A program made the translations under genes and the position numbers. From Eukaryota sp. TZLM1-RC (Eukaryota; Protista; Metamonada: BaSk clade): a DNA stretch of 64,000 nucleotides. The stretch is from the NCBI GenBank assembly GCA_040285825.1, contig JAUPSS010000010.1, positions 1,317,038 to 1,381,037 on the forward strand. The letters are read 5' to 3'. How positions within the stretch are numbered: the stretch's first letter is position 1; each line of letters starts with the position of its first letter. A model generated the notes under the pieces. It was not told the origin of the DNA and searched no databases. It was given only the letters and a program-made list of their open reading frames with translations. Positions 1-64,000 of the stretch are shown here, one piece after another.

Positions 1-310
1 CATCCAATATTTTACATCCATAAAATTGATGGAACAGAAAATGAAAGATACTACATCGAAGACTTAAACAACTTCGAACGTATCATGGTCATCAGAGAAC
101 GATGTTCCAACGACCTGCCTATTTTCGAGCCATGGCTCTGTAGGATTAGGTCCGAACAGAAGCTTGCCATAGCTTCCAAAGACCCCTCTTTCAACAACTG
201 TGTTCATAACAATAACCTTGATTTATATATGACGCACGACAACAAGGTAGTGATTCCCAAATGACTCATTAAGGACGCCCTTAACTTGTTGCATGGACTT
301 CTGCAAGGAG

Positions 311-342
311 GCCTGAACAAAGCCTGAACAAAGCCTGAACAA
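311..342 (+). repeat. 11-bp tandem triplication GCCTGAACAAA
   Basis: Read directly; disrupts the integrase Zn-finger coding region. Confidence 0.9.
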
Positions 343-373
343 GCTCAGGAACAGTGATTATTGGTGGCCAAAC

Positions 374-1585
374 ATGCTCACCGACATGAATAAGCACGTC
401 CAAGAATGCCCCTCCTGTCAGAAAACTAAGCCAGTTCCAAAACTGCACGTTCCCCCAACCGGTTCATTGTGGGCTGACAGACCTTTTGCTCGCGTCAACG
501 CCGACGTTATTGGTCCTCTCCCAGAAGATCAAGAAGGCTACAAATACATCCTCGTATTTATTGACAGCTTCTCTAGGTTCACGATCATCGTGCCTTTAAA
601 CGAGATAAATGCTAATCTTACTGCAGATGCATTAATTCGGAAAGTCTGTGCCATCTTTGGTATTCCATTTCAAATCCACAGCGATAATGGACCCGAATTT
701 TCCAAGGCTGTCTTTGACGAACTAAGCAAATTTTTAGGCATAGAGGTGTCAAAGTCAATTCCCAGGTTTTCTCAGTCCAACGGCTTGGTAGAGCGCCGAC
801 ACAGAGACATCCTGCAAAACCTGAGGAAATTGCTCGTAGATTTCAACGCCTACGATGTGTGGTCTGAATATTTGCCTTATGTGCAATTATTGATCAACTC
901 CTCAAAGAGCTCAATAACCAACCACACTCCATACCAAGTGATCTTTGGCTCAGATGTGTCTCCCAGATCAGACCCTGGCAAAATTCTTGAAATCATTGAA
1001 AGCTCGACGTCTGAGTCATCTTTTATTCAAGAAATTCAATCTAAATTTCGAAGGTTGAAAGAGAAACAGGAAAAGGCAGCACACCATGAAGCTTCCAAAA
1101 CTTCCAAGCTAACTAGATCGACAACTCCAAACCCTTTTGAAGTTGGTCAATTGGTATTGAGAGCATCTGGCTCTTCCGCTAAGCTTCATGGAGACTATTT
1201 AGGACCCTTCCTAATTACTGAAATCGTATCCAATTTGTCTGTGAATATTAAGAATCTCTGCACCGATACGATTGTCCAAGCTAGCGTCAAACATTTAGCA
1301 CCCTGGCACTCCAGCTTACCCACCAACGATGAGTTCCACTCCTGGGTCGCTGCAGGTGATGTCGAAGAACACTTCATTGAAAAAGTGCTCGGTGACTTTT
1401 GCCAAGTGCAATGGCCTGGAAAAGAGATCACCACTGAACACGTGTCTACAGTCCAAAATACTGCCGCGTATAAAGACTTCATCAAGACTTCAAATGCACG
1501 TCGCCGTACTAATTCCAACGGTTCACCTCCTGTGACTAGAGCTTCCAGGGCTCGTCGCTCTAAAGAGAGGAAAAGGCAATGTTAG
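374..1585 (+). pseudogene. pol: Gypsy pol C-terminus: integrase (Zn-binding CxxC, DDE core, GPY/F-like, chromodomain-like)
   Basis: CPSCQ, RVNADVIGP, IHSDNG, NGLVERRH, YLGPF, IEKVL..CQVQWPG; stop codon lies inside the LTR. Confidence 0.85.
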
Positions 1586-1707
1586 TCTTGAATAGTATTT
1601 ATAGTTTATTTGTATAGTTTATTAGCATTCCGCCTATTAGTTTAAGAAGAGAGAATGCAATTCCTCTTTGTAATAAATTTCATTACTTCTCTACTGTATG
1701 TCTAACA
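1580..1707 (+). repeat. Probable 3' LTR (128 bp)
   Basis: Follows the PPT; TGTTAG...CTAACA inverted ends; contains AATAAA; an alternative CTAACA end at 1751 cannot be excluded. Confidence 0.6.
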
Positions 1708-1835
1708 TTAACGAGCAAAGACCATCAATTACATAAATTTGGTCCCTAACATTATTATGTACTTAACTTCTAAATGTAGTAAAATGTTTACAGTTCAAAA
1801 AATGAGTGAACAAACGAGATTTACCACGTTTACAT

Positions 1836-2000
1836 GTTAAATGATTGGGCAAATTGTTTGGCCATAGAAAACACCGAAAACGCATGTTTAAAAGCCATTC
1901 ATGGTTTTTTAAAAGAAGTCCATAAACAGAGGGAATTTGAGTAACTGATGCAGCAGCAGAACTATTACGAATGTCCTTTAAAATGTTTCCGAAAGCGGGA
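1836..2000 (+). repeat. Unclassified dispersed repeat; inverted partner at ~11752-11912
   Basis: Shared blocks TTAAATGATTGGGCAAATT, GAAAACGCATGTT, GCAGCAGCAGAACTATTACGAATGTC, CGAAAGCGGG. Confidence 0.75.
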
Positions 2001-2077
2001 TCTCAGTTTTGGCCAAGCCATGTTTTACTTCATAATCAAAGCTTTCATATAATTTAACAAATGGTACTGAAGCCTTT

Positions 2078-2537
2078 TCAGGCAAAAACGTAAATTTGGG
2101 AGTGAACCGTTGGGAATTTCTTGAACATTCTGAGGAAAACACTGAATCCAAATATCACTAGGCAAATTATCTTATTCAACTTGAAGTAGATTAAAGTAGA
2201 AATTTGATTCACCATGGATCTGATGAACATAATAAGGGAACCTTTGGAAAAATTCAAAAACAAAGTTTTTACCACCTCCTAAAAATGCAACTTTACACAA
2301 AATCTAAGATTTAGTGAAACCAATTCCACCCAAATCAGTAGAACACAATACATGACTTCCAGTGAAAGATTCATTTACTTCTAACAAAGAAAAACATTTG
2401 ACCCGAAAATTAGTTGAAAGATCTGCAAAAATTGAAAGATGCCAGGGGGAGCTGGCCTCAAAAAACGAGTGAATATTCTCGAATAACAAATTTTTGAAAT
2501 AAAAAATTTGATATGTTTTTCAATGTTGCATGCAGCA
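2078..2537 (-). pseudogene. Old non-LTR RT element N3, 3' piece (continues at 5855-6148 and 11388-11430)
   Basis: NIEKHIKFF and DLGGIGFTKS match ORF 9159-10805; joins 5855 across the N1 insertion. Confidence 0.7.
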
Positions 2538-3538
2538 TAAAGATATTTATTGAACATGCACTTAATTAAATTAATTCATAACTAATGGGACGAATATCAT
2601 TGAACCAAGATTTCCACTACAAAATCTTGATCTGCTTGCTGTCTAGCTAAAGCTTCTCTTATTCTATTGAAAAACCGAGGCAATCTATTAATAATGGCAA
2701 ATTGAATCCGTGAACGCCATAAAAAAATATCAAATCTTTTCATTGTTTTTTCTTGAACCATTTTTTGGAAGTCATTCAAAAAAGTTTCTGCTTCTGCTGA
2801 TAGTCTTCCGTTTATCGAACATGGGAAAGCAATAGAAACTAGTGGTGTATTTCTACCAGCATTAGCCTCTTCGATATGTTTGTCATATTTTCTATGTTTT
2901 TCTTCAGCTTTAAATTCAAGAGCACGTACAGGATTAAGTTTTCTTCTGTGAACTAAAGTGTCATTTGCAACATCACAGGAGACAAAGTCAACAACAGCTT
3001 CAGAGTTATCAATCCAATCACAGTATTCATCACCTCTATCATCAGAACCAAAATTATTCAATGACATTGTTTCTTTCAGCAGAGGCTCTTTGATACACGA
3101 GATTCTTGCAGTTTGTGTTATATGAAAAACAGTGTCTGTAACAGCATCAAGTAATGAAGAACGATAAGTTATCAATTTCAAACAATTCATAGCATGTCGC
3201 AAAGTGAGCTGAGATGAATTCGAACAAATACATTTTTCTTTTGATAATAATTGATTCATGGGGATATTCAAATATAATCTCTTTTTTGTTACAAACGCTT
3301 CATTAGTAGCACACAGACCAAATCTTCGTGGTATAATGGTTACAAACAGTGAGGAATCTGATGACTGGTTTTCACAATCACCCTTTTCCAATAACAATGA
3401 GTGAAGATCTTGATTTAAAACAGCCGAGCTGCATTCATTATTATAAAGATCATTTTCATACATTCCAGTCAATCGTTTCTGTAATGTTCGAAGAGTGTAT
3501 TTTAAATTTAAAAGATTCTTTTCTGCAATATTGTCATT

Positions 3539-4363
3539 TTGTTTTGTTTACTCATCTTTTGAACTGTAAACATTTCATTACGTTTAGAAGCAAAGTGCAT
3601 AATAACGTCAGGGACCAAATTTATGTAATGTGCAAATCATATCGAGTAGATTCCTTTTTAGAGCCGTTGTTATCAAAATTAATTCTTGATGATCCCAATC
3701 TTGATAGTACGCGTTACAACAGAGCTTCTATGGGTCTGACAAGAGGTGATCTAGTTGTTCCTGGTTTAAATGGTAGTTTTACTATTTTAGACGCCATGTC
3801 TATTGACCCTTGTAATTCCTCTAACGAACATCTCATTAACTCGGATGTAAATAATCCCCTTCTTGCAGGCGAAAAATATAAAATTGCTAAATATGCGAAA
3901 CCCATTTCCTCGGTTAATGAAAATTCTCATGCCCAATATAATTTATGTCCCTTTGTTTTTTCTTTGCTTGGATCTCTAGGTAAGGCTGCTATGGCTTTCC
4001 TTGAGGATTTTGTTGTAGTTGTAAAGGAAAGAACTGGAAGAATTTTCAATCGTGTTTACTGGCAAAACAGGATTGTATTTTCTATTTTTAAGGGAATGGT
4101 AAAACTAATTTCTGATTCACTATCTTCTTTTGGGAAATTTTCTGAATCTTTAGCAATTAATATCGTATTTATTGAATTTGCACACTTGATTAAATTAAAT
4201 CATAACTAATGGGACGACTATGATTAAACCAAGATTTCATCTACAAAATCTTGATTTGAGCAATTAATTGTTTTGATGTAGGGGAGGCAGGTTTTGAGGA
4301 TGTGGAGTTTTAATTGTGTATTTCATATTTGTTGTTGAATAAAAATAAAATATTTTTAAAAAA
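3539..4363 (+). mobile_element. 5'-truncated non-LTR family N2 copy inserted in N1
   Basis: HLLNC..KVH, RGD, KIAKY endonuclease region; AATAAA and A-run at 3' end; TSD AATATT(G/C)TCATT at 3527-3538/4364-4375. Confidence 0.85.
4162..4258 (-). mobile_element. 97-bp 3'-end fragment of N1 inserted in N2
   Basis: Matches the N1 3' end (2545-2635, 50395-50490); 10-bp TSD AGCAATTAAT at 4152-4161/4259-4268. Confidence 0.85.
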
Positions 4364-5854
4364 AATATTCTCATTGAATGATTGGTGAAAGCATCGACTC
4401 CATTTTTCTACATCAATTTTTGCAATTTTTTCATTTAATGCAAAAACAGTGGAACTTTGCGTTGTCATTAATAAATCTTCCCAATCTGCAAATCTTTCGG
4501 AAAACTCAAATATTGCATTTCTGCATCCACCAATAAAAGCACACGAAGTAAGAATAGAAGCCTTCGTCCAGCCTAAACCGTCATAATGTGGACTAAGATA
4601 AGCATGGTCTGGAATTTGAAACCTTTTACATCCCAATAATTGTGACAAAACTTTTGCACGTAACTCATTACACTTCTGAGCCAAGGACCTAGTGATAAGA
4701 GGATTTGTAGATCGAAATATATGATTGAAGTTTGAACTAAAACACAGTCTTATAATGGTAAATTTGATGTGTTTTTTATATCTAAATTCATCATTCGGTC
4801 AATTTTGTCAGAAATTGAGTTCAACTTTTCAAACAATTTTTTGGTAATTTCATCATTATTTCCTGAAAGCGAACCCAAAAGACGAATAGCATCAATTGAA
4901 TATAATTTGCCTTGAATTTCAATACCATCAACTATTGTGGAAACTGGAGAATTCGATAACAAAACACATTTAAGTGAATTAAGTCGGAGGCCAATTCTGG
5001 TAAATAATTCTTTAAAACATACAGTTGTTTTTTTTACAATATTTAAATTACCTATAAGAACAACATCATCCATATATGCAATCATTTTCAGGAAAGGAAA
5101 CATCTCTTGAATTTGTAATAAAATAGGATGAATTGCCAAACAAAACAAAAGAGGTCCTAACGGATCTCCTTGCTTTACACCACTTGATATAATCAAAATG
5201 GAATTACCAAAGTGTAAATTAGAATTTGTGCTACATGTAGATTGGAAATACGGCATTAATTCCGGCTTATATTGCAACAAAGCACCATGAATACTGCAAC
5301 GACTGAGTGAATTGAATGCATTACTAAAATTGAATGACATACAAACATTGGATTCATTTTGGCGAAATAATACATCCGTAGCAAAAATCGCTGAAGAAAC
5401 TCCATCAGTGGTATTAATTCCATATTGAAAAGGCAATACAATCGTTTTTGCTTTTTCATTGAACCTGCTTAAGCAACAAGCAGAAAAAATATTATGTATA
5501 CTGTCAGAGACCGCAATAGGACGAACATTCATTTTTGGATTCTTGACAAGTGCAGTCAATTGAGAACTCTCAATTCTTCTGGATACTTAAGTTGACCAGT
5601 CAATATTCCATTAAAAAATTTGGTTAATAAAACAAGACAATTTTCTGATGAAATAACTGCGGCTTTTATACGATCAATAGAAATACCAAAAAGTCCGGCA
5701 GACTTACCGCGTGGTATCTTTTTATCACCGAAAATACTTCTGATGCCATCAATGGATAAGTTTCCCAATAAGTTCCGTAAAAATTTTGATCCATTATTGG
5801 GTCTTCCAATGGATGAACTAATTTCAGTGTGTCTATAGTATCTTGCTTTATTCA

Positions 5855-6148
5855 TTGCATTAAGCAAAAAAACTAAGTCCATGGCCAAATTTTTCCAATA
5901 AATTGTTCAACTGGGAATAAATTTCATCCAAATTACCCAGACAACATCCAAGAAACTTGAACGCTTGGTGGTCATTATTAATAAAAGGAATCTAAGCACC
6001 ACCAATCAATAAAAATTGTTTTTTTCTACCAATCGAGAGACATTTAGTTGGATTCAAAGCTAATCCAATTTCGTTGTATTTCGCAAAAATGCCTTCAGAA
6101 ACCCTACAAATGCTTTCAAAAGAAACGATAATAGAAATATCATCCATG
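5855..6148 (-). pseudogene. Old non-LTR RT element N3, middle piece
   Basis: MDDISII..IGLALNPTKCL..FKFLGCCLGN; the YMDD codons are split by the LTR element at 6149. Confidence 0.75.
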
Positions 6149-7376
6149 TGTTGGCGCCCCAAGGCTTATATAATATGATTAGAAAATAGATCAATTTTTC
6201 CTCATTGACTTTTCTTTACTACAATAGACTTTAGGCAACAATAATTATTGGCCATTTTTAAGCCAAGGTATACCATTAATAATTCTAGCAAACTTCAACA
6301 CTGAACCAGCAAGATATTTAAAACATGTCAGACATCTCAGAAAAGGATATCTCTGACATTCAGCCATCTTCATCCCTTCAAATGCAACAGGACCAGGAAC
6401 AACAAACACAACATACACCTACACAAAATAAAAAGGAAAACGAGGCAATGGACCCGGCTCCCACGTCCACCTTAACAAAAGAAAATGACGAAGGAGTTGA
6501 CGAAATCCCTCCTTCCACAAAAGTAGTTTCGGATGAAACTAGATGCGGAACTAGATTCCACGTCTCTTTCCAAACCAAAGAACGAGGTCACGAAAACGGA
6601 CCCGTCTCCCTCTCCCCTCGAGAAAAAGAGATTTGTTGACGGAAATAACGAGAACGGACCTGGTTCCCTCTCCCTTCCAAAATGTAGAATCTGTCAGTAA
6701 GGTAACGGATGAATATCCCACCTTAAACAAGTCGACCCCCTCAGGAGAGCATGATGAATTTTATGCTCAACTAGATGACAAGGGAAGATGACTCCAGTGA
6801 TGGATTCTACAAACTCCTAACAAGGCTGCGGAGCCTTTCCTCGAATCAATGGACTTGTATCCATTCGAGCAGCTCTCTCGTTCACGGAGCCAAACACACA
6901 AACAAGTCGACTGCATACGAGGTGAAGAGTAGAGACTCCACCTCCACTATTATTGTACTACAATGCAAAGATACGGTCCTTGCTCCTCTGATATTTTTAG
7001 TCGTAAAACCAGTACTTTAACAACAACAGACGCCGCCTTCAGGTTTTTGAGGTTTGTTACTTTGCTTACTGTTGTTTTTGATCCAACATAGACCCTGCAT
7101 GATCTTTAGGAATTCCATTCTTCAATTCCATGATACTTTTACTAAACAACACTACCACGTTACTCGTTTACGAAAAAGGGAAGAAGCAGAGCGTCTTTAT
7201 GTAGCGATTAAAACATACACAACAAAGTATTCAAACACACAGATCTTGGAACTAGGCCCTTTTCAGTTATTGCTTACTACCTTATACTAACATTATTGTA
7301 GGAGAGTCATAGTACATCAATTGTCGATCTTAAAATTGTGAAACCAGTGTTTGTGTGAATCTTAATCACTACAAAG

Positions 7377-9068
7377 CATACTTGTGGATCACAACACCTG
7401 ACCAATTGTGATCACAATCACACAGTGATCACACTGTGAACACAATCACTATGTGATCACAAATTGAGTATTTATGAATCTATATGGTAATTTTAAGGAT
7501 GTAATGAAAACACTATTCATTGAATGACAAACACTGTTCATTAAATTGAGTCAAAAAAATCTAATCCTATATTCTACTGCCTTTTACTAAAGACCCTGTC
7601 AACTTCTTTCGTACTAGACCAATCTAGATCAATTTCTTTTTCCAGAACATCTTCATCTTCAGCCAATTCATCGAGGTCTAGTACATTAAGTTGATCCTCC
7701 AACTCCTCGTCATATATGTCTCGAAGATCAACATCCAAACATTCGTCTTCCTTATCAACAACATCATCTTCGACTTCGTTGATGATGGCTGCTTTCTCCT
7801 CAGCCCATTGAAGTGCCGATGTGTAACAATCAGTGGGATGTTGTTTCCAAACTTCCTTGATTTGACTGAGATTTATCTTTACAGGTTTCTTCTCCAACAA
7901 CGGCATGTTGAAGTGAATCAGCATCATATCCTCCAAGTGTTGGTTTGACATTTTCCACCTTCTTTTTGGTAACTGGTGGTCAAATGAACTCCAGTTTTTT
8001 TCGGTCACAGTGGCAACTCCAGTGTGACCTGTGATTCTCTGTGCAATTTGGCTCAGATGTGGAAAGTTTTGAATTCCTTTGCTGCTCCACCATTCATGAA
8101 GACACTCGTGTTCAATGACTTCATTATGAACAAAATCAGTTGTGAACGACTCCCATTCTTGGAAAAGTTCTTCTCGTATTTCTTCAAATTCTGAGAATAA
8201 TTCTGCAACCCATGTAGTGTAATCGATCTTGTTGAACAAGTTTTTAAACAGTTTTGTTCCCTAAGTGCTGGATTGAGAAGTCTTGTGATGATCAGAGATT
8301 TGTTTGTTACATAGTTCAGTCTGGACTGAAATTGTTCATCGAATTTTTGAGCTCTTTCTTTCAACAAAGAAATTTCATAGTTTAATTCACTACCTTGTTT
8401 CATAAAACTATTTTTCATTGAATTTCTCACAATACCAAGGGAATAATGAGCAAAGGAAACAAAACCAGCAATGGAAACATCAGAGAGTCTTAACAATGAC
8501 ATAATGTGTGAACATACAGCAACTAGAAGACTGGTCTCATTCCAAAACGCAAAAGAATCCTGTAGAATAACAGCCTTTGCTTCAGCAGCACTTTCTCTTA
8601 CACATTGGGGAAGATTTTTTGAGCAACTTGTGTTTCTACGACATTTCGTTGCATAGGGAGATGGACCTGAGTTAGTTGATGTCTCGATGGACCAGGATAA
8701 TTGGATGACATTAGTGGATAATTGCGGACAGCGTTGCCGAAAACGTTAAACATTGCTTGAAAGTCTGGTTTATCAACAGTGTTAAAAGATAAACCTAGGG
8801 AAATTATTGAAGAAGCTACTTGGCCTTGGACCATTTTCTTCACGTCATCAATAGATATTGATTCCAATAATAGAAGCTAGCGTTTGTATTGAGGTGAAAT
8901 AAAGGCAAATTCTGCTAGTTGAAGTGACTTTTCTATTTTCGAAGGGGGAGTGGCGTTGTCATTCGTCGCACGTCGCTTGATATTTAGTTTTTTTTATTGA
9001 AGCCACAATGTGACGTGATGTGATCACAATCACGTGTGATCACACTGTGAATGTGATCCACAAGTATG
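7377..9068 (-). mobile_element. hAT DNA transposon, internally deleted
   Basis: Perfect 17-bp TIR CATACTTGTGGATCACA; 8-bp TSD CTACAAAG at 7369-7376/9069-9076; subterminal GTGATCAC repeats. Confidence 0.95.
7574..8867 (-). pseudogene. hAT transposase remnant with C-terminal dimerisation domain
   Basis: WWSSKG..FPHLSQIAQRI..TEKNWS..KRRWKM (hATC-like); split over three ORFs and too short for a full catalytic core. Confidence 0.8.
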
Positions 9069-9125
9069 CTACAAAGATAATTGTAGACAATAGAAAACAG
9101 TAGAATTCAGTGTTTAGTTCTTAGT

Positions 9126-11200
9126 TTTTTTTTACAAAATTTTAATTTTATTCAAAACCTATAAATCAACATCTAAAAAATCCATCTCTCCCAGAACAAA
9201 AACACTAGATGCAACTCTCTCATAGTGAGATCCAAGAGAAAGCAAAGCATCAGAAACCATCTTCAACATCCCCTTAAAAATAGAAAACACAATTCTATTT
9301 TGCCAAAACAATCTGTTGAAATTTCTGCCAGTTCTTCTCTTTACAATCATTTCAAAATCATCCAAAAAACGTAAAGCAGTTGGTGCAAGTGAACCAAAAA
9401 GGGAAAATACAAATGGATACAAATTGTATTTTGCATGCTGTAGACTGGCCAATTTAGACAAAGGTTCATTGTATTTTTTGAATTTAAAATTTTCAGCATT
9501 TGAAAGGGGATTATGAATTTCAGAATTAACTAGCCTTTCATTTGAAGCATTACAAGGATCAACAGACATTACATCCAATAAAATGAAACTTCCATCTAAT
9601 CCAGGTAATATAACATCACCTCTATTATTCTTATGAAAATCATCTTCAGCATCAAACAAATTTGACAACAGAGGTTCCAAGAAGGATTCAATTCTATGAG
9701 ATTTACACATACAATATAACTGGTCTCTTACAGCATCATGAACCTTGCTTCTAAAAGTAATAAAATGTTTACAATTTAACAAATGAGTAGTTGTTATTTC
9801 TCGAGAACATTTACATATTAAATTATGAGGTAAATTATCAGGCCAGATAAAGGAACGAAATCTCATATTCAGAGTCCAAGCAGAATCGGATAAGAGAGTA
9901 CCATAAACTTGTGGAATTGTTGTTACTAAGGCAGAAGAAGTACTGTCACACAAATCTTGTAAAAGATTTGCAAAAGCGGGATTCTTTTTCTTCGCCAAGC
10001 CAAGTCTAACATCAAAATCCAAGCTTTCAAAAATCTTTGACAATTTTTGTTGAAGCTTTTTACAGCAAAACTGTAAATTAAAAAGAGATCGGTTTGGAAT
10101 TTCTTGAATTGATTGAGGAAAACATTTGGTCCAAATTTGTGGCGGCAATTTTTCAAGTTCACAAGATAACTCATACAAATAAGGACTGCAATTGGGAACT
10201 AACAGATGAGAATCATCAGGAAATCTACGAGAAAATTCATAAATAAAATTTTTGCCACCACCCAAGAATGCTGATTGACACAAAATTGAAGATTTAGTAA
10301 ATCCAATACCACCCAAATTTGCTGAAGAAAAGAAATGGCTTTTCAACATTCCTGGATCTACATCCAATAAATCAGCAAAAAATTCTGTTCTCAATGAATT
10401 AAATGAACGACAAAAATCTAATGCTATGGAAGGACCACAAGATCTCAAAATGTTGGTCATTCTCCCAGTGTAGCAAATTTTAAGCATGAAAAATTTAATA
10501 TGTTTTTCTATATCTAAAGAATAAATTGAATCAAGTTCAATTTTCATTTTTTCCAAAATAACTTGTAATTCATTCTGAATTTGAGGCACGTTTCCTAACC
10601 AACAACCAAGGAACTTAAAAGCATCACTACTATAATTAGTAAAAGGGACAATAGAATCGTTTATCACGAGATCTTGAGCAGAAGATCCAATCAGAAGGCA
10701 TTTGCTGGCATTAAGATGAAGCCCAATATTTTCATATGAATCGCCAATTTCTTGAGCAACCAATTCCAGTAAATCAAATGAACCAATCAAGGATATATCA
10801 TCCATATAAGCAACTATTTTTATAGAAGGGTATGTTTGCTTAATGATATTTTAAAGTTTTGTGAATAGCTAAACAAAACAATAACGGGCCTAAAGGATCA
10901 CCTTGCTTCACACCAGAAGATGATTTAAGACCAAATGAATTAAAAATTAAATCCGATTCTTTCCCATAAAAATGGTAGAAAAAACTCGATAGCTCAAAAA
11001 AATCAGATTTAATAACTTCAAAAATTGCTTCTCGCTTTACAGAATTAAAGGCATTTTTAAAGTCGAGATTAAAAATAAAATTGTTTTCCTCTGCATTAAA
11101 AAAGGTATCAGAGGCAATAGCAGCAACAGAAGCACCATCAATTGTTTTGATTCCAAATTGATGAGGATTCAAAAATGTAGAAGCTTTGTCTTTGACACGA
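9126..11200 (-). mobile_element. 5'-truncated RLE-type non-LTR retrotransposon (N2-related), recent
   Basis: RT (LDFKNAFN, GVKQGDPLGP, AYMDD), CKC..HLLNC, RGD..LDV..KFKKY; one extra A near 10850; AATAAA (9147-9152) and A-tail; TSD TTAGTTCTTAGT at 9114-9125/11201-11212. Confidence 0.95.
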
Positions 11201-11934
11201 TTAGTTCTTAGTAGTTATAGTTATTTAGTTATTTGTTTATAGTTTTAGTTTCATATTCATACAAGCTGATTTATTTTGAAAAAAGGAAGAAGCAGTGTTG
11301 GCGCCCCAAGGCTTACATAATATGATTAGAATATAAATCAATTTTTCCTAATTGACTTTTCTTTACTACAATAGACTTTAGACAACACATATAAGCAACA
11401 ATAAACAATTCGGGTTATAACCAGTTGGACACTTTGAAGAAGTATTTCTGTAGTCCACTTAACATACTGTGTCAAATATTTCTCTTCCAGCAATTTCTCC
11501 AAATGATCGATTCAAAAAATTAATCTCCAAAGTCATGGCCATTTCAGCGTTATTGAGGAGTGTTTAGTTTGGTAACAAACCAAAACATATTGTGAAGAAT
11601 TTGCTTACTCAACATAAATGAACTCCATTCAAAGATTATATTCAAACAGAATGTAGTTTTCTCTGCTAATTTTTCAACAAATACTTGATACAGTTAAACT
11701 TGGTATTTTTATTTTTATCAAGTCTGACTTGGCCAGGTTAGTACTAAAAAACCCGCTTTCGAAATTTCAAAGACATTCGTAATAGTTCTGCTGCTGCGGT
11801 AGTTACTCAAATTTCCCTTCTTTATGGACTTCTTCTGAAAAACAACGAGTGGCTTTTGAACATGCGTTTTCGTTGTTTTTTTGTGGTTAAAAAATTTGCC
11901 CAATCATTTAATTATTAAATTTGGAAAGTCTCCA

Positions 11935-12400
11935 TTGTTTACTCATCTTTTGAACTGTAAACATTTTATTACATTTGGAAGTAAAGTACACAGTAATGTC
12001 AGGGACCAGCTTTGTGTAATGTGCAAATTTGATCGAGTAGATTCCTTTTTGGAACTATTATTATCAAAGTTCATTCTTGAAAACCCCAACATTGACAGTA
12101 CTCGTTATAATAGAGCTTCTATGGGACTGTCAGGAAGTGATCTCTCTGTTCCTGGCTTAAATGGAAGCTTCACCATTTCAGATGCCATGTCTACGGACCC
12201 CGTGAATTCTAAACAACATTTTATCAATTTTGTTGTCAATAATCTCCTTCTTACATTCCTGATTCAGCATTTTTTTAGTCGTTTTTCAGAATCTTTACTA
12301 ATTAACTGTTTTGATGTAGAAGAGGCAGGTTTTGAGAAAGATTAGCTTTAATTGTGTAATTGAAATTTCTATTTCTTCTCGTTGTTTAATATAAATTTAG
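11935..12400 (+). mobile_element. Degenerate N2 3' fragment
   Basis: FTHLLNCKHFITF..DSFLE..STRYNRASMGL, homologous to 3545-4300 with an internal deletion. Confidence 0.75.
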
Positions 12401-13202
12401 TATAGTTCTATTGAAATTAGATTAAACTTATCTCTTCAATGCAGATAAGTTTCAAAAAAATGCCTTGTTTTTTTTGCATTTTACAAGATTTGGATTTATC
12501 AAATTATATGTCCATACACTGCTATTTTTTTGCAATCCGATTATTGTATTGCTGAACCTGTGTTGGCCCACACTCGTTAGAATCAATAGTTATGGTATTC
12601 ACAATTATTACCTGTTGTCATGTCAGTGGTGATTTAATTAGTTTTTTCTAAAATTTTCCTTGATGATTCGACCAACTAATGATAGTTCTTTTCGAATTTG
12701 TGTTGTCGTTTGAAAAACATTTCAAATACGTAAAGGCCCAGCAGATATTGATGGGTTATTTGCAGTCTTTGTTCTTAACAATCCAGAGACATTGTTTTTG
12801 GTTATGGGGAAATATTATAAAGCAATTTCACAAAAGGTGCATTTTAAAATTGAATGTGAAAATATCACTTTTTATTTCCATGTTCAATTTAAGTGTAATT
12901 CACAATATCTGAGTATGTATCTCTTGTTCAATTGTGCGCAAGCTGTTTCAATTGAACTATACTTCATTATCACTCTGAAATATACTGTTAATGTGAAACC
13001 TTAATTGATTAATTACAAGTTACTTGAACAAATCAATTCCAAGTTAATATCATTGATTGAATTGTTCAGTTGAAGATATAGAATATTTATGTAATTGACT
13101 TATGATTAAAAGATAAATATATAAAAGTTTTTATCAATTTTAACAAAAACAATAAATTTACCATTATGTACAAAAATTGCAAAATACTAAACAGCACAAA
13201 AC

Positions 13203-16200
13203 TCACACAGTAAAAGACACTATGATAACTATTGCGGCAAATAGACAGAGATAGCGGTCAATTTTCTTCAAAAACAAACCCATTACTAAAAATGAAATGA
13301 CCTTTAATTTCACAAAATAGAAATAAGGAATTAAAATGTCAGTAAGATATATAGAGACAATAAAAATAAGTCCAACGAAATGAGTGGATTTAAAGCATAA
13401 TAGCGAAATAAACAAAATGATAGCAATTGATAGACCTAAATAAACGAAAAAACTTAGATCAAACTGAGGCAAAAGAGAGAAAAAACTCAAGAAATAAAGC
13501 ATAAAAGAGTACTCAGCAATTTCAAAACGACAAAGCTTGAGATGTTTCCCATATAATATAAACAAAAAAACGTAAAATATTAAGTAAGTTAGCAAGAAAA
13601 TAATCAAAATACTTGTTGGACATGAAAAACCTGGGAAAATTAAACAACAACGGGAAACAATAATAGAAAGTAATCCAGTAAGACCATAATAAGACAGCTC
13701 AGCAACCACAAGGAAGACAACAAAAATAGAAAATAATGGTTTTTTGAGAAATTTATTCAAAACCTTTTGTGGAACATTCCTTTTAAATATAGGAGCAGTT
13801 CCTATCATGTCAATATTAAATTTTTTAATCCCCCGATAATAAAACTCGGCAAAAATAAAAACAAATGTCAAACTCAAAACAGTTGTAATAGCGATTAAAT
13901 AATTGGTTGTTGATCGTTCAATACATTCAGTTCCAAAAGCATCAAATCCTTCCTCACAATCTAAACAATGCTCCCCTTTATGACCTTGAATACAAGTATT
14001 ATTTCTGCATAAATGGCGGAGAACACATTCAAAGGGTAGAAACTCACTTGAAAAAAGAAAACCATCTTGGAAAGAATTGATGTGACCGTATTCGCAAGTA
14101 GTTTTGTCAGGACAGCTGACACACTCTCCATCAATTTCCACAAAATTCCGTTGACAAACACAATCATCAAGACTAGAAGACCCTTCATTAAAAGTGATTC
14201 TTCCCAGTGGACATTGCTGGCACTGTTGCTCAGTTCTGGGGTCTGAAAAAGTGTTTCGTGGACATTTATCACATGATTGAGCGGAATTGAGTGCATACCC
14301 AGGAGCACATATACAATCTCCATTATTAAAAACCATTGGAAAAACACAGTCAACAGAAGTCAGCTGAATGGAATAACTGAGATCATCTAAAGAGAAAATC
14401 AAATCAAAATCAATTAACGGGGGAGTAACAACTTCTAACCCCGACTGTGTTTTGAATATTTGGAATTCCTCAAAATTATGACTAGAAGAGCTCACTGACA
14501 CATCATCCACCATAAATGTGTAGGTATAAAAAGACAAGGACTTGTACAAAAACATTGTAAATTCCAAGTAAAACTCAGTACATGTGAAAGTACCAAAATG
14601 AGCATTATGACAAGGCGAAATTTTCAGCAAATCTACAGTAAAAAATGTACGAACCTGCTGGTGTAGCTCAAAAAGCCACGAACCAACCTGAGTTGATCCA
14701 GAAACAGCATAGTAAACGTCCTGAATTCCCAAAGATTGAAATGACTTGATGAAAATTAAACACTGAATAGCTGTACAGTTTTCTACATCAATATCGAGTG
14801 AAGAGTGTACGATGGACACGTCAATTCCTTTGCAGGAAGTTACAAAACCAAAAACATCTTTACATTCAACATCAACGGTAATGGATTCATTGGTAAATGT
14901 TATTTCAAAGGTGAAGAAATCCAATGTTACAGGAGCTTGGACATCGTAATTTAAGGTAAGAGATTGTTCAGGAAAGTAACAATCTTCAGCAAACACAAGC
15001 GTTTCAAAAGAAACATTACTAATTTCTTCTGATATTCCCAATGAAACATTTGATAAAAATGAAGAGTAATCTGAGAAGAAGTAGTTATTGTAAACAATAA
15101 CAGAATTAATATCAACATGATTACCAGTTGAAGTAACACCCAATTCTGCATTGTGAGGAACAAGACAAACGTAAGGGTTAAAGCCATTCACTTCAATTTC
15201 TAATAGGTAGACATCTTGAGCAGCCAACAATTCCAATGATTCCACTACTACCAACTCTGAAAACAAAGTAATACATTGTGAAGCAAACCCAAATCCATTT
15301 GGGATCGAATGACAAGACCAATCTGAATATAAATGTAAAATTTCAAGTGGGGAAGTTGTTCTACTAGCTGAGGTACAGTCAGAATCAACAGTGATTGTAA
15401 TATATCTAACGTCAAGTTCACCATCAAAATTGATTGATAATGTAGAATTTGATGGGAAATAGATCGAACAATCATTGAGAGGTCCAGAACAACAGCGAAC
15501 ACCATCAACTATTGCCTTTCCATCACCATAATAGTGAGAAAAACCTAAATTTGAAGGTCCAAGCTTAACCAAGGATGGATCATTAGAAACATAACAATCA
15601 TCACTGAAAACAGGTTCCACATCAACTATTATGGAATCCAAAACATTTGAAGAAGAGTCAACGATAGCAAGGTTTGTGGTTGGTTGAATTCTGACAGTTT
15701 GAGCATCCTTGCAACAAATTTTGTCATTGTCTACAAACGTCAAGAAATAAACATCATCAATAATGCACCTTAACCCAAAACCAGAAACATAATAGTCAAC
15801 ATACATGCAAAAATCCACTGAAGAAATAGGCGACAGGGATTCACCCATAGATTCTAGTGATAAACGATGTACAGTAAAATTAGACACATTGACTTCATAG
15901 TCTACAAATAAAGGGGAATTCCAATAAAGTTCAAAAAGAAAACTTCCTGAACTATTGACCCGAGGAAGCTCCAATGAAACAAAAGTTAATGAATCTTGAT
16001 AAGAGATACTGTGAATAGTGGCAGGGAGGTTTAAACCAACCCATTGAAAACTACCTTGAGATATGAAATTTTCAACAGAAACATCAACAGTAACATTTTC
16101 ATAGTAGAAGAGCTCAAGAGGACTAATGACCTGAAATATAGGCTCAGGCAAAACGTAGACCTGAAAATCTGTGGTCATGGTATTATCGCCTTCACTTAGA

Positions 16201-19200
16201 CTTAAGCTTAGTTCAAAGTTCCCAGTAGCAGAAAACTCAACCAAAACACTCAATTCAGAGTTTAAAATTGAAGTATCTCCCACAATACACAATGGGGAAT
16301 GGCAATCTAAGTTAAAAACACCACTCAAACCATCAGGAACTGGAATAGAGGCTATTGATCTCACATTTACAAACAATAGAGTAGGTTGTATCTCAAAAGA
16401 GTCAATGCAATCTACCAAAACAAGACGGGAATTAGAACCATCTCCTACTTGAATAGTGACTGGGCATTCATTAAGTGTTTCAAGGTTGAGAAAGTTGAAG
16501 CCAGGGTTAATTAGAAAATTCAATGTAGAAATTTCTATTTGAACACTTGATGGAGAGTCAAAGAAAAGATGAGCTCTACTATTGGTGAAGAAAGTGGGCA
16601 AATCAAGCGGATCCAAAATTTCAATAGTGATATCTGTTTCAGAACTACTTAGGATACTACGAGTTGATAGTTGATATGAACCAATCAAAAGCTCTGTTAC
16701 ACAAGCAGATACAGTAATTGCATCAACTTTACTAGTTGTAATAGAAAAATCTGAAATGGCAAAAGAGTTGTCGAAATTGAGATAATTATTGAAATTAGTT
16801 CCAGTAATTTCAACACAAGTTGTTGTGGTAGGGCCAAAATACATTACCCTAGAAGGTGAGATGGAGATAACTTCTGCAATATCAGGAAAGTTTGAAATAG
16901 AAAAACAAGAAATAGATACATTTGAACACAATTCCAGATCAGCTTTTGTGGTAAAAGGAAGAAATATTACTTCAGAATAGTTAGAATGTCCAATATAACT
17001 AACAATTCGCATTGAGGAATCTTCCTTAACCTGGGGGTAGAGGGTCGTAAAGTCTAGTTCCCCTTCAACAGTAGCGAGTAAAACATTGCATTCGGTATCT
17101 ACAAAGCAAACTCCTTCAATGGGAAAAGCTTCAATATTGGCGATCCTAATGGAAAAAGACTCATTAATAGTTGGAATAAAAGAAACTGTACAATCAACAA
17201 TTTCAGTTAATTCATCTAATTGATAGATACCAATAGAAATACGGTCAAAATGATCACGACTAGGTTCAAAATACACCAAACCATCACTACAAATGACGTC
17301 AGCATGTTGTAAGCACCCACTTTCAAATAATTTACTAAAAGAATTTCCTTCTATGGTGATCATACCACCAGAATTTGGCAAGATACTAGGAAACACCTTA
17401 AACGAAGGAGCAATCAATTCTACTTCAACAAAGTTACTAAATTGGTTTCCAATAACTACTGCGATGTTTAACTTTGGGCTAAATGTACAAACAAATATTA
17501 ACCGTAAAATTGCATAATTATAAGAAACAGTGAAAGGTTCAAAGTCAAATGAAGTATTCGATATATACAAATCAAAATTGAGTAAATCACCCAAATTAAA
17601 CCCAGAAACCACAATATCAGATGAAAAGGGAACCAATGGTGGGGATAGTGAACTAATGACTGGAATTTGATAGCAAAACTCAAACTCGGTATTAGGTCTA
17701 CTGGTAGGATAAAAAGTCACGTTATGACATCCTGAAAACAAAGGTACATCGAAAGTTATAGAATAATGGTCAAAATCAACAGAATTCAAAGTAATGTTGA
17801 GCAAATCAACAGTAACGTAAATAGGGTGAAGAGAAGAACCAAAATTAACACCTGAAAAAATAACGGGGCCACCAATTGTTGGCGGTTTAGAGGATTCCAT
17901 AATGGTAAAAGGACAAAGACTAACTTGAAAAGAAGTCAATACGAATTGATTGTTAACAGTAAAATTGAACAAAATTGAGTTAAATTGTTCGTCAACACCC
18001 CAAATATTTGAGAGTAAGAGATCAAATTTTTGACCGTCTTTATAGAGATCAAAATGTTGAGTGCCAACCACTTCCACATCCAAGTAATCATTAACAGACC
18101 AAGCATAATCAAAAGGGATAATTATTCGACAATTCTCAGTTGGACAGCAGGAACTACCATAGTTAATATCAACATCAAACACCTGCTCATCTTGAAATAT
18201 ATAAGGATCAGCTCCAGCAAACAAAGAATTTGACTCTGAAACATTGGAAATGACACACAATTGACCAGTGTTGAAGTTAAAAGTACTTCCATCTGAAACT
18301 AATTCATCAATTAAGAGAAAGGGTTCAAGGTTATGAAAGCTAAATTCAGAGTTCAAAGCATGCACTTGAACCATCGATACAATAGCAGGAACATCAGAAA
18401 CAGTAAACTTTGAATTCTCACAATAGATGTTGTGAATGGAAAATAAGGAAGATTTAATTTCAATTAGTAGCGTAGAATTGTACAAATCAACAATTACAAG
18501 CTCAGTAATGGCAGAGAAAATATGTACAATGGAGGTGAAAACATTGATTGAATCAAAAGTAAATGTTGAAAAAGAGTCGAAAACTAACAAACCATTGTCA
18601 AGTGACAACATATTCAAAGGACTTGTCCAAAATCCACTAACGTAAACCTCTGCGTTTTCCATTAAAATCAATCCCAAATCGGAAGTGAGGTTTGAATTAT
18701 GAAGAAAATAGGCAATTGAATTGATGAACATGAGGGCATCAGCTTCGAAAAACACAAATGAATAAATAGTGAGTTCATTGGAAAATAGATTTGAGGAACC
18801 CTTGTTCAATGTGAGATCACCTTGCACATCCACAGTCCATTCAAAAACAGAATTATTACATGAAATAGAATTACGAAATAACAAACTATTGTCACAGGAA
18901 CCACTACTGAGAAAAGAAGCATTATTTAAATAACATGGCCCAAAAACTTCAACTGTTGAGCCAAAAGAACCAGAAACTTCAATTTCCATAAAACTGGTAT
19001 TGTTGTTGAATTCAATTGAGGAAGAATCTAAATAAAAAGAACTCTGGGAAAAAATGACATCTGGTTTGATTAAAAGTTTGTGTTGATCTCTAATTTGATT
19101 GATATAGTTAGTTTCACCATTAATCACATGACAGCTTTCAGTACATTTAGTTTGGGAATTACCAGTAAAAGTTGTACCTGAAAAACTCAACTCTCCGACT

Positions 19201-22200
19201 ATTAAAATTCCATTACCTTTTCGAGTTGATGAGAGGAGATAAACATCACTAAAAGTATAAATAGTATCTGAGTTTGTTAAATCCAAGTCTGAACTATCAA
19301 GAACAAAATCTGCAGAAATGATGAGATCATCCTCATAATTGAATTCAATATTACCATTATTTGAACTGAAACCACTTAAAGAATCTAGCTTAGTATTAAA
19401 AAATGAAGCACTAGATGTAGATTCAGAGTTAATAGTAAAACTACTTGCCTTTAAATCACCATTATTAAAGGTAACAGATCCTTCTTGGAGTTCAATTGAG
19501 TCAATGTCAATACTTTCAAAAGTGTCATCATAGTCAAAAGTAACGTGACCAGTTTCTATTTTGAGCAAGTCTAATAATTTAAATTCAGCACCATCAAAAC
19601 TTAATTCATTGTCAGTTTTAACAATAAAATCACCAGTATCCACCTTTGAACCAGAAGTAAACGTCAACTTTCCATGTGAGTGAGTGATGGAACCAATTCC
19701 TGTATAAGTACCTTCAATTGATAATTCAATAGGTTCCTGTAAAGTTAGCGTATTTGGATGAACTTCAAGCTTGGAATTTTCGTTAAATGTATAAGAATCT
19801 CCTTTGAAAATAGCTTCACCACCATCTAAAACCTTTAAAGTTCCACCAATGGTATTATCTACATCTAATTCTAATTTACCAATTACATTAATAGTGCCTT
19901 GTAAATCAAATAAATCCTCAATTACCAAAGTACCTTCTTCCTCTATATTAAGTGTACCCAATATTTGGAAATCTGTTTTGGATGAGGTTGAAACAATAAG
20001 TGTAGAATCGAGTTGGAAAACCAAATCTAAAGGTAAAATAAATTGTCCATCTAATATTTCCAACTTGGCATTTCCAGAACTAATTTGACCTCCACTATTA
20101 AATGTAAGCTTATGAAGGTCACTTATTTTGTTGTTATTAGGGGAATGATCTAAAATTTGACAATTTTCATTACAAATTGTTTCACCACTTTCAGCAAATT
20201 CACTATTGGCAATTGACAAACTCTTAGCTACCAAATTACCAGCACCATTTCTAGTAGAATCTATTAATTTTACATCATCACAGTTATAATTAACAGAATT
20301 TTTCAAAGTTAGCTCGGAATTTTCCAAGTCAACATCAAAAGCTATGTCAAAATCATCATCATATTCCAAAGTTAAATGACCCTTTATGGACGTGAAACCA
20401 CTTAAAGAATCTAGCTTTGTATTAAAAAATGAAGCACTAGCTGTAGATTCAGAGTTAATAGTAAAACTACTTGCCTTTAAATCACCATTATTAAAGGTAA
20501 CAGATCCTTCTTGGAGTTCAATTGAGTCAATGTCAATACTTTCAAAAGTGTCATCATAGTCAAAAGTAACGTGACCAGTTTCTATTTCTAGCGAGTGTAA
20601 TGATTTAAATTCAGCACCATCAAAAGTTAATTCATTGTCAGTTTTAACAATAAAATCACCGGTATCCACCTTTGAACCAGAAGTAAACGTCAACTTTCCA
20701 TGTGAGTGAGTGATGGAAACAAATCCTTTATAAGTACCTTCAATTGATAATTCAATAGGTTCCTGTAAAGTTAGCGTATTTGGATGAACTTCAAGCTTGG
20801 AATTTTCGTTAAATGTATAAGAATCTCCTTTCAAAATAGCTTCACCACCATCTAAAACCTTTAAAGTTCCACCAATGGTATTATCTACATCTAATTCCAA
20901 TTTACCATTTACATTGATAGTGCCTTGTAAATCAAATAAATTCTCAATTACCAAAATACCTTCTTCCTCTATATTAAGTGTACCCAATATTTGGAAATCT
21001 GTTTTGGATGAGGTTGAAACAGTAAGTGTAGAATCGAGTTGGAAAACTAAATCTAAAGGTAAAATAAATTGTCCATCTAATATTTCCAATTTGGCATTTC
21101 CAGAACTAATTTGACCTCCACTATTAAATGTAAGCTTATGAAGGTCACTTATTTTGTTATTATTAAGGGAATGATCTAAAATTTGACAATTTTCATTACA
21201 AATTGTTTCACCACTTTCAGCAAATTCACTATTGGCAATTGACAAACTCTTAGCTACCAAATTACCAGCACCATTTCTAGTAGAATCTATTAATTTTACA
21301 TCATCACAGTTATAATTAACAGAATTTTTCAAAGTTAGCTCGGAATTTTCCAAGTCAACATCAAAAGCTATGTCAAAATCATCATCATATTCCAAAGTTA
21401 AATGACCCTTTATGGACGTGAAGCCAGTTAAAGAATCTAGCTTAGTATTAAAAAATGAAGCACTAGATGTAGATTCAGAGTTAATAGTAAAACTACTTGC
21501 CTTTAAATCACCATTATTAAAGGTAACAGATCCTTCTTGGAGTTCAATTGAGTCAATGTCAATACTTTCAAAAGTGTCATCATAGTCAAAAGTAACGTGA
21601 CCAGTTTCTATTTTGAGCAAGTCTAATGATTTAAATTCAGCACCATCAAAACTTAATTCATTGTCAGTTTTAACAATAAAATCACCAGTATCCACCTTTG
21701 AACCAGAAGTAAACGTCAACTTTCCATGTGAGTGAGTGATGGAACCAATTCCTGTATAAGTACCTTCAATTGATAATTCAATAGGTTCCTGTAAAGTTAG
21801 CGTATTTGGATGAACTTCAAGCTTGGAATTTTCGTTAAATGTATAAGAATCTCCTTTCAAAATAGCTTCACCACCATCTGAAACCTTTAAAGTTCCACCA
21901 ATGGTATTATCTACATCTAATTCCAATTTACCATTTACAATGATAGTGCCTTGTAAATCAAATAAATCCTCAATTACCAAAGTACCTTCTTCCTCTATAT
22001 TAAGTGTACCCAATATTTGGAAATCTGTATCGGATGAGGTTGAAACAATAAGTGTAGAATCGAGTTGGAAAACCAAATCTAAAGGTAAAATAAATTGTCC
22101 ATCTAATATTTCCAACTTGGCATTTCCAGAACTAATTTGACCTCCACTATTAAATGTAAGCTTATGAGGTTCAGTTAATTTGTTACTATTAGGGGAATGA

Positions 22201-25200
22201 TCTAAAATTTGACAATTTTCATTACAAATTGTTTCACCACTTTCAGCAAATTCACTATTGGCAATTGACAAACTCTTAGCTACCAAATTACCAGCACCAT
22301 TTCTAGTAGAATCTATTAATTTTACATCATCACAGTTATAATTAACAGAATTTTTCAAAGTTAGCTCGGAATTTTCCAAGTCAACATCAAAAGCTATGTC
22401 AAAATCATCATCATATTCCAAAGTTAAATGACCCTTTATGGACGTGAAACCACTTAAAGAATCTAGCTTTGTATTAAAAAATGAAGCACTAGCTGTAGAT
22501 TCAGAGTTAATAGTAAAACTACTTGCCTTTAAATCACCATTATTAAAGGTAACAGATCCTTCTTGGAGTTCAATTGAGTCAATGTCAATACTTTCAAAAG
22601 TGTCATCGTAAACAAAAGTAACGTGGCCAGTTTCTATTTCTAGCGAGTGTAATGATTTAAATTCAGCACCATCAAAAGTTAATTCATTGTCAGTTTTAAC
22701 AATAAAATCACCAGTATCCACCTTTGAACCAGAAGTAAACGTCAACTTTCCATGTGAGTGAGTGATGGAACCAAATCCTTTATAAGTACCTTCAATTGAT
22801 AATTCAATAGGTTCCTGTAAAGTTAGCGTATTTGGATGAACTTCAAGCTTGGAATTTTCGTTAAATGTATAAGAATCTCCTTTCAAAATAGCTTCACCAC
22901 CATCTAAAACCTTTAAAGTTCCACCAATGGTATTATCTACATCTAATTCCAATTTACCATTTACATTGATAGTGCCTTGTAAATCAAATAAATTCTCAAT
23001 TACCAAAATACCTTCTTCCTCTATATTAAGTGTACCCAATATTTGGAAATCTGTTTTGGATGAGGTTGAAACAGTAAGTGTAGAATCGAGTTGGAAAACT
23101 AAATCTAAAGGTAAAAATAAATTGTCCATCTAATATTTCCAATTTGGCATTTCCAGAACTAATTTGACCTCCACTATTAAATGTAAGCTTATGAAGGTCA
23201 CTTATTTTGTTATTATTAAGGGAATGATCTAAAATTTGACAATTTTCATTACAAATTGTTTCACCACTTTCAGCAAATTCACTATTGGCAATTGACAAAC
23301 TCTTAGCTACCAAATTACCAGCACCATTTCTAGTAGAATCTATTAATTTTTACATCATCACAGTTATAATTAACAGAATTTTTTTCAAAGTTAGCTCGGA
23401 ATTTTCCAAGTCAACATCAAAAGCTATGTCAAAATCATCATCATATTCCAAAGTTAAATGACCCTTTATGGACGTGAAGCCAGTTAAAGAATCTAGCTTT
23501 GTATTAAAAAATGAAGCACTAGCTGTAGATTCAGAGTTAATAGTAAAACTACTTGCCTTTAAATCACCATTATTAAAGGTAACAGATCCTTCTTGGAGTT
23601 CAATTGAGTCAATGTCAATACTTTCAAAAGTGTCATCATAGTCAAAAGTAACGTGACCAGTTTCTATTTCTAGCGAGTCTAATGATTTAAATTCAGCACC
23701 ATCAAAACTTAATTCATTGTCAGTTTTAACAATAAAATCACCAGTATCCACCTTTGAACCAGAAGTAAACGTCAACTTTCCATGTGAGTGAGTGATGGAA
23801 CCAAATCCTTTATAAGTACCTTTAATTGTTAATTCAATAGGTTCCTGTAAAGTTAGCGTATTTGGATGAACTTCAAGCTTGGAATTTTCGTTAAATGTAT
23901 AAGAATCTCCTTTGAAAATAGCTTCACCACCATCTAAAACCTTTAAAGTTCCACCAATGGTATTATCTACATCTAATTCTAATTTACCATTTACATTAAT
24001 AGTGCCTTGTAAATCAAATAAATCCTCAATTACCAAAATACCTTCTTCCTCTATATTAAGTGTACCCAATAGTTGGAAATCTGTTTTGGATGAGGTTGAA
24101 ACAATGACTTTAGAGTTTGCAGAAATCAAATTTCCGTCCTTTAAAATAAAAGTAGCTGAATTAATTTGGAAGTAGAGAGGAGATTCAGAATCCATATTAC
24201 CATTACCATCAAAAATTAATTCGTGGGAATCTTTTACATTTATAATGTTAGTTTCACCATTGATCACATCGCAGTTTTCAGTACATTTAGTTTGGGAATT
24301 ACCAGTAAAAGTGGTACCTGAGAAACTCAACTTTCCGACTATTAGCATTCCATTACCTTTTCGAGTTGATGAGAGGAGATAAACATCACTAAAAGTATAA
24401 ATAGTATCTGAGTTTGTTAAATCCAAGTCTGAACTATCAAGATCAAAATCTGCAGAAATGATGAGATCATCCTCATAATTAAATTCAATATTACCATTAT
24501 TTGAACTGAAACCACTCAAAGAATCTAGCTTAGTATTAAAAAATGAAGCACTAGCTGTAGATTCAGAGTTAATAGTAAAACTACTTGCCTTTAAATCACC
24601 ATTATTAAAGGTAACAGATCCTTCTTGGAGTTCAATTGAGCCAATGTCAATACTTTCAAAAGTGTCATCATAGTCAAAAGTAACGTGACCAGTTTCTATT
24701 TTGAGCAAGTCTAATGATTTAAATTCAGCACCATCAAAACTTAATTCATTGTCAGTTTTAACAATAAAATCACCAGTATCCACCTTTGAACCAGAAGTAA
24801 ACGTCAACTTTCCATGTGAGTGAGTGATGGAACCAATTCCTGTATAAATACCTTCAATTGATAATTCAATAGGTTCCTGTAAAGTTAGCGTATTTGGATG
24901 AACTTCAAGCTTGGAATTTTCGTTAAATGTATAAGAATCTCCTTTGAAAATAGCTTCACCACCATCTAAAACCTTTAAAGTTCCACCAATGGTATTATCT
25001 ACATCTAATTCTAATTTACCATTTACATTGATAGTGCCTTGTAAATCAAATAAATCCTCAATTACCAAAGTACCTTCTTCCTCTATATTAAGTGTACCCA
25101 ATATTTGGAAATCTGTTTTGGATGAGGTTGAAACAGTAAGTGTAGAATCGAGTTGGAAAACCAAATCTAAAGGTAAAATAAATTGTCCATCTAATATTTC

Positions 25201-27738
25201 CAACTTGGCATTTCCAGAACAAATTTGACCTCCACTATTAAATGTAAGCTTATGAGGTTCACTTATTTTGTTGTTATTAGGGGAATGATCTGAAATTTGA
25301 CAATTTTCATTACAAATTGTTTCACCACTTTCAGCAAATTGACTATTGGCAAATGACAAACTCTTAGCTACCAAATTACCAGCACCATTTCTAGTAGAAT
25401 CTACTAATTTGAGGTCATCAAAGTTATAATTAACAGAATTTTTCAAAGTTAGCTCGGAATTTTCCAACTCAACATCAAAAGCTATGTCAAAATCATCATC
25501 ATATTCCAAAGTTAAATGACCCTTTGTTAAGGCCAAAGTAGTGAAAGAACCTAGCTGCGTATTAGTAAATGAAGCACTAGTGGTAGATTCAGGGTTGAAA
25601 GTTAAACTATTTGTCACTAATTCGCCATTGTTAAAGGTAACAGATCCTTTTTCGACATGAATGCTCTCAAAGTGTGCAACATCATTGGTCTCGAGTAAAA
25701 AGAAAATGTTTCCTGATAAGATACGAAGATTCACAATGTTTAAAAAGTTGAAATGTTCCAAGTCGTAATGATAATCACCTTCAAAATCCAAACCAAATAT
25801 AGGAGTGTCTATTCTAGAATCTTCAAGTAAATTAAATCCATCCCGGTAGATAAGCATCAATTCTCCTTTCCAAAGTCCGTCAAAATTGATCACTGTATTC
25901 TCTGTCGTAGTAAAGGACTTGGGGTATTGTTGAAGGATAGAATCAGTAGTGAAGGTGTAAATAGCATCCTTAAACGAAACCAGTCCATCTTCTTCAATTA
26001 TAAGACTGCCATCAATCTGAGAATTTTTGGAGAAAATAACATTTCCAGTCATGATCGTCATGCTACCTTCAAGTTTTATCTTACAATTTAAAGTAATATC
26101 TTCTCCTGAATCAACAACCACATCTCCAGTTATGACAATGGTGGTTGACCCAGAACACTCAAATTGATCCTTGACAAGAGAAGTTCCTTTATAATACACA
26201 AATGCTACCCCGCTTGGTATTGACTTAACAAAACTGTTATCGTAAAAGAAAAATCTCCCAGGCCCAATGGCACTGGGGCTAACATGTGTTTCCTCTAGGC
26301 CTTCAGCACCACTTTGATAGAAGATAGTTTCCCAATCAGATTGATAAAGGCCCTTGGTGAACACTTTATAATAACGAAGTCTTCCATTGAATTGATCAAA
26401 GATATCATCTTCAGAGTATAACAAACCAAAATCCAAAGGTAAAGTTCTTTTACAAGAACCAAAAGAAGTTAGTGAATGCGTGTCAATATGTACGCTACCT
26501 CCCCATTCACCATACACCCGCACCCTATCATCAACACTGTAAGCCATTGGTATAAACCTACTGGGAAAATTATTTCCACCAGAAGTACTATCAAAGCAAA
26601 TCCGAGTATTAGCGTCAACGTTCGAGAGGTCAAATTGATATCTAGCATAATTATTGAGAAAGCTCCTGAGTCTAGCGAATCCGGTTTTAAAATGACAATC
26701 CCCAGATTCAGAGGAGTAAATACCAAAAGCTTCACTACTACCCCCGGACAATCTATTTGACCTGTAGTTCATGAATATCGAATAAGGACCAGTAGGGGCA
26801 GGTCTAAAACTGCTAAGCAAATGGTCGTTGTTACCAGGCATTGAAACATGATCACTTTCATGCTGAGTATTACCTCTAATTTGAGCAAAGAAATTACCAA
26901 AGAAATCACTGAAATAACCATTACTAGGAGGATCTCTAAAGTTAAAATAAACTAATAAATCATTTTCTACTGCAGAATAATAGGATTTTGACTTAAATTG
27001 AACAGTACAACCATCAACATTGAGTTCGGAATTTTCCCCTTTCAACTCTATTTCATTATTCATTTCCGAGTCTTCATTAAACTCCAAAACTGCACCTTCA
27101 TTGACCACAACCCTTCCAATCAAATGTGCACTAACTCCTAGTTTTAGATGGCTATTGCTTTCCAATTCGACTGGAACAAAGAACTCAACACATGGATCTC
27201 CACCAGTTTTTGCTATCTCAAAAGCACCTGATGAGGGTGATATTAAAACTTTATTTTCTTTATTATAAACATGGCGAACACTTAGTTCAGAGTTCGGAAA
27301 TAGAGTAAGACTGCAACTATCAAAAACTTGAAAGAAACCAAATAAAAGTAAAGTGCCTGAGCGTAGTTCTTTAGAACTCTCTGATTTAAGATGTAAAGTA
27401 GAGTGAATGTTGAATAACTGGGTGTCGATCTCGAGACTACCACTGTACCAAACAAAGTTTTCAACTGAAAGAGATGCACTGATTTTGAGATGCGGTAAGG
27501 AAGAACCTCCACCAAGTCTTATTTCGTGGATGTTGGGAAGTAAGTCTCCGTATAACGTCACTTGAATATCATGTTGAATAACATAGACTAAACCATAAGT
27601 ATAAAAGTTGTCACCATCTGAGAAAGACCAATTCTCGACATCAGAAAAGCTGCCACCATCACCAGAGGTCCAGTGAACTTCAGTGGCCAAGACAGTGAAA
27701 TAGAAGATGAGAAGAAGAAGGATTGAGTGAGGAAGCAT
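13203..27738 (-). CDS. Giant predicted cell-surface multi-pass membrane protein (~4840 aa), paralogue 1
   Basis: Signal peptide MLPHSILLLLIFYFTVLA; LamG-like domain; 6 stalk units; IPT/TIG-like motifs (SSLSPP..VVSGFNLG, GGMITIEGNSF); Cys-rich CDKCPRNTFS..CQQCPLG; ~8 hydrophobic C-terminal segments. Needs removal of 4 extra homopolymer bases (23379-85, 23347-51, 23113-17). Confidence 0.85.
19110..25530 (-). repeat. Coding tandem array of 1026/1032-bp units (342/344 aa)
   Basis: Antisense ORF spacing of 1026 and 1032 bp; common half plus alternative A or B half; order B-A-A-A-A-B'. Confidence 0.95.
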
Positions 27739-29363
27739 CACATCAATAATTCTATTTGAGTTACTATTTTGGTAACCTTTCATTTTCAATATTCCACAAT
27801 CATAATGCTACGACTACCTTTGAACAACAAAAGTTGACCAAAACTCTGAGTGATGTAGACCATTTGAGATATAGGCCTGAATTTTTTCCACGATTTCCAA
27901 CTGATTCGTTCCTAAATATATGGCCCCAGTATTGTTTGCCAATTTCGAGAATAAATTGAAAGTAAATAATGAAAAACATGTCAATCGTTTCATTAATGTC
28001 TATTTTGACACAGTAGGTGTAAAAAATGTGTTAGCAGGCTGCACAAACTGGGTGGGTACATGACGCTGTTGTCCTGCGTAATTTCATTATATAGATATAG
28101 ACCTCGACAATTAAAAAACGGGTTTTTAGTTGATGATAGGGATTACTTGAGTTCTTCATGACTTGCACCTGAAACTATTTCAGACCTTCTTGATGATGAG
28201 TTTTCAAATATGTGTCAAGATCATGATATTATTAACAATGATCTTGAAGATATTTTTTATGGTCTTATAACACCATTTACTTGTCAAATTGAGAATTTTG
28301 TCAGTGATAAAAGTCTGGTTGACATAACATTTCCAGTTGATGTACACTTTCTTGCATCTGCTGTTGAGAAAGATCCTCAAATGCTCTTAAAACCAACAAT
28401 TACGATTGCTCAATATATTGCCAGTAGATAGAGGAAACCTTATCACGTTACCCTTGTATCAAAAAATGTAGGCCCAGGGTATTTTCCAATTGACACAGGA
28501 ACACTATAAACAATTTTCAAACAAACATTGATGGATGATTTGCTGCGTAATCAGAGTTTAAAAATGGTCAATACACAAGCCCAAGTTCATAGATACAAGC
28601 CACCTGAGCAATTTGACTTTTCGGTCTAATATTATCGATTTCAAGCAACAACCAATGTTCAAACAAAAGGTGTACATATTCAAGAACATTATCCACACAG
28701 ATGGATTTAATATTGCAGTAGAGTTTGTGCGTTGGAATTAACAAGGTCAGAATTGTAAGTCAGACAACAAGGCCACTCTTTCTGATTTATATATTGATGA
28801 TGTTGATGTTGATATTTGTCAACATAAACGAATTGTTGTTTGTGATCCTGGAAAACTTGATTTATTGTATTTTGGGAGTAAAAAACCGATCAAGAATTAG
28901 CCGTGTTCTTGAACATAAAACTGAGCAGTAAAGAAGTTGTCGGGTATTAATTAGGGGACACAGAAACTAACACATGATCTTACAGAATGAAACTGACCAA
29001 AGGAGCAAAAATAAAAGTGTAAAAAGAGCGGTAATTCAAACAAAATGGTGAGCAGAGAACTGTGTTAAAGAAGGGAGCAACAATGTTATCTGAAACGTTT
29101 TACTGGAAGAAGGCGGTTAGGATAAAGACAATTATATTTAAACCTATATTATATAAAGCTACTCACTGTTGAGACCCCAACATTAACTTTCCCCTTTCTT
29201 AATTAATGATAATTATTTAAGATTGTTTTTCCACTCTCTTTGTGGATAACACTTTTGCTGAGGCACGCGGAGATCCTGAGCGGAGCTACGAAATTTAAGA
29301 GAATCAAGTTTTCTTTTATTTGGTTTTTATTATATCGTAGATCCCCTTCTGAATGTATGCTAT

Positions 29364-30466
29364 TGATGCCGTTAGGCAGATGAACACACGAAGGAGAGAG
29401 AGAAATCTGTTGTTTATTACTAAAACTGATTCATAAATGAGTATCACGTCATCAGTCGAAATACAAAGAAACCTACTAATTCAATTTGAGTTCAACAACA
29501 ACACTACTTTTTCCCACTTTTCTGAGGACAAATACAGTACTGGCTCAATAGAGGGAAGATATGGGGTTTGTTAAACTCTTTGGTGCATCGTTTGTGTGAC
29601 ACAAATAATTTACCTCATGTTTGATTTTAGATGGACAATCACGGGAGATGTGTCCAGGCTTGTGGCACTTGAAGCACGATTGATTTTTTAAATCCTGAGA
29701 GCGGCAAGAGGACCTCGTTTTAGTGCCAGCCGTACGTTCCACATCATTCACTGAGGTTTTGAAACCACGAGTCCATGAAGCAACCCTAGAGCAGTCCAAC
29801 AGCTCATCAGTAGTGGTTTCGACAAGAGAGTGAAGATCTGGGAATACATCATCTCGAATTCTCGCTAGTAGAGAACGTTGAAGACCTACGGGAAGAATTC
29901 CTCTGGCAAATCGATTCAGAAAAGCTGTGTCTGGTAACTTCAGTCCGGAAGCCCTACTCTTTACCTGGAGGAAACGTCGCAGGTAACAGGACATACGTTC
30001 TCGGACGTCACCAATACGGACATCAAGCTTCAGTTCTGACATAGCCAGACTAAAATCTTCGTACGTGGCGAACGATACGACAGATTGAAGATGTCTAAGA
30101 AGAACATCGTCACTGGAAGAGACGTCGGATTTCTGGAGAGATAGGGACTCTAACAGAAAAGAATCGACCAAGAGTCTTGCTGGAACAAGCTCTTTCTTAG
30201 AAGTCACAGAAGAATAGATCTTCCACTCTTGTAGGAACAAGAGAACACTTTCAACTTTCATGGAAGAAAGAGACGGGAGGTTGACAGAAGGAACAGTCAT
30301 CTGAAATAAGAAGGGCCAATAATTATTGATGCCGTTAGGCAGATGAACACACGAAGGAGAGAGAGAAATCTGTTGTTTATTACTAAAACTGATTCATAAA
30401 TGAGTATCACGTCATCAGTCGAAATACAAAGAAACCTACTAATTCAATTTGAGTTCAACAACAACA
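29364..30466 (-). mobile_element. Gag-only miniature LTR retroelement, copy 1 (1103 bp)
   Basis: Identical 140-bp LTRs at 30327-30466 and 29364-29503 (TG..CA); PPT; TSD CTAT; single gag ORF. Confidence 0.95.
29545..30300 (-). CDS. gag: Gag-like protein with CCHC zinc knuckle (251 aa)
   Basis: Intact ORF; CFKCHKPGHISRDC. Confidence 0.9.
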   Translation of the reverse strand: MTVPSVNLPSLSSMKVESVLLFLQEWKIYSSVTSKKELVPARLLVDSFLLESLSLQKSDVSSSDDVLLRHLQSVVSFATYEDFSLAMSELKLDVRIGDVRERMSCYLRRFLQVKSRASGLKLPDTAFLNRFARGILPVGLQRSLLARIRDDVFPDLHSLVETTTDELLDCSRVASWTRGFKTSVNDVERTAGTKTRSSCRSQDLKNQSCFKCHKPGHISRDCPSKIKHEVNYLCHTNDAPKSLTNPISSLY

Positions 30467-30959
30467 CTATGAAAGAACAGTCATTCAGTATTCGTAGTCT
30501 GTCCACCAAACCACTTCACAGTACAGAAGAGTTTTTGAGCTGAATTATATTCTTCATGGATTTCTTCGTCAACATGATTATCTGAATCAGTGGCTGCAAT
30601 GGCCCTGATTATGGAAGTAGTTTTGAATAAAATCAATTAACCACCATTTATGCGGAAATGTATGTATAACGATCATAGACATGACAAAAATTGTCGCACG
30701 GCAATTGCGAAAACAAAGTTGTCAATTTCTCCAATGTTGTCAGGTAACTTGTCAGTTTAGCATTTCTCTAAGACAATAACAAGAAAGTTTTTTAACATTT
30801 GGCAGCTCCTTTGAAAAGATAATGTGTTAAGTCTGATTGTAAAGAGTTAGAATTGTCGAATGAGTGCAGTTATTGGGTTAGTGTTTGGGAAAGGTGAAAG
30901 TATGCATTATGACTGAGAAAACACAATTTAGACTTTCACAATGTTTTCATTGGGAACAC

Positions 30960-31191
30960 TTCCTTAAAAAAGTATGCTTATATGGATGATGTTGTTCTTA
31001 CAGGTGACTTAACGATTGTCAAAGAAGCAACTTTATGTTGCTCAAAAAATTATTCAGTAAAAATTGCCTCCATGGGAAGATTTATTAATGACAACGCAAA
31101 AATTTACTATTGATGCACTAAATGAAGAAATTTCAAGAATCGATGTAGAAAAATGGAGTCGATGCTTTCTCCAATCATTCAATGGCAATAT
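30960..31191 (+). pseudogene. Old N1 non-LTR copy, 5' piece (continues 46537-47159 and 50500-50875)
   Basis: AYMDDVVL then WEDLLMTTQ..QSFNGN; resumes after Gypsy B at 46537. Confidence 0.8.
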
Positions 31192-31384
31192 TGAGGCCTG
31201 TGACATAATGGTAACAGCAAAAAGGTAAGATAATTTATTGAATTCCACTGGCCCTTATAAAGGCCATCACTAGTGAAGTATCTATGATAATAAATGTACT
31301 AGACTAACTGTCCACACTACAACACTACCTTTTCCCTCTCTTAGATCTCGTACGAGAGCTATCAGAATTAACTGCAGGGGAATT

Positions 31385-31629
31385 TGTTTTACTGTGGACA
31401 ATTAGTCTAGTACATTTGTTATTATTGTTATTACTTAGACTTCACTAGTGATGGCCTTTATAAGGGCCGGTGAATTCAATAAACTAATCCTTACTTTTCT
31501 TAACCGTTATCATATATGGATAAGGCATCATTAATTATCGGCTCGACAGGCCACAATGATAACTCACCTTCCTCACCAAGGAAGAGTATTGTCCCTTCTT
31601 TGAAGGAGAACAATTCCCCTCCACCAACG
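31385..31629 (+). mobile_element. Single-LTR insert of a B-related element (5' LTR 31385-31530 plus ~100 bp internal)
   Basis: Homologous to the B LTR in opposite orientation; flanked by AATT at 31381-31384/31630-31633; removal restores host KTNSPAVNSDSSRTRSKRGKR*. Confidence 0.75.
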
Positions 31630-31828
31630 AATTAGTCTTAGATTTAGAATCGGAATTCATTCTGCGTTTTCTGGTAGTGCGACGACCAAGGGTACGCAAA
31701 TATGATTGGTATGCCTCAGTGCTTTTGATGTCAGCAACTAGGACAAACGATGTCTCGCCGCCATACCAAACTGCGGTGCAATAAGGAATTTTATTATTAT
31801 TCGAGTCTATAAAGTTGAAATCGACTAT

Positions 31829-32928
31829 TGTTGTTGTTGAACTCAAATTGAATTAGTAGGTTTCTTTGTATTTCGACTGATGACGTGATACTCATTTATG
31901 AATCAGTTTTATTAATAAACTCAGATTTCTCTCTCTCCTTCGTGTGTTCATCTGCCTAACGGCATCAATAATTATTGGCCCTTCTTATTTCAGATGACTG
32001 TTCCTTCTGTCAACCTCCCGTCTCTTTCTTCCATGAAAGTTGAAAGTGTTCTCTTGTTCCTACAAGAGTGGAAGATCTATTCTTCTGTGACTTCTAAGAA
32101 AGAGCTTGTTCCAGCAAGACTCTTGGTCGATTCTTTTCTGTTAGAGTCCCTATCTCTCCAGAAATCCGACGTCTCTTCCAGTGACGATGTTCTTCTTAGA
32201 CATCTTCAATCTGTCGTATCGTTCGCCACGTACGAAGATTTTAGTCTGGCTATGTCAGAACTGAAGCTTGATGTCCGTATTGGTGACGTCCGAGAACGTA
32301 TGTCCTGTTACCTGCGACGTTTCCTCCAGGTAAAGAGTAGGGCTTCCGGACTGAAGTTACCAGACACAGCTTTTCTGAATCGATTTGCCAGAGGAATTCT
32401 TCCCGTAGGTCTTCAACGTTCTCTACTAGCGAGAATTCGAGATGATGTATTCCCAGATCTTCACTCTCTTGTCGAAACCACTACTGATGAGCTGTTGGAC
32501 TGCTCTAGGGTTGCTTCATGGACTCGTGGTTTCAAAACCTCAGTGAATGATGTGGAACGTACGGCTGGCACTAAAACGAGGTCCTCTTGGCGCTCTCAGG
32601 ATTTAAAAATCAATCGTGCTTCAAGTGCCACAAGCCTGGACACATCTCCCGCGATTGTCCATCTAAAATCAAACATGAGGTAAATTATTTGTGTCACACA
32701 AACGATGCACCAAAGAGTTTAACAAACCCCATATCTTCCCTCTATTGAGCCAGTACTGTATTTGTCCTCAGAAAAGTGGGAAAAAGTAGTGTTGTTGTTG
32801 AACTCAAATTGAATTAGTAGGTTTCTTTGTATTTCGACTGATGACGTGATACTCATTTATGAATCAGTTTTATTAATAAACTCAGATTTCTCTCTCTCCT
32901 TCGTGTGTTCATCTGCCTAACGGCATCA
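31829..32928 (+). mobile_element. Gag-only miniature LTR retroelement, copy 2 (1100 bp)
   Basis: Identical 139-bp LTRs at 31829-31967 and 32790-32928; TSD CTAT; gag from 31994 with an A5-vs-A6 slip before the zinc knuckle. Confidence 0.95.
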
Positions 32929-33841
32929 CTATAATCTTAATAATTACAGTTTGTTTATCTCCAGCAGCAATGTTCTTGTGCCAATGTATATTTTCCTTGG
33001 GGAAGTCAGAGAAATATAATTTACAATGATTAAAACTTGCCGTGGACATCGAACCAGTGAAAAGATTGTTGAGTATTATACTTTTATTGGATTTCACTTC
33101 TTCAATAAAGAAAGGGCCAGCGAAGCAACCATGGAGTTTACCATTAGTTTTTTATCGCAAAACTAAGTCGCCTCTATTGAAAGGGTTCCTGTGTTTGTTT
33201 ACTTCAGGAAGTTGTTGAGCTTGTCTGAACTCTGTCTCTTCTTTCTTATTTGAAATTCTTTCAAGTTTTGCTTCCAGATCTTTAACAAAAAGTATATCAA
33301 CATCAGCTGATTTTATTAGTTCAAACATATAACTCGGATCAGCTCTAGGGCTGTGATCGCTACCAAACATTAAATTGTAAGGCGAATGACCAGTAACTCT
33401 ACTAACAGTTGAATTAATTTGAAGTTGTACAATTGGAATATATTCACTCTAATTGCAATAATCGCCAGAGTCCACCAAAATCTTTCTTAGACTTTGTAAA
33501 ATGTCTCTGTGTTGTCTTTCTACTAAACCATTGCTTTGTGAAAAACTAGTTAGTGAACGACTTACTTCAATGTTTAATAAATCGCATAACCCTTTGAGTA
33601 ATGCATTTGCAAATTCAATACCATTGTCACTATTGTTGCCTAAAGTCTACTGTAGTAAACAAAAGTCTGATTTATTTTCTATTCATATTATATAAGCCTT
33701 AGGGCGCCAACACTGCTTCTTCGCTGTTTCAAAATAAATCAGCTTATATGAATATGAAATAAAAACTATATACAAATAACGAAATAACTATAATAAATAC
33801 ATATAATCGATATAATATAAATAATCGATATAAACTAAGAA

Positions 33842-36800
33842 TTAGCTCCTCTTCCTAATTCTATTGCTGCGTCTAGGCTTCTTAGAAGGCGTAGACTCAT
33901 TGGAGGTACCTTGTCGTCGACTAATGGTACGTTTTCCAATTTTCTTGTTATCCTTACTAAATAACTTATAAGCTTCTGAGTGTCTAACCGGATGGAGTGG
34001 CTCTTCTGTTGTCTCACCGCCAAACCATTGAACAGTACAGAAACTACCTGAATCAGAGTGGTATTCTGAGAGGATTTTCTCTATAACGTGTTTTTCGGAA
34101 TCGCCTGCAGCGACTGCTTTGAGAAGCTCAATGTCCTGTGGATTTTCTGCGTTATAGATTTTGCAATCTTTCTTGGCAGCTTTTAATTCGGTGCCAGTAG
34201 TAAGATTCTTCAATAATAAAGTGGATTTGGATGGAAGGTCAGTAACTAAGAATGGTCCATTCCAAGATCCATGCAATTTATTATTTTGCTTGGTTTTACG
34301 TAAGACGTAGTCAGCAATATTAAATGCTATAAGACACGAATTAGTATTATCTACTGCAGACGGAGTATTTAATGTTTGGTGACGCTCTGCTTCTTCCCTT
34401 TTTTCTTGTAGACGAGTGTTTTTCATTTTTATGTCATCTAGTAAAGGGATATTAGTTTCAAATTTGGATAAATTTCCTAATATATTAGCAGGGTCTGTTC
34501 TTGGACTAATCGAAGAACCGTACATGAGTTCGTATGGGGTAAAACCAGTTTTTCTGCTTTTAGTGGAATTTATTAACAGTTGGGATATAAGTACGTAGGT
34601 AGACCAATTTCCGTAATCCTTGAAATCTATTAATAGTTTCCTTAAGCATTGGAGAACGTCTCTATGTTTACGTTCTACAAGTCCATTACTTTCTGAATAG
34701 TGGGGAATTGAGTTACTCGTCTCAATCGCTAATCTGTTACACACTATTTTAAAAGTCTCGTTGGCGAACTCAGGTCCATTATCACTATGAATTAACATAG
34801 GTATGCCAAAGATAGCGCAAACATTCCAAAATAAGGCATCTGCGGTTTTTAAGGCATTGAGTTCTTTTAAAGGGACTAAGATTGTATATCCAGTAAAAGA
34901 GTCTACAAATACTAAAAGATATTTAATTTCTTCGTTGTCGGAATTTAGGGGTCCAATTTTGTCGACGTTTAATCTGGCAAAAGGACGATCTGCCCATAAA
35001 GATCCTGTGGAAGGTGTTTTTGATCTTTTAACTGGAGCCGTTTTTTCACAAGTTGGGCATCTTTTGACATGATTAATAAGGTCCTTTCTCATATTGGGCC
35101 AGTAGAAATCGCTTTTGGATAGTTTGTGTAAACTATCGTTTTTGCTAGGGTGACCAGATTGAACCAAACCATGTATTAATAGAAGTGCCTGTTTTCTGAG
35201 GCTCTTTGGAATCAAAATTTTGTTTTTATTATTTTTCCAAATTTGAGTATTTTCATCTAGAATTGCATTTTCAAATAACGAGTCGTTGTTGTTTTTGGCT
35301 ATTTGTTGTTCAGATCTTATCTTAGAGAACCAAGAAGAAAAAATAGGTAGGTCTTGGTGTCTACTTAGAGATGAGATTGATGGGATGTCTTCAAGATCCG
35401 AATCAGAATCATCGTCTAGTGGAGGTATCTCGTAATTTGAAAGTAAAGTATCTGGTATATTTATGCTACAAATAGAAGGAGTTTCCTCGTTTTGATCCAA
35501 ATCAATATTCCTCGATAACATATCTGCCCAATGGTTGTCTTCACCAGGTTCGTGGACTATGTCAAAGTCGAATTCAGATAGTATCGGCAGCCATCTCTTT
35601 ACAATTCTATTTTTCTCTGGGGCTGTAGCCAGGAATGCAATGTTTTTGTGATCGGTGAAAATTGTTAAATGTCCAGTTAACAAGTAGCTTTCTAAACAAC
35701 TTTCAGTTAAAATCAACAGTATTGCATATAATTCTTTTTGTAGGGTGGACCATTTTCTTTGTGTTTCTGTAAGTAATCTACTATAGAATGACAAAGGTTT
35801 CACTTTCCTTTTATTTAGCGGGGTTCCTGCAGAGGAGTAGGGTTCAATTTCTTGCCAAATAACACCTCCTACTGCTACATCTGAAGCGTCAGTACTTATC
35901 AATACTCGCTTGCCCGAAGCTGGTAATTCAAGGGGCATGTGGTTTACTATTAAGTCTTTTATTTGTTTTAAGTAATCGTCATGCTTGCTAGTCCATTTAA
36001 TTATTCTGGGTTTTCCTTTAATTAGCTCGTTAATTGGAGCAATTAATTCAGAAATACCTGGAAGCCAATCTCTAATATAATTTATGGATCCTACCAATGA
36101 GCGAACTTCTTTCACTGTTTTTGGTCTAGGGATTCTCATCAAGGCTTCGATTTTTTTCCTACTTATAAATCTAGTTTTATCCTGGAAGGTACTTCCTAAA
36201 ATGTCGATAGGGTGTTTTGATGTTACGAATTTGCATTTACGTAAGCCTATATTTACACGTCTATTTCTGGCGCATTGGAGGACTCTTTGTAATCTCTTAT
36301 AAAATTCTTCGAATGTCGTTCCAACTATTATGATATCGTCAATGTATATGAAAACGCCATCTATTTGGAAAATTTCCATCATTACGTTTTGAAAAACTGC
36401 TGGGATGTTCTTTAATCCGAAGCAAGCTCTTTTAAACATGATTGACCTTCCAGGAATTGAGATTGATGTTTTCTCAATATCCTTCTCAGCAACTTTCATC
36501 TGCCAGAAAGCTTTTGGTAAATCAAGCGTGGCGATGTAATTTGCTCTACTCAAAAATTCTAATATATCACTAATCCTAGGTAGATTAGGCTCTACTGAAA
36601 TCGTATGGGCATTAACTCCATCTTTACCACTAAAGTCTCCAGTTAACCTGGGTTTCTTGCCGTCAGGATATATAACTAAGACAATAGGAGAGCTGAATTT
36701 ATAATTAGATTCAACTGCATAGCCCATTTCGATCAGTTCATCAAATATTTTGTTTGCTATTTCCATTTTGCTGGGATTTAACCGTCTAGCAGGTTTGTGT

Positions 36801-37890
36801 ACTATAGCATTCTCATCTCTAAAGGGGATTGTTAGAGGATTACAATCGATTCCTTTTCTATTAGGAGTTTCACTAAAAACATCCCTGAATAATTTTAGTA
36901 GACTCGTTAATTTTAATTTATTATTACTATCATCTTAAGTTATCTCACATCCAGATCTTGCTAATTGCTCCTCAAAATCAGAAGGACTTGGTGATTGGTT
37001 ATCTAAGTTTCCAATCGAATGTTGAGCGATCCTAGAGTCGAATTCTGATTTTGCATTTAACAAAGTGCGGTGTTCTTTGTCTAATCTAATGAAAAGACCA
37101 TCATCCGTCTGAAGCCCAAGTGCTTTTAACATGTCTGTCCCTATTAATAATTTGTTCGAACCCGGGATTATGGGAAGAGTATGTGTATAATGAACTTGTT
37201 GCGCAATGCTTCCTACGTTGAACGACAGAATACCAGTTGCACTCCCTAGCGATTTTGTGGATACGTTATTAGCTGGTAAGAACTTAATGGTATCCTTGCT
37301 ATTGATTGACATATGGCATTGTGCAGCTAAATCTGCAGTAATAACTGAACAAAACGCAGCCGAATCTATAGTCGCAATCATTTTAATATCATTAAATGAT
37401 ATCTCCAGTCTTGGAAATGGAGAACGCTGGGACCTGATGTGGTTTTCACTAACCGTAGAATTAATATCAAAAATACTATTGATATCAGAGCTGGTTTGGT
37501 GAATTTGTAGAGGAATTAAAAGATTTTGTTGAGCTGTTGGAAAGTTGTTGACCGGGTTTCCTAAATCGGTTGTTGATTGATTGTGATTGATTGCGTTGAT
37601 ATTTACCCGATTAGGAAAGTTGCCTGTCCTGTTGTTCCGGTTGCTGTTGTTGATCCGTCTGTGAGGAACCGTACTCGAACGGGTCGGTTTTGGCTCAGTA
37701 GGGGATGCGTATGATGATATATCCTCTGTTGTGTTGGTGTTATATATAGGTCTATATTGACCTCTTCCTTTATGTCCTCTAAAACGGCCTCCACGGCCTC
37801 TAAATTTAAATCTATGCACACGTCTACCACGGCCACCTCGGCCCCTTTCTACACTGCCTGTACTAGCAGGCGTCTCCTGATCTCCTAATC
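33842..37890 (-). CDS. pol: Pol polyprotein: protease, RT, RNase H, integrase, chromodomain-like (one in-frame TAA at 36935-36937)
   Basis: ATIDSAA; LDLPKAFWQ, YIDD; TDASD, KELYAI, FTDH; GHP..CPTC, IHSDNG, VERKH; FCTVQWFGG; protease and RT ORFs are in one frame. Confidence 0.9.
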
Positions 37891-40637
37891 TAAATCTTTC
37901 TTGGGAACTCTGCTTCTAGCACAACGAGGGTCTTTGCATTCGAATACAGTGTGGCCAACAGGATTGTTACCTTTGACGTTACTGCAGAATGTACAGAATT
38001 TTGACCCTTCTCGTTCATGCTTTTCAGGGATGTATTTGTGTTGAGGGGTTCCTCTTGACTTTCCACCTGATCGTCTTGCTCGTTTTGTTGGAGCCTGGGC
38101 TGATGGTGTTACTCCTCTTGAGTAAGTTCTCATTGCCGTGAGTCCCAAAGGAATATCTTCTTCGTTAGCCCTATTCCTTAGTACATCCATTGTAGGCTTA
38201 TTTCCTGCTGTGAAACAACAAGCGAGGAAATGTCTTCTCGTTGTCGATATCAAATCGAGTAGAGTTGTTCTGTTCGGTGAGTCCCACAAGGATTCCCTAG
38301 TCCATACTGGGAGGAGTTCGCTTGATATAGCGAAGTTATCCAAACCCATAAGGAAGTACTCGGCTATTAGAGCGGGAGATATGGTTATCAGCCCACTGCT
38401 TCCTCTAATTAAATCGGGGATGGTTAGGTCGGTCATGTAGGTGGTCATTCTCAAGACGTCTCCAAAATCTTCTACATAACGACCAGACTCGTTGTCAGCC
38501 TCATGCCTATTGTGGATTTTTCTCCGGTTTATTCTAGGCTTCATTAGGGCTGTACAAGCCTCATGATATGATGTGAATTGCGTTCTTTTTAACAGAAATA
38601 CCATGACGTCGGTGTCGGTATAGTCAACACCGAGTAAACCTTGACTCTGCCATCTAGATAGAACGCTAGGGTCAATCATGTTGGATATTCCTGTAGGGCA
38701 AGTGCTCATCATCATGCTCCTAAATAAATCATAATGGTGGATTGGGGGTCCGAGCTTATCTGTTATAGCTGGGTCAATCCTTACCAAAGGCTGTGTTGTA
38801 TCCCTGGTGATCTCGTGGCGTATATGTTTGGGGAGATCTTTAATCCTATCTTGGGTTATTTCTGCTTGGCCTTCTCCAAATAGCTGGGTAGCTATCATAA
38901 AGGCTCTGGTCCAATCTGATTGACCTGGGGCTTCAAAGCTTCTATTAGCTATCTTTCGCCCGTATTTATCCCAAGTTTGATATTTTAAAAGAAAAGCTAT
39001 GATAGACATATTGTTGATATGGTCGTCAGCGGATAACCGAAATCTGTTATAGTCGGTATCCTTAGACCGTGGATCAATCTGTCTATGAAGGCTACTAGCT
39101 ATGCTCATGTCAATAGCTCTTCTTGAGGATTGTAGGTCCTCAATACGCATAGATCTGTCGGAAGAAGAGTTTCTTACTGAGGGTTGAGGAGGAGCCGCTT
39201 CTCCAACGACTGGCCCGTTCAACTCTATGTCTTCTCCGATTTCACATTCCATAGGTTGGGAGGAAGTTGGTTCTTCCTGAGGAGCAACGTCTTGTCTAGT
39301 TACAGGTTCCGGGACGTTCACTGTTGGAACGTGTTCGGGTATGCTGTCAATAGAGCAGACCTGTATTGGTTGGCTTTTTTCAGAAATTATAGGGGCTGCA
39401 ACAGGCAGTTTGGGAAGGTGGAGAGATGTGGATGGATCTCCCGTTACCCATTGTCTAAACTCTCGTTGTTTCGTGAACGAGTTACCATGATGTTGGATGT
39501 AGTTGTTAGGACGGCTCCTATACGTGGATACAGCTGATCGTTCCGTATGAATGTTATTTAAAGCGTCTGCATCGAACCAGGGTGTTACTGGTTCAAGCTT
39601 GTCTTGTTCACTACTATCCTCCTTCTCCATAAATTCCCTAAAATATGTGGGAGCACCCTCTGTCAGCTCCGTGTAATTATGGCTTACCGTATCAAAGTTA
39701 GGATCAAACCAGGCAGGCAATTTGGATTGTAGGATGTCTTCCGAGTCGGTCCTACTTCTCTGCTCGATGGAGAGAAACCTTATTCTCCTGCCGTGTTGAT
39801 CTAGGAAGGAGACTTTCCAATCCAATCTGTCTTTGATGGGAAGGGACATCATTTCGTTGATTCTCTTGTGCATACCCGAGACTCTGCGGCGGCGCTCTGC
39901 GTTACGCCCGAATGTCTCTCTACTCAGTTTATCAAGCGCCTTTATGAGTTCATTCCTTTCATTGAGGGGAATTTCCAATACCTTTTGGGTATCCCCAATC
40001 ATTCCGAGGGTCTGGAAACCAACGTTTCTGCCTCTTTTTTGGATGTAACTCCATAAAGGAGGAAGCTGCTCGAACAGACAGAAATCTGTTGGTTCGAGGT
40101 AAGCCTCCGCATCCTCTCTTAATAACTTGTAGACGTGTATAACAAGAGTCGTCTTTCATCCAGTTGAGATTGAATTTCTTCATATTCTCCTAATAGGGAA
40201 GACGTGTCTAAGGTGGGATTTCCATCCGTTCTCTTTGAAACAGGTTCTAGAATTGGGAGGGGAGAGGGAGCCGGGTCCGTTCTCGTTGCCTCCGAGGACA
40301 ATTCTGTATACTTGAGGAGAGAGGGAGCCGGGTCCGTTCTCGTTGCCTCTTCCATTGCTTTGAGGGGAGAGGGAGCCGGGTCCGTTCTCGTAACCTCATC
40401 TGTTTCTTTTTTTCTGAGGGGAGAGGGAGCCGGGTCCGTTCTCGTTACCTCTTCCATTGCTGAAGATGGAGGGACCTCGTCCACTCTTTTATCTTCTTCT
40501 ACTTTTAGGGAGGGGGAGGTGGGATTCGGGTCCGTTGCCTCGTTACCCTCTATATTATGTATATGTGTCACTGGTACCTGCTGCATGTTGGATGGGGGAT
40601 TAGGGTCAGAGATATCTTGCTGAAAGATGTCTGACAT
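37885..40637 (-). CDS. gag: Large Gag-like protein (~915 aa; one 1-nt frameshift near 40155)
   Basis: First ORF after the 5' LTR; C-terminal CTFC-x10-H-x4-C; the -1 frame EAYLEPTDFCLFEQL matches the A' copy (EPFLESMDLYPFEQL) and links the two ORFs. Confidence 0.75.
40258..40450 (-). repeat. Coding minisatellite in gag, 4 x (A/V)TRTDPAPS
   Basis: GAGAGGGAGCCGGGTCCGTTCTCGT repeated four times on the plus strand. Confidence 0.9.
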
Positions 40638-41256
40638 GCTGTAAAAGTTTTTGGTTTCTGGGGATGTTCACTAGTAAAGTGCTGAAGTTATGGTATACCT
40701 TTTGACTTTAAAATGGCCAATAATTATTGTTGCCTAAAGTCTACTGTAGTAAAGAAAAGTCTGATTTATTTTCTATTCATATTATATAAGCCTTAGGGCG
40801 CCAACACTATGAATCAACAGTGGGATACCAAAAATTGATACTACACTCCATAGGAGGTGATTGGTTGCCTCCAATGCATTCAATTCCTTTGCAGGGCAAA
40901 TGATCGTATACCTAGTGAACGAATCTACAAAAACCATTAAATATTTGAATCCATTATCATTCTGTTGTAATGGTCCAATAGTGTTTGCGTTTAATCGTGC
41001 AAAAGGACGATCAGCCCAAAGAGAACCAGATGATTCAATGACTTTTTTAGGCACATGTGCCGTCTTTCGACATGCTGGGAATCTCTAAATATGATTGATC
41101 TTGTCTTTGCGCATGTTTGGCCAAAAATAATCACTATCGAGTAATTTCTTTACACTAGTCGTCACACTGGGTTGGCCAACATTTGCATGTCTATGAATGA
41201 TAGTCAAAATCTGCTTCTTTAAACTGTCTGGGTTAACAATCTTCCCACGTATGTTG

Positions 41257-41286
41257 GTATACAATTGTATACAATTGTATACAATT
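41257..41286. repeat. 10-bp tandem triplication GTATACAATT
   Basis: Read directly, inside decayed B pol. Confidence 0.9.
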
Positions 41287-43693
41287 TGTAATCTTTATAA
41301 TTATCAGTGTTTGAATCAACATCTATAAGTTGTTCTTGCCTAATCTTTGAGATCCAAGTATCAAATAAATCAAATTTAGTATCCTCAACTGCTTCTTTTT
41401 ATGCAGATAAGCTATTGATCATGGGTAGCTCAATTGTGGACTGTTGAGTCATATTATCTTTTAACAAATTAACCGTAGTCAATAAATTTAAATAGGGCAA
41501 TTGTTCTTCAACTTTGTGAGGGGCTAAATTTCTCACTTGTTGGACTCGAGGGGTTTTGGTTTTGGTATCGACCAATCTAGACAACATGTCTGTTCAATAA
41601 TTCTCCTCGCCTGCAGTGTGGACTACATCAAAATTGAATTCTGACAATATTGGTAGCCACCTCTTCACAATTCTGTTCTTTTCAGGAGCTGATATATGGT
41701 ATGCTGGGTTTCTGTGATCAGTGAAAATTGTTAATTTCCTCGAAATTCAATAATTTTCTAAACTACTGTCAGTGAGAATTAGTTAAATTGCATACAACTC
41801 TTTCTGAAGATCAGACCAATTTTTTTGTGAAGTTGATAATAATCTGCTAAAGAAGGCAATAGGTACAACCTTTCTCTTAGTTAATGGTGTCGTAGGATCT
41901 TTAGGTGGGTTAGCTTCTTGCCATATTACTCTACCTACAGCCACATCGGACGCGTTAGCACTTATTAAAATTTGCTTATCTTCTGAGGGCAATTCAAGAG
42001 GGATATTTGCCTTCATTAGATTTATAATCTTATCAAAAGCCTCGTCATGATGAGAAGTCCACTTGATCTTTGACGGTTTGTTTCTGGTTAATTTGTTGAT
42101 TGGTTCTATCAAATCTGACAAATTCGCCAGCCAGTCACGTATATAATTGATCGAATTTATAAAACTCCTAACTTCAGGTAATGTCCTAAGTTTGGGTAGA
42201 TTGATCAGTCCTTCAATCATGGATTCATCAATATAACCGGTTCTTTTTCAAAAATACTGCCTAGAATTTTTATCTTATCTTTGCAAGTGGTAAAGCTACA
42301 CTTGGGTTGGCCCACGTTAACTCTAAAACGTTTGGCGAGTTCTAGGACTGTAACTACTCTTGATAGAAACTCATCCAAGCTACTATTATAATATCATCGA
42401 TATAAATAACAATACACCTCTGGAATCAAAAATTTCCATGTTTTGGAAGACCGGAGAAACGTTTTTCAAACCAACACAAGCCCTTTTGAAGCTGACCGAC
42501 ATCCCGGGAATTGATAAGGAAGTTTTATCAATACCCTCTTTTGTAATTTTGAGCTGCCAAAATGCCTTAGGTAAATCTAGAGTTGCTATATAATTAGCTT
42601 CACTTAAAAACTCTAAAATGTCGCTAATCCTGGCCATATTTGCCTCTACAGGTTTAGTCAAATCATTTACTCCACCTATACCACTCAAATCGCCAGTTAA
42701 TCGTAGTTTCCTGTGATCAGGGTAAATTAAAAGACAAATAGGACTACTCAATTGAGACTTTGCGGGCACAGCAAATCCATTACAAATATATTCGTCAAAA
42801 ATTTCCTCAGCTACCCGTTGTTTTTCTGGGTTTTATCTTCGAGGTTTCCTTTTGACGACCTTACTTTTGTCATAAAATGAAATGGTCATCAGCTGACAAT
42901 CAATTCCATCCACGTGAGGTTGCCCTCTAAATACATCTGTATTTTTCGAGTAGCACGACTAGGCGTTCCTCATCCCTTATGTCATCCAGGCATATTCTAC
43001 AGACCAACTCAACTAAATCATGTCTGAATGTGGAATGCCCAACATCATTACCTCAGTCTGATATATTACTCAATTGTTCTATGAATCTAATTGGTTGACA
43101 AATTCTATTATCAAACTCATATTCAGCGTTCAAGATGATGCAATGTTCGCGATCCAAATCAATAATGAAACCGTACTCCATGCATAGCGCCAAGGTTTGC
43201 AATAAGTCTCTTCCGATCAACAGATTGTTGGTACCAGGAATGATCTGGAATTCGATTCTTATAAACACTTGATTGGCCAAGCTACTCACATTTTGAGCAA
43301 AAACACCTCTTGCACATCCCAGGGTCGTGGAGCGAATACCATTTACCGATAGGTTTTCGACGGTCACATTGTCATGAACCGTCATATTACATTTAGAGGC
43401 TAAATCCATTGGTAATGCTGAAAATGCAGCTCCATTATCAATTTCGCCCTGTACTTCCGCGTTGTTTATTGAGCAGTTCAACCAAAATTTTTCGTTAGAA
43501 CTTGTTTGGTCTCATGTCACCCTAGATAGTCTAACACTGTGGATAGAACCCACAGGATTATGCGACTTTCTAAATATTCTTAATGGGTTTAGGTGTCTAT
43601 AATTCGAATTTATTTTGCTCATTTTATAAATGGTATTGGTTGAATTGTGTGTAAGGTTATTAAAAGATGTGTATTCATCTAATTAATTACTAC

Positions 43694-43835
43694 TGATGCC
43701 GTTAGGCAGAAATACCAAAGAAGTAAAGAGAGAAAAGAACATTTATCAATAAAGAAACCCGTTCTTCAACGAGTGCCACGTCATCAAGTGAAATCCTGAG
43801 ATAACTACTAACCTTATTTATCAGTAACTATAACA
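43694..43835 (-). mobile_element. Solo LTR (142 bp) related to the gag-only element LTR
   Basis: Shares the 17-bp end TGATGCCGTTAGGCAGA and CACGTCATCA; TG..CA; TSD CTAC at 43690-43693/43836-43839. Confidence 0.85.
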
Positions 43836-46536
43836 CTACTAGACAATTTACGCTTGTCACCACCTTTTCGTTTTTTGTTGCCGGGTCTACCTACTGCGGA
43901 AAAGCAATTGTCTTCAGCGTGTCTATTTGTATTACAGATGCCACACCATTGCCCAGGAAGAATTTCCTTGGGTTGATGTTTAAGTTTTCCACTACCCTTA
44001 GAACGTTTAGGATGTATTCATGAGAAACTTCTTGACTAGTTAGCTCCTCTGAACGAAGATTTGTTGCCAAATATATTTTCACATTTGATAATTCCAGGTT
44101 CTCGAATTCTTTCAATTTTTGCACGAAGGCTTGTCCAAAAGCATATATAGCGTCGTCCAATTTGCTAAGGTCACTACTACCTTGAGGGAATTCATCAATT
44201 CAATTTCCATAGGTATTTACCAATTGATCGTGAGTTTTCTTGTTGATTTCCTCTAGGATTCTTTCAGCAGAAAAAACATCAGAAGGCTGATTGTCGGTTC
44301 CCGGCATTGTGGTTGACTGTCTTATTATGTCAATGAATTGCTCTATAAAAGTGTTCCAAATCACTTCGGCAGTTCTTCGACTAATTTCAGAACACCTTGT
44401 CGCACTTAAAGCTTGATTCACCTCGGAAATGGTCTTATACTGGTTGTTTAATAACAAAAAATTTTCAAATCTCGTGGTTGGTTGCGTTTGTCCCTAAAGG
44501 CTTTACGCGATCTCATAAACGATTTTGTCATTGTATCGAAACGGTGGTTTTGATCATCTCGCTAAAACATGATCCTAACGAAATCATATTCATATTTAGG
44601 TTGCCCATATTGAGTGAAAGGTTGGAAAAGTCTAATAGGTCCATCACAGACTCTTTTAGTCTTTGCCCAATCAGCAAAATTGACTACAAAGTCGGAAAAT
44701 TTTTTGAAATCGAATCCATCATCCAGTTTCTTTTATTTTTTTTTCCCAAATTTTTTTGATTAGTTTCTCCTTATTGGTTACAGATCTATATTGAAAGCCT
44801 GTAAAAAAACAAGAATATCTTTCGGTGCTATTGAGCTGCCTGTAGCTACCAATTACAGTTAACGGGATTGGTGTATTTTGCCCATATGACGGAACAGATG
44901 ACAATCTCCTTCCTGGAAATGACACTACTGACGGAGTTACAAACATATTATTCGCTTCCTCTGAAGGTAGCATTTGGCTCAAGTACAGGATATGTTTATA
45001 TTTTAGTGATTCGTCCTGTTCCGGAAGTTTTTGGGTCTCAGGTTTAAAATCAGCCGAATCAGGGGCGCTCTTAGACTCTTGAAGAATCCCTTCCACATGA
45101 TGTTTAAAAGGTAGACATTTACCCTTGATCATCACAGTGTCGAGAACTCTTTGGTCGGGGTAACTATCTAACCATGCCTTAAGTTCGCAATCCATGCGTC
45201 AAGATACACCAATTTAATCTTGTTGGGTCCGACTCGTTGTTCTTTTAATTCAATGGTTTTGATTCCTTTTTTTACAAAGGTTTCCTTGTGATGAAATTGG
45301 ATAGTATCGCCTCTATTTGCAACGAATCGACCTCCCAACAGCAAGAGAACATCAATCATTCTGTTTTTTGGGTGCACATTGTCTACCAGGAAATGCCTTA
45401 CCGTTCCCCTGAGTAAACGACTTTTGTGATAATGAGGATACATTTTGGCAATCCAAAACAACCTGTCATCATACTCATCACTTCCACGGATACAATGTTT
45501 CCCCATGGGGAGTCGTTCGTCAGGAATGGCATCCATGTGTCAAAATGCAGGTATTGGGGTAGTTGCATGTCACTTTGTACGTGGTGCGTCAAAGTAACAA
45601 TTTTTAGGCTCTTCAGCTACAAAACTAACAGAGCTCTCCGAACATTGATCTTATCGTGCCAAAAGGTCGATTTCTTGATTTTATCGTTGGAGAACCAAGT
45701 CGTCCTGCGTATATCCACGTGAGCTGCCAAATAACAAATAACCATCGTTTCTTTAGCAACTCATACCTATCCTCTATACAAGAAGAATCCGTTATAAAAT
45801 TGGATTCATTCTTGATGGCAACCGCAAACTCATCATTGCTTCAATCTCTAATGACATCAGGTGGGCTAGCAATGATGGACTGGAAAAAGTCTCTAATTTA
45901 TGGGCGACTCTCTTCTTCAATTCTTGACGATATCACTTTTGAGAAGTGCAGTATTCTGTGTCTGTCCATTCAATTTCAGAAGGGTCAGTGGAAGGTTTAT
46001 CACCATCCCCATTTCCAGTCCCATCGTTTGGGTTAGATGTTCCCGTCTGAGGGGAGGTAGAATCCAGTAGAAGACAAATTTTTATGAGCTTCTTCGAACG
46101 GGGAGGGAGAAGGGTTTGTGTTAGAAGTGTCCTCTCCATTTCCTTCACTCATTTCAGAAGGAAGCTGTTGGTTTCCCATGCCAAGAAGTAACTTCATCCC
46201 ATTTGGGAAAATGTTATCTGGGTCATAGGTGTGGTTGCCTATGTTATTCTCCGTAGGAAGAGCATTCTTTACAAGTGAAGTGCTTCTCTCCTCAGATGGA
46301 GGATTACTCTTCCGCGAGGAAGGACTCTCCTTATGTGGAGGAATACTCTCCTTAATAGGAGGGATGTTACAGCTAACATCATGGCCGCTTAAGCCATTAG
46401 TTAATGATGCCTGTGACATAATGGTAACAGCAAAAAGGTAAGATAATCTATTAAATTTACTGACCCTTGCAAAGGCCATCACTGGTGAAGTGTCTATGAT
46501 AATAAATACACTGGACTAATTGTTTACAGTACAACA

Positions 46537-47159
46537 ATATTCCCGAAAAGAATCTTTTAAATTTAAAATACACTCTTCAAACATTACAGAAACGATTGAC
46601 TGGAATGTATGAAGATGATCTTTATAATAATATACGCCGCTCGGCTGTTTTAAATCAAGATCTTCACTCATTGTTTTTGGAAAAGGGTGTTTGTGAAAAT
46701 AAGTCATCAGATTCGTCACATTTTGTAACCATTGTACCACGAAGATTTGGATTGTGTGCCACTAATGAAGCATTTGTAACAAAAATTAGATTCTATTTGA
46801 ATATTCCCATTAATCAATTATTATTAAAGGAAAAATGTATTTGTTCGAATTCACCACAGCTCATTCAGCGCCATGCTCTAAATTGTTCAAAATTGATATC
46901 TTATCGTTCTTTATCACATGATGCTGTTGGAGACACTGTTTTAATATGGCACGAACTGCAAAAATCTTGTGTGTCAAAGAGCCTCTGCTGAAAGAATCAC
47001 TGTGATTAAATAATTTTAGTTCTGATGACAAAGGTGATATATACTGTGATTGGATTGAGAACTCTGGAAAATTGTTGTTGACTTTGTCTCCTGTGTTGTT
47101 GCAAATGACTTTTTGGTTTAAAGAAGAAAACTTAATTTTGTAGATGCTCTTGAATTTAA
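46537..47159 (+). pseudogene. Old N1 copy, middle piece
   Basis: TGMYEDDLYNN..EKCICSNS..HALNC, homologous to 49500-50120. Confidence 0.85.
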
Positions 47160-50100
47160 TTCTTTTTTCCTTCCTCTACATAAAACCGTTTAACTGAAAA
47201 CCTGGCTGAACAGTGACCATTGCTTCTATTCTTTCTTGTTGATGCCTGAATCAGTTTCTGATTCTAATGGAGTCAAAAGAAAGAACGATAGACAACAAGA
47301 TGCTCAAGACGTCCTTTCCACCTCTCCTCCTCAACCTCTTCTGTCTTCATGTTTGGACAAAAAAATTCCTGATCAAGAATTTTTTTTAGAAAATCACGAT
47401 GAAAACAAAGTTTGTTCAAAAACGAAGCCACGCTCCTACAGATGCTCAAAGTGTCGACAACAAGGACATAATGCGCGAACATGCCCCAATGTTGGAAAAA
47501 ATGATGTGACAAATTCTGAAACAAAATGTAAAAGAAAATATATTAGAAGAAAAGAGTCTAAGGTAGAACCAATAAATGATGATCCACAAGTTGTTGCAAA
47601 ACCAGTTAGCAATTGATTGAAGCACAAAACTTGCAACAATTGTGGTATTTCTTTTAGAAAAAATGCAAAAGGAAAAACTTCTGATCGATGCTTGAAATGC
47701 CGCATAGTTGATATCTACCATCCTCCCATAAGAATACTTCAAGAAATTCATCCGTCAAAATGCAATGAATTTGCTTTCGTTTTTCAAAGATTTATGGATC
47801 AATTATGTAAAGGAAAGTATGCTATCAATAATCTTTGGGAATTCTTTGGTTCTTTTTGTCCTCCTTTTGAACAAAATTTCGTAAATAATTCCGAAAATTT
47901 AACTAATATAGCACCGAGAAATCAGTCATCTGAAAAATTAAGTAAAATTTTTGAAGAGAAATGCTTTGACAACAAATGGTCCAAGGCTTTGTCAGCTTTA
48001 AGTCCCGGAGTTAAAGCACCCAACAATGAAAATACAATAGATAAACTAAAAGTACTTCATCCTTATGAAGACCCTATAATGGATCAAAATTTTTACGGCA
48101 CTTACTGGGAAAATTATCCATTGATGCCATCAGAAGTTTTTTCGGTGATAAAAAAGAGACCACGCGGTAAGTCTGCCGGACTTTCTGGTATTACTATTGA
48201 TCATGTAAAAGCCGCAATTATTTCTTCAGAGGATTGTCTTGGTTTATTAACCAAATTTTTCAACATGGACAACTCAAATATCCAGTTGAATTAAGAAGTT
48301 CTCGTTTGACTGCACTTGTCAAAAATTCAAAAATGGATGTTCGTCCTATTGCAGTCTCTGAGAGCTTACAAATTATTTTTTCTGCGTGTTGCTTAAACAG
48401 GTTCAATGAGAAAGCAAAAAAGATTTTATTACCCTTTCAATATGGAATTAATACCACGGATGGAGTCTCTTCAGCGATATTTGCTACTGATGTATTATTT
48501 CGCCAAAATGAATCCAATGTTTGTATGTCATTGGATTTTAGTAATGCTTTCAATTCACTAAGTCATCGCAGTATCCATAATGCTCTATTGCAATATATGC
48601 CGGAATTAATGCCATATTTTCAATCAACATATTGCACATATTCTAATTTACATTTTGATAATAGCAATTTAAGTTCATCAAGTGGTGTAAAGCAAGGAGA
48701 TCCGTTAGGACCTCTTTTGTTTTGTTTGGCCATTCATCCTATTTTATTGCAAATTCAAGAGATGTTTCCTTCACTAAAAATGATTGCATATATGGATGAT
48801 GTTGTGCTTATTGGTGATTTAAATATTGTGAAACCAGCAACTGTATGTTTTAAAGAATTATTTACCAAAATTGGTCTCCGACTTAATTTACTTAAATGTG
48901 TTTTGTTATCGAATTTTCCAGTTTCCACAATAGTTGATGGTATTGAAAGTCAAGCCAAATTATATTCAATTGATGCTATTCGTCATTTGGGTTCGTTTTT
49001 AGGAAATAATAGTGAAATTACCAAAAAATTGTTTGAAAAGTTGAAATCAATTTCTGACAAAATTGACCGAATGATGAATTTAGATATAAAAAACACATCA
49101 AATTTACCATTATAAGACTGTGTTTTAGTTCCAACTTCAATCATATATTTCGATCTACAAATCCTCTCATCACTAGACCTTTGGCTCAGAAGTTTAATGA
49201 ATTACGTGCAAAAGTTCTGTCTCAATTAATGGGATGTAAAATGTTCCAAATTCTAGATCATGCTTACCTTAGTCCACATTATGGCGGTTTAGGGTGGACG
49301 AAGGCTTCTATTCTTACCTCGTGTGCTTTTGTTGGTGGATGCAGAAATGCAATCTTTGAGTTTTCCGAAAGATTTGCAGATTGGGAAGATTTATTGATGA
49401 CAACACAAAGTTCCACTGTTTTTGCATTAAATGAAAGAATTTCAAAAATTGATGTAGAAAAACGGGGTCGATGTTTTCCCCAATCATTCAATGGCAATAT
49501 TCCAGAAAAAAATGTTTTAAATTTGAAGTACACTCTTCGAACATTACAGAAACGATTGACTGGAATGTATGAAAAAGATCTTTATAATAATATATGCAGC
49601 TCGGCTGTTTTAAATCAAGATCTTCACTCATTGTTATTGGAAAAGGGTGTTTGTGAAAACAAGTCATCAGATTCTTCACTTTTTGTAACCATTGTACCAC
49701 GAAGATTTGGATTGTGTGCCACTAATGAAGCACTTGTAACAAAAATGAGATTATATTTGAATATCCCCATTAATCAATTATTATCAAAAGAAAAATGTAT
49801 TTGTTCGAATTCACCTCAACTCACTTTGCGCCATGCTCTGAATTGCTCTAAATTGATAACTTATCGTTCTTCATTACAAGATGCTGTTAGAGACACTGTT
49901 TTCAATATGGCACAAACTGCAAGAATATCGTGTATCAAAGAGCCCCTGCTGAAGGAAACACTTTCTCTGAATAATTTTGGTTCTGATGATAGAGGTGATG
50001 TATACTGTGATTGGATTGATAATTCTGAAGCTATTGTTGACTTTGTCTCATGTACTGTTGCAAATGATACTTTGGTTCACAGAAGAAAACTTAATCCTGT

Positions 50101-50499
50101 GGCTGCTCTGGATTTTAAAGCAAAAGCGAAACATAGAAAATATGATAAAGATATTGCAGAGGCTAATGTCGATAGAAATACACAGCTGGTTTTTATTGCT
50201 TTCCCATTTTCGATAAATGGAAGATTATCAGTTGAAGCAGAAACTTTTTTGAATGACTTACAAAAAATGGTGCAAGAAAAAACAATGAAAAGATTTGATA
50301 TTTTTTTATGGCGTTCACGGATTCAATTTGCCATTATTAATATATTACCACGGTTTTTCAACCGAATAAGAGAAGCTTTAGCTAGACAGCAAGCAGATCA
50401 AGATTTTGTAGAGGAAATCTTGGTTCAATGATAGTCGTCGCATTAGTTATGAGTTATTTTAATTAAGTGTGCAAATTCAATAAATAATACAAGTAATTA
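47160..50499 (+). mobile_element. Near full-length RLE-type (CRE-like) non-LTR retrotransposon N1 copy 2, inserted in an older N1
   Basis: From ATG 47242: CCHC (CSKCRQQGHNARTC), CxxC pair, RT with YMDD, Zn finger, RGD..D..K..KY endonuclease, stop at 50431; in-frame TGA at 47614, frameshifts at ~48265 and 49088; possible TSD AATTTAA at 47153-47159/50500-50506. Confidence 0.9.
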
Positions 50500-50875
50500 A
50501 ATTTAAGGCTAATTTAAGAAAAACATAGAAAATATAACAAGGTTATCGAAGAAGCTAAAACTAATAGGAATAGACCACTTGTATTTATTGCTTTCCCGTT
50601 TTCGATAAACGGAAGACTAGCAGTAGAAACAGGAACTTTTTTCAATAATTTCCAAAAAATGTTTCAAGAAATAACATTGAAAAGATTTGATATCTTTTTT
50701 GGCGCTCTCGGATTCAATTTGCCATTATTAGTAGATTGCCTCGGTTTTTCAATCAAATTAGAGAAGCTTTAGCTAGACAGTAAGCATATCAAGATTTTGT
50801 AGAGGAAGTCTTGGTTCAATGAATTTAGTCCCATTGATTATGAGTGTATTTTGTTAAGTGTGCAAGTTAATAAGC
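50500..50875 (+). pseudogene. Old N1 copy, 3' piece
   Basis: Resumes at the KHRKY region and repeats the N1 3' end in degenerate form. Confidence 0.8.
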
Positions 50876-50989
50876 TAAGAATTTTGTGAACACTGTCAAT
50901 CAATAATCAATAATCAGAATTGCAATTAAATGGATTGGTGGTTCTCAACCCAAACACAAATCCATACACACTAAATCAATCATCAATCA

Positions 50990-53900
50990 ATGCTTCCTCC
51001 CTATGTCATCCTTCTTCTCATCTTCTATTTCACTGTCTTGGCCACTGAAGTTCACTGGACCTCTGGTGATGGTGGCAGCTTTTCTGATGTCGAGAATTGG
51101 TCTTTCTCAGATGGTGACAACTTTTATACTTATGGTTTAGTCTATGTTATTCAACATGATATTCAAGTGACGTTATACGGAGACTTACTTCCCAACATCC
51201 ACGAAATAAGACTTGGTGGAGGTTCTTCCTTACCGCATCTCAAAATCAGTGCATCTCTTTCAGTTGAAAACTTTGTTTGGCACAGTGGTAGTCTCGAGAT
51301 CGACACCCAGTTATTCAACATTCACTCTACTTTACATCTTAAATCAGAGAGTTCTAAAGAACTACGCTCAGGCACTTTACTTTTATTTGGTTTCTTTCAA
51401 GTTTTTGATAGTTGTACTCTTACTCTATTTCCGAACTCTGAACTAGGTGTTCGCCATGTTTATAATAAAGAAAATAAAGTTTTAATATCACCCTCATCAG
51501 GTGCTTTTGAGATAGCAAAAACTGGTGGAGATCCATGTGTTGAGTTCTTTGTTCCAGTTCAACTGGAAAGCAATAGCCATCTAAAACTAGGAGTTAGTGC
51601 ACATTTGATTGGAAGGGTTGTGGTCAATGAAGGTGCAGTTTTGGAGTTTAATGAAGACTCGGAAATGAATAATGAAATAGAGTTGAAAGGGGAAAATTCG
51701 GAACTCAAAGTTGATGGTTGTACTGTTCAATTTAAGTCAAAATCCTATTATTCTGCAGTAGAAAATGATTTATTAGTTTATTTTAACTTTAGAGATCCTC
51801 CTAGTAATGGTTATTTCAGTGATTTCTTTGGTAATTTCTTTGCTCAAATTAGAGGTAATACTCAGCATGAAAGTGATCATGTTTCAATGCCTGGTACTAA
51901 TGATTTTTTGCTTAGCAGTTTCAGACCTGCCCCTACTGGTCCTTTCACTATCTATATGGATTACGACATCAGATCCTCAATCTCGGGCGACACTACTGTC
52001 CAATTTGGCCTAGAATCTAGCCAATCATCTTGTAATTTTGCTACAGGATTTCATAGGGAGATGCGTTCTATCTTTGGTGTTCCTTATGGCATCGGTCATT
52101 TTGATTTTACACTTTCCTCAATTTCGACACAAACTATAGTTACTGATCAGCTGATTGGTAGAGATTTTGAAAGTAGGTTTCGTCCCGTAGCATATACTGT
52201 ATCCAACTCAGATGTCACAGTAATGAACATACATGATGGTTCTTTCCACATCAAAGATCATAGTTCTTCTCCGCTAAGTCCATGCCAACGTACTTTTCCT
52301 TTGGATTTTAGTGCTTTACTTGATTTCAGCGGTACTGTTGTTAATAGGCATAATGGTAAACTCCGTGATTATAGAGTTTACAATAAAGCTATTAGCGAAG
52401 TAGAGGCTACCACATTGTTTTCCCAGTCAGGAAGTGAAGGAATTGTTGAAACCACCACAGTCCCTGAATTTAGTGGACAGACTTCAATTACGTTGAATGA
52501 AGGTAGCGCAATAATACCATTTCCAGCAGAATTTGACTATGTTTATTATGTTGGAATTTCTATTTTTAATAGCCAGTTTACTTGCCTTGGGAATACGATA
52601 GTTGTCATAACTGGAGATGTGGTTGTTGATTCAGGAGAAGATATTACTTTAAATTGTAAGATAAAACTTGAAGGTAGCATGACGATCATGACTGGAAATG
52701 TTATTTTCTCCAAAAATTCTCAGATTGATGGCAGTCTTATAATTGAAGAAGATGGACTGGTTTCGTTTAAGGATGCTATTTACACCTTCACTACTGATTC
52801 TATCCTTCAACAATACCCCAAGTCCTTTACTACGACAGAGAATACAGTGATCAATTTTGACGGACTTTGGAAAGGAGAATTGATGCTTATCTACCGGGAT
52901 GGATTTAATTTACTGGAAGATTCTAGAATAGACACTCCTATATTTGGTTTGGATTTTGAAGGTGATTATCATTACGACTTGGAACATTTCAACTTTTTAA
53001 ACATTGTGAATCTTCGTATCTTATCAGGAAACATTTTCTTTTTACTCGAGACCAATGATGTTGCACACTTTGAGAGCATTCATGTCGAAAAAGGATCTGT
53101 TACCTTTAACAATGGCGAATTAGTGACAAATAGTTTAACTTTCAACCCTGAATCTACCACTAGTGCTTCATTTACTAATACGCAGCTAGGTTCTTTCACT
53201 ACTTTGGCCTTAACAAAGGGTCATTTAACTTTGGAATATGATGATGATTTTGACATAGCTTTTGATGTTGAGTTGGAAAATTCCGAGCTAACTTTGAAAA
53301 ATTCTGTTAATTATAACTTTGATGATGTAGAATTAGTAGATTCTACTAGAAATGGTGCTGGTAATTTGGTAGCTAAGAGTTTGTCAATTGCCAATAGTGA
53401 ATTTGCTGAAAGTGGTGAAACAATTTGTAATGAAAATTGTCAAATTTTAGATCATTCCCCTAATAATAACAAAATAAGTGACCTTCATAAGCTTACATTT
53501 AATAGTGGAGGTCAAATTTGTTCTGGAAATGTCAAGTTGCAAATATTAGATGGACAATTCATTTTACCTTTAGATTTAGTTTTCCAACTCGATTCTACAC
53601 TTACTGTTTCAACCTCATCCAAAACAGATTTCCAAATATTGGGTACACTTAATATAGAGGAAGAAGGTATTTTGGTAATTGAGAATTTATTTGATTTACA
53701 AGGCACTATTAATGTAATTGGTAAATTAGAATTAGATGTAGATAATACCATTGGTGGAACTTTAAAGGTTTTAGATGGTGGTGAAGCTATTTTCAAAGGA
53801 GATTCTTATACATTTAACGAAAATTCCAAGCTTGAAGTTCATCCAAATACGCTAACTTTACAGGAACCTATTGAATTAACAATTGAAGGTACTTATACAG

Positions 53901-56900
53901 GAATTGGTTCCATCACTCACTCACATGGAAAGTTGACGTTTACTTCTGGTTCAAAGGTGGATACTGATGATTTTATTGTTAAAACTGACAATGAATTAAC
54001 TTTTAATGGTGCTGAATTTAAATCATTAGACTCGCTAGAAATAGAAACTGGTCACGTTACTTTTGACTATGATGACACTTTTGAAAGTATTGACATTGAC
54101 TCAATTGAACTCCAAGAAGGATCTGTTACCTTTAATAATGGTGATTTAAAGGCAAGTAGTTTTACTATTAACTCTGAATCTACAGCTAGTGCTTCATTTT
54201 TTAATACAAAGCTAGATTCTTTAAGTGGCTTCACGTCCATAAAGGGTCATTTAACTTTGGAATATGATGATGATTTTGACATAGCTTTTGATGTTGACTT
54301 GGAAAATTCCGAGCTAACTTTGAAAAATTCTGTTAATTATAACTTTGATGATGTAAAATTAGTAGATTCTACTAGAAATGGTGCTGGTAAAGTGGTAGCT
54401 AAGAGTTTGTCATTTGCCAATAGTGAATTTGCTGAAAGTGGTGAAACAATTTGTAATGAAAATTGTCAAATTTTAGATCATTCCCCTAATAATAACAAAT
54501 TAACTGAACCTCATAAGCTTACATTTAATAGTGGAGATCAAATTAGTTCTGGAAATGCCAAGTTGGAAATATTAGATGGACAATTTATTTTACCTTTAGA
54601 TTTGGTTTTCCAACTCGATTCTACACTTATTGTTTCAACCTCATCCAAAACAGATTTCCAAATATTGGGTACACTTAATATAGAGGAAGAAGGTATTTTG
54701 GTAATTGAGAATTTATTTGATTTACAAGGCACTATCAATGTAAATGGTAAATTAGAATTAGATGTAGATAATACCATTGGTGGAACTTTAAAGGTTTTAG
54801 ATGGTGGTGAAGCTATTTTCAAAGGAGATTCTTATACATTTAACGAAAATTCCAAGCTTCAAGTTCATCCAAATACGCTAACTTTACAGGAACCTATTGA
54901 ATTATCAATTGAAGGTACTTATACAGGAATTGGTTCCATCACTCACTCACATGGAAAGTTGACGTTTACTTCTGGTTCAAAGGTGGATACTGATGATTTT
55001 ATTGTTAAAACTGACAATGAATTAACTTTTAATGGTGCTGAATTTAAATCATTAGACTCGCTAGAAATAGAAACTGGTGACGTTACTTTTGACTATGATG
55101 ACACTTTTGAAAGTATTGACATTGACTCAATTGAACTCCAAGAAGGATCTGTTACCTTTAATAATGGTGATTTAAAGGCAAGTAGTTTTACTATTAACTC
55201 TGAATCTACAGCTAGTGCTTCATTTTTTAATACAAAGCTAGATTCTTTAAGTGGCTTCACGTCCATAAAGGGTCATTTAACTTTGGAATATGATGATGAT
55301 TTTGACATAGCTTTTGATGTTGACTTGGAAAATTCCGAGCTAACTTTGAAAAATTCTGTTAATTATAACTTTGATGATGTAAAATTAGTAGATTCTACTA
55401 AAAATGGTGCTGGTAAAGTGGTAGCTAAGAGTTTGTCAATTGCCAATAGTGAATTTGCTGAAAGTGGTGAAACAATTTGTAATGAAAATTGTCAAATTTT
55501 AGATCATTCCCCTAATAACAACAAAATAAGTGACCTTCATAAGCTTACATTTAATAGTGGAGGTCAAATTAGTTCTGGAAATGCCAAGTTGGAAATATTA
55601 GATGGACAATTTATTTTACCTTTAGATTTGGTTTTCCAACTCGATTCTACACTTATTGTTTCAACCTCATCCAAAACAGATTTCCAAATATTGGGTACAC
55701 TTAATATAGCGGAAGAAGGTATTTTGGTAATTGAGAATTTATTTGATTTACAAGGCACTATCAATGTAAATGGTAAATTAGAATTAGATGTAGATAATAC
55801 CATTGGTGGAACTTTAAAGGTTTTAGATGGTGGTGAAGCTATTTTGAAAGGAGATTCTTATACATTTAACGAAAATTCCAAGCTTCAAGTTCATCCAAAT
55901 ACGCTAACTTTACAGGAACCTATTGAATTAACAATTGAAGGTACTTATACAGGAATTGGTTCCATCACTCACTCACATGGAAAGTTGACGTTTACTTCTG
56001 GTTCAAAGGTGGATACTGATGATTTTATTGTTAAAACTGACAATGAATTAACTTTTAATGGTGCTGAATTTAAATCATTAGATTCGCTAGAAATACAAAC
56101 TGGTCACGTTACTTTTGACTATGATGACACTTTTGAAAGTATTGACATTGACTCAATTGAACTCCACGAAGGATCTGTTACCTTTAATAATGGTGATTTA
56201 AAGGCAAGTAGTTTTACTATTAACTCTGAATCTACAGCTAGTGCTTCATTTTTCAATACAAAGCTAGATTCTTTCAGTGGATTCAGTTCAAATAATGGTA
56301 ATATTGAATTTAATTATGAGGATGATCTCACCATTTCTGCAGATTTTGTTCTTGATAGTTCAGACTTGGAATTAACAAACTCAGATACTATTTATACTTT
56401 TAGTGATGTTTATCTTCTCTCATCAACTCGAAAAGGTAATGGAATTTTAATAGTCGGAGAGTTGAGTTTCTCAGGTACCACTTTTACTGGTAATTCCCAA
56501 ACGAAATGTACTGAAAACTGCGATGTGATCAATGGTGAAACTAACATTATAAATGTAAAAAATTCCCACGAATTAATTTTTGATGGTAATGGTAATATGG
56601 ATTCTGAATCTCCTCTCTACTTCCAAATTAATTCAGCTACTTTTATTTTAAAGGACGGAAATTTGATTTCTGCAAACTCTAAAGTCATTGTTTCAACCTC
56701 ATCCGATACAGATTTCCAAATATTGGGTACACTTAATATAGAGGAAGAAGGTACTTTAGTAATTGAGAATTTATTTGATTTACAAGGCACTATCAATGTA
56801 AATGGTAAATTAGAATTAGATGTAGATAATACCATTGGTGGAACTTTAAAGGTTTTAGATGGTGGTGAAGCTAATTTCAAAGGAGATTCCTATATATTTA

Positions 56901-59900
56901 ACGAAAATTCCAAGCTTAAAGTTCATCCAAATACGCTAACTTTACAGGAACCTATTGAATTAACAATTGAAGGTACTTATACAGGAATTGGTTCCATCAC
57001 TCACTCACATGGAAAGTTGACGTTTACTTCTGGTTCAAAGGTTGATACCGGAGATTTTATTGTCAAAACTGACAATGAATTAACTTTTAATGGTGCTGAA
57101 TTTAAATCATTAGACTTGCTAAAAATAGAAACTGGTCACGTTACTTTTGACTATGATGACACTTTTGAAATTATTGACATTGACTCAATTGAACTCCAGG
57201 AAGGATCTGTTACCTTTAATAATGGTGATTTAAAGGCAAGTAGTTTTACTATTAACTCTGAATCTACAGCTAGTGCTTTATTTTTTAATACAAAGCTAGA
57301 TTCTTTAACTGGTTTCAGTTCAAATAATGGTAATATTGAATTTAATTATGAGGATGATCTCATCATTTCTGCAGCTTTTGTTCTTGATAGTTCAGACTTG
57401 GATTTAACAAACTCAGATACTATTTATACTTTTAGTGATGTTTATCTTCTCTCATCAACTCGAAAAGGTAATGGAATGCTAATAGTCGAAAAGTTGAGTT
57501 TTTCAGGTACCACTTTTACTGGCAATTCCCAAACTAAATGTACTGAAAACTGCGATGTGATCAATGGTGAAACTAACATTATAAATGTAAAAGATTCCCA
57601 CGAATTAATTTTTTTGATGGTAATGGTAATATGGATTCTGAATCTCCTCTCTACTTCCAAATTAATTCAGCTACTTTTTATTTTTAAAGGAAGGGAGTTT
57701 GATTTCTGCAAACCCTAAAGTCATTGTTTCAACCTCATCCAAAACAGATTTCCAAATATTGGGTACACTTAATATAGAGGAAGAAGGTATTTTGGTAATT
57801 GAGGATTTATTTGATTTACAAGGCACTATTAATGTAAAATGGTAAATTAGAATTAGATGTAGATAATACCATTGGTGGAACTTTAAAGGTTTCAGATGGT
57901 GGTGGAGCTATTTTCAAAGGAGATTCTTATACATTTAACGAAAATTCCAAGCTTGAAGTTCATCCAAATACGCTAACTTTACAGGAACCTATTGAATTAT
58001 CAATTGAAGGTACTTATACAGGAATTGGTTCCATCACTCACTCACATGGAAAGTTGACGTTTACTTCTGGTTCAAAAGGTGGATACTGATGATTTTATTG
58101 TTAAAACTGACAATGAATTAACTTTTAGTGGTGCTGAATTTAAATCATTAGACTCGCTAGAAATAGAAACTGGTCACGTTACTTTTGATTACGATGACAC
58201 TTTTGAAAGTATTGACATTGACTCAATTGAACTCCAAGAAGGATCTGTTACCTTTAATAATGGTGATTTAAAGGCAAGTAGTTTTACCATTAACTCTGAA
58301 TCTACAGCTAGTGCTTCATTTTTTTCAATACAAAGCTAGATTCTTTAACTGGTTTCAGTTCAAATAATGGTAATATTGAATTTAATTATGAGGATGATCT
58401 CATCATTTCTGCAGCTTTTGTTCTTGATAGTTCAGACTTGGATTTAACAAACTCAGATACTATTTATACTTTTTAGTGATGTTTATCTTCTCTCATCAAC
58501 TCGAAAAAGGTAATGGAATGCTAATAGTCGAAAAGTTGAGTTTCTCAGGTACCACTTTACTGGTAATTCCCAAACCAAATGTACTGAAAACTGCGATGTG
58601 ATCAATGGTGAAACTAACATTATAAATGTAAAAAGATTCCCACGAATTAATTTTTTTGATGGTAATGGTAATATGGATTCTGAATCTCCTCTCTACTTCC
58701 AAATTAATTCAGCTACTTTTATTTTTAAAGGAAGGGAGTTTGATTTCTACAGACTCTAAAGTCATTGTTTCAACCTCATCCAAAAACAGATTTCCAAATA
58801 TTGGGTACACTTAATATAGAGGAAGAAGGTATTTTTGGTAATTGAGAATTTATTTGATTTACAAGGCACTATTAATGTCAATGGTAAATTAGAATTAGAT
58901 GTAGATAATACCATTGATGGAACTTTAAAGGTTTTAGATGGTGGTGAAGCTAATTTCAAAGGAGATTCCTATACATTTAACGAAAATTCCAAGCTTGAAG
59001 TTCATCCAAATACGCTAATTTTACAGGAACCTATTGAATTAACAATTAAAAGGTACTTATACAGGAATTGGTTCCATCACTCACTCACATGGAAAGTTGA
59101 CGTTTACTTCTGGTTCAAAGGTTGATACCGGAGATTTTATTGTCAGAACTGACAATGAATTAACTTTTAATGGTGCTGAATTTAAATCATTAGACTCGCT
59201 AGAAATAGAAACTGGTGACGTTACTTTTTGATTACGATGACACTTTTGAAAGTATTGACATTGACTCAATTGAACTCCAAGAAGGATCTGTTACCTTTAA
59301 TAATGGTGATTTAAAGGCAAGTAGTTTTACTATTAACTCTGAATCTACAGCTAGTGCTTCATTTTTTAATACAAAGCTAGATTCTTTAACTGGTTTCAGT
59401 TCAAATAATGGTAATATTGAATTTAATTATGAGGATGATCTCATCATTTCTGCAGCTTTTGTTCTTGATAGTTCAGACTTGGATTTAACAAACTCAGATA
59501 CTATTTATACTTTTAGTGATGTTTATCTTCTCTCATCAACTCGAAAAGGTAATGGAATGCTAATAGTCGAAAAGTTGAGTTTCTCAGGTACCACTTTTAC
59601 TGGTAATTCCCAAACTAAATGTACTGAAAACTGCGATGTGATCAATGGTGAAACTAACATTATAAATGTAAAAGATTCCCACGAATTAATTTTTGATGGT
59701 AATGGTAATATGGATTCTGAATCTCCTCTCTACTTCCAAATTAATTCAGCTACTTTTATTTTAAAGGAAGGGAGTTTGATTTCTACAGACTCTAAAGTCA
59801 TTGTTTCAACCTCATCCAAAACAGATTTCCAAATATTGGGTACACTTAATATAGAGGAAGAAGGTATTTTGGTAATTGAGAATTTATTTGATTTACAAGG

Positions 59901-62900
59901 CACTATTAATGTCAATGGTAAATTAGAATTAGATGTAGATAATACCATTGATGGAACTTTAAAGGTTTTAGATGGTGGTGAAGCTAATTTCAAAGGAGAT
60001 TCCTATACATTTAACGAAAATTCCAAGCTTGAAGTTCATCCAAATACGCTAATTTTACAGGAACCTATTGAATTAACAATTAAAGGTACTTATACAGGAA
60101 TTGGTTCCATCACTCACTCACATGGAAAGTTGACGTTTACTTCTGGTTCAAAGGTTGATACCGGAGATTTTATTGTCAGAACTGACAATGAATTAACTTT
60201 TAATGGTGCTGAATTTAAATCATTAGACTCGCTAGAAATAGAAACTGGTGACGTTACTTTTGATTACGATGACACTTTTGAAAGTATTGACATTGACTCA
60301 ATTGAACTCCAAGAAGGATCTGTTACCTTTAATAATGGTGATTTAAAGGCAAGTAGTTTTACTATTAACTCTGAATCTACAGCTAGTGCTTCATTTTTTA
60401 ATACAAAGCTAGATTCTTTAACTGGTTTCAGTTCAAATAATGGTAATATTGAATTTAATTATGAGGATGATCTCATCATTTCTGCAGCTTTTGTTCTTGA
60501 TAGTTCAGACTTGGATTTAACAAACTCAGATACTATTTATACTTTTAGTGATGTTTATCTTCTCTCATCAACTCGAAAAGGTAATGGAATGCTAATAGTC
60601 GAAAAAGTTGAGTTTCTCAGGTACCACTTTTACTGGTAATTCCCCAAACTAAATGTACTGAAAACTGCGATGTGATCAATGGTGAAACTAACATTATAAA
60701 TGTAAAAGATTCCCACGAATTAATTTTTGATGGTAATGGTAATATGGATTCTGAATCTCTCTCTACTTCCAAATTAATTCAGCTACTTTTTATTTTTAAA
60801 GGAAGGGAGTTTGATTTCTACAGACTCTAAAGTCATTGTTTCAACCTCATCCAAAAACAGATTTCCAAATATTGGGTACACTTAATATAGAGGAAGAAGG
60901 TATTTTTGGTAATTGAGAATTTATTTGATTTACAAGGCACTATTAATGTCAATGGTAAATTAGAATTAGATGTAGATAATACCATTGATGGAACTTTAAA
61001 GGTTTTTAGATGGTGGTGAAGCTAATTTCAAAGGAGATTCCTATACATTTAATGAAAATTCCAAGCTTGAAGTTCATCCAAATACGCTAATTTTACAGGA
61101 ACCTATTGAATTAACAATTAAAAGGTACTTATACAGGAATTGGTTCCATCACTCACTCACATGGAAAGTTGACGTTTACTTCTGGTTCAAAGGTTGATAC
61201 CGGAGATTTTTTATTGTCAGAACTGACAATGAATTAACTTTTAATGGTGCTGAATTTAAATCATTACACTCGCTAGAAATAGAAACTGGTCACGTTACTT
61301 TTTGATTACGATGACACTTTTGAAAGTATTGACATTGACTCAATTGAACTCCAAGAAGGATCTGTTACCTTTAATAATGGTGATTTAAAGGCAAGTAGTT
61401 TTACTATTAACTCTGAATCTACAGCTAGTGCTTCATTTTTTAATACAAAGCTAGATTCTTTAACTGGTTTCAGTTCAAATAATGGTAATATTGAATTTAA
61501 TTATGAGGATGATCTCATCATTTCTGCAGCTTTTGTTCTTGATAGTTCAGACTTGGATTTAACAAACTCAGATACTATTTATACTTTTAGTGATGTTTAT
61601 CTTCTCTCATCAACTCGAAAAGGTAATGGAATGCTAATAGTCGAAAAGTTGAGTTTCTCAGGTACCACTTTTACTGGTAATTCCCAAACTAAATGTACTG
61701 AAAACTGCGATGTGATCAATGGTGAAACTAACATTATAAATGTAAAAGATTCCCACGAATTAATTTTTGATGGTAATGGTAATATGGATTCTGAATCTCC
61801 TCTCTACTTCCAAATTAATTCAGCTACTTTTTATTTTAAAGGAAGGGAGTTTGATTTCTACAGACTCTAAAGTCATTGTTTCAACCTCATCAAAAACAGA
61901 TTTCCAAATATTGGGTACACTTAATATAGAGGAAGAAGGTATTTTTGGTAATTGAGAATTTATTTGATTTACAAGGCACTATTAATGTCAATGGTAAATT
62001 AGAATTAGATGTAGATAATACCATTGATGGAACTTTAAAGGTTTTAGATGGTGGTGAAGCTAATTTCAAAGGAGATTCCTATACATTTAACGAAAATTCC
62101 AAGCTTGAAGTTCATCCAAATACGCTAATTTTACAGGAACCTATTGAATTAACAATTAAAAGGTACTTATACAGGAATTGGTTCCATCACTCACTCACAT
62201 GGAAAGTTGACGTTTACTTCTGGTTCAAAGGTTGATACCGGAGATTTTATTGTCAGAACTGACAATGAATTAACTTTTAATGGTGCTGAATTTAAATCAT
62301 TACACTCGCTAGAAATAGAAACTGGTCACGTTACTTTTTGATTACGATGACACTTTTTGAAAGTATTGACATTGACTCAATTGAACTCCAAGAAGGATCT
62401 GTTACCTTTAATAATGGTGATTTAAAGGCAAAGTAGTTTTACTATTAACTCTGAATCTACAGCTAGTGCTTCATTTTTAATACAAAGCTAGATTCTTTAA
62501 CTGGTTTCAGTTCAAATAATGGTAATATTGAATTTAATTATGAGGATGATCTCATCATTTCTGCAGCTTTTGTTCTTGATAGTTCAGACTTGGATTTAAC
62601 AAACTCAGATACTATTTATACTTTTAGTGATGTTTTATCTTCTCTCATCAACTCGAAAAGGTAATGGAATGCTAATAGTCGAAAAAGTTGAGTTTCTCAG
62701 GTACCACTTTTACTGGTAATTCCCAAACTAAATGTACTGAAAACTGCGATGTGATCAATGGTGAAACTAACATTATAAAATGTAAAAAGATTCCCACGAA
62801 TTAATTTTTGATGGTAATGGTAATATGGATTCTGAATCTCCTCTCTACTTCCAAATTAATTCAGCTACTTTTATTTTAAAGGAAGGGAGTTTGATTTCTA

Positions 62901-64000
62901 CAGACTCTAAAGTCATTGTTTCAACCTCATCCAAAACAGATTTCCAAATATTGGGTACACTTAATATAGAGGAAGAAGGTATTTTTGGTAATTGAGAATT
63001 TATTTGATTTACAAGGCACTATTAATGTCAATGGTAAATTAGAATTAGATGTAGATAATACCATTGATGGAACTTTAAAGGTTTTAGATGGTGGTGAAGC
63101 TAATTTCAAAGGAGATTCCTATACATTTAACGAAAATTCCAAGCTTGAAGTTCATCCAAATACGCTAATTTTACAGGAACCTATTGAATTAACAATTAAA
63201 GGTACTTATACAGGAATTGGTTCCATCACTCACTCACATGGAAAGTTGACGTTTACTTCTGGTTCAAAGGTTGATACCGGAGATTTTATTGTCAGAACTG
63301 ACAATGAATTAACTTTTAATGGTGCTGAATTTAAATCATTAGACTCACTAGAAATAGAAACTGGTCACGTTACTTTTGGTTATGATGACACTTTTAAAAG
63401 TATTGACATTGACTCAATTGAACTCCAAGAAGGGTCTGTTACCTTTAATAATGGTGATTTAAAGGCAAGTAGTTTTACTATTAACTCTGAATCTACAGCT
63501 AGTGCTTCATTTTTTAATACAAAGCTAGATTCTTTAACTGGTTTCAGTTCAAATAATGGTAATATTGAATTTAATTATGAGGATGATCTCATCATTTCTG
63601 CAGCTTTTGTTCTTGATAGTTCAGACTTGGATTTAACAAACTCAGATACTATTTATACTTTTAGTGATGTTTATCTTCTCTCATCAACTCGAAAGGTAAT
63701 GGAATGCTAATAGTCGAAAAGTTGAGTTTTCAGGTACCACTTTTACTGGCAATTCCCAAACTAAAATGTACTGAAAGCTGCGATGTGATCAATGGGTGAA
63801 ACTAACATTATAAATGTAAAGATTCCACGAATTAATTTTTTTGATGGTAATGGTAATATGGATTCTGAATCTCCTCTCTACTTCCAAATTAATTCCAGCT
63901 ACTTTTATTTTAAAGGAAGGGAGTTTGATTTCTGCAAACCCTAAAGTCATTGTTTCAACCTCATCAAAACAGATTTCCAAATATTGGGTACACTTAATAT
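50990..64000 (+). CDS. Giant predicted cell-surface protein, paralogue 2 (3' end outside the window)
   Basis: Signal peptide MLPPYVILLLIFYFTVLA; near-identical to paralogue 1 outside the variable cassette; open to 57718, then broken almost only by 1-nt homopolymer indels. Confidence 0.85.
53215..64000 (+). repeat. Coding tandem array, at least 10 units of ~1026/1032 bp
   Basis: Order A-A then at least 8 B units; antisense ORFs at 53512, 54538 and 55564 are 1026 bp apart. Confidence 0.95.

Follow-up and report, generated by a model that had tools for sequence, protein, structure and literature searches.

Three primer types are recognised for LTR retrotransposons, namely a whole tRNA, half a tRNA and the RNA's own 5′ end (as classified in PMC6317226), and several groups of elements fit none of them. 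One such group is GalEa (Donnart et al., 2017; PMC5445492), Ty1/Copia elements of ascomycetes that have no PBS, in which a Conserved Hairpin Site, CHSeq1, adjoins the 5′ LTR, and whose palindrome has been unexplained since 2017. The 9-nt GalEa sequence is palindromic together with the last A of the LTR; its authors state that no model fits, point to a DIS and, in the available text of their paper, propose no dimer-priming model (PMC5445492). A downstream complementary arm, CHSeq2, is present in 39 of 44 families (PMC5445492, supplementary file 3). A different solution is described for Tf1, in which RNase H cuts an RNA duplex and so frees a primer for the site just after the LTR (PMC7175516, PMC10085805).

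Here we describe a palindromic site at the 5′ LTR ends of Ty3/Gypsy elements within a 64-kb window, by which we mean the whole stretch of DNA that was analysed. The site occurs six times, in three families: A and its relative A′, the gag-only copies G1 and G2, and the old element B with a B-like fragment. As in GalEa, no PBS is recognisable, the palindrome lies right after the 5′ LTR, includes the LTR's last letter(s) and is centred between +4 and +5, and one of the two CHSeq1 forms, CTAATTAGT, has its core TAATTA in common with the sites here. The two systems differ in superfamily and host (Copia in ascomycetes, Gypsy in a protist), in the extent of the palindrome (10 nt in GalEa, 12 nt plus GGC/GCC here) and in domain order, as the integrase follows RNase H here, unlike the order in Copia. 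They also differ in that a CHSeq2 arm is not conserved here, folds of +1 to +50 leaving +1 to +7 unpaired in A, A′, G1, G2 and B. The elements are thus not members of the GalEa family but appear to be built the same way.

Other systems share some of these properties. Tf1, Tf2, Tj1 and the Tf1/sushi group are likewise Ty3/Gypsy elements without a tRNA site (as described in PMC7175516, PMC10085805 and PMC4600332), but the first 11 nt of Tf1 itself are reported to pair with its PBS in cis, and no such LTR complement is present here; the target duplications given for Tj1 and Tcry1 are of 5 bp, whereas those here are of 4 bp. The Skipper chromoviruses of Dictyostelium are also protist Gypsy elements, carry a chromodomain, have neither a tRNA site nor an LTR complement, and are described with their priming unexplained, but they carry a polypyrimidine stretch and, in the available text, no palindrome (PMC5006619). 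Retroviral DIS and Ty1 PAL motifs are, like the sites here, short palindromes of the 5′ leader and pair two genomes, but they coexist with a tRNA PBS and lie off the LTR boundary (as described in PMC4974528). The word palindrome has 0 occurrences in the Helenus paper, and the openly available papers that we searched describe no Gypsy element whose primer site is palindromic. The first-pass annotation of this DNA had implied that the feature was without precedent; given the published parallel in fungal GalEa it is less unprecedented than that. The site is a real, conserved, non-canonical primer-site feature of a little-known Gypsy clade. It has a published parallel, and the priming mechanism proposed for it lends itself to precise tests.

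Elements carrying the site

The features of the elements, and of one solo LTR that served as a control, are as follows.

40728–40806, minus strand: 5′ LTR of A, 79 bp, TG...CA; duplication ATAG; 98.7% identical to the 3′ LTR; empty-site contigs
33634–33712, minus strand: 3′ LTR of A, with a purine tract ending CAG just before it and no motif after it
33630–33633 and 40807–40810: target duplication of A, ATAG
33842–36934, minus strand: RT-RNase H-integrase frame of A (Pfam), with a degenerate chromodomain-like tail
36935–40667, minus strand: gag-side frames of A (182 and 756 aa) and its protease frame (326 aa)
6149–6240 and 11296–11387, plus strand: LTRs of A′, a deleted relative of A with later insertions inside
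30327–30466 and 29364–29503, minus strand: LTRs of G1, 100% identical; duplication ATAG
31829–31967 and 32790–32928, plus strand: LTRs of G2, 100% identical; duplication CTAT
46405–46536 and 31192–31324, minus strand: LTRs of B, 87% identical; duplication ATAT
31385–31530, plus strand: 5′ LTR of the B-like fragment, for which no 3′ LTR was found
43694–43835, minus strand: solo LTR (control), 67.6% identical to the gag-only LTR; duplication GTAG; no motif after it

Element A is a 7.2-kb Ty3/Gypsy element in which protease, RT, RNase H and integrase follow in that order (Pfam) between TG...CA LTRs, with a polypurine tract and a target duplication, and the best solved relative of its RT-RNase H-integrase frame is Ty3 Gag-Pol (E 1e-65). 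An in-frame TAA (36935–36937) separates its protease and RT frames; as the close relative P0001 aligns across this position, the stop is probably private to the window copy. The closest proteins to A come from Eukaryota sp. TZLM1-RC (93%), GEM-RC1 and TZLM3-RCL, all metamonad protists; the code TZLM1-RC appears where the metamonad genus Skoliomonas is described, and the available text of the genome paper on these named relatives (PMC11316075) yielded no tRNA or retrotransposon analysis. In an RT-RNase H tree (77 sequences, midpoint-rooted, with 44 of 120 matches dropped for short cover and no named Tf1/sushi reference included) the group of A forms one clade with support 1.0 on a long stem. 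Pfam finds a Chromo domain in two basal members of the clade, P0038 and P0040, and none in A or in the integrase at 317–1585, although the tail of A aligns into the P0038 chromodomain (E 7e-6, 26% identity). The nearest proteins to B, P0030 and P0045, share 52–57% identity with A. The protein of the gag-only copies is similar to Gag from other branches (P0040, P0023, P0029).

Within families the LTRs are 81.5% identical between A and A′, near identical between G1 and G2, and 76% identical between B and B-like. The first-pass annotation had called the LTRs behind the motif otherwise unrelated, which is right for A and the gag-only copies (38.6% global identity) and overstated for the set as a whole, since the six sites represent three families only. 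With its LTR pairs 98.7% (A) and 100% (G1 and G2) identical, the site is present in young copies.

A nested stack occupies 31192–46536, where A, the solo LTR, B-like and G2 all lie inside the old element B, and the empty site for A is seen in contigs within a B-type integrase gene. The two gag-only elements between 29364 and 32928 are 1.1 kb long, point in opposite, outward directions and each have an identical pair of LTRs; late in its gag, G2 has a frame change. From their sequences they look like active non-autonomous elements. Target duplications are of 4 bp and mostly of the form N-T-A-N (ATAG, ATAG, CTAT, ATAT and GTAG, with CATG/CATA at A′), so the integrase may well favour certain target sequences. 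The purine tracts at 33713, 11295, 29504, 32789 and 31325 all (5/5) end in (C/T)AG right before TG, a junction that may mark the plus-strand primer cut. The LTR of A (40728–40806), only 79 bp long, starts TGTTGGC; in the B and B-like LTRs TGATGGCC lies internally, some 78 nt before the end. The LTR may have been shortened at its start in the A lineage. At 317–1708 an integrase frame 94% identical to P0006 is followed by a purine tract and then by 52 nt that start TG and end CTAACA; this TG...CA stretch is possibly a very short LTR without GGC, and the window has no second copy of it.

Elsewhere in the window, long arrays of coding repeats of about 1026–1040 bp run in opposite orientation (13203–27807 and 50975–63710), with weak G8 matches and an ephrin-receptor-like cysteine domain, and probably encode giant surface proteins. 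Several RT copies of non-LTR type without integrase, and a hAT transposase fragment, lie at 2544–5844, 9159–10850, 46534–50873 and 7574–8745, some of them inside A′.

Position, sequence and symmetry of the site

The site comprises 20 nt, the last seven letters of the LTR (−7 to −1) and the 13 letters beyond it (+1 to +13). The LTR boundary was set by comparing 5′ with 3′ LTRs together with the 4-bp target duplications, and for A also by the empty-site contigs.

40715–40734, minus strand: focal site of A, GGCAACA (−7 to −1) followed by ATAATTATTGGCC (+1 to +13), an imperfect 20-nt palindrome of the form GGC-2nt-CA-8mer-TG-GCC
40718–40729: perfect 12-nt palindrome CAATAATTATTG across the LTR end of A, its centre between +4 and +5
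6234–6253, plus strand: site in A′, same site as A
30314–30333, minus strand: site in the gag-only copy G1, same site as A
31961–31980, plus strand: site in the gag-only copy G2, same site as A
46392–46411, minus strand: site in the old element B, with T at +1, A at +8 and C at +5
31524–31543, plus strand: site in the B-like fragment, broken in the window copy and perfect in related contigs

The coordinates given in the first-pass annotation were confirmed for all six sites, and the motif matches at six of the six 5′ LTR ends in the window against a mean of 0.19 in shuffles (largest 2); a seventh element, with the integrase ORF 317–1585, has its 5′ end beyond the window and so falls outside this count. 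That the motif is conserved after every 5′ LTR, as had been claimed, needs one qualification. Its first part, GGCAWCA, is the LTR's own end and also closes the 3′ and solo LTRs, four of six exactly and two as GACAACA and GGCCTCA, whereas the letters +1 to +13 follow 6/6 5′ LTRs and 0/6 3′ or solo LTRs in the 64-kb window. The part specific to the 5′ junction is thus +1 to +13 only. Over the 20 positions A and G1 have 19 letters in common, whereas they agree at just 10 of the 33 positions before the site and 11 of the 27 after it, and the sequence after TGGC differs between families, as previously noted.

The perfect 12-bp palindrome of the first-pass annotation is found in four of the six window sites (A, A′, G1 and G2), where the A and gag-only families read CA-ATAATTAT-TG, and it is broken in the window copies of B, by a central mismatch (C at +5), and of B-like, by T at +8 and C at +9. 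A 12-letter palindrome is nothing rare here, since the AT-rich window has 23 of them and its shuffles 20.85, but all four CA-N8-TG palindromes in the 64 kb sit on a 5′ LTR end. What is not due to chance is therefore the place of the palindrome and not its existence.

B is old, its LTRs being 87% identical, and B-like is a fragment; we therefore predicted, before the contigs were examined, that their relatives would carry a perfect palindrome. In each of the two runs that cover the B-like stretch (depth 15.6/15.6 and 11.8/11.8), its contigs depart from the window at three positions, with T>A at 31538, C>T at 31539 and T>C at 31543, these runs being a single sample (X1 = X2) in which depth is no copy number and differences near contig ends are possibly unlisted. 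A third B-like contig (depth 30.5) continues ATGGCC from +8, and none of the contigs shows the window's own B-like letters. The site of the B-like family in the contigs is CA-TTAATTAA-TGGCC, again a perfect 12-mer, with +1 and +8 swapped, so that the A-T to T-A exchange noted earlier is real at the level of the family. A leader contig of the B family (depth 3.85) aligned up to +5, which appears to fit T at that position, and the C at +5 in B is probably private decay. From the LTR divergence and the contigs of this single sample we infer that the imperfect window copies, B and B-like, are decayed. In the A family (depths about 46–80) a single contig (8.2 of 46.3) has a listed difference within the site, an A>G change at +4, which keeps G-U pairing. 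The outer GGC is not invariant, since the LTR of a B-related contig (depth 5.2) closes with AGCATCA and not GGCATCA. Run X3 gave no contigs on the B-like stretch or over the site of A, and run X4 gave none.

The covariation that the first-pass annotation had asked for is thus present in the contigs, as one event only, the change from A-T to T-A at +1/+8. By our own estimate (4 of 28 or of 78 pairs are symmetric, and this share is multiplied by 1/3) such a paired change would arise by chance with a probability of about 0.02–0.05. Each of the three families keeps its four middle letters symmetric, which counts for a dimer, since central symmetry is needed by a dimer and not by a hairpin loop. 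The left ends of the G, B and solo LTRs hold no mirror image of the GGC at −7 to −5, and symmetric recognition by integrase thus fails to account for that GGC.

A pattern scan of metagenome DNA gave 61 loci that are chance matches, 0 of 61 having a protein or DNA match to the elements (+1/+8 paired in 32 of 61). Scans for related loci gave 147 candidates among metagenome contigs and 27 among viral ones, none of which was confirmed. The two GalEa forms were not counted as covariation, since CTAATTAGT occurs mostly in low-GC families and may come from RIP mutation.

Candidate primers at the LTR boundary

What, then, could prime these elements? Shuffle and pattern tests bore out the earlier statement that the sequence holds no tRNA-shaped or Tf1-type primer site: TGG lies at +9 and not within the 0–5 nt of the LTR expected of a canonical tRNA site (criterion in PMC6317226). 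The 64-kb window contains no tRNA gene, and Rfam over 40600–40900 gave one match, far below its gathering score. We propose, tentatively and at a little less than an even chance, that the palindrome stands in place of a tRNA site and primes reverse transcription via an RNA dimer, in which one genome is cut to prime its partner. The grounds are position, conservation across unrelated LTRs, one paired change and no other primer in the sequence, while the pairing comes from folding and the cut from analogy with Tf1.

By folding, either family site has a two-RNA dimer at −17.4 kcal/mol and a hairpin at −2.7 kcal/mol (the window sites as they stand give dimer energies of −8.6 for B and −5.8 kcal/mol for B-like). 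The predicted symmetric duplex has 12 contiguous pairs plus three per side past a 2-nt bulge, and 92 of 7154 20-mers in A and 7 of 1084 in G1 are at the site's dimer energy, the site among them. Two packaged genomes would, in this folding model, pair over −7 to +13, and the +8/+9 bond of one RNA would face the LTR end of the other, where the element's RNase H might cut in trans, as by analogy with Tf1. If the cut fell after +8, the primer would stay bound by 13 pairs, predicted at −10.3 kcal/mol, with its 3′ end on the partner's +1, exactly at the LTR boundary as the first-pass annotation had envisaged, and its UG facing the terminal CA; this new 3′ end would then prime the partner genome. A cut after +6, leaving a 2-nt extension, is the other candidate. 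Since the site is a palindrome over the terminal CA, plus-strand DNA copying the attached primer would regenerate +1 to +10 and allow the second strand transfer, which would explain why the symmetry reaches over the LTR end. Counting against dimer priming are a predicted primer duplex that is A/U-rich and only 13 pairs long, and the imperfect palindromes of two of the six window copies.

A palindrome is equally expected of a pure dimerisation signal, which would predict the same symmetry and the same paired change. That the site is only a dimerisation or packaging signal of the retroviral DIS or Ty1 PAL type, the primer being something else, is in our judgment unlikely, though a serious contender: palindromes are implicated in Ty1 dimers (PMC4974528), and the gag-only family carries the exact site of A, as would suit co-packaging. 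Against it, DIS motifs are described as coming in addition to a PBS (PMC5445492), whereas here the first 40 nt show no primer site besides this one, the site is in the exact primer position and its symmetry is registered on the terminal CA.

Priming by a fragment of host RNA, annealed at +1/+2 with several G-U pairs, is distinctly improbable. The best candidate would be a 5′ fragment of a Ser/Leu-type tRNA ending in the D loop, given a putative likeness to the D arm. At +5, +9 and +13 the letters found in the decayed copies are C or T throughout, which a fixed partner rich in G could tolerate, but the +9 C occurs in the window copy alone and the +5 C is probably private too, one fixed RNA cannot follow +1 and +8 changing together, and a site selected by a tRNA should have C, not T, opposite G. 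Internal tRNA primers do exist in Copia lineages (as described in PMC6317226 and PMC10886601), but half-tRNA primers are reported only in Copia in a plant survey (PMC6317226), and the letters of the site alone, +1 to +13 of A or B, have no U33-NNN-purine anticodon loop in their complement.

Rather poorer still are the prospects of an intramolecular hairpin, nicked or recognised in cis. A hairpin does form in folds of A, G and B, and the loop variants +4 G and +5 C leave it intact, but it is so weak (−2.7 kcal/mol, as above) that it compares badly with the dimer, a nick after +8 would give a 2-pair primer, and the loop symmetry kept in three families would be needless. A second hairpin, made of TGGC and a downstream arm, was also tried and rejected: it appears in folds of A′, B and B-like but not in folds of +1 to +50 of A, G1 and G2.

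We regard self-priming of Tf1 type by the RNA's own 5′ end, possibly splice-made, as very improbable. Basal members of the clade carry a chromodomain, and in folds the U5 end can pair with the LTR stretch TGATG/TGTTG, in the manner of an arm of the Tf1 pretzel. In the decayed B-like copy there is an LTR match of 9–10 pairs that 0 of 300 shuffles equal over 13 nt (range 0–1.3%), but with the family site 11–31% of shuffles do as well, and for an LTR duplex in A, A′, G1, G2 and B the figure is 35–99%. An 11-nt or so complement of the PBS in the 5′ LTR, as in Tf1/sushi, was accordingly found in the decayed B-like copy alone and not with the family site. A splice-made primer would match over at most 6 nt among 4–49 candidate introns per LTR, with no match in A. 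A further candidate that was rejected is RRTTAG, conserved close to where the B, B-like, G and solo LTRs begin; it could pair with +2 to +6 only (5–6 pairs) and is absent in A.

A full-length tRNA bound at TGG, 8 nt past the LTR, is the least credible primer of all, for although TGG stands at +9 in five of the six window sites, it would leave +1 to +8, the most conserved part, unexplained, and the letters after TGGC vary by family, so that three tRNAs would be needed with acceptor strands CAUUUUA, CCUUCUU and UUAAGCG, unlike usual tRNA 5′ ends.

Consequences of the proposed dimer priming

We return to the proposal that a dimer of genomes primes these elements. Whether it amounts to a fourth way to start LTR reverse transcription, in which a dimer genome is cut at an LTR-boundary palindrome with neither a tRNA nor a 5′-end self-primer, we hold with slightly more reserve, as a possibility somewhat short of even. 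The dimer model names both the primer and its 3′ end, which makes for a sharp test. If it is true, dimerisation would be tied to priming and the element would be freed from the host tRNA. Unrelated non-autonomous elements could then ride along via 13 common letters, as the gag-only family appears to do. The same geometry in GalEa Copia elements would, moreover, mean that the mechanism was reached independently in both superfamilies.

Follow-up and report, generated by a model that had tools for sequence, protein, structure and literature searches.

Introduction

In the human red/green opsins, RHD/RHCE and the clustered protocadherins, neighbouring gene copies (those of the opsins lie ~24 kb apart) are kept near-identical by conversion, while the short stretch that sets specificity stays diverged (PMC3924837). 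This 'peak of divergence under gene conversion' is a published signature of selection against homogenisation, and the review that describes it cites Teshima and Innan (2008) for divergence peaks (PMC3924837). Heterologous blocks between long identical flanks that could guide conversion are also found in yeast MAT/HML/HMR, Neisseria pilE/pilS and the trypanosome VSG genes. In the fungal adhesins Flo, Epa and Als, which are recombining paralogues, an N-terminal lectin-type domain stands on a tandem-repeat stalk; the stalk varies in length, its repeats are homogenised, and the binding heads differ among paralogues.

Here we compare with these systems two paralogous genes, A and B, in the last 64 kb of contig JAUPSS010000010.1 (assembly GCA_040285825.1, filed as Eukaryota sp. 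TZLM1-RC); this 64,000-nucleotide stretch is referred to below as the window. The source organism, Skoliomonas litria, a newly described anaerobic flagellate of soda lakes, is a free-living bacterivore (PMC11316075, PMC11603281). Its published assembly consists of 16 contigs built from Nanopore R9.4 data with Illumina polishing, with 55% repeats (PMC11316075).

The A/B pattern matches the published signature of a divergence peak under conversion (PMC3924837). In contrast to the opsins, RHD/RHCE and the protocadherins, the A/B peak is far deeper (~650 bp, with saturated silent sites and 36% protein identity), the genes are 14-22 kb long, intronless and inverted, and the functional difference between the heads is putative. 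With the fungal adhesins, A and B share the layout of a binding head on a variable-length stalk, whereas Flo, Epa and Als carry PA14 or Ig-like folds and a GPI or cell-wall anchor, A and B have a LamG/ConA-like domain and a multi-pass tail, and there is no sequence relationship between them. Unlike the mating-type, pilin and VSG systems, A and B come without a silent donor set (in the window and loci L001-L004), nuclease or recombination site; both look like full genes, and there is no evidence of switching.

Results

A single diverged block interrupts two near-identical genes

From the ATG to ~65 bp beyond the stop codon, A and B are 97-98% identical in DNA, with the exception of one block near the 5′ end (Table 1). 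A reading made by a model from the letters of this stretch without database searches (the sequence-only reading) had described near-identity for ~950 bp from the signal peptide, followed by a block of 219 versus 215 codons, open in both genes and about one third identical as protein, and then an abrupt return to identity. Each of these observations was borne out. The 5′ blastn match extends for 955 bp at 97.7% identity, the block beyond it yields no nucleotide alignment with blastn, and protein alignment gives 36% amino-acid identity. The right edge is sharp: identity returns exactly at TTGTCATAACTGG (52602), and the following 313 bp (52602-52914) are 100% identical. The left edge is softer, with seven differences at 51897-51922, then conserved PAPTGP codons and divergence from 51945. 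When third codon positions of A and B were scanned by likelihood for two breakpoints, the block came out at 51946-52600, with differences of 0.65 inside against 0.04 outside.

The differences in the 5′ flank are clustered at 51000-51010 and 51897-51922. Six of the 22 fall within signal-peptide codons 4-7 (PPYV versus PHSI; 51000-51010 versus 27718-27728). GC and GC3 of the block are similar to those of the flanks, and on this basis a foreign origin of B's block was rejected. The sequence-only reading had also proposed a test for shared breakpoints. When we searched the edges for repeats or recombination sites, we found only chance-level repeats of 12-16 nt, none of them common to the edges of A and B.

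Table 1. Positions of the genes, flanks, diverged blocks and domains of paralogues A and B in the 64-kb window.
Feature	Position (nt)	Strand	Description
Paralogue A, 5′ 13 kb	50990-64000	+	Signal peptide, N-terminal cap, LamG-like domain, repeat stalk; runs off contig end
Constant 5′ flank of A	50990-51944	+	Corresponds to B 26784-27738; 955 bp, 97.7% (blastn); 22 differences
Tract 97-100% DNA-identical in A, B and C	51704-51839; C locus ~10715-10850	+	136 bp; ~100 bp upstream of block
LamG/ConA-like jelly roll of A	51752-52432	+	~Residues 255-481; Laminin_G_3 alignment, hhalign, AF2 + Foldseek
Diverged block of A	51945-52601	+	657 bp, 219 codons, A residues 319-537, open
Constant 3′ flank of A	52602-54274	+	Corresponds to B 24466-26138; 1.67 kb, 97.4% (blastn)
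Paralogue B, whole gene	13203-27738	-	~4,845 codons, intronless
Break between B's two ORFs	23130-23350	-	Homopolymer lengths A7 vs A5, A5 vs A4, T5 vs T4 relative to sister repeats
Diverged block of B	26139-26783	-	645 bp, 215 codons, open
LamG/ConA-like jelly roll of B	26293-26976	-	~Residues 255-482; AF2 model, Foldseek, VIA-align

Gene layout and assembly

A and B lie head-to-head in inverted orientation, 23 kb apart, and their upstream regions are unrelated. In B, the signal peptide is followed by a ~230-residue N-terminal cap, the LamG-like domain and a stalk built of ~345-residue repeats; then come an Ig/IPT-like region (with a weak Ig_TgrO1 match), a Cys-rich module of the Ephrin_rec_like type and, last, the multi-pass membrane tail. 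Past the Ephrin_rec_like module, the C-terminal 230 residues of B (13203-13900, reverse strand) contain 6-8 hydrophobic helices and have no Pfam match; these 'adhesins' thus end in a multi-pass membrane domain rather than a single anchor. Both within and across A, B and a third paralogue, C, the stalk repeats (~1,035 bp; 53215-64000 and 13203-25000) share 94-98% identity. They are more similar across paralogues than the heads are, and past 53290 C differs from A and B at just 9-15% of silent sites.

Both A and B carry ORF breaks in the assembly. The one in B, judging by its homopolymer lengths, probably reflects Nanopore consensus errors, and because of it GenBank files B as separate hypothetical proteins; the same is true of C, which is split into three gene calls. 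A is open to 57718, with indel-type breaks beyond. Over ~6.3 kb, window positions 57733-64000 match the reversed end of contig JAUPSS010000008.1 (1-6263) with four mismatches and 81 gap positions, and the two contigs should probably be joined inside A's repeat stalk. Both overlapping contig ends look unpolished, which explains the frame breaks of A after 57718. Through this overlap, the C-terminal half of A corresponds to GenBank KAL0207813.1 and KAL0207812.1, and it is uniformly 98.2% identical to B across 8.9 kb. If the contig join holds, A's stalk would be ~7 kb longer than B's. The public record can be corrected in two respects: the overlapping contigs are to be joined, and genes are filed as several 'hypothetical proteins'.

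LTR and non-LTR retroelements are plentiful in the window. A non-LTR retrotransposon at 47617-50850 (RVT_1 ORF 48234-49115) stops ~140 bp short of A's ATG. At the 3′ end of the retrotransposon (50600-50853), k-mer depth is 400-1500 in sequencing runs in which the gene itself is at 3-5, identifying it as a very high-copy element.

The block encodes most of a predicted LamG/ConA-like jelly roll

What the block encodes became apparent from profile and structure comparisons rather than from family models. Pfam assigned no family to the domain pieces of A, B and C at E ≤ 10, and none to residues 1-1200 of protein P0002 at E ≤ 0.001; a PDB sequence profile search gave chance matches only. We built a profile from the A, B and C domains and compared it with 1.84 billion representatives; it retrieved one distant family member and 12 other proteins at E values of 1e-9 to 7e-4. 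All six of these 12 that were scanned with Pfam carry multiple Laminin_G_3 domains, and the match covers the C-terminal strands of those domains. Alignment by hhalign against eight Laminin_G_3 domains gave 93.3% probability (E 2.8e-7, 86 columns), and the usual Laminin_G_3 landmarks are present in a joint alignment.

AF2 models of A and B are all-beta with a C-terminal helix, at low confidence (pLDDT 56.5 and 62.8; pTM 0.55 and 0.60, respectively). ConA-like folds make up the top of the Foldseek matches listed, with lectins of the legume and L-type classes, the neurotoxin HCN subdomain and CBMs. VIA-align of the B model gave Z scores of 18-19 and an rmsd of 2.8-3.1 Å over ~200 residues (model residues 10-237); the best-scoring chains, at 9-14% identity, belong to binding fragments of clostridial neurotoxins, of which they form the lectin-like N-terminal subdomain. 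As a match between a predicted model and known structures, the neurotoxin similarity reflects a shared ConA-clan fold only, with no sign of a toxin relationship. The domain resembles the Laminin_G_3 (PF13385) and ConA-like lectin-glucanase domains found on surface proteins of bacteria and eukaryotes in strand order, in the C-terminal motif FNGxIDEVRIYNRALS (here NGKLRDYRVYNKAIS) and in its predicted jelly roll. Unlike Laminin_G_3, it is matched by no Pfam model and is ~230 rather than ~150 residues long, nearer the size of the neurotoxin subdomain. A, B and C share two Cys (A residues 348 and 432) and the motif NG(K/R)LRxY(R/K)V; a distant paralogue, D, retains them with slight changes. Together, the profile matches and models support a LamG/ConA-type jelly roll, as the sequence-only reading had proposed from the paired Cys and this motif, and we infer a putative ligand-binding role, with a glycan or protein as target, be it on prey, on substrate or on other cells.

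The block does not coincide with this domain. The constant flank holds only the first ~64 residues of A's jelly roll, and the block comprises the remaining three quarters or so (strand 4 onward) plus a 57-residue linker to the stalk. The earlier picture of a domain-bounded 'cassette' therefore has to be given up: the left edge of the block falls after the third strand, and its right edge lies 57 residues beyond the domain. Because its borders differ from the domain borders, the block reflects recombination history.

Silent sites in the block are saturated

In both flanks, dS between A and B is 0.05 (NG86). Inside the block, by the same method, pS is 0.80 (saturated) and dN is 0.70. Where A and B encode the same amino acid, the codons differ in 47 of 77 cases (61%) inside the block, compared with 3/215, 1/56, 0/80 and 12/445 (0-3%) outside. 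This contrast is far beyond chance and indicates that the block's coalescence is much older than that of its frame. The changes are scattered over strands and loops alike, and fast protein evolution alone cannot yield such silent-site depth. Of the dN/dS comparisons that the sequence-only reading had called for, the one between A and B is not estimable because silent sites are saturated; between A and C, dN/dS in the block is 0.27, pointing to purifying selection.

Homology between A and B is confined to the gene. The 136 bp in front of the ATG show no similarity; homology sets in at the ATG and stops ~65 bp past the stop codon. A duplication as recent as dS 0.05 should leave non-coding homology. 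The limits of homology, taken with this dS, thus fit old duplicates converted where they are still homologous, not a recent segmental duplication. Retroposition as the source of gene-limited homology was rejected, as the homologous stretch lacks a poly(A) where it ends on the 3′ side.

Further paralogues show a divergence peak and probable inter-locus exchange

The family found so far has three close members (A, B and C) and one distant one (D). C, which comprises KAL0206456.1 and two more gene calls, is located ~540 kb away on the contig of the window and has ~69% protein identity. D (KAL0204696.1, 5,489 residues) is on a 66.8-kb contig, and its head is 32% identical. In its flanks, C differs from A and B with a dS of 0.34-0.57, and the stalk is its most similar part. 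The divergence peak recurs at the same place in this independent comparison, in a family that extends beyond the two paralogues that the sequence-only reading had compared: A-C codon differences are 47% in the block versus 16-35% in the flanks (Fisher 1e-7), and the best A-C third-position block within the head, 51946-52525, lies above 100 of 100 permutations, with the synonymous-only version borderline. The peak is present in B-C also.

Upstream of the block, the 136-bp tract shared by A, B and C (Table 1) is near-identical at all codon positions; elsewhere the three genes differ at 20-35% of silent sites. Codon differences are 7/55 in the tract versus 53/151 in the N-terminal cap. On this pattern, the tract probably records conversion between loci that lie 540 kb from each other, or else constraint at the nucleotide level.

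Raw identities suggest that A and C pair in the block. However, a four-point bootstrap with D as outgroup gives no clear branching there (48/33/18%), compared with (A,B) in 1997 of 2000 replicates for the flanks. As the block topology is without clear support, our case rests on divergence depth and not on topology. B's block is the most distant from all other family blocks, and may simply be a long branch.

Searches for donors, relatives and joints

The sequence-only reading had called for a search for orphan donor cassettes. Neither block has a second copy in the window or in loci L001-L004 (including the C locus and the end of JAUPSS010000008.1), and we found no donor cassettes among short database proteins. 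Word-index protein searches, in which cluster representatives can hide heads, returned only paralogue C for A's domain, nothing for B's block alone and only itself for D's head; A's 90% cluster, for instance, is represented by a 57-residue fragment. A scan of JGI metagenomes with the family alignment gave 597 pattern matches, of which none was confirmed. No relatives in other organisms were thus found in the protein databases searched, where clustering can hide heads, or in the JGI metagenomes.

Two short-read contigs match A exactly over the edges of the block, at 51916-52066 and 52578-52754, with short sides of 29 and 24 nt; they give modest backing to A's junctions in the assembly. Three low-depth runs, available as short contigs, held no informative joints at the block edges. 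One joint, linking 51769 with 53223, had a side of 23 nt and was discounted as a spurious short match.

Discussion

We consider it probable that the frame of these genes evolves in concert while an island within the binding domain escapes homogenisation. A and B would be old paralogues of a giant membrane-anchored surface protein. Ectopic gene conversion would keep their coding sequence near-identical (dS ~0.05), and that of C to a lesser degree, while a stretch of ~650-700 bp (jelly-roll strands 4 onward plus linker) would escape and has diverged to synonymous saturation. The cell would then carry the same stalk and anchor with two, or with C three, different putative ligand-binding heads. 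We further infer that selection for two binding specificities, and not heterology alone, keeps the block apart. The mosaic, its silent-site depth, homology limited to the gene, the existence of further paralogues and the class of fold are direct results; that homology runs from the ATG to just past the stop codon fits old duplicates under conversion, and the 136-bp tract near-identical in A, B and C argues for inter-locus exchange. Illumina polishing of multi-mapping repeats could exaggerate the identity of the flanks. The sequence-only reading's idea of a putative binding domain left out while its frame is homogenised is supported by the contrast between dS 0.05 and saturation and by homology that ends with the gene; its further suggestion of swapping or antigenic variation is speculation, as there are no donors in the window or in L001-L004 and no recombination sites at the block edges.

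The same mosaic might have arisen if the whole gene had recently been duplicated and one ectopic conversion had then pasted the block of a distant family member, unseen or lost, into B (or A). Sharp edges and near-identical flanks would be expected of such an event, further family members with different heads exist (C and D), inter-locus exchange occurs, and B's block is the farthest from all others. We nevertheless judge this unlikely: the flanking non-coding homology expected of a duplication at dS 0.05 is absent, no donor appears in the window, in L001-L004 or in protein databases, and the A-C peak at the same place would be left unexplained. An assembly artefact, in which collapse or over-polishing of repeats gave distinct genes a false identity around the block, or a chimeric join made one mosaic, is suggested by the Nanopore R9.4 and Illumina-polished assembly of a genome with 55% repeats, by the position of A at a contig end with many indel errors and by the homopolymer breaks in B. 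Yet scattered substitutions separate the flanks of A and B, independent short-read contigs agree with A over both edges (if with short sides of 29 and 24 nt), a 650-bp block fits well inside single long reads, and C has the same architecture in a well-assembled part of its contig. We thus see hardly any chance that the mosaic is artefactual, and collapse is an unlikely source of flanks with 1-3% real differences, a concern that the sequence-only reading had raised. Targeted hypermutation of the block, by a diversity-generating retroelement or similar, has next to nothing in its favour beyond the abundance of reverse transcriptase genes nearby, which belong to LTR and non-LTR transposons. The block differs by indels and all substitution types, at saturation, and no template repeat was found in the window, in L001-L004 or at the block edges; with reverse transcriptases that are transposon-borne, mutagenesis of this type is effectively refuted.

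Programmed or facilitated exchange of cassettes, as in phase or antigenic variation, would let heads swap promoters and stalks across the inverted identical flanks. The geometry is suitable: the block has an identical flank on either side, at least 955 bp long on one and at least 313 bp on the other; A and B are in inverted orientation, separated by 23 kb, and their upstream regions are unrelated; and A's stalk would be ~7 kb longer than B's if the contig join holds. Against this, there are only two local variants and no silent donors (in the window and L001-L004), the edges lack site-specific repeats and deviate from the domain borders, and the low-depth, short-contig reads contain no joints or mosaic contigs at the edges. 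The organism is free-living, with no adaptive immune host to evade, and flank differences of 1-3% speak against very frequent exchange. We regard such exchange as very improbable, and a reading as antigenic variation or switching is unsupported. Equally far-fetched on our estimate, the inverted pair might act as a two-state recognition device, in which recombination in the flanks would re-associate heads with promoter and stalk length, either through conversion across the block or through inversion of the 23-kb spacer. If true, clonal populations of a bacterivore would vary in surface binding, and a free-living eukaryote would thus show phase variation in how it recognises prey or substrate.

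By analogy with the opsins, RHD/RHCE and the protocadherins, the pattern described here is a known one, and on present evidence it reveals no new mechanism; the protein family is new. The locus is an unusually clean and extreme case of the pattern, with a single saturated block of ~650 bp in at least 14 kb of coding sequence at 97-98% identity. Under concerted evolution of the frame with an escaping island, the block would mark the region most likely to determine which ligand this otherwise unannotated giant surface protein binds. It may thereby provide a handle for asking what these flagellate proteins bind: prey, substrate or mates.
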